From Selaginella moellendorffii (lineage: Eukaryota; Plantae; Lycopodiophyta), in assembly GCF_000143415.4 (NCBI RefSeq), contig NW_003314336.1:570830-634829 (forward strand): a stretch of DNA of 64,000 nucleotides. Reading direction: 5' to 3'. The position numbers were made by a program, and so were the translations under genes. The notes under the pieces are model-generated. The model had not been told where the DNA came from, ran no database searches, and worked only from the letters and a program-made list of their open reading frames with translations. Positions 1-64,000 of the stretch are shown here, one piece after another; positions within the stretch are counted from its first letter, which is position 1; the number at the start of each line of letters is the position of its first letter.

Positions 1-372
1 CCCAAACTTGATTTCAAACGCCTCGGTCCTTTCCCTATCACTTCCATCATTAATCCTGTCACTTATTGCCTTGCACTTCCCTCCTCATATCAAATTCACC
101 TTGTTTTTCACTCCTCTCTCCTTGAGCCTTATATTCCCAATTCTATTCCAAATTGGGTCATTCCTCCGCCTCCACTAGTATAGCTTGAAGATGGGTCTGA
201 GTACGAGGTTTAGGACATCCTTGATTTCAAGATCTCACGGTCTAAACTCTACTATTTTCGACTGGAAGGGTTATAGACTTGTGGAACACATTTGGGAACC
301 TGTGGACAACATGATTCATTCTCCTGACCTTGTTCAAGACTTCCACCACCGCTATCCTTCTCGTCCCAGTCC
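1..372 (+). pseudogene. Ty3/gypsy chromovirus integrase C-terminus (GPY/F motif plus chromodomain), decayed
   Basis: Manual translation gives [12 protein letters not shown]...VTYCLALP...[12 protein letters not shown]...EYEV*DILD...(frameshift)WKGY...WEPVDNM...LVQDFHHRYP. A polypurine tract GAGGAGGGGG follows at ~459-468. Confidence 0.85.
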
Positions 373-471
373 TCATTCTTTTTCTCCATCTCCCATCCTT
401 CACTGCCCATTTTATCCTCCTCTTTGTTCTCATTCATGTCCTCATTCCACTTGTTCTTGAGGAGGGGGTGC

Positions 472-818
472 TATCAGGAATCCCCCAATTCTTGCCTGAC
501 TCTTGCCGGATTCCTGACATGCAAACCACATTCCTGACTCTCAAGACATTCCTGACTCTCTAATTTCCCATACAAATCCTGAGTCTCGAGCCACATTCCT
601 GATGATGATTGTGTTGCCTCCTTGACCTCAGCTATATTTAGGCCGTCCTCGATCCAAGAGTGGTGGAGCTTCATCAACCTATAGTATATATAAGTTAGCC
701 TTGTTCCATTTCTCCACAATTTGAATCAATGCTAATCTAAGGCCTCTTCTTTGTTTCCACTAGCTTTTCTCTTTGTCTTCTGCATTTTCTAGTCTTGATC
801 TTGTTGGGGGTCTTGACA
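472..818 (+). mobile_element. 3' LTR of the chromovirus at 1-372
   Basis: Starts directly after the PPT (TATCAGG, probably TGTCAGG originally) and ends in TCTTGACA. Contains short internal repeats (CATTCCTGACTC) and a TATA-like TATATATAA. Confidence 0.65.
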
Positions 819-859
819 TGCTTTAGCTTTAAACTAACTTCCCGTAACCGATCTAACAC

Positions 860-1506
860 TTTATCAACATCATGGATGTTTTCTCCTACATTCTCTTTGA
901 GCAGATTAATGCATCATTGATGAAGTTAAAAGTCACCTTCAGCATATCACAAAGAACTTTATCCAGCATCTTTTGGGAAGTTACCAAAGCATTGTTTAAA
1001 CCAAATGGCATCACTAAGTACTCGTAGAAACCAAATGATGTATGAAAAGTAGTTTTAGGAATATTTTCTTTGGCCATCGGTACTTGTCAGTACCCAGAAG
1101 CAAGATTTAATTTGGTGGTTTAGTTACTACAAATTTACTCATTAAAAAGTTAATAACCAAATCTAAGTGACAAAAAAAATAAAAATCATGAATCAATTCA
1201 AAAATATCAACTAGTTAAAATATATGAACTAACGACTTCTTCCCAAACGATTCAAGAGATTAACAATGTGAGGAAAAGGGTATACATCCAAGATCGTCAC
1301 TTCGATTAATAAACAATAGTTGATGCAAAAACAAATTCTTCTATCATGTTTTTTCACAAGATGAGGTTCATATGCCTAAGGATTTTGTGATTTTTGAATA
1401 ACACCCCTTTCCAACATTTTTTTTACATTTGCATGTAAATCTTGATTTTTTTGGGTGACCGATGAAGAACTGAAAGCTTGATTAAATGAGCATCCTCATT
1501 TGGAAT
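860..1506 (-). pseudogene. Ty3/gypsy reverse transcriptase fragment, same family as 21-26 kb and 35.6-39.9 kb
   Basis: KTTFHTSFGFYEYLVMPFGLNNA...FINDALI, alignable to the RT region at 37340-37771. Confidence 0.85.
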
Positions 1507-1598
1507 TGTAAGCAACTAAATTTTCCATTTTACTTTAGTCATTTAACCACACCTCCAACCATTTGGAGGAGTCTTACTAACAACCTCTATAAGTCCTA
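1507..1598 (-). mobile_element. Terminal stub of the 3' LTR of non-coding LTR element copy B
   Basis: TGTAAGCAACTAAATTTTCCAT... matches the LTR end TGTAAGTGACTAATTTTTCCAT at 10181 and 16109. Interrupted at 1599 by copy A. Confidence 0.75.
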
Positions 1599-1831
1599 TG
1601 TGAGACACAAATTCCTAAACCCCAAAGTGGAGCCAAAAGGGTGCCACGTGGTAGTGGCCGAAGTGAAAGCCAAACAAGTGTAACACGTTTGGACTAAAAT
1701 CTTCGACTTAAAAGGTCGAGAGCAGGAGTGAAATTCCCAATGAAGTGCTCGAGGAACAACCACGAAGCGAGCAATAAGTGAATCTTTAGAAAAGGGACAC
1801 AAGAGGACCAACACATGACACGTAGAAGTGT

Positions 1832-2262
1832 CTGAGATGGAGTCCAAGAAGGAGTCTGAGATGGAGTCCAAGATGGAGTCCAAGATGGACCTGAGATGGA
1901 GTCTGAGATAGGGTCCAAGATGGACTTGAGATGGAGTTCGAGATGGAGACTGTGATGGAGTCCGAGATGGAGTCCGAGATGGAATCTGAGATGGACCTGA
2001 GATGGAGTCTGATATGAACTCGAGATGGAGTCCAAGATGGAGTCCGAGATGGAATCTGAGATGGACCCGAGATGGAGTTCAATATGGATTTGAGATTGAG
2101 TCCGAGATGGGTCCGAGATGGAGTCCGAGATGGACCCGAGATGGAGTCCAAAATGGAGTCTGAGATGGAGCCAAGATGGAGTCTGAGATGGACTCGAGAT
2201 GGACCTGAAATGGAGTCCGAGATGGAACTGAAACCGAGACTAAGTCTAAGTTCGAGTCTGAG
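1832..2262 (+). repeat. 12-bp minisatellite (GAGATGGAGTCC)n inside the LTR
   Basis: Directly visible tandem array with GAGATGGACC variants. Reverse-complement arrays occur at ~7060-7390 and ~11140-11695. Confidence 0.95.
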
Positions 2263-5213
2263 TCCAAATAGCAATCATTCCCCGAGGGGGGGGGGGGGAT
2301 CAGGCTGGCTGGCTGTAGGGGGTTCCAAAAGTATAGTAGGGAGAGTGTGGGGGTTGGACCCTAATGGAGTTAGTTTGGCCAAGAAAGGCTAGTTTGGCCC
2401 AGAAAGGCTATGCCCAATTGTTAGGTGATGAGATAACCATTGAGAAGTCCAAAGCTAGAGTGAATATAGACCAACAAGCAGGGTAACTTGGTGAAGTGTT
2501 CAAAAGCCGGCTCTAGTTCCCTTGGGAAATTGAATGGTCGATGCTTCCAGTCCAAGCATGGGTGGCACTACCTACTTGGATACTTGGTGTAGCTTAACAT
2601 AACCTTGCTTTAAGCCCATAGCTAGAGCACCCAAAGGCGAAAGGTGGGGAGAGTACCCATGAGGCTTGCGTAGGGCCATAGTGTTCTGAAATGTTGTCCC
2701 AAAGTCCTGGACTGTGGAAAGGAAGAGGAGTAGTCCTCTAGTATGGTGACCAAGGATACGGTCACATAGTAAGGAAGTCCGAGGAGTGGGTCTATCCTTG
2801 AGGAGTAGCAAGTTGGGAGGACATGGCTCTCCACTATAGTTCATGTGTGAGCCTGTAGGCAAGGTGGTGGATAAAAAAGGGTGAATAAAGGAACGACTTT
2901 GGGATCTTGGGACCAGTATAAAGTTTTCTTCAGAGAGTTGGAAATGTGATCCAGATGAGCGTTTGACTCAGCAAACTGGCTAATATAATTGTGGTAAATA
3001 ATTATAGTTGGGATCATGGGAAATATAGAGACTCCAAAACAATAAAGGAGTCACAAGATTATCCTCATATAGTTGAGGTTAGTGCTCATGAATTGGAGAC
3101 CAAAATTAATGACCATGGGAGGTTAAATACGGAAGAGGACACAAGTCCTTAACATGGTAGTTGAGGCTACCCTTAATAAATGCTAGAACAACCCAAGGGA
3201 TTGGGGGTGTACTTAGAGAATGAGTTGGTATTCTTATCACATGAATATATAGTCCTAAGGGGCAAAGGTAGCCATATAGAATAAAGAATAATCAAGTGTC
3301 GAAGTAACACTTGAAAAAATGGTCCTTATATGTAGGACATAAATATAAGAAATTGTATTCTAATGAGCTAGCACCTCATGGGACCTTATAAATCGTCAGA
3401 TTAGTGAAGTCCAAAAAGCTAGATGACTCGAATGGAGCCAAGGAATGGTCTTAAAGGATTGGTGAAAGCATTTGAACTGAGGTGTGTTATACCCCACAAA
3501 AGATAAGGAGGATTATAAGATCCAAATGTGAAAACAGTGGGTATCTCATTGATGGTAAAATGTGCTATACTAAAGGTATGGGAAAGTGTTTCCCAAAAGA
3601 AAGCAACTTTGACACAAAGTTGTGTGTAAACTATATTGTGTAATACTAACAGATAATTGACATGAGAAACAACTGTATTAGTCTTGGCAAAGACCTAGAT
3701 ACAAATAAAAAGTGTCATAAAGGTAGGTTCGTGGAGTTAATGGTGTGGAAACACCGAATGTGCCAAGGCATGATGCCTTGAGGTCAAGTTCGTAAGTTCA
3801 TGAGAACCCCTTCCCAAAGGAATCCTAATGGAAATGGGAATGGCATAGCGTAAATTGGAAGGCATGCGGTTAGAGTGTGGTGACCCAAAATAATGATAGA
3901 GGTGTGGAAGCACTAGCAATGAGTTGCAGGACTTGATAACTATGACGCAACTAAGCAAAAAGGTGCAAAATAATTAATTGAACTAGTAGAAGGTAACTAC
4001 CTAAAACTTTTTATTAGGATAAGGAAGTTAGACATACCCTTATGGGGGATAAATTGCTCATGTTGCGATATAGTAAGTCAATGTCATAAAGAGAATGCTC
4101 ATTACCAAAGAAAGCTATCATTGGGACATCCAAACACTCTAAAACACTAGGAAATGGTGTTTGGTGTCATGAGGGCATTAAATAAAGCCCAAGGCACTAA
4201 ATCCCTAGCAAATGATGTATAAGAAGTGTTATCCAAACATCCAAGGTTGTGGAGACAAGAGAAATTTATATATCCGAATTGGACAAAGCCATAAAGGGAT
4301 TTTGGTAAGGCTAGTCATAGACATATAAAGGCCTATAAGTAGCAACGTTAATCCCAGTGTGTAGAATTACAAGGTGAGCATACTCGGATTGAGGAACCAC
4401 TCCTTAGGCTATCAAGTAAGTTCATCCCTATGAATACTTGCTAAGGCATGGTAGAAAGTGCAAAGCTATCCTCCTAGTCTGGATGAGAATGATTGAAGGA
4501 AACGTATAAAGCTAAAAAACAAATAATAAAGGGATAGAACCGAACCATAGGAATCGAAGGGTATAACTAAGGGTGGTTATACAAGTTGAGAGTGGAGAAT
4601 CAAATGGGGGCTCGAACGGTTTGTTATTAGCAACCGTGATGCTATGGAGAGTTTAAATATAGAATTATCTATATTAGACCATATGGTAATTAGAAAGCTT
4701 GCAAAAAAGAGAGGCCTTAGCAAGCTAAAGAATAGAGTTCCTTAAAAGTTCCCAAAGACGATTCTAAGTAGATAAGTACTTATAAAGCCAAGTATAAATG
4801 GTTTATAGAGCGCACAAAATCAAAAAGTTGCAGCAGAAGCATGGTCTTGAAGCTTGCTTTATCAAGGTTAAAGAAGTAATTCTTAAGTGTTCAAAGAGAG
4901 GGCTTTGAAAAAAAGTCGATGATTAAGGATTTTCATGCTTGTGCATGAACCATATTACGGTGGTTGGATGACTTGCTAGGTGAGATTAGCAAATTGGGGG
5001 AATAAATACCCTAATTGAAGGTGCTAACTTCAAAAAGGGTGGCCCATGGAGCCAAGCATATGGAAGAGTCCATGCATGACACAGATATGTCAAATGAAAG
5101 GATTTGGCAATATGGCTTTCATTTGACAATATGGAGGAATTAAGTTCCTAAACTATGATTTGTAGCACGCTTTAAGTATAAGTTGGTGCACCAGCATGGA
5201 GAGTCATGCCAAG

Positions 5214-5408
5214 TGTAAACTCCTGAATTTGGACTTCCCAGGAGGTCACCCAGCCCAGTACTATTCAAACCCAAGGACGTTTAACCCCAAATATCCCAAG
5301 ACCCTTAACCAATTGGAAAAGGGGGTGCACTCTTGTTTATGGGCCCTTTCCCTCTATATTTAAACCCCTATGGATCGTCTCTCGAGTCGTTCCCTTTGAT
5401 TGCTTACA
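5214..5408 (-). mobile_element. Cassandra-type TRIM solo LTR with a 5S rRNA-derived segment
   Basis: TGTAA...TTACA termini and near-TSD CCAAG/CCAAA. Contains GGACTTCCCAGGAGGTCACCCAGCCCAGTACT, the reverse complement of the plant 5S internal region (AGTACTAGGATGGGTGACCTCCTGGGAAGTCC). Absent from the equivalent site in copies B and C. Confidence 0.9.
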
Positions 5409-6742
5409 CCAAACATCTTGTATGATACCATCTGTAAATGCATATACGGAGGTTGGGTTTGAGTCCTGACCCTCTAGTGCTTGAGTTCGAGTCCTAACTC
5501 ACTAGGGTGAGGTGATGGTTTGGAATATAAGGACACTCATTTTTCAATGATCATGGACTCTTAATAACGAGACTAGCTTAGGGCCACCACCAAGTGGGGG
5601 ATGCCTCGGAGTCGTGATGCACGGTTAGATTGTTTAATGTGAAAGCTTAGCATATCTAACTTGAACACTTTGGTGCAAGTGGCACCAAGGATGTAATGAA
5701 TGAGATAGGGACACCCAATCTTAGTTGTTATGGACCCTTGGTTAGAAGGGTTGGCTTGGGCGCACCACCAAATGTGGGGGATGCCCCCGGGGTTATGGTC
5801 AACAACTTAAAGGTCTGGAAGACCTATTATCTATTGGCAAACCTATTAAAGTGCCAAGATGAGACTATTAAGTGATCTTGTGGCTAAATAAGGATAAGGT
5901 TCTTTTTTGGGTAAGGAATAAAGTTCTTAGTTCAGAGTATTAATTTGAACTAATAATAATGGTGTGGCTTAGTCAAGGTGACCAAGTGGGAAGAACACTT
6001 AAAGGAAATGAGCTATATCAATGCGATGGCATAGTGAGTCCAAAGAAAATAGTTTTTATGAGAGATCCATGGGAGGGTCACAAAGTTGGGCCATGGATGG
6101 GGTATATAACAGAAAATGCTAAAAAGATCTATTAGGGGTGAGCACCCTTTGGACTTGGCAAAGTGGAGTTTTTGCTATGGAACCGAAAGAATACCTTAAG
6201 GATGGAGGTAGTGATCCTATGTTTCTTGGTGCAACAATCAACGGATAGGAGCAAAAGACTAGTGGCTAAGAAAAGAGCCATGGGAATCATGGGATAAAAC
6301 CCAAATGGCAAAGTTAAGCCTGAAACACTAATGTGTTAGATGCTAAGAGATTGTGGGAAGGTAATGTGTTTCCAAGGATGGATTCCCAATTGCTTCGATT
6401 TAGCGAAGGTGGAAGCTCCAAGGGAGGAGCAGTAGCCAAATGATAGGGCTGTGGATAGCCCTAGCACTGTGGACAGTCCGAGTCTAAATACTAATACAGA
6501 GTATTGGGTGAAAGCCCAAAGTGATTGTTCCCCATAGGGGGGGCGGGGGGTTCCAAAAGTATAGTAGGGAGAGTGTGGGGGTTGGACCTTAGTAGAGTTA
6601 GTTTGGCCAGGAAAGGCCAGTTTGGCCCAGAAAGGCCAATTTAGCCCAGGAAGGCCATGCCCAGCTGTTGGGTGATGGGATAACCACTAGGAAGTCTAAG
6701 GCTAGAGTGAATATGGACTGACAAGTGAAGTAGCTTGGTGAA

Positions 6743-9700
6743 GTAGGTAGTGCCACCCACACTTGGATTGGGAGCATTAACCATTCGATCTCCCGGGGGA
6801 ACTAAAGCTGGCTCTTGAATACTTCACTAAGCTACCCCACTTGTCTGTCTGTATGCATTCTAGCCTTGACCTCCCAATGGTTATATAATCACCCAACATT
6901 GGGTATAGCCTTTTTGGGCCACACTAGCCTTTTCTAGCCAAATTGGTTCCATTAGAGTGCAACCTCACATTCTCCCTACTATACTTTTGGAACCCCTGCA
7001 GCCCCCCCCCAGGGGACAATCACTTTGGGCTTTCACCCCACAATCTATATCAGTATTTGGATTTGGACTCGGACTCGGACTCAGACTCGGACTTAGACTT
7101 GGTCTCAGTCTTGGTTTCATTCCTAGTCTCGGTCTCTATCACGGGTCCATCTCGAGTCCATCTTAGACTCCATCTCAGATCCATCTTAGACTCCATCTCG
7201 AGTCCATCTCAGACTCCATCTCAGACTCCATCTCAGACTTCATCTCGGGTCCATCTCTGGCTCCATCTTGAACTCCATCTCGGGTCCATCTTGAACTCCA
7301 TTTGGGGTCCATCTCGGATTCCATCTCGGGTCCATCTCGGACTCCATCTCGGACTCCATCTTAGGTCCATCTTAGACTCCATCTCAGACTCTTCCACGTG
7401 TCATATGTTGGTCCTCTTATATCCCTTTTCTAGAGACTCACTTATTGCTTGCTTCATGCTTATTCCTGGAGCCCTTTATTGGGAGTTCCATTCTTGCTCT
7501 CGACTTTTCAAGTCGAAGCTTTTAGTCTAAACATATTACGCTCATTTAGCTTCTGCATCAGCCACCACCATATGGCACCCTTTTGGCTCTACTTTGGGGA
7601 TTAGGGATTTGTGTCTCATAATTCCACCACCTATAGATGAAGCTCGATGTCCTTGTTGAATGATAAACCATTTTATAAAATAACCCCATCATGGATTACC
7701 ACTTTTCATCCTTGGCACCCAACCAATATCTATCAATGGTTTGACACCAAAAGCTCACCGTGCTTTGTCCATCCTCTAAGGAGCATAGTCTTTCCAACTT
7801 AGAGACTCATTAGACTACTGATGCTGGTCCTTCCCCCCTTTTTTTTTGTTTATTTAGTTCATGCTAAACTCGTTTTCAATTTCACTACTCATTCAAGAGT
7901 AGTCTCGGCCTTTACTAACATAACCATTGCACTCTAGAGCTTTAATATTGATATCTCAAATCAATTTCCTAGGTGTGTCTGACACCTTGTATTGCACCAG
8001 TTATAGGAAGTTCTTTACTAGAGGGCATCATCATATTTTCTTTCATTTCATGCCATCGTTGGCACTAAGTTCCACTTATCCATAACTCATATTAGGGCTA
8101 TCCATGGCCCTATCATTTAGCTACTTTACCACTTCATATATTTTAAAGCTTTTACCTTCGCCAAATTGGAGCATTTAGGAATTCATCATTGGAAATATAT
8201 TTCCTTTCCCACAATTCGTTAGCATTGCTTAAGTTTGCTATTTAGATTCCTTCTAATGATTTTTATGGCTTAATCTCGGCCACTAATCTTTTGCTTCTAT
8301 CCTTTGATTGTTGCACTATGCAACATAAAATCACTACCTCCATCCTTGAGATATCTTTTTTGTTTCATAGTGCTTTGCCAAGTTTAAAAGGTGTTTATCC
8401 ATAATAAATATCTATAGCATTTTCTGCTGTGGGCTCTATTCATGGCCCAACCTTGAGACCCACCCATGAGTCCTTTTCTTAGAGACTATTTTCTTGGACT
8501 TACCATACTATTGTATTGTTACAATTCAGTTCCTTTAGGTGTCTTTCCCACTTAGTTACTTTGACCAAGCCATACGATTACCAATAGTTCAAATCAACAC
8601 TTTGAATTAGAAAATTCACAAGGATCTTATCCTTGTTTAGCTATAGATAATCTAGTGATTTAACTTTGATACCTTAACAGGTTTATTAATAGGTACTAGG
8701 TCTTCCAGACTTTTAACTTGTTGACCATGATCTCAGGGGCATCTCTCACACTTGGCAGTGCACCCAAACCAGCCCTTTCAGCCAAGGGTTCATAACAACT
8801 AAGATTGGGTGTCTCTATTTCATTCACCATGTTCTTAGTGCCACTTGCATTAAAGTGTTCAAGTTAGATATGCTAAGCTTTCACACTAAGCTATTTAACT
8901 GTGCATCACAACTTTGGGGCATCCCCTTCTTGGTGGTGTGTCCAACCTAGTCTCTTTATTAAAAGTCTATGACCACCGAAAAATAAGTGTCCTCATATTC
9001 CAAACCATTACCATGCCCTATCGATTTAGGACTCGAACTCAAGCACTATAGGGTTGGGACTCAAACCTAACCTCCGTATATGCATCTATGAATGGCATCA
9101 CCCAGGATGCCTGGTGTAACTCCCCATACTAGTGCACCAACTTATACCCAAAACGGTTTATAAATCATAGCTTAGGAACTTACTTCCTCTGAACTACCAA
9201 GTCCTCTCACTTGACAAATCTATGATTATATATGGATTCTTCCATGCTTAGCCTTATAAGCCACCCCTTTTGAAGTCAACACCTTCAACTAGGGTCTTTG
9301 TTCCTCGACTTGCCAATCTCGCTCAGCAAACCATCTGATTAGTGTAACATGGTTTCATGCATAAGCGTGAAAGTCCTTAACCATCGATTTTTGTTCGAAG
9401 CCATTTTTTTAAACACTTAGGAACTATTTCCTCTACCTTGATAGCCTCGCCTCATGGCAAGCTTCAATAACCACGCTTTTACTGTACCACTTTGATTTCT
9501 TGCATTTTATGAACTATTTATATTTGTCTTTTTAGATATTAACCTACCTAAAATTGTCTTTGAGAACTTTGAAGGGACTATGTCCCTTAATTTTTTAAAG
9601 CCTCTCCTTTTGCAAGCTTTTTAATTGTCATATGGTCTAACATGAACAATTCCATATCTTAGACTTTCCATAGCATCATAGTTGACAATAACAACACTTT

Positions 9701-10180
9701 TGAGCACCCATTTAATTCTCCACTCCCAACTTGCATAACCACTCTCAATTACCCTTCGATTATTATAGTTCAATTTTATCCCTTTACTACTTGTTTTTGG
9801 TCTTAAACGTTTCCTTCAGTTATTCTCCTCTAGACTAGGAGGATAAATTTGCACTTTCTATCATGCCTTAGCAAGTATTCTTAAGGATGAACCTACGCGA
9901 TACCCTTGGGAGTGGTTCCTCAATTCAAATATGCTCACCTTGTAATTCCACACATCGGGATTAACATTGTTACTTACATATCTTCATATACTTGTCACTA
10001 GCCTTACCAAAATCTTTTTTGGCTTTGTCCAGATAGACAAACCTTTCCCGTCTCCATAACTTTAAACATTGGATAACACCTTTTATCCATTATTCGCTAG
10101 GGACTTAATCCCTTGGGCATTATCTAATGCCCTCATGACACTAAATACCACTTCTTGTTGTTTTAGAGTGTCTAAATGTT
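6743..10180 (-). mobile_element. Non-autonomous LTR element copy B (LTR part ~6743-7620, PPT ~7621-7632, internal region to 10180)
   Basis: Colinear with copy C over ~10950-14680. Resumes as a short piece at ~16132-16310. Confidence 0.75.
7060..7390 (-). repeat. 12-bp minisatellite (GGACTCCATCTC)n in the LTR of copy B
   Basis: Visible tandem array. Confidence 0.9.
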
Positions 10181-10836
10181 TGTAAGTGACTAATTTTTCC
10201 ATTCTACTTTAATCACTTAACTACACCTCCGACCACTTGGAAGAATCTCACTCACAACTTCCATAAGTCTTATTTTGGACTTAAGGACTTGTTAGCCCCA
10301 AAGAATGGCATCCATGCCACTCAACCATTGCACTTGGTCCAAGTGCTCCATGTGTTCGATCCCATGACCAACACCCCAAGGTACCATTGACATATTAGCC
10401 CATTACGCTAAGGCCATGCCCATTCACTTTAGTCATACCAATGGTCTTACACCATTTACATTACAGTCTCGTCTCTCAAAGATTGGATCATCCGTTCATG
10501 AGTGATCATCCCAGATCCACTCCTTAGCATCCTAAGATGCCCACAGACATGGGGAATAGCCTTCCCCAATATCCCTTTTCCGGTCCCCACCAAGTCCCTT
10601 TCTGCCCACGGCCGTGTTCACCAACACTGCCACTGGATCAAGGCCCACGGACCCGACCACTAAGTCCCACGGCCCTTTGGGACTTCCTCACCACCCGATT
10701 GTATCCTTGGTCACTACACCAGAGGACTACTCCTTTTCCTTTCCACAATCTGCGCCTTTGGGACAACATTTCGGAACACCGTGGCCTTACACGAGCCTCA
10801 TGGGTTCTCTCCCCACCTTCTGCCTTTGAGTGCTCT

Positions 10837-10936
10837 NNNNNNNNNNNNNNNNNNNNNNNNNNNNNNNNNNNNNNNNNNNNNNNNNNNNNNNNNNNNNNNN
10901 NNNNNNNNNNNNNNNNNNNNNNNNNNNNNNNNNNNN
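10837..10936. other. Assembly gap (100 N); other gaps at 56636-56735 and 62215-62388
   Basis: N runs. Confidence 1.
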
Positions 10937-11139
10937 GTCAGTCCGGGTTCCCTTTAGTCTGGGACTTCCCAGTGGGCAGCTCATCACCCAACACTAGGTA
11001 CAGCTTCTTGAGCTAAACTAGTCTTTCCTGGCCAAACTGGCTCCATTGCAGTCCTCCCCCTCTACTATACTTTTGGAGCTCACCAAACCCCCTAGGGTCT
11101 GGGAGACGAACGCTTTGGGCTTTCACCCTCTCAGACTCA

Positions 11140-11695
11140 AACTCGGACTTGGACTCGGACTTGGACTCGGGCTTGGGCTCGGTCTCGGCCTCGGTCTCGG
11201 TCTCGGTCTCGGTCTCAGTCTCGGTCTCGGTCTCGGTCCCGGTCTTGGTCTCGGTCTCGGTCCCGGTCTTGGTCTCGGTCTCGGTCTTGGTCTCGGTCCC
11301 ATCTTGGACTCCATCTCAGACTCTATCTCGGACTCCATCTCGGGTCCATCTCAAACTCCATCTCGGACTCCATCTTGGGTCCATCTCGGACTCCATCTCG
11401 GGTCCATCTCGGAATCCATCTCGGGTCCATCTCGGACTCCATCTTGAACTCCATCTTGGGTCCACCTCAGACTCCATCTCAGACTCCATCTCAGGTCCAC
11501 CTCGGACTCCATCTCAGACTCCATCTCAGGTCCACCTCGGACTCCATCTCGGACTCTATCTCGGGTTCCATCTCAGGTCCATCTCGGTCCATCTTAGACT
11601 CCACCTCGGACTCCAACTTGAGCTCCAACTCGGACTCCATCTCGGACTCCACCTTGGACTCCAACTCGGATCCATCTCAGGTCCATCTCGGACAC
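11140..11695 (-). repeat. Compound microsatellite/minisatellite, (GGTCTC)n then (GGACTCCATCTC)n, in the LTR of copy C
   Basis: Visible tandem arrays. They generate the spurious GL/RP/SV repeat ORFs. Confidence 0.95.
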
Positions 11696-14600
11696 TTCCA
11701 TGTGTCATGTGTTAGTCCTTTTGGGTCCCTTTTTGGAGCCTCGCTTATTGCTCGCTTCGTGTTTGTTCCTCAAGCCCTTTGTTGGGAGTTCCACTCCCGC
11801 TCTCGACTTTTCAAATCGGAGCTTTTGGTCCAAATGTGTTACACTCATTTGACTTTCGCTTCAGCCACTACCACGTGGCACCCTTCCGGCTCCACTTTGG
11901 GGCCTAGGGATTTTGTGTCTCACAACTCCACCATCCATAGACGAAGTTCGATGTCCTCATCGAACGGTAAACCATTTTTATAAAGTAACACCAACATGTA
12001 TTACCTTTTCCATCTTTAGCACCTAGCCAATATTCGTCAATGGTATGACACTGAAAGCTCACCATGCCTTCTCCATCCTCTAAGGCGCATAGCCTCTCTG
12101 ACATAGAGACTCGATCGACCACCTATGGTGGTTCTTTCCTTTTCATTAGTTTAGTTCTTGCTAAACCTGTTAAAGGCACCTCCTCTATTTCAATCCCATT
12201 ACTCACTCCTGAGTAGCCTCAGTTCCCATTGATATAAACTTGCATTCTGGAACTTTTAAATTTGACTTGTTAGAGTCAATTTATTGCACATATTGTGCAA
12301 CTCCACTTCCCCATCTTTGGAAGTTCTCTATTTGAGGGCGCCATCATCCTCTTTCCCATTTTGTGCAACCTTTTGGCACTAAGTTCCAGTTATCCTATTT
12401 CGTGCTAGGATTGTCCACGTCCCTATCATTTGGCTAGTTTACCGCTCCCTGTCATTAGAGCATCTGCCACGATGTTGCTCTTCCTAGGCTTGTACAGAAT
12501 CTCGCAATCAAACTCGACCAAAGCATTGGCCCACTGACCCTATTTCCCCCTGTGACAAGAAGTGTTTCATTGCCACATTGTCCATGTAAACCTTGAAGTG
12601 TCTCCCAAGGTCGGAGCTTCCACTTTCGTCAAATCAAAGCAATTGAGAATCCATCCTTGGAAACACATTGTCTTTCCCACAATTCGTTAGCACCCAACAC
12701 ATTAGTGTTTTTGGCCTAACTTTGTGTTTTGGATTCTTTCCTATGATTCCCATGGCTCTTTTCTTAGCCACTAGTCGTTTGCTCCTATCCTTGATTGTTA
12801 CACCTAACAACATAGAATCATTACCTCCACTCTCAAGGTATCCTTTCAATTCCATAGCAAAGACTTTGCTTTGCCAAGTCCAGAAGGTGTTCACCCTTAA
12901 TACGTCCCTTTAGCATCTTCTGATGTGGGCTCTATTCACGGCCCAACTTTGAGACCCTCCCATGGGTCCCTTGTAGGGATTACTTTCTTTGGACTCACTA
13001 TGCTATCGCATAGTCACAAATCATTTCCCTTAGGTGTTCTTCCCACTTGGTCACCTTGACTAAGCCACACCATCATCAATAGTTCAAACCAACACTTTGA
13101 ACTAGGAACTTTATCCCTTAACCTCACAAGGACTTTATCCTTGTTTTAGCCATAAGATCACCTAGTGATCACACCTAGGCACCTTAATAGGTTTGCCAAT
13201 AGGTATTAAGTCTTCCAAACCTTTAAGTTGTTCACCATGATCCCCCACACTTGGTGGTGCACCCAAGCCAGCCCTTCCAGCTAAGGGTCTATAGCAATTG
13301 AGACTGGGTGTCCCCATTTCATTCACCTCGTCTTTGGTGCCATTTGCATCAAGTGTTCAAATTAGATATGCCGAGCCACACTAAGCAATCTAACTGTGCA
13401 TCATAACTTCAAGGTATCCCTCGCTTGGCAGTGTGCCCAAACCAGTCTCCTCACTGAGAGTCCATGACCACCGAAAAATGAGTGTCCTCATATTCCAAAC
13501 TATCACCACGCCCTAGTGATTTGGAACTTGAACTCAAACACTAAAGGGTTGGGACTCAAACCTAACCTCCATATATGCATCTACAGATAGCATCGCACAG
13601 GATGCCTAGTGTGACTCCCCACGCCGGTGCACTAACATATACTTAAAGCACGCTATAGATCACAGCTTAGGAACCTAGTTCCTTCACGCTGCCAAATCCA
13701 CTCATTTGGCAAATCTATGATCATGCATGGACTCCTCCATGCTCGGCCCCATGGGCCACCCCTTTTGAAGTTAGCACCTTCGACTAAGGGATTTGTTCCC
13801 TTGACTTGCCATTCTCGCTTAGCAAGTCATCCGGCCACCATAACATAGTTCATGCATAAGTGTGAAAGTTCTTAACCATCGACTTTCGTTCAAGCCCTCT
13901 CTTTTAACACTCAGGAACTACTTCCCCAACCTTAATAACCTTGCCTCATGGCCAGCTTCAAGACCACGCTTCTGCTATGCCACTTTGATTTCGCGCGCTC
14001 TAAGATCCATTTACACTTGGCTTTCTAGGTACTTATCTACCTAGAATTGTCTTTAGGAACCTTCAAGGAACTTTGTTCCTTAGTTTGTTAAGGCTTCTCC
14101 TTTGCAAACTCCCTATTCACCATATGGTTTAATATGGATAATTCCACATTTTAGACTCTCCATGACATCGTGGTCGTTAATAATAATTTGCTCAAGCACC
14201 CACTTGATTCTCCACTCCCAACTCGCATAACCACCCTTGGTTATGCCCTTCAATTCCTATAGTTCAGTTCTATCCCTTTACTACTTTGCTTTTTGGCCTT
14301 ATATGTTTCCTTCGGTTATTCTCCTCCAGCCTAGGAGGATAGCTTTGCACCTTCTACTATGCCTTAGCAAGTATTCATAAAAATGAACTTACCCGATAGC
14401 TTAGGGAGCGGTTCCTCAATCTGGGCATGCTCACTTTATAATCCCATACACCGAGATTAATGTTGCTACTTATAGGCCTCTATATGCCCATCACTAGCCT
14501 TGCCAAAATCTTATTTTCGGTTTTGTCCAAATCAGGTAGATGGATTTCTCCCATCTCCAGAACTTTGGACGTTTGGATATTACCTTTTATCCATCATTTG

Positions 14601-16516
14601 CTAGGGTCTTATTCCCTTGGGCCTTATTTATTGCCCTCGCAACACTAAACACCACCTCTTGGCATTCTAGAGTATTTGGGTGTTCCAATGATGGCTTCTT
14701 TGACAATGAACATTTCCTTTTACGACATTGACTTACTATATTGCAACATAAGCAACTTATCCCCGATAAGGGTATGTTTAACTTCTTTATGCCATTAGAA
14801 GTCTTGGATAGTTACCTTCTACTCGTTTAACCAATTACCTGCACCTCTTGCTTAGTTGCTTCATAGTTGTCAAGTCCTACAACTCATTGCTGGTGCTTCC
14901 ACACCTCCATCATTATCTGGGTCACCACACTCTACCACATGCCTTCCAACTTAGGCTATGCCATTTCTATTTCCATTGGGATTCCCTTGGCAAGGGGTTC
15001 TCATGAACCCATCAACATAATCTCAAGGTATCACACCTTGGCCCATTTGGTGTCTCCACACCATCGGCTCCATAAATCTACTTTTGTGACACTTTACACT
15101 TGTGTCTAGGTCTTTGCCAAAGCCAACCCAGTCGTTTCTCATACTAACTATCTGTTAGCACTACACCATAGTGTTCGCACACAACTCTGCACCAAAGTTG
15201 CTTCTTCTAGGAATACCTTTTCCAAGACTTTAGTATGACACATTCTGCCACCCATGAAATACCCACTGTTCTCATACTTGGATTTTATGATCCTCCCCAT
15301 CCTTCGTGAAGCACAACACACCTCAGTCCAAATGCTTTTATCAGTCCTTTAAGACTATTCCTTGACTCCACTTAAGTCATTCAGCCTTTTGGACTTTTCT
15401 TAATCCCTCAACCTATAAGGTTTTACTTTTGAGATGCTAGTTCATTGGAATACAACTTCTTGTATTCATGTCCTACTCACCAGGACCACCATTATAAGTG
15501 TTCTTCCAACACTTAACTATTTTTCGATAATTGTGTGCTACCTTCGCCCGTTAAGATTATCCATCTATATGATGGGAATATCGATTCATCCTCTAAGCAC
15601 ACCCCCAACTCCTAGGGTTGTTCTAGCATTTATTCAAGGTAGCCCGACTACCATTCCAAGGACTTATATCCTCATCCATATTTGACCTCCCACAGTCATT
15701 AATTTTGGTTTCAAATTCATAAGCATCAGCCTTGACTTCATGAGGGTAATTTTGTGACTCCTTTATCGTTTTAGAGTCTTTATCTTCTCTGTGATCCTAA
15801 CAATAATTGTTTACCACAACTACATTAACCAATTTGCTGAATCAAATGCTCATCTGAATCACATCCTAAACTCAATGAGGAAAATCTTGCACTATTCCCA
15901 AGATCCCAAAGTCATTCCATTATTGGCCCTTTTCTATCCACCACCTCATTTACAAGTTCATACATGAACTATAATGGAAAGCCATGTCTTCCCGACCTGC
16001 TACTCCTTGAGGATAGGCCCACTCTTCGGACTTTCCGATGCCAACACCAATGGTGATATACTTGAGCACCAATAAAAGTCGGATTAAGGAATAGCTCCGA
16101 TACCAAATTGTAAGTGACTAATTTTTCCATGAATTGTGTTGTACTTTCTACTTAGTTGTTTCATAGTTCATAAGTTTTACAACTCATTACCAATACTTCC
16201 ACCCCTCCATCATTATTTGGGTCATCACACTTTAACTACATGTCTTTCAGCTTAAATTATGCTATTGCCATTCCCATTTTCATTCCCATTTTCATAGAAT
16301 TCTTTTGGCAAAAAGATACCAAAGAATGTCACTTTATATATTGTTGACAATTAACTAATATATCATACATCTGGATTTAGAGTTTGCTGAAGTTGGTCTT
16401 ATAAAGTTGACAACCCCATTCGAAATATTCCATAATATCATTTTTATTCTGAAACTTCAGGATGTTGGTGGTTACACACACACGAAAAAGAAATCCAGTT
16501 TCACATACATTCATAC

Positions 16517-17221
16517 TCACTGCTTGGCATAGAGAAGCAGGATCTCAGGATTCAGTGCTTGCTTGGGGACCTCGGGATTCATTGCTGTCGGGATTCACTG
16601 CTTGCTTGGGAACCTTGGGATTCAGTGCTGGCTTGGCATAGATAAACAGGCTTTCGGGTTTCACTGCTTGCTTGGCATAGAGTAAGGGGGCTTCGGGATT
16701 CCCTGTTTGCTTGGCATAGAATAAGGGTAAGGGGGCTTCGGGATTCCCTGTTTGCTTGGCATAGAATAAGGGGGCTTCGGGATTCACTGCTTGCTTGGGG
16801 TGGGATTCATTGCTGGCTTGGCATAAAAAAACAGGCTTTCGGGATTCACTGCTTGCTTGGGACCTTGGGATTCATTGCTGTCTTGCATAAAAAACAGGCT
16901 TTCGGGATTCACTGCTTGCTTGGCATAGAGTAAAGGGGCTTCGGGATTCACTGCTTGCTTGGCATAGAATAACGGGGCTTCGGGATTGATTGATTGCTTG
17001 AGTTCTGGAGTTGTGTTCTCTTCTTTAGCCTTCGTTTCTGTAACCTCCTTCAGAATAGATGTTGGGTTCGTTTTTGATTGTTCAACAGCATCTATTTCGG
17101 TTCGGAGAGCTAAAGTCGCCTGAAAAACGAAATAGACAATGTCAAGAGCATCTAGAGCAACTGTAAAACTTACAGTGAAGAACAACACTAGAACGAATGA
17201 AATTGCATGAGTGTTTTGTAT
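16517..17221 (-). pseudogene. Secreted multi-core peptide precursor, burpitide/cyclopeptide-alkaloid type (signal peptide plus ~13-aa repeats); lesions in this copy
   Basis: Exon 1 (17221-17174) reads (I)QNTHAISFVLVLFFT, followed by a 54-nt phase-0 GTAAGT...TTTCAG intron (17173-17120). Exon 2 reads ATLA-LRTE... then repeats of NPE[A/S]-core-AKQAV with cores PLFY, PLLY, LFF(Y), LFFY, PLFY, PLPLFY, PLLY, LFIY, ILLLY, ending in TGA at 16519-16517. The expected start codon reads ATA and there are several small frameshifts. Confidence 0.75.
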
Positions 17222-17831
17222 ATTACAATATGAAGCCACTTTCTTAAATAGTGTTGGAGGTGCCAGAAAGCGCAAAGACCAGAGTAAAATATCATGTGAA
17301 AAGTCAATTCATAGCCAACTTTAGGTTTGCATATGTTTACTGAACTACAAAGAAACTTCTAATTTTATTTTTCTTTTGGAAAAGAGTAAAACTGTTCATT
17401 GATAAATGAAGTTCAATTTTGTCGTGAAGTTCTATCAAAAGACAATATTTCTGCGAGCCTGGCCCACTGTATCAGAATAAATAATAGCACACTATAATGA
17501 CCACATGTTGAATAATGACACACCAACTAACATTGGATCATGGTGCCCACTTGACATATGAACAAGTCACCTAGTAGTGGACAAAATAAAGCATCTAGCT
17601 CAGAGTCATTATAAAATATATAAATAGATTGGTTACCTTGGCTTTAGGTTTAAAGGTATTGCATCAATCATACACCTCTAGAATGCTTCAGATGACATTT
17701 TCTAGATATGTATGGTTTCTGACATGATTCTGCACGTGATGAGTTGACAATCGATCTCCAAGAATAATAAAATAAACCTAAACTGACGGGAAAAACCCTA
17801 ACGTTAGGGTTTCTCGCTTGCATCCGCACTT
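17222..17831. promoter_or_regulatory. Putative bidirectional promoter between the precursor and the dioxygenase
   Basis: 610-bp AT-rich spacer between head-to-head genes. Contains a perfect palindromic double telo-box AAACCCTAACGTTAGGGTTT (17793-17812), a G-box CACGTG (17733-17738) and a site-II-like GGCCCA (~17461). Confidence 0.5.
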
Positions 17832-18821
17832 ATGGAGGACCAGTTTGGTAAGTTCCCTGTTGTTGTGGTGCCAAATCCAAACGAACGAGAATTGCCGCTG
17901 GATGACTTGATATCCAAGGTCCAGGAGCACAAAGCCTGGATCCATGACAAGCTCGCTCGCAATGGAGCATTGCTCTTAAGAGGATTTCCGGTGAAAGACG
18001 CAGCGGATTTTGATCAAGTTATCAAAGCTCTGGACTACAAGACCTTGCATAATCACTTTGGGAGCCAAGACCGGAAACACGTCAAAGGCTCGGTTTACAC
18101 AGCAAATGACGACCTCCCTCTCGAGATTCCAATCGGCTTCCACAACGAAATTACTTATGTAAGCTTGGACAGTAGAGAAATTTGTCAGTCGTGAAGCTTT
18201 CCTTGCAGATGCCCGTCATTCCCGACGTGCTTGTTTTCTACTGCGAGGTTGCACCGCCCCAAGGATGTGGTGGCGCAACGGGCATTGTGAGAGGGGATGC
18301 TGTCTACGAGGACTTGTCCAAAAAATTCCCTAGCTTTCTTCAAGATTTGGAGGACAAGGGAGCGATATATTGCTTCACCGTGCCAGCATCGGAGCAACCA
18401 AAATATGGCAGGTACCACACCACATTCTTCTTCAATGGATAGTTATATGAGATTTCTTTCCTTCAGCAATATGAATGGGTACAAGAGAAAGCAGCTTGAG
18501 AATGGACTCGTGAAGCTCTACCTTGGGCCTTGCCCAGCAATCAAGCAGCTTCCAAGCGGCAAGAAGGCATGGTTTAATGCGATTGGATCAAGCTACGTCC
18601 GTGATTCTAGCGAGCCATATGTTGAGTTTGGAGACGAGACAGCCATGCCCACGGATGCTATCAAAGCCGCCTGTGAAATCATGCAGGAGAAACAATTTGC
18701 TGTGCAGTGGGAGCAAGGGGACGTGCTCATACTGGAAAATTCTCATGTGCTCCATTCTAGACATTCCACTTCCAAGCTCGAGCCTACTCGCAAAATCCTT
18801 GTGTCCATGCTCAAGTATTGA
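17832..18821 (+). CDS. TauD/TfdA-family (clavaminate synthase-like) Fe(II)/2-oxoglutarate dioxygenase, 3 exons (17832-18158, 18209-18411, 18467-18821), 294 aa
   Basis: GALLLRGF, iron motif FHNE (HxE), VFYCEVAP..GGAT, WEQGDVLILEN..VLHSR, RKILVSM. GT-AG introns of 50 and 55 nt splice into one open frame. Confidence 0.9.
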
Positions 18822-18949
18822 TTGTATTGTTTACCGAATCTCTATTTCTCTTGTTAACAAGCTGTTAAACGAAACTCTGCTTTATTAAACTACATTTATT
18901 TTGAAATTGAATAAATGAACGGGCGTAGGCAAAAGCCTTTATCATTTCC

Positions 18950-19912
18950 ATGTCTATTGGCGGTCACGTTTTGCTACATGTCTTGCTTGCGATTTCTCTC
19001 GTGTATCATGTGGTCAGCTTCAAGAGCCTCTTAGTCATGAGCTCTCGCTCATTCTCAACTCTTACTTTTGTTTTCGACGCAGGGGTGTCTCCTTCCTGGC
19101 TCAATACTGGAGAGGCTGTCGCCCTTGGATGATGCCTCCAAAATGCGCATCAAGCGGGAAATCCATGCTTCCGGCACCATGCCACTCGAGTCGTGCAAAA
19201 AAAGCCGGCTTCCTGTGTGCCACCACATTGATCATCACCGCCAGCATCATCACCTTGCCAGGAATGGAATCTAACCTTGGAATTTGATCCCCCAAACTTT
19301 TCTTCCAGATGAACACGCTTGTCGGCTGCCACCGCCTCTCCTCTGAGACAACTCAATTCCTCCCAGTATGTTCACGCATTCACTCCTTGAGCCAGTTCTT
19401 GGAACCATGGGTTTCTCCCGACTGCTGCCAACGATGCAAATCCTGATGCAGTCTTCTGTATCAAAGGCAATGTGGGACAGCTTGAGCATGTGTTCTATGG
19501 ATGCCAGCATCAAGGACGAGATCAAGGCGTGCCATGTCTCCGTGAAGACTATCCTGGAGCAAGCGTCTTCGATAGTCAGCAGGCCCGATTTGAAGCATGT
19601 CATAAACACTGTGAGCGATGTGGAGGGGGAATTTGAGGTGGTAGAAAAGGCTATGGTTGCTACAAATGGGACTCTAGCTTGTCATCCCATGACATTTCCA
19701 TATGCACTCTACATGTGCCATACAATTCGCTTATGGTGACACTGAAACCATATTCACAATCTTGCAGCAAGCTTGTGGAGGTTCCTGCAGTTTGTCACTT
19801 GCACACCTCAGGCTTTGACCCATCCCACATTTCATTCAAAGTGCTACACATGAAGCTTGGTGTGGGAGAAGTCTGCCACTGGCTCTTAGAGTGTCACTTT
19901 GTTTGGTATTAA
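18950..19912 (+). pseudogene. BURP-domain protein (candidate split burpitide cyclase) with signal peptide; disrupted by stops and frameshifts
   Basis: Exon 1 (18950-19012) reads MSIGGHVLLHVLLAISLVYHV, followed by a phase-0 intron 19013-19082. The BURP signature CH-x10-CH...CH-x25-CH-x8-W is seen as ACHPMTFPYALYMCH ... AVCHLHTSGFDPSHISFKVLHMKLGVGEVCHWLLECHFVW, plus DEIKAC and KLFFQ. Stops at 19272 and 19344 and a frameshift near 19730. Confidence 0.9.
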
Positions 19913-20084
19913 CATCTCAAATCAAATGTCTCAAATAAGAAAATATTAAAGATTATATACTATTTTGAAAGTTTTGCAGTGCTCACCCTGAAGCATGAGA
20001 GGGATGCATATATTGTTAATATTTGGAGCTAAATAAAAAATATAAAGAGGTTTAACCTTGTTTGGGTAACATTTTGAAATTCTT

Positions 20085-20760
20085 TACCACTTAAACACCC
20101 CCAAGTTACCTCAAAAGCTCTACCATGCCTTAATCTTACCTATTGACCATGTAAAAATTCTTCCCCCAAAAAAGTCTTTATCCTAAAGATAAATTGTATT
20201 GATGATCACCTTTTTTAGGGAACTTTACTCAAATTCATGATCCATCATCCATAACTATATACATCTAGAAGGTCCTTTCATTCCAAAATAATACACACTT
20301 CAACTGACTAATATACAATGTTAGATGAATTTTCACTTTAGATAGTAGCCACACTTGATAATGCACTCCAACACTTTTTATGGACCAATATATTTGTGAA
20401 AAAGTTTATCACTTATCCCACTTTACAAAAACACTAAAATGTTTATCACTCATTTGATGGAAAGTTATTTGCACAAAAATGAGATTTCCCACCTTATATT
20501 CCCAAAATTAATAATGCTTATTAGCAAGCTTTTATACCTACTTGCAAATTTTACTTACATACCATAGTGGCCAAATCAACCACATCTGAATCAAGTTTGT
20601 TTAGAAGATCAATGTAATTTTCTTTTTGGCGAATGCTACAATGTAATATATCCTCCACCTCATTTACATGCTTGATCTACATATTTGTCTCTCCACTTAA
20701 GAGCTTTAAAGTCCTTTATATATGCTTTGCAAATATATCGCACATGGTTTTCACTTTTTA
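20085..20760 (-). mobile_element. Degraded gypsy 3' end (LTR remnant, PPT, integrase tail), related to 40695-41759
   Basis: Alignable by eye to 40770-41650 (AAGTTACCTCAAAAGCTC, ATTCTTCCCC, CCCACCTTATATTCCCAAAATT). Confidence 0.7.
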
Positions 20761-20808
20761 TATGGTGTTTTACAATAGGATAATTACAAAGCAAAACTGT
20801 AACCCTTA

Positions 20809-21024
20809 TGTAAGCAGCCAAAGGGAACGATTTGAGAGACGGTCCATGGGGTTCAAATATAGAGGGCAAGGGTTGGGGAAAGGAAATATAGACGGTCCAT
20901 GAATAAAAGTGCACCCCCTTTTCCAATCGGTTAAAAGTCTTGGGATATTTGGGGTTAAATGTCCTTGGGTTTAAATAGTATTGGCTAGGTGACCTCCCGA
21001 GAAGTCTAAATTCAGGAGCTTACA
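20809..21024 (+). mobile_element. Cassandra-type solo LTR (5S-derived)
   Basis: TGTAAG...CTTACA termini, near-TSD CCTTA/CTTTA, and GGTGACCTCCCGAGAAGTC 5S-like segment. Confidence 0.85.
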
Positions 21025-24000
21025 CTTTACCCACTTGGGCCAAAGGTAGTGGAGTAGAACCCAAGTTCAGAGCCTTAGGCCACCGTACAAAGGGATGGAG
21101 CTTGTTAGATCTATCAAGTGTCAAATGCAAAATTACACTCACATTCAGAGGCGGAATGACCATCTCATGGTTGTCAACTTGAACACCATCTTGAAAAATC
21201 TTTTGCAGAAAAAGCAACCACTCATAAAACTGGTAGAAAACCAAAGCATGAAACTACTCCCAAGCATATAGCTCAAGAAGCAAAAGGACAACAACATGGA
21301 GCGATTCACAAGCATACAACCCAAAAAGTGAAAGGACAAGAGCATGAGGTGGCATTGGAGCAATTCTAAAGCTTCCAACATCCTAATAGACGCTGCACAT
21401 CTGACCATCATAGTCAAATTGTGATGGTTACATCAACAATTTGAAGTGATGTTGCCCTAGTACATGTCACCATCACTGTCATTTTTTTAACGGCGGCATT
21501 GTGACAATGAAATCAATTTGAATGCCATTTTTGTCCTAATTGTATGTGGCCTAAGTGTTCAGCAAACTCTTTTTGGATAAGTGGAAAAATGCTCGTCAAA
21601 TACTGATCTCACGACGTAGCATTGGTAGCTCATGGCAATTGCAAAGGTAAACCCAGTTCCATTGGTAATATTAAATAATGACCATATAAAAGTTTATATG
21701 GTGAAGCACTAACAGAACCCTACACCCTTGTGATATATGCATACCGAAAAGACGGCAAATAACCATCCCAATCCGAATGCTAAAAGTTCACGTACTTCAT
21801 GATCATTCCTTTGAATGTTCAAACGAGCCGTTCCGCCAAACTATCTGACTATGCATGATAAACACTCATGAAAGTGTGGTGTATCCCCAACCAAAACGTC
21901 AAAACATGAAATGCCTCAGCCATAAATGCAGGACCATTATCCGAAAGAATCCGCTCTAGAGAAGAATGTTGGAACACCACTTGATTGAGGAAGAAGTATC
22001 CAAAAATAATTGCATAGATGTTAGTAAAAGCACCAATTTCCACCCAACGAGTCAAATAGTTAGAAGCAGTAATAACTATTCACTGCTTGTAGTTGATCGT
22101 GGAAAAGGTTCTATAAGATCAAATGCCATTAACTCAAATGGACGGGAAACTGCAATTGACTCCAACCGTCATTTTGCAGAATGAGGGGGAGTATTACGAG
22201 CTTGGCACCAAACATAGTTACGCACATACCGGATAACATTATGTTGCATCTTTGGCCAATAAAAAGACTTGCACAGCTTCTCGGTCACATGACGATATCC
22301 CATATGCCTGCATAGAATAGGAGAATCATGGTAGGCATGAAGAAACTGTGGAATAAAAATGGAAGGCACCACTAGCCGTAAATGATCATCAAGATCTATC
22401 CTCATAAAATAAAGAAGGTCGTCTTCAAGGTAATATTAAGAATGCAAATGCTGGAATGGTAAATCATCAGCAAGTGATGCAAAATTCTTAGACCCATCTT
22501 GAAGCCTTTGAATCCATGGCTCAATCTTTTGAGCTTTGCAAGCCTCATCAAGAGAAGGTAGATCTTGCTCTGCGCCTTGTGGACACTGAATGTCAAGTAT
22601 AACAACTGCCGACGGCACAAAATCCTCATTTAGAAAATCCATAAATACTGGAACAACAGGCTTGTCAAAAATATGAGAAGAGAGTGGAGAAGGAAGAGGA
22701 GCTCGAGAAAGGGCATCAACATCAACCATAGAAGTCCCTGGGCACAGAATCTTTATCTAGAAAATCCACAGATGCTAAAACAACAAACTCTTCAAAAACA
22801 TGAGAAGAGAGTGAAGAAGGAAAAGGAGCTCGAGAAAGGGCATCAGCATCAGTCATAGAACTCCCCAAGCATTAAAATCATATATCTAAAACTTCAAAGC
22901 CCACTGAGCAGTACGATTAACAAAGTTCTTTCGCTTCAATAATGAAGTAACAGCAGTATGATCACCTTCTAGTAACATCCGAGAACTATGTAGATATGCA
23001 TGAAGATTTTTGAAACCCTTCTTCTCTGTCGTGGAGTAGTTCACCTCCGCTGGTTGTAATGTACGGCTTATATACGCAATGGGATGGCATTGATCAGGCA
23101 CACTCGGGCTCTTTTTTATCAACTCACCTCCAAGACCAATATCAGAAGCATCCACGTGCAAAATGAATGGTTGAGTGTAGTCAAGATATGCCAAAATCAG
23201 AGGAGTCATCAATAGCTTTTTGAGATCTACGAATGTTTGCTCACAATCTGGAGACTAGATGAAAGATGATATTGATGGCTTCAGTAATGTTGGCAATGAT
23301 GCAGTGTGATTAGAAAGATGATCCACAAAACGACTGAGATACTGCACCTTGCCCAGAAAGTGCTACACATCATTCACACACTTCGAAGTAGGGAACTTTA
23401 GAATAACCACAAGTTTATCAAGATCAACTTGCAAACCTTCATGAGAAATACAGTACCTAAGATAAGTCGTATCCTTGAACCCCAACATACACTTCAATCA
23501 CTTCAATTTTAAACCAACATCTTCTAGCTGATCCAACACTTTACAAACATCACGGATGTGTTCCTCTCTGTAAGCAACTAAAGGGAACAACTCGAGAGAC
23601 GATCTATAGGGGTTCAAATATAAAGGGAAAAGGCCCATGAACAAGAGTGCATCCCTTTTTCCTTGGTTAAGGGTCTTGAGATATTTAGGGTTAAGCGTCC
23701 TTGGGTTTGAATAATACTGGGTTGGCTAACCTCCCGGGAAGTCCAAATTCAGGAGCTTACATTTGGTATCAGAGAAGTCTCAGGTCTGACTCTAATGGTT
23801 GGCTAGGGGAATCACACCACATGTTGATTGACATCTAGCAAGTCCAGTTCACTCCCGGCTGGGCTTGACCTGAGGGGTAGGGTGTCAAGAGAGCGGGGCT
23901 CTCAAAAGAGCTACGGCTCTTAGCTTTGTTCACAAGAGCGTGAACTTGTAGGGAAGCATGATCCATAGAATGAAAGAGCCCACATAGTATGGATTTGTAA

Positions 24001-26037
24001 TTCGATCCATAGGGGTTCAAATGTAGAGGGAAAAGGTCTATGAATAAAAGTGCACTTGCTTTTTCAATTGGTTAAAGTTCTTGGGATATTTGGGGTTAAG
24101 TGTCCCTAAAGCTTACACTCCCACGTGCCTTATAATGGATCAAGACATTATCAATAAAGTCAGTAGTCACCTTTGGCATATCACATAGAATTTTATCCAT
24201 CATTTGCTAAAAAGTTGCTGGAGCATTGTTCAAACCAAACAGCATCACCAAGAACTCGTATAAACCAAACGGTGTACGAAAAGCAATCTTAAGAATATCT
24301 TTTTCGGCCATCGGTACTTGCCAATACCCACAAGCAAGATTTACCTTGGTGCATTGTTCAAACGAAACAACATCATTAAAAACTCGTATAAACTAAATAG
24401 TGTACAAAAAGTAGTCTTAGGAATATCTTTTTCGGCCATCGGTACTTGCCAATACCCAGAAGTAAAATCTATCTTGGTGAACTAACAACTTCTCCTCAAA
24501 TGATTCAAGAGATTAGTAGTGTGAGGAAGAGGGTATAAATTCAAGATCATCACTTTGTTTAATAAACGATAATCAATGCAAAAACAAATACTCCCATCAG
24601 GCTTCGTCACAAAATGAGGTTCACATGCCCAAGGACTCTGTGACTTTCAAATAACACCTTTCTCCAACATCTCCTTGACATTTGTACGTAAAATCTTGAT
24701 CTCTTTGGGTGATTGACGACAAACAGTAACTTTGATTGGACAAGCATCCTAGGTTGGAATCAAATGATGTGTAGCAATCTTGGCCCCAGATGATAGATAT
24801 ATTCAAAGAAATTAGTATACTCCTGCATGAGCCGGTCAACTGCTGTAACACAAATACTATCGAAGGGATTAGAAAGGGGGAGAGTAGAATAAGATAAAAA
24901 CATAAAAGGAAGTAGTGGGAAGACAAAAGTAATGGAAGCAGAGGTAAAAGCAAAGGGACAAAAAGGTACGAAAGTGAGAGGAATATATGAAATATAAAGA
25001 AGTATGAGATAAGGGGGAGAAGCCTCAAAGTCACACTTGGCATGATTATGCTGCAACCAATCCATACCAAGGATGAGGTTAAAATCTTGACTCGGAATTA
25101 CCCATAATGATTGCAACTCAAGCTCGAGATCACCCATATATACAACTAAGTCTACCTCGTCCCGTGCACATGTATGTGTATAGCCGTTGCCATAAAGAAT
25201 GAAAACTGGCTCCACTGCATGATGCAAGTGTAGATGGCAATATGTGGCAACAGGTCGAGCAATAAAAGATAAACTCAAACCTATATCAACTAATAGGGAG
25301 AGAATAATAAGAGACCTCTTATTACAAAAACAAGCTTAGAGAATAAACATTGAATGAACTGGTGCCAAATGAACCCCTTAATAATACTTCTGAAAGAAAG
25401 GTAGAGGGGTCATTGATTTATTCATGCAAGATCCTTCTATTACTCGCACGACTACTTGTTTCCCAAATATATCTTAGTATCTAAACCTTCCACTGCAGCA
25501 GCACTAACATGACATTGTTGACACTAAGGTCTGCACGCAGGAAATAGAGGTTGCCAATCCGAAAAATACTGACAATGCCGATAAATGTGACCAACTTCAT
25601 CATACACCTAGCAGCGAACATCACGGCCATAACCATGTCCTCACCCTTGCCCTTGGACTCGAGTTGCAACAACATCAACCTCCATTAGAACAAGACCATC
25701 ACCTATAGGAAGTGGAGTTGAAGGACGTGTAGTGAGAAGTGGAAGAGACGACGTCTTGTAACATTGTGCCAAGCGAAGAACATCGGCAAGGGTGGCTGGA
25801 GCAAGTGCCTGCACAAGTCTAACAAGATCTTGATGAAGTGCTGGCCACAACATTTTTAGCTTGATTTGCTCTGATATATTTGGCTCTGCACAAAGCAAGA
25901 GGCTTCGAAAACAATTGCCAAATTGCATCACCAACTTGGATGGCCCTTGACAAAGATGATGCAATTGTTGGAAGGCATTATCATAATTATTGGTATGTTT
26001 GAATGCATGTTTGAAGACATTCAAGAGAACACACTAA
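21025..26037 (-). mobile_element. Degraded Ty3/gypsy gag-PR-RT-RH-INT, inverted relative to the copy at 35.6-39.9 kb
   Basis: Fragments LILGMDWL (protease), ILHVDASDIGLGG (RNase H), DALSR, HDSP..HMGY (integrase Zn finger), ILSDNGPAF. Small tandem duplications near 22640-22860 and 24220-24480. Confidence 0.9.
23569..24117 (+). mobile_element. Near-complete Cassandra-type TRIM inserted in gypsy RT
   Basis: 5' LTR 23569-23761 with 5S-like segment, PBS TGGTATCAGAG at 23764, ~240-bp non-coding interior, partial 3' LTR ending CTTACA, near-TSD CTCTC/CTCCC. Confidence 0.88.
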
Positions 26038-26900
26038 TGTAAGCCATAAATTTTTCTTTTCCAATTTATCAGCTTACCTCGCCTATCCGACCAACACTGC
26101 CTTGGCTTTAGCTAAGTTCCCATGCTAAGGTTCCCGCCTATGGTACCAACTCCTACTTGGTCCTACTTGGTTTCAACTACTCACTGCATGAGCAACGGAG
26201 CATTAGCAATCCATCCATGGATTCCCCAAATCTCTCCCAATCCCCCTCCTCAGGTTAGACTAGACTTAAGGTTCGGCTACACTCCCCACAGGCACAAGCA
26301 GTTAAGCATACCAAGCCTCCAGGTTCCTAACATCCCTTGGTACCACAAGACTTGATCATGGGACCCTCTAAATCCCAAGCCTTGGACTCGGTCTCGGATC
26401 CGATTTGGATCTCAGACTTTGTTTCGAACTCAGTCTCGAACTCGATCTCTGATTTGGCCTCGGACTCGATCCCGGACTCTATCTCGAACTCAGTCTCAGA
26501 GTCGGTCTTGGACTCAATCTCAGACTCAGTCCCATCCGATGAACTCTTTGTCATTTCAGTCATGCTTTCGGGGATCCTTTAGCCTATGATACCTCGGGGA
26601 GTTGGTTCCTTACAACTCCACCACCCATAGAAGAAGTTTGATGCCCATATTGAACATCTGTTTTTATCCTACGACTTGTTGACCATGTCTCCAGGGGCAT
26701 CCCCCCACTTAGCGGTGTGCCTAAGTTAGCCTCCCCGGTTAAGAGCCCATGACAATGGAATATAGGTGTCCCTATACCCCTCACCTCACCATGCCCTAGT
26801 ATGGGGTTGAGATTTGAACCCAGCCTTGCTTTACTAGGGGGTTGGGACTCAAACCCAACCTCTATAGAATATGTCTACGGATTCGACATCCCCGCAGGGA
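26038..26900 (-). mobile_element. LTR (26038-26614) with 6-bp repeat array, PPT and short internal remnant; related to copies A-C
   Basis: TGTAAG...CTTACA termini. Adjacent ACTCCACCACCC is a reversed PPT like that at 11925. 26680-26870 matches the internal module at 5450-5800. Confidence 0.7.
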
Positions 26901-27049
26901 GTCAGGTGTACGCCTGGTCGACCTAGCTAACCCATGCTAATTAGCTTACCTTCGGCATGCCTTCGGGTCCCAACATATGCCATTGCTCAATTTCACAAAT
27001 TGATACTTTAATTGAACCTTGCATAAGTACATAGAGTTCTACTTTGCAG

Positions 27050-27470
27050 AAATTCCTCCACTAGATCTCGCGCATTCTCTAGGTTCTCTTTTGGTTCCCA
27101 TGTTGCTTCGCAATGAGAAAATCCTTTCCACTTCACATGGAACTCTCTCACTTCGTGTCTTTGTCACTTGCTCTTGCGCGCATTGAGGATGGCCTCCACT
27201 TCGTATTTCTCTTCCCCTTGGATAACCTCAGGTAAAGGTCTCACTTGGTCTTTGCGAAGCGGATCCTCAAAGTACGGCTTGAGTAGGTTTACATGGAACA
27301 CTGGGTGCATCTTCCCCATCTCTTAAGGAAGTCACAGGTGGTAAGCCACTTTACCGATTCATGCCTCAATCTCGTAAGGCCCCACGAACTTGCTTAAAGA
27401 ACTCAAGATCAGTTCACTTCTAGGAATACATGCATGTTACCTTTGGGTCAACTTCCGGCTAATCCCACTT
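27050..27470 (-). pseudogene. Gypsy integrase GPY/F plus chromodomain fragment
   Basis: Manual translation gives KFVGPYEIEA*IGKVAYHL*LP...MHPVFHVNLLKPY...EEKYEVEAILNAR. Confidence 0.8.
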
Positions 27471-27807
27471 GGTAGCCTTAGGTTCTTGGTGTTTAGCCAC
27501 ACCTTTTCCCCAGGTTGGAACTCTACATACCGACGCTTCTAATTCGCATACAAGCTCTATTTCGTTAAAGTGGGATTTATTCAGTAAAATGGGACTAGGT
27601 ACAAATTTTCAAGTATTTGAAAATGACGTGAAATTATATGTTTTTTGTCCAGGGGCTAGACATATCTAGGGCATGGTGACTAGCGCGGTGACTTTGTGTC
27701 CAAACTGAGTCCATCTGGTTGTATAATAAATCTCATTGTCAAGGTGAACAAGCCGAATCTGAAGCTAAAGAAGAGCGATGGCATGCGCGCACACACTATT
27801 TGTTTGT

Positions 27808-29378
27808 TCATTGAGCGTGTGGTGAGCTTTCCAAGATGAACGTCATTCCTAACCCTACAATCTGACGGCCAACATATTCACTGGGATGGCATGGGGCCCC
27901 ACACGATACTGCAAGCCTTTGCTCCTCCTCCAGCTGAACCCTGTATGGGGTTCGATCGACAAGGGCCTTATGCAAGGGTTGGCCGTTCAGCTCAGTTTGC
28001 GCACTTTGCAGAGACCTTAAGTGTTTTGCTAGGGACGCAATCATCATGTTTGCACCCCCGCCACCCCATAGAGGTACAAAGAAGTTCCCATAGTTCTGGG
28101 CACCATGCCCATGAGCGATTATGCCAAACAGAGACACAGGCAGCTGCATGGATGAAGAGATTGCCTTGGGGGCAGGATTGAGTCGAGGTAAGCACGTCTT
28201 TTTCTAGTCCATTTTGTCGTGGATGATGCAAAGGTAAGAGTCAGGTCTCTCCATGGAGAGAATCTTGTTATGATAATATGCAGTCCTGCAGCTTCTCTGC
28301 TCGATGTTGTGGTCGAGCCGCCTTCTAACCAACGTCTCTCGCTCTTGAGCGCTGCAAGAATTCTTCGACAAAGCCATTTTGATAGCAGTGCACTCGTCAC
28401 ACTTTGAAAAACTGGAGTACTTTCCTATACTCACATCCCTGAACCTGTTGCTCCACAATCTACTAAATCTAGATTGGCTCAGCTTCCTGTAGCCATTACT
28501 CTGGAGTTCCCGATTCACATATTCCAATATGGCCCCCTTGGTATACATGGAAGGGAGAACTCGTTGGGTGTCTCATGTGGTTGCTGCTCGCTACATGTCT
28601 CGACAAACCTCTTGAAGATTGCCTCTCCATATACAACATGACCCCTGGTTTTGTGAGTACCGTCGTTCCCATGGACTGCCTGTTGAACCCTTTGTTCCTC
28701 GAACTCAGTTTTGATTCTGTAGAATGTGGTTCGAGGGACTCCATAAATGATTCTCCATGCCTTCATGCAGACCAAACCCCTTTGGAAGACCATGCCCCCC
28801 ACCTGATGTTCTGAAGCATCAACAGATGACCGTAATGCCTCATACACAAAATTGCGAGCTGCCTTCCAGGACAATGTCTTGTATCTTGCTCTCTCCTCTT
28901 CAATAGCATCCCAATCAACATGTTGACAGCACCTCCTCTTGCAACAAGCAACTGTCGAGACCATTCGAACCTCCATCGCCATTTTCTGCCTTTTCGGTTC
29001 GTTGCTCAGATCCCTTTGGCTGCGCTTTAGGAAGGTGTACTTTCTTTTCCCATGAAGAGATGTTCTATCATTAGTTGTAGTGGTGTTTGATTGTGAATCC
29101 TTCACATTCTCAAACACTAAGTGCCTCAATTTCCACCGCACAATGCTTCCAATAGTCAGACTGTTTTCTTCTGTGTCAACAACCTCTAAAATCGCAACTC
29201 CAATATCATCCCAGCCCAATTCTTGATTAGCAACCGCATCTCTTGGATCGACAATTGTGGCTAAGCCCTCAGCTACCACCTCCCCCTCGGGGTTGTTTAG
29301 AAACACCTTTGCCTGAATCCATGTAGCATGGTTCTTAAGATCCACGGAGGGAACATGCGTCGCACTTGCAGAGGCCAT
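27808..29378 (-). pseudogene. Sola-like DDE transposase, frameshifted and C-terminally truncated
   Basis: CCKRRCC, VCMKAWRIIYGV, SQSRFSRLW...FSKCDEC...DH...AYY...IIHDKMD (first catalytic Asp region), GANMMI. Frameshift near 28550 and stop at 28204-28206. Later DDE motifs were not found. A splice acceptor lies just upstream at ~29380. Confidence 0.65.
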
Positions 29379-29998
29379 TCTGAAAGTGCAGAAAAGAAGT
29401 TAAGACCATACAAAAAGTGATTGGAGAATGGCCTAAATCATAACATACCAAACAACCTCAATAGCATGAGGCCACATGCCATTATTCAAACATGCTATTG
29501 ACACCCACGTGAAATTTCGCATTCACAAAATTGGCATGAGGCCTCATGCCATCTTGATAAACACACAGCTGCAGGCAAGTAAAAACATACATGACAATAC
29601 GCTAGCCATGAAATTGCAAGGGCCCAAGATGGCATGTGGCCTCATGCCATTTCTAAATGTGGTCCTAAGCCATTCCATGGTGAACATACCAAGAAGCACA
29701 AGTGCCGAATATCAAGAGGAAGCGGTAGCCACACCAAAGACAGTGCCGCTTGCAACACCGCAACTACTCGTAGCGCCGCTCGCAACACCGCAACTGCTCG
29801 TAGCGCCGCTCGCACAAACTGCCACTCGCATAAACTGCCGCTCGCAATGGCGCTCGCAATGCTGCAACCGCTCGTAGACGCATAAACCACAGCTCACAAC
29901 GCCGCTTACACAAGCAGCGCTCACTGCGCTCAGCGGAACCAAGAACATGGCGCACAAAAATGATAGACCTAGGAATGAGTTCGAGAATTCAAAAATAA

Positions 29999-31915
29999 CA
30001 CACGCTTGAACGTCACATCAAATCCTCTGACAAACCAGATCTTATGATTCCTTTGACAAATTTCAAATTGAGTAGCTTCTAGACTTTGCTGTCGGACGTT
30101 GAACTTTGTCACATCATGTCCTTGCCTCGATCCAGCTGTGCCATGTCAGTGATTCGAACTTTGCCATGCCATGTCAGCGATCCGCGCCAAGATTATTCGC
30201 CGTGTAAAGGAATAATTATGCTATGTGTGTACGTCCATTTATGGCAATATAAGGCCACATGCCATTCAAAGAATAATGCTAGTCGAGCATTTTTTAGTGC
30301 ATTTTTGGGTTCAAAATTGCATGAGCCCACATAAAGTTTACCTGTACCAAAAATAGAAACAACTTTATTTACTTGGGAATTTAAGTGGTTGAGGCATTTT
30401 TAAACTTACAAACACATGCCCTACTTACATTCCTTTGGTTGCTTAAAATTCAAAAATATTATAAATCTTTCTTTTTGCATTTTCAATGTTTTCAATTATG
30501 GTTTTTGATTTTCGCAGGACCAGCCTAGTAATCTATTTGCATCCCGTCATGTTTATAGCTAGCTTTCGTTTGTCCCCTTCGCTAGCCTGAGATACATCTG
30601 CTTGGCATCTGCCTCTTACAGCATTTGCCCAGAAAGGGCATCTTTCTTCACGCAGCATTTGCCACATGTTTAGGGTTTAGGGTTTAGCAATTTAGTAGCT
30701 TGATAAACATGCAAATACAGAACTTGATGCAAAATCCTTTGATATGTCACAATGCCCCTAGGACCATAAACACATTTCAATAGAGAGGGTCCTTTCATTT
30801 CATAACTCCTTACGTAGATCTTGGTGAAACCAGAGTTAGTGAAGTTAGTTTCTTGTGATCCCGCATCTGATTGTGATGTCCCTTTGCAGTGTCGATGGAT
30901 AGGTCAATGCACACCAAACTGTAAAATCTTGGAGCAAAATAACGGTCGGATCTATGGCAAATGCCCCTGAAACATTGTAAGGCTCGTGTGGTCTTATGTG
31001 GTGTCCGATCGAGATGCTTCTTTGCAGGGTCATCAAGAAAGACATTGTATACTATTCTGTAAAATCTAGTTGCGATCTAACGGTTGGATCTCCAGAAAAC
31101 TTAAAAAAATCTCGCGCGTGTCAGAATATTCTAGGAATATACTCCTATGTGCCCCTTAAAATGGCATGCGGCCCCATGCCATTTAATGCCAGATGACGCC
31201 GAGCATTTTTTGGTGCATTTTTTGGGATCAAAATTGCATGAGCCCACACGCTTGAACGTCACATCAAATCCTCTGACAAACCAGATCTTATTATTCCTCT
31301 GACAAATTTCAAACTGAGTAGCTTCTAGACTTTGCTGTCAGACGTTGAACTTTGTCACGTCATGTCCTTGCCTCGATCCAGCTGTGCCATGTCAGTGATT
31401 TGAACTTTGCCATGCCATGTCAGCGATCCGCGCCAAGATTATTCGCTGTGTAACTGCTCGGCATCTGCCTCTTACAGCATTTGCCCAGAAAGGGCATCTT
31501 TCTTCACGCAGCATTTGCCACATATTTAGGGAGGGTTTAGGTTTAGCAATTCAGTAGCTTGATAAACATGCAAATACAAAACTTGATGCAAAATCCTTTG
31601 ATATGTCACAATGCCCCTAGGACCATAAACACATTTCAATAGAGAGGGTCCTTTCATTTCATAACTCCTTACGTAGATCTTGGTGAAACCAGAGTTAGTG
31701 AAGTTGGTTTCTTGTGATCCCGCATCTGATTGTGATGTCCCTTTGCAGTGTCGATGGAAAGGTCAATGCACACCAAACTGTAAAATCTTGGAGCAAAATA
31801 ACGGTCGGATCTATGGCAAATGCCCCTGAAACATTGTAAGGCTCGTGTGGTCTTATATGGTGTTCGATCGAGATGCTTCTTTGCAGGGTCATCAAGAAGG
31901 ACATTGTATACCATT
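29999..31915. repeat. Internal direct duplication (~29999-31060 versus ~31245-31915), each copy with a TTTAGGG tract
   Basis: Near-identical blocks start CACACGCTTGAACGTCACATC. The first copy has extra DNA at ~30205-30595. Confidence 0.9.
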
Positions 31916-32792
31916 CTTTATTTAGCTGAACATCTGGCATTTTTGGAAATACAAGATGCTTTGGAATATCCAATCATGCATGGTATAAATATAGCGAGGG
32001 TATTAAATGATATCCCAATCATGATCTTTCTTTTGGATTTCGCGTGCATGCAGTCCGAGGAATGATGACGTTGCGGATTTCTTTTGGATTTCACGTGCAT
32101 GCATGCGCGCGGCGATCCAGAAATTAATGGTGGCGCCCAAGTCCGAGGAATGATGATGTTGCGGGATTAGTGACATTTCGCGCGTGTGAGGTTAGGTTTT
32201 GCATTTTGCTTCGTACTCGCGCTCGCACACTCGCGCTCGCATCGCGCTCCCACTCGCGATCACGCTCACATTCGCGCTCATCTACCTTCTCTACAGGTTT
32301 CTCGTGTGCATCGGCGTCCACTTGCGCTTGCATCACACTCGCGCTCGCATCGCGCTCGTGTGCATCGGCGTCCACTTCAAGACACACCCAGTTTGTAACT
32401 TCGCCGCCAACTCCGCCACCCACACGCAGCCCACTTGGCGTCCCGGGAGATTTCAGTGCCACTCTCCAACTGTAAGTGGCAGAGTAGCCTTGCTGCTATG
32501 ATCCGCTGCACACACAGTGCACATTCGCCAGCGAGTCCGGCCTCGATTGTCACGCCTCCATTCGACTTCAAATGGTAAGTCTTTTAGGCCAAGTAGAAAA
32601 TGGCATGAGGCCACATGCCATTCAGTAGCAACATTGGCATGCACCGATTGGGCTCTCGAGTGCAGTCCGGTTACAGATGGCGTGTAGCCTCATGCCATCT
32701 TAGGATGCAGCCTCAAGACATCTGATGCAGTGGTGAATGGCGTGTGGCCTCACGTTATTTCCAGCTGCTAGCTTTTCATCTGTCAGCTCTAA

Positions 32793-35038
32793 TTGTTGTG
32801 CATTTCTGAACATGCGAGGAATTGCGTTCTTTTTCCAGCCACTATCAATGTGGATGCAGAGAAGGGGGAGGAGCTCACTAGTTGGACTTTCGGGATGGAA
32901 GGCGAGGATCTGAGGCTGTACAACACAAATGGTGGGATAAAAGAATGCATGGGGATCCTCATCCAAGTGACAGACACTCCATGCAGTTCCATGCAAGAAT
33001 ATGGACTGGCACTTGTGGTAGAGATAGCGTCCACCTTCAAGATCCACCTTGCACATCCTAGCGGCTTCCCGGAGGGGGGCAGCGGCTATGAGGAATTCCT
33101 AGAGGGAGCTAGGGAGAGGTTGCATGTGGCATAGCATGTGGCCTCACGCCATTTCCATTGCAGGAATTCTCGAGTCTTCTCTCGAAAACACTGGGGGTCA
33201 ATGACACACTCAACATCCATAACATTCTACTCGCGACAAAAGTTGTTTTTGACAAATGGCTAGATGTGCTGAGGAGGTATATGAACGGGGAGTTGCTAAA
33301 ATCAATGGGTGTGGAGGACGGCCGAAAGCCCAATGATTTGAAGCTCAACGCCTTGCGTTTCTCGCAGTCTCTAGACAACGACGACCTTCTGATAGTGGCT
33401 AATGCTCTTCTACGTGGTGAGGTAGTCTTCAACAAGACCAAAATGACTCCCGGCCATATTGTGACATACGAGGACTTGTGCACGGCGCTATTGAAGGATT
33501 GGATCTTCGAGCAAGTGGCCGTGGGGAGGGTGAGCATCGACACCACGCAAGAGATGATGGAAGAGCTGGAGTTGTCAAATGAAGACATCGACGAGTACGT
33601 GAAGGGGGCCCCCAAGTTCATCGATCTGCTGCGGGATGCCACGAAAAGTAAAGCTGAGAAGTTGGATCAGTATCCAGATTTCATTAAGAGGGATGTCGAC
33701 CGCCGGCTTCAGAAACAGCTCGACCCCGCAGCAGAGGCCTATCGAGAACCTTACCGGGTATACGTGAATTCGGATGAGGATCAAAGGTGGAGGAGCATCA
33801 TTTCCCGTGGAGATGAGCAGGTCAAGAACATCTTTTGTGTGATGGACTTCACAAACGAGGAGATCACTCATGCAGACGAAGTCAGCTCCATCATTGACTT
33901 AATGGTGGGACTTGCGGAGGTGGAATCTTCAGTCCACTATATGATCTACGACTCCGAATCCTATCACAAGTTCTGGAAGGCCTTGAACGAGGTGAAGGCT
34001 CGGTTGAAAGGCAAGGAGATGCGGGAGATCCATGGGATAATGGCTAAGAAGAAAATACTGACGAATGTCCGCATCTTCACACTCACCCTTGTTATTGGTC
34101 CTGCAGCAGAGTGGGACTGGAGTGACTTCCCAGCTTCGTTCGACAAGGCCGATCGAATTAATCTGAAGGAGGTCAATTTACCCGTGCCTGAGGAACTGAA
34201 GACGGCTATGGAGCTTTCGAATCCAGAGAAAGCTCCAGGTGCAGCATGGGAAATGCTTAGCTGGGTCTTCAACGCAATAGCGGGTGGGTCACCTGCTTCC
34301 GACTCCAAGGGCAAATGCGTTGTCGAGTACAACTGCGGCGGACTATTCTTTCGAGCCGCACTACTCAAGGGTGTCCCGTGTGTTGCGGTGACAAACTCCA
34401 TTGAAGAGGTGACTTCAATGGAGCATATAATTACAGTTGCCAAAGAAAAACAGTATCTTCTCTGCGAACCTAGTGAGTACGCACTTTAAGTTTAAATGTT
34501 ATCTCACAAGCTCTATATGCAGGAGCATGGCCACCCCCAGATGCTGAAACGGCGTTAACAGCTACTATTGAAGATACCCATGTTAGGCCGAGCTCACAAC
34601 CTGCACAAGGTAAGGTCACGTGAGGCCTCATGCCATTTTGATTATAGATCGTTGTGAATATTTAGACACGAGGACTGAAAAGCGCACTGGTGGCGCGTCG
34701 AAGAAGGACCGTATGTTCTGGGGGACCTTGCAAAACGGCTTGGAGCGATGGTGATAGAGAACCGGCCAGTCCAGGAGGTGGCTGCAGAAATCAACCAAAT
34801 GGCAGATGGAACGGTATATCAGAAGCCATTTGATCAGACAAACACCAGTCATCATTTATGGCATGTATATTGTCTAGCCAAGCACTATCCGCATCTCCAT
34901 AATCTGCTCAACCAGATGGGTTCTTCGACCACTAAACATGAGCGTGGACGTATTAGAGAAGAGATGGCATTACTATTGGGTTTAAATCCTAATAGTGTGG
35001 AGAGTGATGAAATTCCAAGATTATTGTATAGGCGTTAG
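32793..35038 (+). CDS. Transposon cargo gene, multi-exon, unknown function; C-terminal part resembles a degenerate N6A/N4C DNA methyltransferase fold
   Basis: 443-codon uninterrupted ORF at 33158-34489. Short GT-AG introns near 33119-33163, 34473-34522 and from 34610. Segment EKAP..WEMLSWVFNA..GKCVVEYNCGG..FRAALLKGVPCVAV. The 5' end and some splice phases are unresolved. Confidence 0.6.
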
Positions 35039-35559
35039 AGGCAAAAAATAACAGTCTGAGATGGCATGTATTTATTTAAAAATGTAACTTATTATGGCAT
35101 GGGGTTCCATGCCATTGTATTAATATTAAAAGACAATTCTTTGAGAGGATTTGCATTATACTAGAAGTGTTACAGCATGTTATTGGAAGTTTACGAAGTT
35201 GTTTTATTAATAAGGGGAAAGTAAAGATTGAATGGGGACTTGGGCTCCACCTAGACTCGGAGCAACAGAGCCAATATTAAAAGGATGGAAAGAAATTAGA
35301 CGACGATGACAAGGAGAAGAGAGAGGTGAAACAGTGGCAGGGGGAGGAAAAGTGATTGAGTAGACATTTCCTTGTTTAAAATAAAATGGCATGTGCCTCA
35401 ATGCAGTTGAATTTTGTTATATTTATATACTATATAAAGGTTTGGAAACCTTATTTTACAAGTGGGATAATGACAATTCCCACTTTAACGAAATAGAGCT
35501 TTTGTCTAGATCTACCATTTCCTTCTAAGGTTCTTGTCATTTCTCTTCTTTTGCTCTTT

Positions 35560-38500
35560 CTTTTTCATTCATCTTCATGGTAGATCAGCAATCTCCTCCT
35601 TTGACTCTAGAGCAGTAGTTGGTTCAATTGTTTGATGCCATGCGCTTGCAATTGAACAACCAAACTCAATTGATGGCAGCATTCACGGCACGTGGTTCAA
35701 CTCCTTCTGCTCTTGGTGCCAATCTTGCGTTCGGCTGGAGTTCTTTTGTGAGAATCTTGGGGATGATGTGTACCATTGGTTCGATCACTTCACGGTGATT
35801 GCCACATATCATTCTTGGGATGATGCTCGACGTTTGCGTGAGTTCCCCACGTGTTTCTAAGGGACAGCGTTGTAGTGGTACAATGGATTGAGCATAGCCA
35901 CTCATGGGGATTGGAGTGTTCTTCTAGACGCTTCAAATGTGCCTTTGAATATGCTGGCGATTGTGATGATGCCTTCCAAAAATTGCATTGTTTTCGCCAA
36001 GGGCCATCTGAGTCGGTGATGCAATTTGGTGTTCGTTTCTGAAGTCTTTTGCTTCGTGTAGAGCCTGATATGTCAGAGCGGATCAAGCTAGAAATGTTGT
36101 GGCCAGCACTTCGTCAAAATCTTATCGGCCTTGTGCATGCCCTTGCTCCTGCCACCCTTGACGATGCTCTTCGCTTGGCACAACGTTATAAGACGTTGCC
36201 TCTTCCACTTCTCGCTGCACGTCCTTCAGCTCCACTTCCTATGAGTGATGGTCCTATTCTAATGGAGGTTGATGCTGCTGCTACTTGAGTCCAAGGACAA
36301 GGGTGAGGACGTGGTTGTGGCCATGATGTTCGTTGCTGGGCATGTGATGAAGTTGGTCATACTTATCGGCGTTATCGACGCTTTCCGGATTGGCAACCTC
36401 CATTTCTTGGGTGGAGACCTTGGCGTCAGCAACGTCCCGTTGGTGCTACTGCGGTGAAAGGTTTGGACACCGAGGTGCATCTGGGAAATGAGGAGTCGCG
36501 CGAGTAATAGAGGGACCTTGCGCGAATAAGTTAGTGACCCCCCCCCATCTTTCTTTCGGGAGTATCATCAAGGGGTCCACTCGGCACCGGTTCATCCAGT
36601 GTCTATTTTCCAAGCTCGTTTTTATAACAAGAGGTCTCCTATTATTCTCTTTGTGTTAGTTGATATAGGTTCGAGTTTATCTTCTATTGCTGGACCTGTT
36701 GCCACACGTTGTCATCTACACTTGTGTCATGCGGCGGATCCAGTTTTCATTCTTTATGGCAACGGCCGTACACATGCATGTGCACGAGATGAGGCGGACC
36801 TGGTTGTGCTTGTGGGCGATCTCGAGCTTGAGTTGCAGTTGTTATGGGTGGTGCTGAGTCAAGCTTTTGGCCTCATTCTTGGTATGAATTGGTTGCAACG
36901 CAATCATGCCAAGTGTGACTTTGAGGGTTCTCCCCCTTGTCTCATACTTCCTTATGTTTCATTAATTCCTCTCACTTCCGTACCTTTTCGTCCCTTTACT
37001 TCTACCTCTGTTTCCATTACTTTTGTTCCCCCACTATTTCCTCCTATGTTTCCATTTTGTTCTGCTCTTCCCTTTTCCGATCCCTCCAATGATCTTGGTG
37101 TTGCAGCTGTTGACTGGCTCATGAAGGAGTATTCTGATCTTTTTGAATTTGACCTATCGTCTGGGGCCAAGATTGCCACACATCATCCAATTCCAACTAG
37201 GGATGCTCGTCCAGTCAAGGTTCTTGTTCATTGTCGGTCACCCAAGGAGATCAAGATTTTACATGCAAACGTCAAGGAAATGTTGGAGAAGGGTGTTATT
37301 CGGAAGTTGCGGAGTCCTTGAGCATGTGAACCTCATCTTGTGACGAAGCCTGATGGGAGTATTCGTTTCTGCATCGACTATCGTTCGTTAAATGAAGTGA
37401 CGATCCTAGATGTGTACCCTCTTCCTCACACTGCTAATTTCTTGGATCGTCTAGGGCAAAGTTGTTGGTTCACCAAGCTAGATCTTGCTTGTGGGTACGG
37501 GCAAGTACCGATGGCCGAAGAAAATATTCTTAAGACTGCTTTTCGTACACCATTTGGTTTGTACGAGTTCTTGGTGATGCTGTTTGGTTTGAACAATGCT
37601 CCAACAACTTTCCAACGGATGATGGACGAGGTTCTTTGTGATATGCCAGAGGTGATTGTTGACTTCATTGATGATGTCTTGATTCACTCGGAGGGGACGT
37701 GGGAGAAGCACATTCATGATGTATGTAAAGTTTGCATGAAGGTTTGCAAGTTGATCTTGACAAACTTGTAGCTGTTCTAAAGTTCCCTATTCCGAAGTGT
37801 GTGAATGATGTGCAATGCTTCCTGGGCAAGGTGCAGTATCTCGGTCGTTTTGTGGATCATCTTTCTGATCGCACTGCAGCGTTGCAAGCGTTGTTGAAGT
37901 CATCAACATCATCTTTCATCTGGTCTTCAGATTGTGAGCGGGCGTTTGTGGATCTCAAAGAGTTGTTGACGACTCCTTTGGTTTTGGCATATCCTGACTA
38001 CACTCGACCTTTTATTTTGCATGTAGATGCTTTTGATATTGGTCTTGGAGGTGTGTTGATGCAAGAAAGTTCGAGTGTGCCTGGTCAGCGTCATTTTATT
38101 GCATATATAAGTCGTACGTTACAACCAGTAGAGGTGAACTACCCTACGACAGAAAAGGAGTGTTTAGCGGCAGTTTGGGGTTTCAAGAAACTTCATGCAT
38201 ATCTACATGGTTCTTGGATGTTATTTGAAGGTGACCATGCTGCTGTTACTTCATTATTGAAACGGAAGAACTTGGTTGGTCATACTGCTCGGTGGGATTT
38301 GAAGCTTCAAATATATAATTTTGATGTTGTTCATCGCCTAGGGAGTTCTATGGCTAATGCTGATGCCCTTTCTCGAGCTCCTCTTCCTTCTCCACTCTTT
38401 TCTCATATTTCTGATGAGTTTGTTGTTCTAGCATTTATGGATTTTCTAAACGAGGATTCTGTGCCAACGGCAGTTGCTGTACTTGACGTTCAGTGTCCAC

Positions 38501-40370
38501 AAGGTGCAGAGCAAGATCTACCTTCTCTTGATGAGGTTTGCGAGGCTCAAAAGATTGAGCCGTGGATTCAAAGACTTCGAGATGCATTTGAGAATCCTGG
38601 ATCACTGCCTTTTCAGCATTTATATTCTCAATGTCATCTTGAAGATGGCCTTCTTTATTTTGTGGGGACAGATCCTGATGATCATTTACGGTTGGTGATG
38701 CTTTCTATCTTTATTCCGTGGTTTCTCCATGCCTACCATGATTCTCCTGTTCTAGGGTGGCATATGGGACATTGTTGTGTGACCGAGAAGCTGCGCAGGT
38801 CTTTCTATTAGCCGGAGATGCGATGTGATATTATCCGGTATGTGCATAGCTGCGTTTGGTGCCAAGCTTGTAATACTCCCCCTTGTGCTATGGAAGGACG
38901 GTTGGAGCCAATTGCAGTTTCCCGTCTGTTTGAGTTGGTGGCGTTTGATCTTATGGGACCTTTTCCACAGTCGACTGTTGGCAATGAATATGTTATTATT
39001 GCTTCTAACTACTTGACTCGTTGGGTGGAAATTGGTGATCTTGCTAGTGCCTCGGCAACTGTTGTTGGATACTTCCTCCTCAATTGAGTGATTTTCTAGC
39101 ATTCTTGTCCAGAGCGGATTCTTTCGGATAATGGTCTTGCATTTATGGTTGAGGCATTTCATGTTTTGACATCTCGGTTGGGGATACGCCACACTTTCAT
39201 GAGTGCTTATCATCTACAATCAGATGGTCTGGTGGAACGGCTCATTTGGACATTCAAAGGGATGATTGTGAAATATGTGAACTTTCAACATTCAAATTGG
39301 GATGGTTATTTGCCGTCTCTTCAGTATGCCTATGTCACAAGGGTGTAGAGTTCTGTTGGTGCTTCACCATATAAACTTCTATATAGTCATGATCTAATAT
39401 TACCAATGGAACTGGGTTTACCTTCGCGATTGCCACGAGCTACCGATGTTAGGTTGTGAGATTAGTATTTGACGAGCATTTTTTCACTTATCCAAAAAGA
39501 GTTTGCTGAACACTTAGGCCACATACAATTGGGACAACAATGGCATTACAACTCCCATCATCAATCACTTGTGGAGTACAAAGTGAATGACTTGGTGTTA
39601 GTCTATTTTCCCTATCTTATGATACGTGGTTTATCTAAAGGGCTTTATGCTCAGTGGAAAGGACCATATCAGGTGTTGTGGCAAGTTGGATCACAAGTTT
39701 ATGAAGTTTGACATGACGTCTAGCAAACCAATCCTCCAGAAATTGTGCATGTGTAGCAATTGAAACACTTCGTACAAAGGGATCATGAACAACTGATACC
39801 ACCTACAAATCTACCGATGCCTCCTCCTAACATTCCTTTAGATCCAGGCCCATCTACAAGAGAACCTTGATGGTCTTCCATTATTTCGAGAGAAGGGGAT
39901 GATGTGAGGTCCAAGTGTATGGCTATGATATTGTATATTATAATTAGTGTAATAGGATTTTGGTAGCCGTTAGATTGGTTTTAATTCGGACCACTTGCTT
40001 CTGTATATAAGCTAGGGTTTTGGGCTAATTGATATGCACATTTCAGTATTCCCTTTCCATATTCCATGCACTCACAATGCTAATTACTCATATTTTTTGT
40101 GTTCCAATTAATAAATTATGTATGTTGGTTCTTGAAAAATATTACAAAGTTTGATGTTAAAAACCAGTTAAAGTTTTTGTAGATAGGCTTATTCCTTTTA
40201 TTTTGCTTTAACTCTTTCCTTTCTTCTTGCCTTCATACCTTTTTGTTAACATCTATGTTTGCATTTATATTATTGATTGAGTGCTGGCTTGTGCTTCTTC
40301 CAAATCTTGTTCATTCTCCTTTTAAATTTGTTTTCCAACTGCCTATGTTTAAGTTCATGCAAGAAATTTA
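35560..40370 (+). mobile_element. Ty3/gypsy element gag-PR-RT-RH-INT (stops and frameshifts), PPT ~39887-39900, 3' LTR from 39902
   Basis: LVDIGSS (protease), [77 protein letters not shown] is followed by TGTGAGG. The LTR right end is uncertain. Confidence 0.92.
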
Positions 40371-43300
40371 AAAGCCATGCAATTTTATAGTCTTAATGCC
40401 CGGCTCCTCCCTGATCGCCCTAACTAATTTGGAAGCACATGAACGTTCGTACAAAACCAGCTGCCATTTGAACCCACGATTGTGATTGCCACATGGATTA
40501 GAGATCTGAAAGGGGTTTACAACACTACCATTAATGGTAGAAGAAATTATTTTGATGTGTTGCAGCAATCTAAATTTAGCTTTTGTAAATGTTGTGGCTC
40601 CAAACAAGTTCACATTGCTTGCAAACACTTGCTCGAGGCTGCAAAATGTACTAGACAAAATTGTGACATGTGACACATATATGGTTAGGTGTAATGTTAT
40701 GGTCCAATGCAAAAAGATAGAGATCTAGTTGCTCTAGACTATGTTATGCCACCTCTTGAGATTCCTCACCACCTAACCACCCCTAAGCTACCTCAAAAGC
40801 TCCACTGTGCTGCCACTTCATTGTGAGCCCTAATATACCCTTGAGCCTCCATTTGACCGATGTTGACCATGTGGTCAAAGCTGGCGCCTAACAATTCTTC
40901 CCCACCGTCCCAAGGACGAGTTGTACTAGTGATCACCTTTTCTAGGGAATCCTACTCAAGCTCCTGGTCCATCTCCCACAGCCGTATTCATAAAAGAGGC
41001 ATTGGGCCCATCACTTTGAGATAGTACACTTGGATGAATTTTCACCCCAACTGGCAACTGCACTTGATAAGCCACTTTACTAATGCACTCTAGCACTTCA
41101 TAAGGACTAGCATATTGATGGGAAAAATTATCACTCTTCCCTGTCTGTAAAGGCACCAAAGTGTTCCGCTGCTCACTTGATGGAAAGATCATTTGCACAA
41201 AGATAAAATCACCCACCTTATATTCCCAAAATTGGTGATGTTCATTAGCAAACTTCTCCACTTTATCCTAAGTTTCTTGTAAATTTTACTTACACATCAC
41301 TAGAATCTCATCAAGTTCTATGGCCAAATCAGTCACCTCAAAATCAAGCTTATCTTGAATGTCCTTATTTAAATGCAATCCCAACTCCACCGCTATTCAG
41401 GGATGCCTTCCAAACATGGCAAAGTAAGGACTTAGCTTAGTTCCACTGTGTTGGTTATTGTTGTAAGTGAATTGCACAAATAGAGGATATAGATCCCACT
41501 GTCCTTGCCTTTGACCAACACTAAAATGTAGCATATCCTCCACCACCTAATTCACATGTTTGGTTTGCCCATTTGTTTAAGGATGATCTTCTCTCGAGAG
41601 TTTTAAAGTCACTTGCATAGCCTTCACAAAGCTCTTCCAAAATCCATTTTGAACTTTGAATCTTAATCACTAATGATGTCCTTTAGCAAACCAAAATCAG
41701 GAAAAACCTTCTCCAAATAGACTGCAACCAACTATGAGGCAGTGACAGTTTTCCGAAGATGTCGCGAATGTAACTTCGGGTATCGAAAGTTATCTGTCAA
41801 CCAGTCCTTACGGACACTCTTTTTTTACTGCCACGATGGCAAGAGGTCGATATTGCTGGACCCTTTATCAGTTCCTCTTGTGATAGTGGAGTTAGCTCGG
41901 CATTTCAAGTGTACTTAGACCAGACAAGCATAAAGACGGAATTCCTACGTGCTATTAACTGAGCATACTTAGCCCGGTAATGAGTTCTCGTCCCGTTTTG
42001 TCTTCACTTGCTAGTGACAAGAACCCTCGCATATTGAGATTAGTCCATCAATATCGCTACATGATAGCTTACCGTGTCTGTCGAACACCCTCACTATCAT
42101 GCCCTTTGTGTTAGTCTCATTTCGGTCCCAAATGCTATTTATGGAAAGTGTCTAGATTCTCTCAATTGGCATATCTACAGAATATAGAGATTGTCCTGAA
42201 CACAATGGTGTTCGTCCCGTGTCCAAATTCGCAATTTAATTCGAGCTTATCCTAGAGACTAACTCCTGGTACTAAAGGAGGTTTGGGGTGAAAGCCCAAA
42301 GCATGTGTTCCTCAAAGGGGGGGGGGGGGGGGGGGGGGGGTGCTATGGGGGGTTCCAAAATGTTAGTAGGGATAGTAGGTCGGGTATGGCTGACCAACTT
42401 GAGGTATAGTTTAACTTCTGCTTGCGTGCCTAACTTTGTTCTGCATCCGGCTTGGGTCTAAGCCCAAGTTCCACACTATGCTAGCTGGTGGAGTACCCAT
42501 GTCCTTGTGTTAGGCCACCGGTATGCTAAAATAGTACTAGACTCTGTTTGGCTCCATTTTGCGTGCTAGTCCTGGCATTGGGATGCTGGTTGCTCTAGGA
42601 TTGTTCCAAGTCACTCCGGCTCCTGTCCCTTCACTCCTTGGGCTGTATGCTCGGGAGTTGCTCCGTGGTCCGGTTTTGTCACTCTTTGGCTCCATGCTTA
42701 GGAGTTTGGCACTGTTCCTTCATTCAGTGGCCCAAGGTGTCGCAAATGTGACTTCGGGTATCAAAAGTTACCTGTCGACTAGTCCTTATAGACACTCTTA
42801 CCCTATTGCCACGATGGCAGGAGGTCGGTATTGCTGGACCCTTTATTAGTCCCTTTTGTGCTAGTGGAGTTAATTGGGCATTTTGAGTGTACTTAGATCG
42901 GACGAGCATAAGGACGGAATTTCTACGTGTTATTAGCTAAGCATACTTAACCTGGTAAAGAGTTCCCATCTCGTTGTGTCTTGCACTGGTTAGTGACAAG
43001 AACCCTCGCATATTGAGATTATTCCCTCAATATCACTACATGATAGCTTACCGTGTCTGCCAAACACCCTCGCTATCATGCCCTTTGTGTTAGTCTTATT
43101 TCGGTCCCAAATGCTATTTATAGAAAGTGTCCAGATTTGCTTATTTGGCATATCTACGGAATGTAGAGGCTGGCCTGAACACAATAGTGTTCATCCCATA
43201 TCCAAATTCACAATCTAGTGCCATTCCATATTTAGTAAGTTTCGAGCTTGTCCCAAAGACTAACTCCTTATACTAAGGGAGGCTTGGGGTGAAAGCCCAA

Positions 43301-46300
43301 AGCGTGTGTTCCTCAAAGGGGAGGGGGATATATGGGGTTCCAAATGTATAGTAGGGATAGTGGGTAAACTGAGCATGGCCGACCAACTTGAGGCATAGTC
43401 TAGCTCCTGTTTGCGTGCCTGTCCTTGTTCTGCGTTTGGCTTGGGTCTAAGCCCAAGTTCCATTCCATACTAGTTGGTGGAGTACCCATATCCTCAGGTT
43501 AGGCCACCAATATGCCGAAATAACACCAGACTCTGTTTGGCTCCGTTTTGCATGCTGGTCTTGGCATTGGGATGTTGATTGCTCTAGAACTGTTCCAAGT
43601 CGCTCCGGGCTCCTTTCCCTTCGCTCCTTGGGCTGTATGCTCAGGAGTTGCTCCGTGGTTTAGTTCTATCACTCCTTGGCTCCATGCTTGAGAGTTTGGC
43701 ACCATTCCTTCGTTCAGTGGCCCAAGGCCCTGAACCACAGGTTTCACACCATTGTCCTATGGACACATGGCATGAACACGTGGCATGTGACACATGGCAT
43801 TTGACACGTGTCATATGGAGGGTTTAAGTTCCACGTCGTGATGTTATCCTATGGTAAATCACCATAGGATAAAGGGTCAAAACCACATATACTACATTTG
43901 GTCTAAGTGGGTACACATTTGGGTGCAAAGGCTTCGCAATTGTTCCTTGGGTATGGATTTGGTTACCTTGTTATACCTTATGATGTGAGCTTGCTCTTGG
44001 GCTCATATGATGGATTTGAGGTGTACCATTTTACACGAGTTTATGCTTGGGCTCGTGAATGATACATTTTGAGTTGGCAAGATTAATGTTAGCCTATCGG
44101 TGGTTCCATGAGTTGTTCCATGTACCGTGGGTGAAAGTAAACCTTTCCTAGGTTTTCTATGAGTGGCAAATAGGTTTGTCCATAGCTATTTAGCACGGCA
44201 CTAGTAGATCCTTCCTAGGCAAGACTACAAGTGGATCAATCAAGACTGTAGGGATTAGTCTATTGGTTCAAGTAGGCATTGCCGTGCTCTCTCATAAACT
44301 TTCCTTGGATTGGACTGAAGGTAGTGTGAAAGCAAGCTTGAAGTGTAGTCAAAGATGAGACCAAAAAGAGAGTCATCGGGGACGAAGGATCAAACACATA
44401 AATCATCTTCTCTTCTTTGAGAGATGATTTGCAATGAGGTGTGACTCATTGCTCGTGTTCACATTATGCAATGAAGAGTCCCTACCTTGATGCATGTTGG
44501 AGATGATAGTCTTACAAGTGGTGAGTCGTGGGATGAATAGCGGTGAAGTGTTATACCATTTTGTCTAGACTTGCTATTGGAAGACTTAAGTTATAATGCT
44601 CAATTCTTTTCCGGGGAACTTTGCTATTGCTCCTTGAGTAGCTTGGTGTTGGATTAGTTTTGAGTTTGGTCGGAAAGAAGTGGCATGAGGTTGTCTATGT
44701 TGTGAACAAAAGTTAGTGGTGTTAGATGTTGTAAATCTCTATCAGTGAAGTGTGGCATTTATGTTGCATTTTGTTGAGTTGAGTTGACACTTGATACTCA
44801 CATAAACCTTTGAAGTAATGACATGGGTGTTGCTCATGGTGTTGCTCAATTGATGATCAAGTCATTATGATACTTATATCATATCCATGTGATAGTGAGC
44901 AATGTGTTTATAAAGTTGCTTGATTAAACGATAATCAACCCCAAAGTGGTTGATGGTGACACTAGTCTACTTACACGAAGTAACATTGTAGTAGCTTTGA
45001 TTAGATTTTCAATGGTAATCCAATTATGCTAAGCTTATGTTAGTACCTTGTTTCCTTAAGTTTGCCCATAAGGTGTTAAAAAAAGGTTGTAGCATTCATT
45101 TGCTATAGCCTATCAGTTGATCCGTTAACACTTGGAGTAGATTGTTAGATAGAGAAGATGCATAGTTGAGGCATTGACATCACTGGCACTAGTGTTAGTA
45201 AAAGTGGCATTGTTATTTTAAGTGATGAGAAATTTTCCTTAGACCTTGATTTTTCATGTCATTTTTCTTGTTTGTGTTTTAGCTTCACATTGGATCTTGA
45301 AGGTGGTTGAAGAAGAGTGTTAATGCAATGTAAATGTCTAAAGTTATGGTCTTTGTGATCAAGCCTTGGATGTTCTTTTTGCATTTTGCGGATATCAGTG
45401 TTGGATGTCGAAAGTCTAGGCAAAAAAATGTTCGAGGCTTAAGCATACTATAGGTCATGAAAATTTGTGTTGAGGTGAACTTATGTGAAGTTGTAGGTAA
45501 GAGGAAGTTGGTTGAGTCTTGAAAGTTTGCATTCCTAAATTAAGAGTCACTCTTTCTCTAGGATAGAAAATTTTCCACAAATTTTCTTAAGCTTTTCCAA
45601 TGGCTGATCTGTTAATCACTTTGCCCGAAAACCATTCCGTTTTCGTAAGTTAGTACAAATTAGTGAAGGGGTTGGAGTTGACTTCAGTTGGCTTAGATCT
45701 TAGTAGGTAGTTTGTATGATGCGGCCCAAAAAGGATGCTGACTTTTGGGGCTAAGGCAATTGAGTTGGATAGAGTTTGGAGTTGGTGTAAAAAAGTGGCT
45801 ATTGCACTTTTCTAAGAAGGGTGACCCTTGTGCCTTTCTTCTATAGCGTTTTGCTTGGTGGTAGGTTGCATCTTGGATTTCATTAGACTCTATGAGAGTA
45901 GTGAGCTCTCACTAATCTTGACTTAGTTTTGGTAGCCCTGTGCCTTGGCTGAGGATAGTGATGTCTAACTTAGTTGTTTAAGGTTGAGATGTTGGTACAC
46001 GTATTATAGCTTTGTCTATAAGGAGGTTGTGTACCAATATGAGTTCATCTCATGGTCTTCACTTTAGTTTCAACTAAGTGTTGATCATGCATAGCTAGCC
46101 TCTTCAAAGTATGCTCAGAGCTGTTGGCTAAATACATTGGTGAGTTTATTGCGGTTGAGTTGAATTCGAGTGGTCATTTAGTTCGTGCTTGTTCATGAAC
46201 CTTTATTTCATACTTGGGGTATTACATTCATATTGGACAAGTGTATGATTTGATGACGTGAGTTTAGTGTTTGGGTCTTGTGAAGGTAAGTTAAAGAGTG

Positions 46301-47665
46301 ATTGTTAGTTGCTTTGCGACTAATGATTACTTGTAGACTTTGTCGAAGACAATTGACACTTACTTCACTTGATGATGATTTAGCGGTGACGGGCTTGCTT
46401 TACCAGATGGTGTTGCGGAAGATCGTGTCATTTGATTTACATGGGTTTTCCATGTTGGCATGTCGACTCTACCTTTGTTAATATCGTTTGGTTACGTTTA
46501 GTCTGTAGTGTTGGATTTCATTGAGTCTTGGATGTGGTGATTCACTCCTTGAAGAAGTGTTATCTGTAATTGAGTTTTTCTGAAGGATTGGTTTCAGATA
46601 CTGAGTTAAGTATCTTTGACTTTGGTTAGTTTGGTTGCAAGAGAGTTTTGGGTGGTGATTCACTCGTGTTTTTTTTAGCTTTATTATGGTGTTGATGACA
46701 TTTAAAGTGATGCCTTGTCGTTGACAATATTGATGTTGAGATTCAAGTGAAATGAGATGTCTCTCTCTCGGATTGATATTGCGTTTCATTAATCTCGATG
46801 AAAATAGTGTTGATGATTTGGCTATGACTTTGTGTTATTAGCATTCGTGCATTTGCTAGTTAGCAACTGTGTTGACGTTTAAATGAACTGAGTGATAAGT
46901 TTGAGTTAGTTGTGTCTTAAACAAGATTATTTAGTAGGGGTTGAGTTTTGAGATTTTCCTTGAAAAGTGATTCAATCGTGGACTATGTTAGCAGAAGAGT
47001 TAGTGATTGATATTGAAGTGTTTGAATCTTTATTGGGTTTGAGTTGGAATATATCAATCATTAATGATTCTTCTTGTGCTTGCTATGAAGTGAGTTACGT
47101 CTTGCTATAGATGGATTTATAGAGGATCGATTAGATGATCACTTGTTGAGCATATCTTCGTTATGCTTAGCTTTTGGATTGATATAGATATGCTCTTCAT
47201 TAGCTTTGGCATTATGAAGTTTAGCTTATAGATGTGTTGAGGAGAATATTATGGGTTATACCATGATTTCTTCTTTAGCATTGAAATTAGTTCATGCAAG
47301 ACTTGTGATCATTGTTAGGCAAGACTTGGATATAGGATTCTTCAAACTTTTGGTTCCTTGAGTTTTCATGCTCATTGTTCCATTTGTTAGGAGTTGTTGG
47401 TGAAGGCATTTTGGCTCATTAGCTTTGATGTTGAAGTTAGTATTTGCATCTAGCAATCATTGACGATGATTGACTATCATTTAGGATAGTTGATTATTCT
47501 TGTCAAAAAGGTTTTGCTCGATTATTGTTGATATAGAGTGATTTGTCATTTTTCAGGATGATGGATTCCTTCTTCAACGATGATTATGCATCACTGCATT
47601 AATGGGATGATTGATGATCTTTCATGATAGTTAATTATTCTCTTTGATGGCTTTTGGCATTTCGC

Positions 47666-50600
47666 TGAACGTGTATGTACATTCCCCATGTCCCAATGGG
47701 ACTAATACAAAAAATGGGCGTGCCGCCCTCTCAATGAGCTACTCTACGTGATCCTCATATGCCGCAGCTAGACCTAGTCCTGGAGTAGAAGTGGACGTGG
47801 TCGTCTCGAGCGAATCATGTCGATGTCCAAGTCTCCCCCACGAGCTGACCTTAGAACAGAGTCTGGGGGGCGCCATTGCCAGCGAATCTCGCCACCTCCC
47901 AATTTGCCGAAGCATGGGAGCCACCTAGATCTCCACTCCTCGAGCTGCCTCGGTTTCGCCCACTCTTTCAGGATGGTGTAGTGAAGACGCACCGCTGCAA
48001 GAGTGAGTCTCCACCATGATACCACCACTGCCGATATTCTCGCTTGTTGCCCATCAAAGCGACAGTGGTTCCGCGCCTCCCAAAGTGCCTGCAGTCCTGT
48101 TGCCCTCCAAATGGACCAGCGCTCTTGGCCCAACGCCTCCCAGATGGACATCCCAACTTCAGCCCCTGTCACGTCCCACCGGACTCGCATGTTCCATCGG
48201 TGCCGTCTGTAGCAGCGAATATGCCTCCAAGCTGGACCAATGGCTGGGCCTCTAGCTCCCTCAAACCAGTGGAGGATATCCCCACTCCGAGCCTCAAACT
48301 CTGGAATGTCTCCGAGTTCCTGCGTTGCCTTGAAGATCTGTCGCCAAACTTCTCTCGCCACATCGCATTCCCATAGGACATGTCGCGCTGTCTCCAGCTC
48401 GCCACACTCCTTGCACCGTCGGCATGCTTCTTCCTGGAACCGCTGTCCTACCGGCAGCCCGTTATTTGCCACCAACCAAGAGGTGGCCTTGACTTTCTCC
48501 TGTACCGGTAGTTTCCAGAACGCAAGCGTGTTGCCCACCACCTGATTTGCTTCAACTCCTTGCTCGATCCATTTCTTCAAGAGCTTGGGGATCTCCCCTC
48601 GGGCCTCCTCCCTGCTGGTCAAGAGACCATCCCTTGCTTCCTTGACGCCGAAGGAGAAGAAGCTCCTCGCTCCTCGTTTCCATGCTGCGGGGTCCCAATC
48701 CAGATCCTTGATGAGCTGCTGTCGCCACCATCTAAGAATGCCTTCCCCCTCTAGTGCAGCCAACGATTGAACCACCACCGATTGCTTCGGAGCCTGTCGT
48801 ATTACTCGAATCCTACCCTTGACCTCGTCATCCGTCACCATTGGCATGACCTGTTCGTCCCCTGCTGGCAACAGCATGTCGCCTCTCAAGACTCAAAAAG
48901 GACGCCCAACATTTTGGTCTGGAGACACAACGAACCATACCTCCACATCCCTGTCCTCCCAAGCTGGTGTTGGGGCCGTAAACGCCCATGTCCAGGCCCC
49001 CAAGCTAACTCGTTCCCTATCTGGCTCCATGTCCCGTTGCAGAGCCACAAAGTCTCCAGATTTGAGACAACGCCTAGGCCAGAGCTGCCCCTGCTTCGCC
49101 TCACTCACTGCTCTGATAATGCGAAGAAGATCAAGGTGGACTTTCCTCCACCGTCCCGGGTTAAAGACCTGCATATGCCTCGTAGTCTTCCTCTTGTCCT
49201 TGTCGAGAACCCGCACCAGCTGCTTGAGAGTTCGGAAGCCTGCGCTATGTAGCTTTCTCCAGATTGTGTAGTGGTCCTCCCTGCCCAGCGTCCTATCATC
49301 CAGTTTGAAGAGGTCGTTGAAGAACAGGGGCTGGTTCAGCCAGTCCTCCGCTCGCCTTGGCAATTCCCTGCTGACTGGAAACACGCTCCATAACCGGAGA
49401 AACCCCTGGACTAGAGTGCCGCCCTTGACTACTTGTTTCGGCCCCTCGGCAAAGAGCCAACGTGGATCTTCTTCCCACGGTCTTGCAGTGTTGTGCTTGG
49501 GCCGGATTGCCAACAAGTTCTGCCTAAACATGAGTCTCCAAGGTTGATTACCTAGTTGAAGGCCCATGAGGAGGATTTTGTACCGTAGCGCCTTCGCCAT
49601 GTCACTCGGATCGATTACTCCAAGTCCTCCCAAGACTCGCGGACGTGCTGTAGATTGCCATGCGACCTTGGCCATGCTCCTCCCTGTGACCAGAGCGCCC
49701 CGCCACAAATACTGACGGACCATTGTGCGTACCTTTCTAAGAGTGCGTTCTGGAACAGGCCAGATGGAGAGGTGGTACCAGATGCCGGGCAGAATGATGC
49801 TCCTAGCGACTACCACTCTCGCTGGCAAGCCGAGTTTCCGGGGAGCCCACTTCTGGATTGACGTTCGTACCCGTCGGAGCAAAGTGTCATCCTGAAGTGC
49901 TGCATTGAACCGAGTACCAACCTGGATCCCCAGGTACCTAGCGTCTTCTCCTGGTTTGAGCCATTGGAAGCCGATGTCCTGCCCCCAAGATTCGATGCCT
50001 GGTCGCCCCCAATTTATGCCCACTGATTTGTTCCAGTTAATTGCTGCACCAGCCGCGAGGTTGAACGTCTCCAACGCCTTCTTAGCTGCATCCATGTTCT
50101 CCTTAGTCGCAAGTAGGAACAAGGCAGTGTCGTCCGCAAAAGCACCATCAAGGAGTTCCCGAGACACCCTTGTGGTTCCCGGAAGTTGCTGTCTCGCAGC
50201 CGGCAGTGTGAGTCCTTTAATGCGTCCGCCTTCCGCTAGAAACGTGCCCAGGGCCTCAGCCACAATCAGAAAAAGATAGGGTGCTAGTGGACACCCTTGG
50301 CATACTGAATGTCCCAGCTGGAAATTCGGTCCCGTCTCGCCATTGATTGTGACTCTGCTTGCGGCTCCTCGGTATAGTAATGAGATCCTAGCGACCATCT
50401 CTCTCGAGATGCCGATCGTGTTCATGCACTCCTCTAGGAACCTCCAGTCCACCCGATCGTAGGCCTTCTCGAAGTCCAATAGCCATGCTGCAGTTTGTTG
50501 GTTAGAGATCTCTGCCCATCTCTGAGCCAGCAGGTACGTCCAGATGTTTTCTGCGATTTGCCGCCCTGGAACAAACCCTGTCTGCTGCTCCCGGATGATC

Positions 50601-52597
50601 AGCGGCATGACAGCTTGGAGCTTGAGGGTCATTGCTTTGGCATAGACCTTGTAGGACGTGTTGAGCATGGTGATTGGCCTCCAATTCTTCAGCTCCTGCA
50701 GGTCCCCCCTCTTTGGAATAAGCGCAATCTGGCCCTCAAGGATCTCACGAGGCAAGGTCCCATCACATTGAGCATCCCACCATGCTTGTAGCAGCAGTGG
50801 GCCTATGGTTTCCCAGTGCTCCTCGAAGAAAATGGGCAAGAGGCCATCGATACCTGGCTGCTTGTCGTTGCTGAGCTTCCCGAGCGCTTCCCGAAGCTCC
50901 TCCAATGTGAAGTCCGTCTTCAGTGAGTCGTGCCACTCATGGGGGACTCGCTGGGGAAGGGACGCAAGCACTTCCACCGCCGCCCTTTCCCTCTTTGGAG
51001 TCCACTGCTGGGCCGTATATAGAAGTTGGTAAAACTCCTGGGCAAGCTGTTGCATCCCTTGTTGGTCCTCGACGACTCGCCCGTCACTGTGCTTCAGTCC
51101 TAGAATGGGAGGAGAGTCCATCACTGGCCTGATTCCCCTAAAGAAAGCCTTGTTGAGAAGGCGTTCATTTAGGGCCCATCCATCTTCCATGGCCCGGACG
51201 CCCTTGCTCCGTGCAGCGTACTCCATGTCACGTAGCTCGGCTTCACGTTCATCCAGTATTGTTTGCCACTTGAACTCATCTTGCGTGTTCAGCAACATCC
51301 TGTGTGCTGCTGCGACCTTCTTCCTGGCCAGTCTAAGGTCCTTCATCACCGCCCCTTTGAGATCCTTCTGGCGCGCCCGGAGCTTCTATGAGCAAGACAA
51401 GAGCACAGGGATCAGCCCCAGCTTGTTCTGCGCAAGAGCGTCGTGTATAAGCCCAATCGCCACCGGGTCTCGCAGCGTGGCTCTAGTGATTGATCGCTGG
51501 ACCGCTGTCCCTTTGTCCCTTTGGAGCTGGATCACGCATCTGAGGGGGTCGTGATCTGAGAAGGAGGCAAATCCCAGCCACGTTTTAAGGCTACCCCCAT
51601 CCTGCCGTATGCGAGATGAGGCGTAAATCCGGTCCAGTCTCGACTGGGAGGATACTGTCTGTCGCCTTGTAAAAGGGTGAGCATGAGGTGTGAATCCCGC
51701 AGCATGCTGAAGGTCCATGAGCCCCAGTATGTCCATGAGCTGACTCCACTGCTTCTGTTCACGTGGCTGAATTGTTTCCTGCATACCCCTGCGATCACAG
51801 ACGTCCTCGACCATGTTGAAATCTCCCAGGACCAGCCATTCATCTGCTTGCCCCTGGGCAGACTGTAACACACTCAGCCAGAATTCTGCACGTCTCCCTT
51901 TCTTCGTTGGTGCATAGACGTTGATTATCCCCACCCGTCCAAAGTGGAGGTGAAGGACAAGCAATTGAGCCTTTCCTGGGACGAGGACAAGGTGGTTTCA
52001 TACTCGAGCAGACCATTTGGTTGAGACTACCACTGCTGTGCCCCCTCCTGGTCTGGCCACTGCTTGCGTGGCCGGGTTCCACCAGAGCCGTCCCCTCATT
52101 CCAAAGGTGTAGTCTGGGGCCACAGTCATTTTGTGCTCTTGCAAGCATAGGATGTCGATATCTCCTTCTAAGCTGATCTCCCGGATGTGGGACTTGAGCT
52201 GCGCCCTTTTGTTGAGTCGACTGCCGGTCTAGCTGAGTCCCTGGCAGTTCCAGGTGACGAGCGTGAGAGTTGTCATGGAGCCACGTACTTCCAAGAAAGT
52301 GAGGAGTTACGGGGTCTCGCCCTCCATTCTGTGGAGATGGTCCACACCACAGTCATCTTCCCCCTGTGCTTCGTCCAGGAGAAGCCTCGGACAGTGTACT
52401 TCGCAAAACCCGTCCACTCAGTGATAGCACTCTCCATGCGTGTGTGGTAGTCTCCAATAGTGACGACCTCTGGGAAGGCTGTGTTCCCGCGGCACATCAG
52501 CTAGTCTCCCGCCTCTGTGGGACTTAATTCCCGCTTAGGGGGAATCCACCTGACCGCCATTCCTATTGTTCGAGGGAGGACCGGCTGGAAGCCATCT
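47666..52597 (-). mobile_element. L1/Tx1-type LINE, 5'-truncated, 18-bp TSD
   Basis: TGGCTTTTGGCATTTCGC at 47648-47665 and 52598-52615. Clearly more GC- and CpG-rich than its host. Confidence 0.93.
47774..52276 (-). pseudogene. LINE ORF2 (APE endonuclease, RT, zf-RVT) with a few frameshifts and stops
   Basis: MTTLTLVTWNCQGL, INVYAP, LGDFN, SRLDRIY, SDH, PGIDG, NWRPITMLN, LDFEKAYDRV, QGCPLAPYLF, FADD, CKECGELETARHVLWEC. Confidence 0.93.
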
Positions 52598-55011
52598 TGG
52601 CTTTTGGCATTTCGCAATACCACATGTTCTTTGTGGTTTGCTCTGGATTGGTCTGTTAGGTTTGAGACATCAATAAGATGTTGCTAACGCTTGTTTGAGC
52701 AACTTTGGTTCCTTGGTATTGTTGACCGGAATCTATTTAGATTAGCTAGTGTGATAGTTGGTATAAAAACTATGTTTGTTGGTCTTACCACATTCATTCT
52801 ATTCTGTTGATTATTGCTCGAGTTAGTTCTAATAGATTTGGATGTAATTTCCTTCATGTGATACATTCACAAGCATTTTGCTTGCCAATCCATGATACTT
52901 TGTGTTCTTTGAGTTCTCTTTCGTAAGTTGTTTGGAATTCTGTCTGCAATCTTCGATAGTTAAGTTTTCTCATTGAGCTTACTTGATGATATATTGACTA
53001 TTGAATTTTGTTGGATGGTGAATCCTATGTTTACCAATTATGATGATCTTGGTGGTTCCTAACCTATAATACTGGTTTATCGGATGATAACTTACTTGGA
53101 ATACTTTTGTGTTCTAATCTAAGATATATTCATTGATAATTAAGTCTCTCAAATATCATTATTTTTTACTTTGATATTGTCCATCTATTGATCTTTTAGT
53201 TTGGGCCAGTAATGGGCAAACTGGCTTTGGCACTTCGTGTGCATTCTGAAATCTCTAATTATGGGGTAGCTACTATCAACTGGTCATATCACCCGCCTCT
53301 TTCTCGATGTTCCTTATTCTGTTGAAAGGGCGTGACCGTGTAAACAACTCTAACTGCCTGTTGACAGTAGTTTATCTAAACCTTACCGATAGGTTTGGTT
53401 TCTTTACTTATGAGGGTTGAGGCCTCTGGCTTCTCTCTTTATGTCCTTGCGGGTGAGGGCATATCACACTTTTGTAGCTGGGTGACACCTAGAGTAGCAA
53501 GGGTGGCTGACTCCATTAGTCATTTCCTTGTCGGCGACGGTCGGAAGGTGTCTGAGCTGGTAGCGCATCCGCGTTAGACAAAGAGGTTGCCTCTTAACTC
53601 ATTTAAGTTAGTGCATTTCTCACATAGTGTGAATACCGTGAACTTTTTCTGGAGTTATTTCCTTGGCAGTATTCTAGACTCAAGTATGCATCGACGAGGA
53701 CATCGATCTTCCCAAGGGGGGGAGAGTGTCATGAATGTGACTTCGGGTATCGAAAGTTACCTGTCGGCTAGTCCTTACGGACACTCTTACCTTACTGCCA
53801 CGATGGTAGGAAGTCAGTATTGCTGGACCCTTTATTAGTCCCTCTTGTGCTAGTGGAGTTAACTAGGCATGTTGAGTGTACTTAAACCGGACGAGCATAA
53901 GGATGGAATTCCTACGTGTTATTAGCTAAGCATACTTAGCCTGGTAAGGAGTTCCTGTCTCATTGTGTCTTGCACTGGCTAGTGATAAGATTGCATATTG
54001 AGATTAGTCCCTCAATATCACTGGATGATAGCTTACCGTGTCTGTCAAACACCCTCGCTATCATGCCCTTTGTGTTAGTCTCATTTCAGTCCCAAATGCT
54101 ATTTATGGAAAGTGTCCAGATTTGCTCATTTGGCATATCTACGGAATGTAAAGATTAGCCTGAACACAATGGTGTTCATCCCGTGTCCAAATTCGCAATC
54201 TAGTGCCATTCCATATTTAGTAAGTTTCAAGCTTGTCCCAGAGACTAACTCCTGATATTAAAGGAGGCTTGGGGTGAAAGCTCAAAGCGTGTTCCTCAAG
54301 AGGGTGGGGGGGGGGGGGGGAGGGATAGTGGGTAGGTCGGGCATGGCCGACCAACCCGAGGCATAGTCTAGCTCCCGCTTGCGTGTCTGTCCTTGTTCTA
54401 CGTCCGGCTTGGGTCTAAGCCCAAGTTCTATTCCATGCTAGTTGGTGGAGTACCCATATCCTCAGGTTAGGCCACTGGTATGCCGAAATAGCGCTAGACT
54501 CCGTTTGGCTCCGTTTTGCATGCTGGTTTTGGCATTAGGATGCTGGTTGCTCTAGGACTGTTCCAAGTCGCTCCAAGCTCTTGTCCCTTTGCTCTTTGGG
54601 CTGTATACTCAAGAGTTGCTCTGTGGTTCGGTTCTGTCACTCCTTGGCTCCATGCTTGGGAGTTTGGCACTGTTCCTTCGTTCAGTGGCCCAAGGCCCTG
54701 AACCACGGGTTCCACACCACTGTCCTGTGGACATATGGCATTTGACATATGGCACATGGAGGGTTTATGTTCCGCTCTATGGTGTTATCCTATGGTAAAT
54801 CACCATAGGATAAAGGGTCAAAACCACATGCATTACACAAGGCCCTGAACCACGGGTTCCACACCACTGTCTTGTGGACACGTGGCATGGACATGTGGCA
54901 TGTGACATATGGCAGATGACATGTGGCATATGGAGGGTTTAGGTTCCGCTTTGTGGTGTTATCCTATGGTAAATCACCATAAAATAAAGGGTCAAAACCA
55001 TATGTGCTACA

Positions 55012-57558
55012 GAAGAGGCAACAACCACACATATTTTATCAACCAATCTATAATGACCCATACTTGCTCCTTTTGCCTCTATTGTGTGGTAAACAAGTGA
55101 TGAAGTCCATAGAGATACTACACCAATGGCTTTGAGGAATAGGTAAAGGTTGCAAAAGTCCTCCTAGCTTTTCTCATGTCACCTTAACCTGCTGACAGAG
55201 CTTGCATGATTTTACAATACTCGAAGATATTAGCTTTCATATTCCTCGAATAAAAATTATGCTTAATCAACTCATATGTCTTTGTCCCCCCAAAATGACC
55301 AGCCTCTTGGACGATTATGATAGTGGAATAAAACTTGAGTAATTAACACATTCACCCATGGCAAATATACATAGCTATTGTAGTAGAGAATCCCATTCAC
55401 CAATGAGAAAGGGGCTTCCATCTAATTTCACAAAGAGGCCACCTCAACCTCATGCTCAACCAACGGACCGAACTTATTGACCACTTTACTCAAATGATGA
55501 TAAAACTGTGTTTGTGATGCCGTCACATGACAAACACGAGATAAAGCATCTGCCACCATATTTGATTTTCCCGGACGATGCTCAATAGGAAACTCCCCAA
55601 ACTCCATGAGTTTGACAATCTAATGAGCTTGCCTAGTGTTCAACTCCTGTTTAAAAAGATACACAAGTGGTTTGTGATCCGTCAACACCATGAACACTGC
55701 ACCATAAAGATAGTGCTGCCATGTCCGTAAAGCATGAACAATAGAAAGTAACTCTTGCTCATATGTAGAATAGCGTTGCTTCGTAGGATTCAAAGTTCGA
55801 CTTTCATATGCAATAGGCTGTCCCTCTTGCATGAAAACTCCTCCCAGTGCATAACCATTTGCATTGCAAGTCACCTCGTAAGGTTTCGATGGATCAACAA
55901 TGCAAAGCACTAGAGGCTCATTCAACAATCGTTTCAACGCCACAAAACTCTCTTCTTGTGGCTTATTCCACTCGAAAGGCACATTCTTGCATAACAACCA
56001 TGTCAAAGAAATAGCCACCTCCACAAACTTATGTTGGAAACTTCAGTAGTAATTAGCCCATACCAAGAAAATTGTGTAACTCGGCCACTGTAGTCGGTGT
56101 AAGCCAATTTTCCACCACAGCCACCTTCCTTGGATTTGTCTTGACACATTTAGATGTCATAATATAGCCTAGATATTCCACTTTCGACTGTGCAAACTCA
56201 TATTTGCTCTTCTTTGCATAAAATTTGCTATTATAGAGTAACAAAAGAACCTTGCGTAAATGCACCTTATGCTCCTCCATATTCTTGCTGAAAACAAGAA
56301 TATTGTCCAAGAAAATCTCCACATCTCATGAAGATAATGCCCACATACCTCCACTATCAACCGAGTAAATGTGGCTGGTGCATTTGTCAAACCAAATGGC
56401 ATAACTGTAAACTCAAAATGTCTAAAGTTTGTGTTGAATGCCGTTTTGGAGATAGATGGATCATCCATTGCAATCTGATGTTATCCACTCCTCAAATCAA
56501 TTTTAGTAAACACTCGTGCTTCACTAAGTTTGTCTAAAATATCATCCACATGTGGCATCGGCATCTTATCCTTCACTATCTTCTTGTTCAAGGCACGGTA
56601 GTCAATACATATCCGTATTGAACCATCCTTTTTCTNNNNNNNNNNNNNNNNNNNNNNNNNNNNNNNNNNNNNNNNNNNNNNNNNNNNNNNNNNNNNNNNN
56701 NNNNNNNNNNNNNNNNNNNNNNNNNNNNNNNNNNNGACACTAATCAATTGGGTTGCATACCCGTGGCTCTAATATCAATCCTATGCTCCACACCTGGTAT
56801 CCTCACGTTGCAAAGTTTGCAATTTTTTAGTATCCAATTTACTGGTCAGTAGAAGATTGGCCATTTTTCTTGCTGCTTTGCTGCTTGTTCTTTAGCTATG
56901 GACAATCAGCCTTGTAATGTCCAAGCTCGCCGCAATGATGACAACCCTGTCTATAATTCTTCACAAAGAACTTCTGCTTCTTAGACTCTTTTGCATCTAA
57001 AATAGTCACCACCAACTTCAACTTGTGATGCTTGTTTCCATCCTTGTGTCCACGGCAATCATTACGACGATTTTCAAAAGAAGGACTCCTCGAATGCTTG
57101 CGAGACTTGTCCTTGTCATTGTCAAGTCGACGAGCCACATCAAAGAGCTCCTCCAAACTCTTTATAGGTTGAGAATGATGCAAGTGTTGCCGCATGCTCT
57201 CACTATGAAGGCCATCAATGAAGTAGGATTTGTTTTGATCTGGATCCTTCATTGGAACACGGCTAATCAAGTGAGTAAGTTTCTCAATATAGTCCCCAAG
57301 TGTCATTTTCCCTTGCTGAAAATGTCGAAGTTTTGTGCAAGCATTCTTCATGTCATAGTGAGGGGCAAAATGTAAATGGAAAGCAGCCTCAAACTCATCC
57401 ATGGTAAACATTGGTTGTTTCTTATTTACAACACGAGACTCCTCAAGCCAATTCCACCATTGAAAACCTGCATCATGCAAAACCATTGGAATAGCCACTA
57501 AAGCCTCTACATCCAGAGTTCCCCTAGCTTCTTCACATTGGCTAGCCAAATGAGACAC
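55012..57558 (-). pseudogene. gag (CCHC knuckle), RT, RNase H and integrase Zn finger of the 40695-58083 gypsy; protease region apparently deleted
   Basis: [68 protein letters not shown]. Confidence 0.9.
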
Positions 57559-59106
57559 TCGTCCACACTACCATCACCGAGAAAGGTTAAAATCTAGAGT
57601 CGATCTACCAAGGAAGGCTTACTTGGAGTGCTACCATGTTTAGCCTCAAGTGCCTTAACACGCCCACACATGGTATCCATCATGCCATGCATCTTGTTTT
57701 GCATCTTTTGCTGATTTCGATTAAGGGTTTGCAACTCATGAACAACATCTTGAATTGTCCAAATCTCCACAGCTCCATTAGCACCATTGTCGGCACCACC
57801 ATTGACAATAGGATTCTAATGTTTATCGCAACCAACTACTTTAATACCAATGTTATGATCCAGCGCAAAAAAACAGAAATCTAGTTGCCCTAAACTATGC
57901 TATGCCACCTTTTAAAGTTCTTTACCACCCAACCACCCCCGAGCTACCTCAAAAGCTCCACTACGCCACCGCTCCACTGTGAGCCTTAGGGTAGGTTAAG
58001 TCCCTTACCCTAACATGCTTTAATATACCTTTGAACCTCCTTTTGACTGACATTGACCATGTGGTCAAAGCTGGTGTCTAATATGTAAGGCATGCAATTC
58101 CAAGGCATTCTCCATGGCTGGTGCTCTGCTTCTCAATTTCTTCAAATCCAGGGCTATCACATGCATGAAAGTGAACTTTTAGTGATAATTGATTAATAGA
58201 TGTCGATGTGAGTCTTGCTTCCTGAGCTTACAGTGGTAGAGTGTTGCTGGCTTTGCTAGCAACTCCCTTCTCTCCTCCTGGGAAGCTATTTCATTTTCTT
58301 GCTTCAAAAAGGGGTACAAAGGTAGTGACCCTACTGTTTCTCCTCTCCTTCATATCACCATACACGTTCATCCGTACATTTATACTGTACCATTTTGGTG
58401 ACTCACTGCAAATAAAAAAGTCAATAATGAAGAAGAATCCATTTTCCAAAAGTATATATCCAACTGAGGATTAAATCTAGAAGTCTATTGTCTCAAGCCC
58501 CGAAACAAAAATGCAAAGAAAAACAAACATACATCACTACTCACAAAAAGAAATGCAAATCATCATGAGTTGGGTTGAAATCCAAGCATCACCTATCATA
58601 AGTGGTAGATCCCAATACTAAAAGAACTGAGCACTTCAGTAGACATTCAATAGGAATCCAACACTACTTGGACATCTTGAACACCAAATGAACCTCATTT
58701 ATAGCCTACTGTCAGCGAAGGTAATGCCGAGGACTGGTTGCTTGAACCCCACCCAAGCCATAGTGCAAGAAAACAAACAAACAAGACCAAATGAGACCAC
58801 ACAATCAACATAGGCAATGCAAAGCACATCATAAGTGATTTGAAAACATACTAACATAGATCTTAATCCTCACCTTAGACACTAGCTACATGGACAATGA
58901 AGACTTTACCTCACCAAGTGACACTAACTTCGGCAAAGATTTACCTCCCAAAATATGCAAATGAGATGGGGCTTTCCAGGGAGACTACTAGCAAGCACAG
59001 GCTTGAACTTGAGTTGGGGCAAGATCGTAAGTGAAAAACATTTCTAGCATAGATCAGCATTAGTTGTAATGGAAAAGAGAACAAAATGAAACAATATGTA
59101 ACAAAC

Positions 59107-59295
59107 CTAGAAGAAAAAAAAGAGTTGGAGAAAATACCTCTTTAGATGTGTGGCATTGATTGGATTTGGCAACTTACAACCTGAGCACTCCACAAGATGG
59201 TACAAGTTGGTACCTGCCACACCAAGTACCTCATATGGACCAATCCATGGTGGTTGAAATTTTGCCAGATGAGCAATTGCAACATCTAGCCAGTT
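59107..59295 (-). pseudogene. Gypsy integrase C-terminal GPY fragment, truncated by the LTR at 59296
   Basis: KFQPPWIGPYEV...LYHL...PINATHLKRY. Confidence 0.75.
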
Positions 59296-62200
59296 TGTCA
59301 CAAATGTGACTTTGGGTATCAAAAGATGCTTGTCGGCCAGTTGTTACAGACACTCTCTCCTTACTCCCATGACAGTAGGAGGTTGGTACTGTTGGTTCCC
59401 TTTATGGTCTCCACTCAAGCTAGTTGAGAAACTGGTCATCATATGTACATTTGACCAAATGAGCATAAGAAAAGAATTCTTAAATGCTATTAATCTAGTA
59501 TACTTGATTTGATTAGAGAAACTCATTTGTTGACTTGCACTTGCTAGTGTTGGGAACCCTCACGATATTGAAGTTAGTCCCTTAATATTGTTACATGATA
59601 TTTTATTGTATCCCCCAGACACTCTCACTATCATGCTCTATACTATATGTTAGTTTTGTTCCAGATCTATATGCTATTTATATTAAGTGTTTAGATCTAT
59701 GTAAGAGGCATATCTATGGAATATAGAGAGTGTTTTGAACCCTATAGTGTTATTTTTGCTTCCAGATTTGTGATTTAGTGCCATTCCATATTTAGTCACA
59801 CTTGTCCTAGAGACTTACTCTTAGTACTAAGGGAGGCTTGGGGTGAAAGCTTAAAGCGTGTGTTCTTCATAAGGGGGTTTTAGGGGGTTCCAAATGTATA
59901 ATAGAGGTAGTGGTTGGAATGTATGTCTGACCATTTGAGATATTAGTTTAGCTTTCGTTGGGCTGTGTCACTCCTTGTTCTACGTTCAGCTTGGGTCTAA
60001 GCCCAAGCTCCACATTGCTTTAGTCAATGGGGTACTCCCTTCTTGTGTTAGGCCACCAGTATGCCTAAATCGTGCCAAACACCATTTAGCATACAAGTGT
60101 TGGATATGGGGAGTTGGTGCTTGTGGGATTATGAGTGTATTGGACCCTCATTTTATAGTGTAACAAGCTTAGAATTCAACTCCAAATTCATGTGTGCTAT
60201 ATTTGGTATCAAAGGAATTGTTTCAGTGATTCCTATCCAACTTTTGTCTAATTCTTTGACTTAAATTGCATATGCAATGACTTTTTTAGTGGATCCAAAA
60301 TGACTTATGTAGGATTAGCTTGGTTGCACCATTCAGTAAAAACATTGTATGTATGCTCAATTATTGATAAAGGCATGTATATAACTAGTGAGATGGTGAA
60401 AAGGAACTATGTTGAAACCTCTAGGTGAACAAATCAATAGGAGGAAACTTTTGCTAGAGATACTATAGAAGAGGTTGAGGTTGAGTCAAAAGAGGAAGAG
60501 CCAAATGTTGCAACACTGTAGTGTACGGCTTAAGAAGTTGAGATCAAGAATTTACGAAGGGAAGTTCTCAAATTGAAGAAGGAGAATAAGAAAAGAAAGA
60601 AAGAAGATTAAATAGCTAAACTAGCTAAACTTAAGCAATTAGACTCCTTTTCAAGTTTTGAGGACAATAAAGTTTTGCAATCGCCTTCGATTGTATGAGT
60701 TTCAAAGTTCAAGCCTCCAAAACCACCTAATTTCAGATGCATGCGAGACTATCAGGTTTTGGAAAACTGGGTCTATGATATGAAAAACTATTTTATAATG
60801 GCAGACGTAGATGATCGTATGAAAGTTGCGTATGCACAATCCTTTCTCATCAATTATGCCAAAACTTAGTGGCGCTAGGTGTGCGTTGAAAAAGGGCAAA
60901 CTAGAAATTGGACCAAGATGCATTCTCATATCCATAAGGAATACTTACTAGATGATATTGGTATAAGACTTTATGTGGAGCTGTGATAGTTAAAGTAGCA
61001 AGGGGACCTATACATTACATTAATACGTTTACTCAGAAGCGCATTATAATTGCAAATATGAGTGACAAAGGTCTTCAAAATTGTTTCCTAGAAGGTTTAA
61101 GTTCACTTTCTCACAATGAAATTTTGAAGATCATATCCAAGTGGAAAGAAAGAGTGGACTTGGTAGTGTTGAAGATACCAAATTTTTAGATAGTGTTTGG
61201 TATGGATTTCTTCAACAAATATGTCAAAGGGATTTATGGTGCTAGACAAAGTTGCATTATATTGAGGTCAGAAGGATGTTCCGATGTGTCCTTTCAATTG
61301 CAAAAGTACTCCTCAAAGAATTGGGATGCTAAGTTCCTAACTACGAGAGCCGCTAAAAAAGTAGTTGAGAGGGGATGTTGGACCTTTTGGGTTCAAGTGA
61401 TGGAAGTTGAGGGTGATGGTGACTTAGTTAAATGAGGCTTTTATTCACCAGAAAAACAAACTCTAGGCTGAGTTTCATTAAGGCACAAAACCAGCAAAGA
61501 GCCGTGACAGAAGTTTCATTGTGCACGAAACCAACAAACAGCAACAAAGGGGGTCTTCACGTGGAGGTACTTTGTAGAAAACTCATTGCAAACTTTTATC
61601 TCAAGCCATGGTCTTGAATAGAGCCAGGAGAAAGATGATGGGAGCTCCAAGGGCTCAGTTTTGAGAGTGGAGTTACTAAAGAACTTGTCTCTCCTGATCC
61701 CTAAACGGAGAAGCTCCAAGTGCCAAGGGGTCAGTCTGAGTTGCTCACAAGCTTGATGGCCCATGCTGTCACAATTGTGGAATTCAGGACCATCTGTCCA
61801 TCGGCGTCCACAATCACTCGTGAGTACTTCCCTCTCTTGATCCCCTCAAAGGGCATGCCTTACACCATCTTCTCCCTTGTCGAGTCTCTGAACTGAAGTG
61901 TATCTAACCATGAGGATTTCTTGAAACCTTGATGGTGACTCAGTGCAAATCGGTGACAGGGTTGATCTTGTACCAAAGGAGATATTGGAGTTGTTGATGT
62001 GGAATCAAGATATCTTTCGGAAGGATTTGCCACTAGGGCTACCTCCTAGTCGTGAGGTTGATTATTGAATTGAGGTTGTTCTGGGTTCTAAACCACCTAT
62101 AAAAGCTCTATATTGTTTGAACATCAAAGAAATAACTGAACTCAAGAAACAACTCAAGGAACTTCTTAACAAAGGTGAAGTGTAGGAAATGGCAAATTCC

Positions 62201-64000
62201 GCATTTTTACGTACNNNNNNNNNNNNNNNNNNNNNNNNNNNNNNNNNNNNNNNNNNNNNNNNNNNNNNNNNNNNNNNNNNNNNNNNNNNNNNNNNNNNNN
62301 NNNNNNNNNNNNNNNNNNNNNNNNNNNNNNNNNNNNNNNNNNNNNNNNNNNNNNNNNNNNNNNNNNNNNNNNNNNNNNNNNNNNNNNNGCGGCCTAGGTA
62401 TCATCAGATATGGGTGGCAGATCAGGATGTGGAGAAAACACCCTTTAAATCTCAGTACAGATCTTATGAATTCCTTATCATGCCATTTAGGTTACGTAAT
62501 GCCCTAGCAACATTCAACATGATGATGAATAGAATATTCAAATATTATTTGGACATATTTATTGTTCTATATATCGATGATGTTCTAGTCTTTAGTGAAA
62601 CATTGGAAGATCATTTGAAACACTTAGAGTTGGTATTTCAGAAGTTGTATGAACATAAATTGTATGCTAAAAAAAGTAAATGTGCTTTTGGACAATTGCA
62701 TGTCAACTTTCTTGGATATATAGTTGATGGTGGTGTAATTGAGGTGGATCCAAAGAAGGTGGAAGTAGTGAAGTCCTGGGAAGTCCCAACCACAGTTTCA
62801 GATGTTCATTCCTTTCTCGGTTTGGTGGGATTTTATCTCAAGTTTGTTCGCAATTTTGCAAGAATTGCTCTTTCATTGACTGAGTTAATGTAGAGTAGTA
62901 TAACATTTCTTTGGACACTAGCTTGTCAATGTGCTTTTGCATGGTTGAAGGAGATCTTGACTATGGTTTCTGTTCTCAAGATCCCAGATCTTGATAAACC
63001 CTTCGAAGTGCATTGTGATGTGTTTGGCTATGTTATTGGTGCCGTGTTGTAGGAAGATTGTGACAAAGTGGTTAGTGTTAACCTAAGGCGATATAGTTGT
63101 CTTACTGTGTTCTATTCTAAGAAATTGAATAAACCCAATGAAGATGGCCTACGCACAAGAAAGAGATGTTTGCTATAGTGTCAGTGTTAGAACACTGGAA
63201 ACAATATTTGGGTGGACATACCAAAGTTTATATAGATAGTAACACATTGAGCTACTTTGCTACATAGCCAAAGCTTATGCCAAAGCAAACTTGTTGGCAA
63301 GAGAAGCTTGCTAAATTTGATATTGAAATCATGTATAAACCTGGTAAACACAATATTATTCCAGATGCATTGAGTCATTAGGCTCAATTCCGGGCAATAT
63401 CAACAATCAGTTCAGACTAGTTAGAGGACGTTCAGACTTTGTATGGAAGTGATCCATTGGTGAAGGCAATCTTGCTCCATACGAAGTTGTTGAAGTAGAA
63501 CCCTAGTAGTGAAGTAGTGAAAGTTGCTAGTCATACCAATGTGAAGTTTCACTTAGTTTGGGATGGGCTTATTTTCCATAAGCAAGAAAGATTGTATCTT
63601 CCATCCAAGGATTTACGACAATTGTTTTTGCAAGAATATCATGATGTTCCAGTAGCGGGACATGGTGGAAAACAAAAAACTCTTGCTTCATTGAAAAAGG
63701 AATTTTTCTGGTTTGGTATGGAAGGTGATGTAGTGGATGATATCCATTCCTACCCTATATACTAGTAATATAAGCACAGAATTGAGAAGCAAGCTGGAAA
63801 GTTGTAGTGCATTCCAGCACTAGCATGGCCATTTCAAAGTGTGATACTTGACTTTGTCACTTGCTTGCCAAAGTTTAAAGGTTATGATATTTTGATAGTG
63901 GTTGTTGATCAGTTATCGAAGATTGCACACTTCATTCCAACTATGGAAACAGTGAATGTGAAGCAAGTAGAAAAGCTCTTTTTTCATGAAGTAATATGAG
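59296..64000 (+). mobile_element. Ty3/gypsy element: 5' LTR 59296-60201, PBS at 60204, decayed gag-PR-RT-RH-INT running off the window
   Basis: LTR homologous to those at 41760, 42739 and 53727. PBS TGGTATCAAAG. Motifs FGMDFF, YIDDVLVFS, FLGLVGFY, DALS, HDVPVAGHGG, VVVDQLSK. Confidence 0.88.
61429..61929 (-). mobile_element. ~500-bp retroposed fragment (5'-truncated LINE end or mRNA retrocopy)
   Basis: Flanked by a 15-bp near-identical duplication TGATGGTGACT(T/C)AGT at 61414-61428 and 61930-61944. The minus strand has an ORF end followed by a UTR with AATAAA. Confidence 0.7.

What the first reader, a model, noticed from the sequence alone, without database searches (positions are those of the whole stretch)
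16517..19912. Compact three-gene split-burpitide (cyclopeptide-alkaloid-type RiPP) cluster: precursor, Fe/2OG dioxygenase and BURP cyclase
Seen: within 3.4 kb, surrounded by transposons, lie three genes. They are a signal-peptide gene with nine hydrophobic xxxY cores in constant spacers, a head-to-head TauD/CAS-like dioxygenase 610 bp away, and a BURP gene starting 128 bp after the dioxygenase stop, with no cores of its own. The ORF track hides the system because precursor and BURP are split by introns and frameshifts. Established: BURP domains are Cu-dependent peptide cyclases that crosslink Tyr/Trp to sp3 carbons, either in cis or on stand-alone repeat precursors. Fused BURP precursors make selanines in Selaginella kraussiana. 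14-membered cyclopeptide alkaloids derive from xxxY cores and need oxidative decarboxylation of the C-terminal Tyr. Inference: this is a physically clustered split pathway (substrate, cyclase, tailoring oxygenase), apparently in a non-seed plant. I recall a comparable clustered Fe/2OG decarboxylase in jujube; that recollection needs checking and would make this either a deep homologue or a convergent cluster.
Basis: partly seen in the sequence, partly recalled or inferred. Interest (0 to 1): 0.95.

Follow-up and report, generated by a model that had tools for sequence, protein, structure and literature searches.

The report
Decayed spikemoss cyclic-peptide cassette with intact dioxygenase
In the spikemoss Selaginella moellendorffii, a gene pair for ring-shaped peptides (a repeat precursor and a BURP cyclase) is broken in both copies of the chromosome. 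An iron/2-oxoglutarate dioxygenase gene between them is intact, so this is a relic, not a working three-gene pathway.

Summary
The three genes are real and correctly identified. The window is S. moellendorffii scaffold GL377640.1.

- **Precursor-like gene (minus strand):** it has ten 13-22 aa units with cores PLFY, PLLY, LFFY, LFIY and LLLY. Its ATG is out of frame with the signal exon, and the array is frameshifted twice.
- **BURP gene:** it has all its Cys-His (CH) motifs and no cores of its own. It carries three frameshifts and two stop codons.
- **Second copy (GL377676.1):** it is probably the other haplotype. It shares three BURP lesions and three precursor lesions and has further private ones. 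The lesions are therefore real decay, not assembly error.
- **TauD-family dioxygenase (SELMODRAFT_425605, 294 aa, 3 exons):** it is intact and free of indels in both copies.
- **Intact cassettes elsewhere:** about 70 kb around the intact precursor/BURP cassettes in this genome holds no TauD gene. The one TauD paralogue whose neighbourhood was read has no BURP neighbour.
- **Jujube decarboxylase ZjuDC:** it belongs to a different 2OG-oxygenase class (DOXC) and is not clustered with ZjuBURP.

The dioxygenase-burpitide link rests on one adjacency. I put the chance that it tailors cyclopeptides at about 15%.

The scan found the same trio before on other DNA (s1-332849, probably the other haplotype) and intact cassettes (s1-380456, s1-358591).

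The parts
16517..17119 (-). Precursor exon 2: leader (ATLALRTEIDAVEQ...) followed by ten repeat units with xxxY cores. The natural stop TGA is at 16519-16517. The reading frame is broken.
   Evidence: homology to an intact S. moellendorffii precursor, E 2e-11.
17120..17173 (-). 54-nt GT-AG intron of the precursor. It is at the same position as the intron of the intact paralogous precursors.
17174..17208 (-). Signal-peptide exon of the precursor. It is 35 nt where the intact paralogue has 36. The ATG (17208-17206) is out of frame with the hydrophobic segment (AISFVLVLFFT). Both copies share this.
16797..16801 (-). Shared precursor lesion: 4 nt are missing from the spacer of unit 4. The frame shifts and a premature stop follows at 16786-16784.
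   Evidence: the same in L002.
16581..16595 (-). Shared precursor lesion: unit 9 has lost its core, and a second frameshift follows.
16858..16890 (-). Window-only lesion: 3 nt are missing in all from unit 3. The Tyr of the LFFY core and the spacer are scrambled. The other copy has this unit intact.
17832..18821 (+). Intact TauD/TfdA-family Fe(II)/2OG dioxygenase gene of 294 aa (SELMODRAFT_425605). Exons are 17832-18158, 18209-18411 and 18467-18821; introns are 50 and 55 nt.
18950..19912 (+). BURP-domain cyclase pseudogene. It has a signal exon (18950-19012), a 70-nt intron (19013-19082), a His-rich linker and a BURP domain with all CH motifs. It has no core repeats.
19260..19260 (+). BURP frameshift found in the window only (5 nt missing relative to the other copy).
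19285..19287 (+). BURP in-frame stop codon, between the conserved SAMES and FFQ motifs. Both copies share it.
19327..19328 (+). BURP frameshift between the LVG and PPPL motifs. Both copies share it.
19344..19346 (+). BURP stop codon at the position of a conserved Trp. It is in the window only; the other copy has Trp.
19722..19723 (+). BURP frameshift between the second and third CH motifs. Both copies share it.

Best explanation
This locus is the relic of a split-burpitide (cyclopeptide-alkaloid-type) cassette. Such a cassette has a secreted multi-core precursor and a stand-alone copper-dependent BURP cyclase that would ether-link the core's Tyr to a residue's beta-carbon. Both genes were already inactivated before the two sequenced copies of the locus diverged, and both have kept decaying since.

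Between them lies an intact gene for a fast-evolving member of a Selaginella-specific branch of the plant At3g21360 (TauD/TfdA) Fe(II)/2OG dioxygenase family. It keeps its metal- and 2OG-binding residues and has been held free of indels. Its present function therefore does not depend on the dead neighbours.

Shown here: the gene identities, the lesions and which are shared, the intactness of the dioxygenase, and the absence of TauD genes from the intact cassettes. Inferred: the cyclase chemistry (by family), and that the dioxygenase is most likely a bystander or a later insertion rather than a pathway member.
For: - Genes and families.
- BURP lesions against the intact paralogue P0013: three frameshifts and two stops in the window. 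One stop and two frameshifts sit at the same positions in the second copy, L002, which has two private frameshifts.
- Precursor: the out-of-frame ATG, the 4-nt loss and the core loss are shared; other changes are private.
- L002 is collinear with the window and 1-2% diverged in the genes. It is probably the other haplotype.
- TauD has 0 indels in 990 nt between the copies, against 13 in the surrounding 2,594 nt. About 5 would be expected (Poisson P about 0.007).
- TauD has 0 disabling lesions in its 885 coding nt, against about 13 in about 1.5 kb of BURP plus precursor. About 7 would be expected (P below 0.001).
- The triad H104/E106/H273 and the 2OG ligands T133/R285 are conserved.
- The model has a TauD fold; the best match is At3g21360, 1Y0Z, E 1.5e-26.
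- There is no TauD-like sequence in L003, L005, L006 or L007, which hold the intact cassettes.
- The neighbourhood of paralogue P0002 has no BURP.
Against: - The dioxygenase sits exactly between the two halves of a cassette that is normally head-to-head and about 280 bp apart. That is not a random-looking position.
- It is the most divergent member of its subfamily and lacks a segment of about 20 residues next to the substrate pocket. A recruited, neofunctionalised tailoring enzyme would look like this.
- TauD-family enzymes IsnB and PvcB carry out oxidative decarboxylation of a tyrosine derivative, as described in PMC12871766. They appear among the structural neighbours, though only at generic family level.
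- dN/dS between the two copies is 0.63 from only 10 substitutions, which gives no power.
- RefSeq annotates a 146-aa product (P0011) from the first part of the precursor, so residual expression cannot be excluded.
Confidence: 0.8

Rival explanations
1. The dioxygenase is, or was, a burpitide-tailoring enzyme recruited into the cassette. It would carry out C-terminal Tyr oxidative decarboxylation or a hydroxylation. It would now act in trans on cyclic peptides made by the intact cassettes elsewhere in the genome, which would explain why it survives the death of its neighbours.
For: - Its position, nested between precursor and BURP.
- A long branch and loss of the residues that bind sulfoquinovose in the related bacterial enzyme (PMC12951627).
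- Within-family precedent for decarboxylation-assisted desaturation of a Tyr derivative (IsnB/PvcB; and the discussion of PMC12871766).
- In jujube, a precursor and the tailoring enzymes work from unlinked loci.
Against: - There is only one adjacency, present in two copies of the same locus.
- No TauD lies in about 70 kb around the intact cassettes.
- The loss of the Gln and Trp equivalents is shared with the paralogues P0002, P0003 and P0005. P0002's neighbourhood is ordinary; those of P0003 and P0005 could not be read.
- The selanines known from Selaginella keep their C-terminal carboxylate (PMC12871766).
- ZjuDC belongs to another enzyme class.
Confidence: 0.15
2. The cluster is functional, and the frameshifts and stops are sequencing or assembly errors, or are spliced out.
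For: Selaginella introns are very short (50-70 nt here), so small interruptions could in principle be introns.
Against: - Three BURP lesions and three precursor lesions recur at the same positions in a second, independently assembled scaffold, which also has lesions of its own.
- The interval at the CH2-CH3 break that could be read as an intron is only 32 nt, and removing it would delete conserved residues.
- The in-frame stop lies between two conserved motifs read in one frame.
- The neighbouring TauD gene has no such errors.
Confidence: 0.03
3. The truncated precursor is still made (RefSeq model LOC112341075, 146 aa, with three intact cores in the window) and is cyclised in trans by an intact BURP encoded elsewhere.
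For: - An open frame runs from an upstream ATG (17823) through a GT-AG intron into the hydrophobic segment and the first units.
- Jujube ZjuPrec-FIPFY works without a co-localised BURP.
Against: - The model's first exon has no counterpart in intact precursors.
- No such gene is called in the second copy.
- The hydrophobic segment is displaced 23 residues from the N-terminus.
- The closest intact BURP is only 56% identical to the dead one, and its own precursors have different spacers.
Confidence: 0.08

Closest known systems
Split burpitide cassettes of eudicots (ArbA2/ArbB2 of Coffea arabica; ZjuPrec-FPIY/ZjuBURP of Ziziphus jujuba)
   Same: A stand-alone BURP gene without cores lies next to a gene for a secreted protein with many short Tyr-terminated cores in constant flanks. 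Four-residue x-L/F-x-Y cores fit 14-membered cyclopeptide alkaloids; FLLY and LLIY are the cores proposed for sanjoinine A and adouetine X (PMC12871766).
   Different: The host is a lycophyte; the published survey found the system 'nearly ubiquitous among eudicots' and does not mention Selaginella (PMC10107690). The precursor does not match Pfam at E up to 0.1. Both genes are pseudogenes, and a dioxygenase gene lies between them.
Intact precursor/BURP cassettes of S. moellendorffii (GL377587.1 and GL377593.1; BURP P0013 and relatives)
   Same: The same gene pair in the same orientation. The intron positions match in the signal exons. The repeat register is homologous (KQA-NPE[A/S]-xxxY; E 2e-11). 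The BURP is 56% identical.
   Different: Those cassettes have open frames, arrays of up to 20 cores (FVFY, ILLY, FFLY, FFFY), a head-to-head spacer of about 280 bp, and no dioxygenase. Their repeat unit is 15 aa, against 13 or 22 aa here.
SkrBURP of Selaginella kraussiana (fused burpitide cyclase, selanines)
   Same: Same genus. The BURP domain is related (36% identity over the query piece). The cores are hydrophobic xLxY with a Tyr-O to Leu-C-beta crosslink.
   Different: SkrBURP carries its cores in the same polypeptide. The similarity of the core-repeat region to the window precursor is not significant (E 0.1).
ZjuDC, the Fe/2OG oxidative decarboxylase of jujube cyclopeptide alkaloids
   Same: It is an Fe(II)/2OG-dependent oxygenase, and it acts on cyclic xxxY peptides.
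   Different: Its authors compare it with DAO/GA2ox, DPS and H6H, which by my own knowledge are DOXC-class enzymes, not TauD/TfdA. It lies on chromosome 1, unlinked to ZjuBURP on chromosome 9 (PMC12871766). No activity is known for the window's enzyme.
At3g21360 (PDB 1Y0Z) and the bacterial sulfoquinovose dioxygenase MaSqoD (PDB 9YUT)
   Same: Best sequence matches (E 7e-44 and 4e-30); 1Y0Z is also the best structural match, while 9YUT is not among the 50 matches listed there. The His-x-Glu...His triad and the 2OG-binding residues are the same.
   Different: Gln120 of MaSqoD is Tyr here. The segment holding Trp253 is absent, and a further segment of about 20 residues after the exon 2/3 junction is missing. 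The substrate is therefore probably not sulfoquinovose (PMC12951627).
IsnB/PvcB (TauD-family enzymes of vinyl-isonitrile pathways)
   Same: Same Pfam family. They carry out decarboxylation-assisted desaturation of an N-substituted tyrosine, which is formally the reaction that makes a styrylamine.
   Different: Identity is only 15-19%, and the structural similarity is no better than to taurine dioxygenases. They are bacterial and act on small molecules.

Membership tests
Split burpitide cassette (stand-alone BURP cyclase + separate precursor) | BURP domain with the conserved Cys-His motifs | tested here: met
   PF03181 matches at E 1.7e-16 and 4.1e-14. The pattern CH-X10-CH ... CH-X25-CH-X8-W can be read.
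Split burpitide cassette (stand-alone BURP cyclase + separate precursor) | Cyclase gene has an open reading frame | tested here: not met
   Three frameshifts and two stop codons against the intact paralogue P0013. Three of these are shared with the second copy.
Split burpitide cassette (stand-alone BURP cyclase + separate precursor) | No core repeats inside the BURP protein | tested here: met
   The N-terminal part is a signal peptide plus a His-rich linker, as in P0013.
Split burpitide cassette (stand-alone BURP cyclase + separate precursor) | Adjacent gene for a secreted protein with repeated Tyr- or Trp-containing cores in conserved flanks | tested here: met
   Ten units, eight with intact xxxY cores, with constant AKQAV-NPE[A/S] flanks and a signal-type exon. 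It is homologous to intact precursors.
Split burpitide cassette (stand-alone BURP cyclase + separate precursor) | Precursor gene has an open reading frame starting at its signal peptide | tested here: not met
   The ATG is out of frame with the signal exon, and the array has two frameshifts. Both copies share these.
Split burpitide cassette (stand-alone BURP cyclase + separate precursor) | Copper-dependent crosslinking of the precursor (-2 Da per core) | not testable with these tools
   This needs expression and mass spectrometry.
ZjuDC-type cyclopeptide-alkaloid decarboxylase | Belongs to the plant DOXC class of 2OG oxygenases, like the enzymes ZjuDC is compared with | tested here: not met
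   The window enzyme matches only PF02668 (TauD). ZjuDC is compared with DAO/GA2ox, DPS and H6H. The ZjuDC sequence itself was not available to align.
ZjuDC-type cyclopeptide-alkaloid decarboxylase | Oxidative decarboxylation of the C-terminal Tyr of a cyclic core (-46 Da) | not testable with these tools
   This needs an enzyme assay.
TauD/TfdA family, plant At3g21360 subfamily | PF02668 domain and TauD-type jelly-roll fold | tested here: met
   The model has pLDDT 74.6 and pTM 0.78; its best match is 1Y0Z at E 1.5e-26.
TauD/TfdA family, plant At3g21360 subfamily | 2-His-1-carboxylate triad and 2OG-binding Thr and Arg | tested here: met
   H273, T133 and R285 are invariant in alignment A1. H104 and E106 are kept in every row that covers the motif; P0005 and P0009 have a gap there.
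Sulfoquinovose dioxygenase (SqoD) | Substrate-binding side chains Gln120 and Trp253 of MaSqoD | tested here: not met
   Gln120 aligns with Tyr109. The YTGW segment is absent (residues from PMC12951627).

The most novel reading that the evidence does not exclude
The divergent TauD-family dioxygenase was recruited into a lycophyte burpitide cassette as a peptide-tailoring enzyme. It would, for example, convert the C-terminal Tyr of cyclic xxxY peptides into a styrylamine, as IsnB/PvcB do with tyrosine isonitrile. This would be a solution convergent with the DOXC-type ZjuDC of jujube. The enzyme would still serve the intact cassettes in trans.
Probability: 0.13. Interest if true: 0.8.

Novelty: new member of a known kind. 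Interest (0 to 1): 0.35.

Why it matters
Split burpitide cassettes have been described in eudicots. S. moellendorffii carries both intact cassettes and this decayed one, so the two-gene route and its turnover by birth and death are also found in a lycophyte.

The practical value of this locus is small, because it cannot make a product. It does supply one cheap, testable candidate. This is a soluble Fe/2OG enzyme of a family not yet linked to plant RiPPs, lying inside a cassette, at a time when tailoring enzymes of cyclopeptide alkaloids are only beginning to be found (ZjuDC and ZjuNMT, 2026 preprint).

It is also a caution for genome mining: adjacency in a gene-poor, transposon-rich region is weak evidence of a pathway.

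Tried and rejected
- **Assembly error as the cause of the frameshifts.** Rejected, because the lesions recur in the second scaffold.
- **The CH2-CH3 break as an intron.** Rejected: the interval is 32 nt and would remove conserved residues.
- **A short hidden exon as the reason for the missing segment of about 20 residues in the dioxygenase.** Rejected: intron 2 is only 55 nt, and the annotated protein of both copies has the same 294 residues.
- **Remnants of the 280-bp head-to-head promoter of intact cassettes on either side of the TauD gene.** No similarity above shuffled controls (z -1.3 and -0.4; the positive control gave z 80). The 'insertion into the promoter' idea stays untested.
- **Close orthologues of the dioxygenase or precursor in other species.** None was found. 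The best dioxygenase relatives are S. moellendorffii paralogues at no more than 42% identity, and the precursor finds only itself.
- **PDB sequence search with the BURP piece.** No BURP chain matched at E up to 1.
- **dN/dS between the two dioxygenase copies.** It is 0.63 from 7 non-synonymous and 3 synonymous changes, which is uninformative.
- **Genomic context of paralogues P0003 and P0005.** Not on record.
- **The search of earlier findings by sequence.** Blank.
Full report
**Where the window comes from.** The dioxygenase exon piece finds a 100% identical 294-aa protein, SELMODRAFT_425605 of Selaginella moellendorffii. It is encoded on GL377640.1 at 578,661-599,650. The exon/intron structure has 50-70-nt GT-AG introns, which fits this genome.

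- **Repeat array.** On the minus strand, Tandem Repeats Finder reports a period-39 array of 9.5 copies and related rows at 16548-17000.
- **Units and cores.** Reading the frames gives ten units. The short unit is NPE[A/S]-xxxY-AKQAV (13 aa). The long unit is NPES-xxxY-AKPA[L/M]NPKVPKQAV (22 aa). The cores in order are PLFY, PLLY, LFF- (Tyr lost), LFFY, PLFY, PLPLFY, PLLY, LFIY, a unit whose core is deleted, and LLLY.
- **Upstream part.** A leader, a 54-nt intron (17120-17173) and a hydrophobic signal-type exon lie upstream.
- **Homology.** The same layout, with a 12-codon signal exon, an intron of about 50 nt and an exon starting A-A-A-A-L-R-T, is seen in intact S. moellendorffii precursors. 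The two repeat regions align in register at E 2e-11.
- **Dioxygenase.** It is head-to-head with the precursor, 623 bp away. It is an intact three-exon gene (17832-18158, 18209-18411, 18467-18821) that matches PF02668 in all three exon pieces.
- **BURP gene.** It starts at 18950, which is 128 bp after the dioxygenase stop. It matches PF03181 (E 1.7e-16 and 4.1e-14). It has a signal exon, a 70-nt intron, a His-rich linker without cores, and all the Cys-His motifs.

**The cyclase and the precursor are pseudogenes.** I aligned the BURP DNA to its closest intact relative with an aligner that allows frameshifts. That relative is P0013, a 314-aa stand-alone 'BNM2C-like' BURP of the same species, 56% identical. 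The window shows these lesions:

- a frameshift at about 19260;
- an in-frame stop at 19285-19287, between the conserved SAMES and FFQ motifs;
- a frameshift at about 19327;
- a stop at 19344-19346 in place of a conserved Trp;
- a frameshift at about 19722, between the second and third CH motifs.

The precursor has these lesions:

- its ATG is one nucleotide out of register with the signal exon (35 nt against 36 in the intact paralogue);
- 4 nt are lost in the spacer of unit 4, giving a premature stop at 16786-16784;
- unit 9 has lost its core, with a second frameshift.

**A second copy settles whether these are errors.** The 90% cluster of the dioxygenase has a second member, SELMODRAFT_185510, at the end of scaffold GL377676.1 (locus L002).

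- L002 is collinear with the window over the three genes and both flanks. Divergence is 1.1-2.3% in the genes. About 6 kb (10171-16125) is present only in the window.
- The published assembly is known, from my own knowledge, to hold both haplotypes. L002 is most likely the allele.
- L002 has the same BURP stop and the same two BURP frameshifts. It lacks the window's 5-nt loss and its Trp-to-stop change, and it has two single-base losses of its own.
- L002 shares the three precursor lesions, has unit 3 intact, lacks the window's 45-nt duplication, and has a Tyr-to-Cys change in one core.
- The genes were therefore dead before the two copies diverged, and decay has continued in each.

**The dioxygenase behaves differently.**

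- Between the two copies it has no indel in 990 nt, while the surrounding 2,594 nt have 13. About 5 would be expected (Poisson P about 0.007).
- It has no disabling lesion in 885 coding nt, while BURP plus precursor carry about 13 in about 1.5 kb. About 7 would be expected (P below 0.001).
- dN/dS between the copies is 0.63, but this rests on ten substitutions and is uninformative.
- The protein keeps the facial triad (H104, E106, H273) and the 2OG ligands (T133, R285).
- Its AlphaFold model (pLDDT 74.6, pTM 0.78) is closest to At3g21360 (1Y0Z, E 1.5e-26).

**What kind of dioxygenase it is.**

- At3g21360 is reported as the closest structural homologue of the bacterial sulfoquinovose dioxygenase MaSqoD, which binds its substrate with Gln120 and Trp253 (PMC12951627).
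- In the window's enzyme the Gln position is Tyr109 and the YTGW segment is missing.
- These two differences are shared with the other S. moellendorffii paralogues (P0002, P0003, P0005). P0002 lies between ordinary genes without any BURP; the neighbourhoods of P0003 and P0005 were not on record.
- The window's protein is the longest branch of that Selaginella clade. It additionally lacks about 20 residues after the exon 2/3 junction. Intron 2 is only 55 nt, so no hidden exon explains this.

**Is the dioxygenase part of the burpitide system?** I read about 70 kb around the intact cassettes: GL377587.1 at 793.6-814.7 kb and GL377593.1 at 1,067-1,116 kb (loci L003, L005, L006, L007).

- These stretches hold precursor/BURP pairs, head-to-head and about 280 bp apart, interspersed with RabGAP and PPR genes. 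Four pairs lie on GL377593.1 and two on the GL377587.1 stretch. Their open arrays hold up to 20 FVFY, ILLY, FFLY or FFFY cores.
- tBLASTn with three TauD paralogues finds nothing better than E 3.5.
- The link therefore rests on one adjacency, seen in two copies of one locus, whose burpitide genes are dead.

In favour of a link:

- The striking position between the two halves of a cassette.
- The divergence of the enzyme.
- TauD-family IsnB/PvcB perform decarboxylation-assisted desaturation of a tyrosine derivative. PMC12871766 cites this chemistry as precedent. These enzymes appear among the structural neighbours, but only at generic family level.

Against a link:

- The selanines of Selaginella keep their carboxylate.
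- No paper in the searchable library connects TauD-type enzymes with plant cyclopeptides.

**The jujube comparison.**

- ZjuDC is an Fe/2OG oxidative decarboxylase of cyclic xxxY peptides.
- It is compared by its authors with DAO/GA2ox, deoxypodophyllotoxin synthase and H6H, that is, the plant DOXC class.
- It lies on chromosome 1, while ZjuBURP and its precursor lie on chromosome 9. The authors state that the pathway is not entirely clustered.
The two enzymes are not family homologues.

**Comparison with what is known.**

- Split cassettes were reported as nearly ubiquitous among eudicots, and Selaginella is not mentioned (PMC10107690).
- The one characterised Selaginella burpitide cyclase, SkrBURP, is of the fused type.
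- Split cassettes in a lycophyte therefore appear undescribed in the literature I could search. The scan had already noted them on other DNA of this genome: intact cassettes (s1-380456, s1-358591) and the same decayed trio (s1-332849, probably L002).

**Verdict.** This is a correct observation of a relic. It is a new, decayed member of a known kind of cassette, with an intact neighbouring dioxygenase whose involvement is unproven and, on present evidence, unlikely (about 15%).

Noticed in passing
window 10171-16125: About 6 kb is present in the window and absent from the second copy (L002 8186-8342). It has internal direct repeats (9802-10180 against 14298-14684, 79% identical) and a long TCGG-rich array of 12- and 23-nt periods at 11117-11675. 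It is probably a haplotype-specific transposon or duplication.
   Followed up: partly
window 36599-38811, 47774-51349, 56896-57558, 62189-62893: These ORFs match retroelement families: gypsy-type protease and RNase H, a LINE-type reverse transcriptase with zf-RVT, gag, and a further RT fragment. This confirms the transposon-rich setting.
   Followed up: partly
window 17788-17823 (minus strand): The RefSeq model LOC112341075 (146 aa) starts the precursor at an ATG only 8 nt from the dioxygenase ATG on the other strand. It splices over 544 nt into the region just upstream of the signal segment. No equivalent gene is called in the second copy, so the first exon looks like a prediction artefact.
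   Followed up: partly
proteins P0002, P0003, P0005 (S. moellendorffii) against P0004, P0006-P0009: S. moellendorffii has its own branch of the At3g21360 family. That branch has Tyr in place of the sulfonate-binding Gln of bacterial SqoD and lacks the YTGW Trp. The At3g21360-type plant proteins aligned here keep the Trp, and those that cover the Gln position keep the Gln, so they may be sulfoquinovose dioxygenases. Whether S. moellendorffii also has a canonical copy was not determined.
   Followed up: partly
protein P0005 (SELMODRAFT_449058): This near-identical partner of P0002 lacks 25 residues, including the His-x-Glu iron-binding motif. It is either a defective allele or a faulty gene model.
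   Followed up: no
L003 6108-7005 and 11995-12645; L005 3017-3702 and 12085-12733; L006 2877-3200 and 12115-12873: The arrays of intact cassettes also contain BURP fragments and degraded copies between the working pairs. Birth-and-death turnover of this gene pair therefore seems common in the genome.
   Followed up: no
window 16682-16772: A perfect 45-nt tandem duplication, absent from the second copy, creates a PLPLFY unit. This shows that the array still changes by unit slippage after the gene's death.
   Followed up: yes
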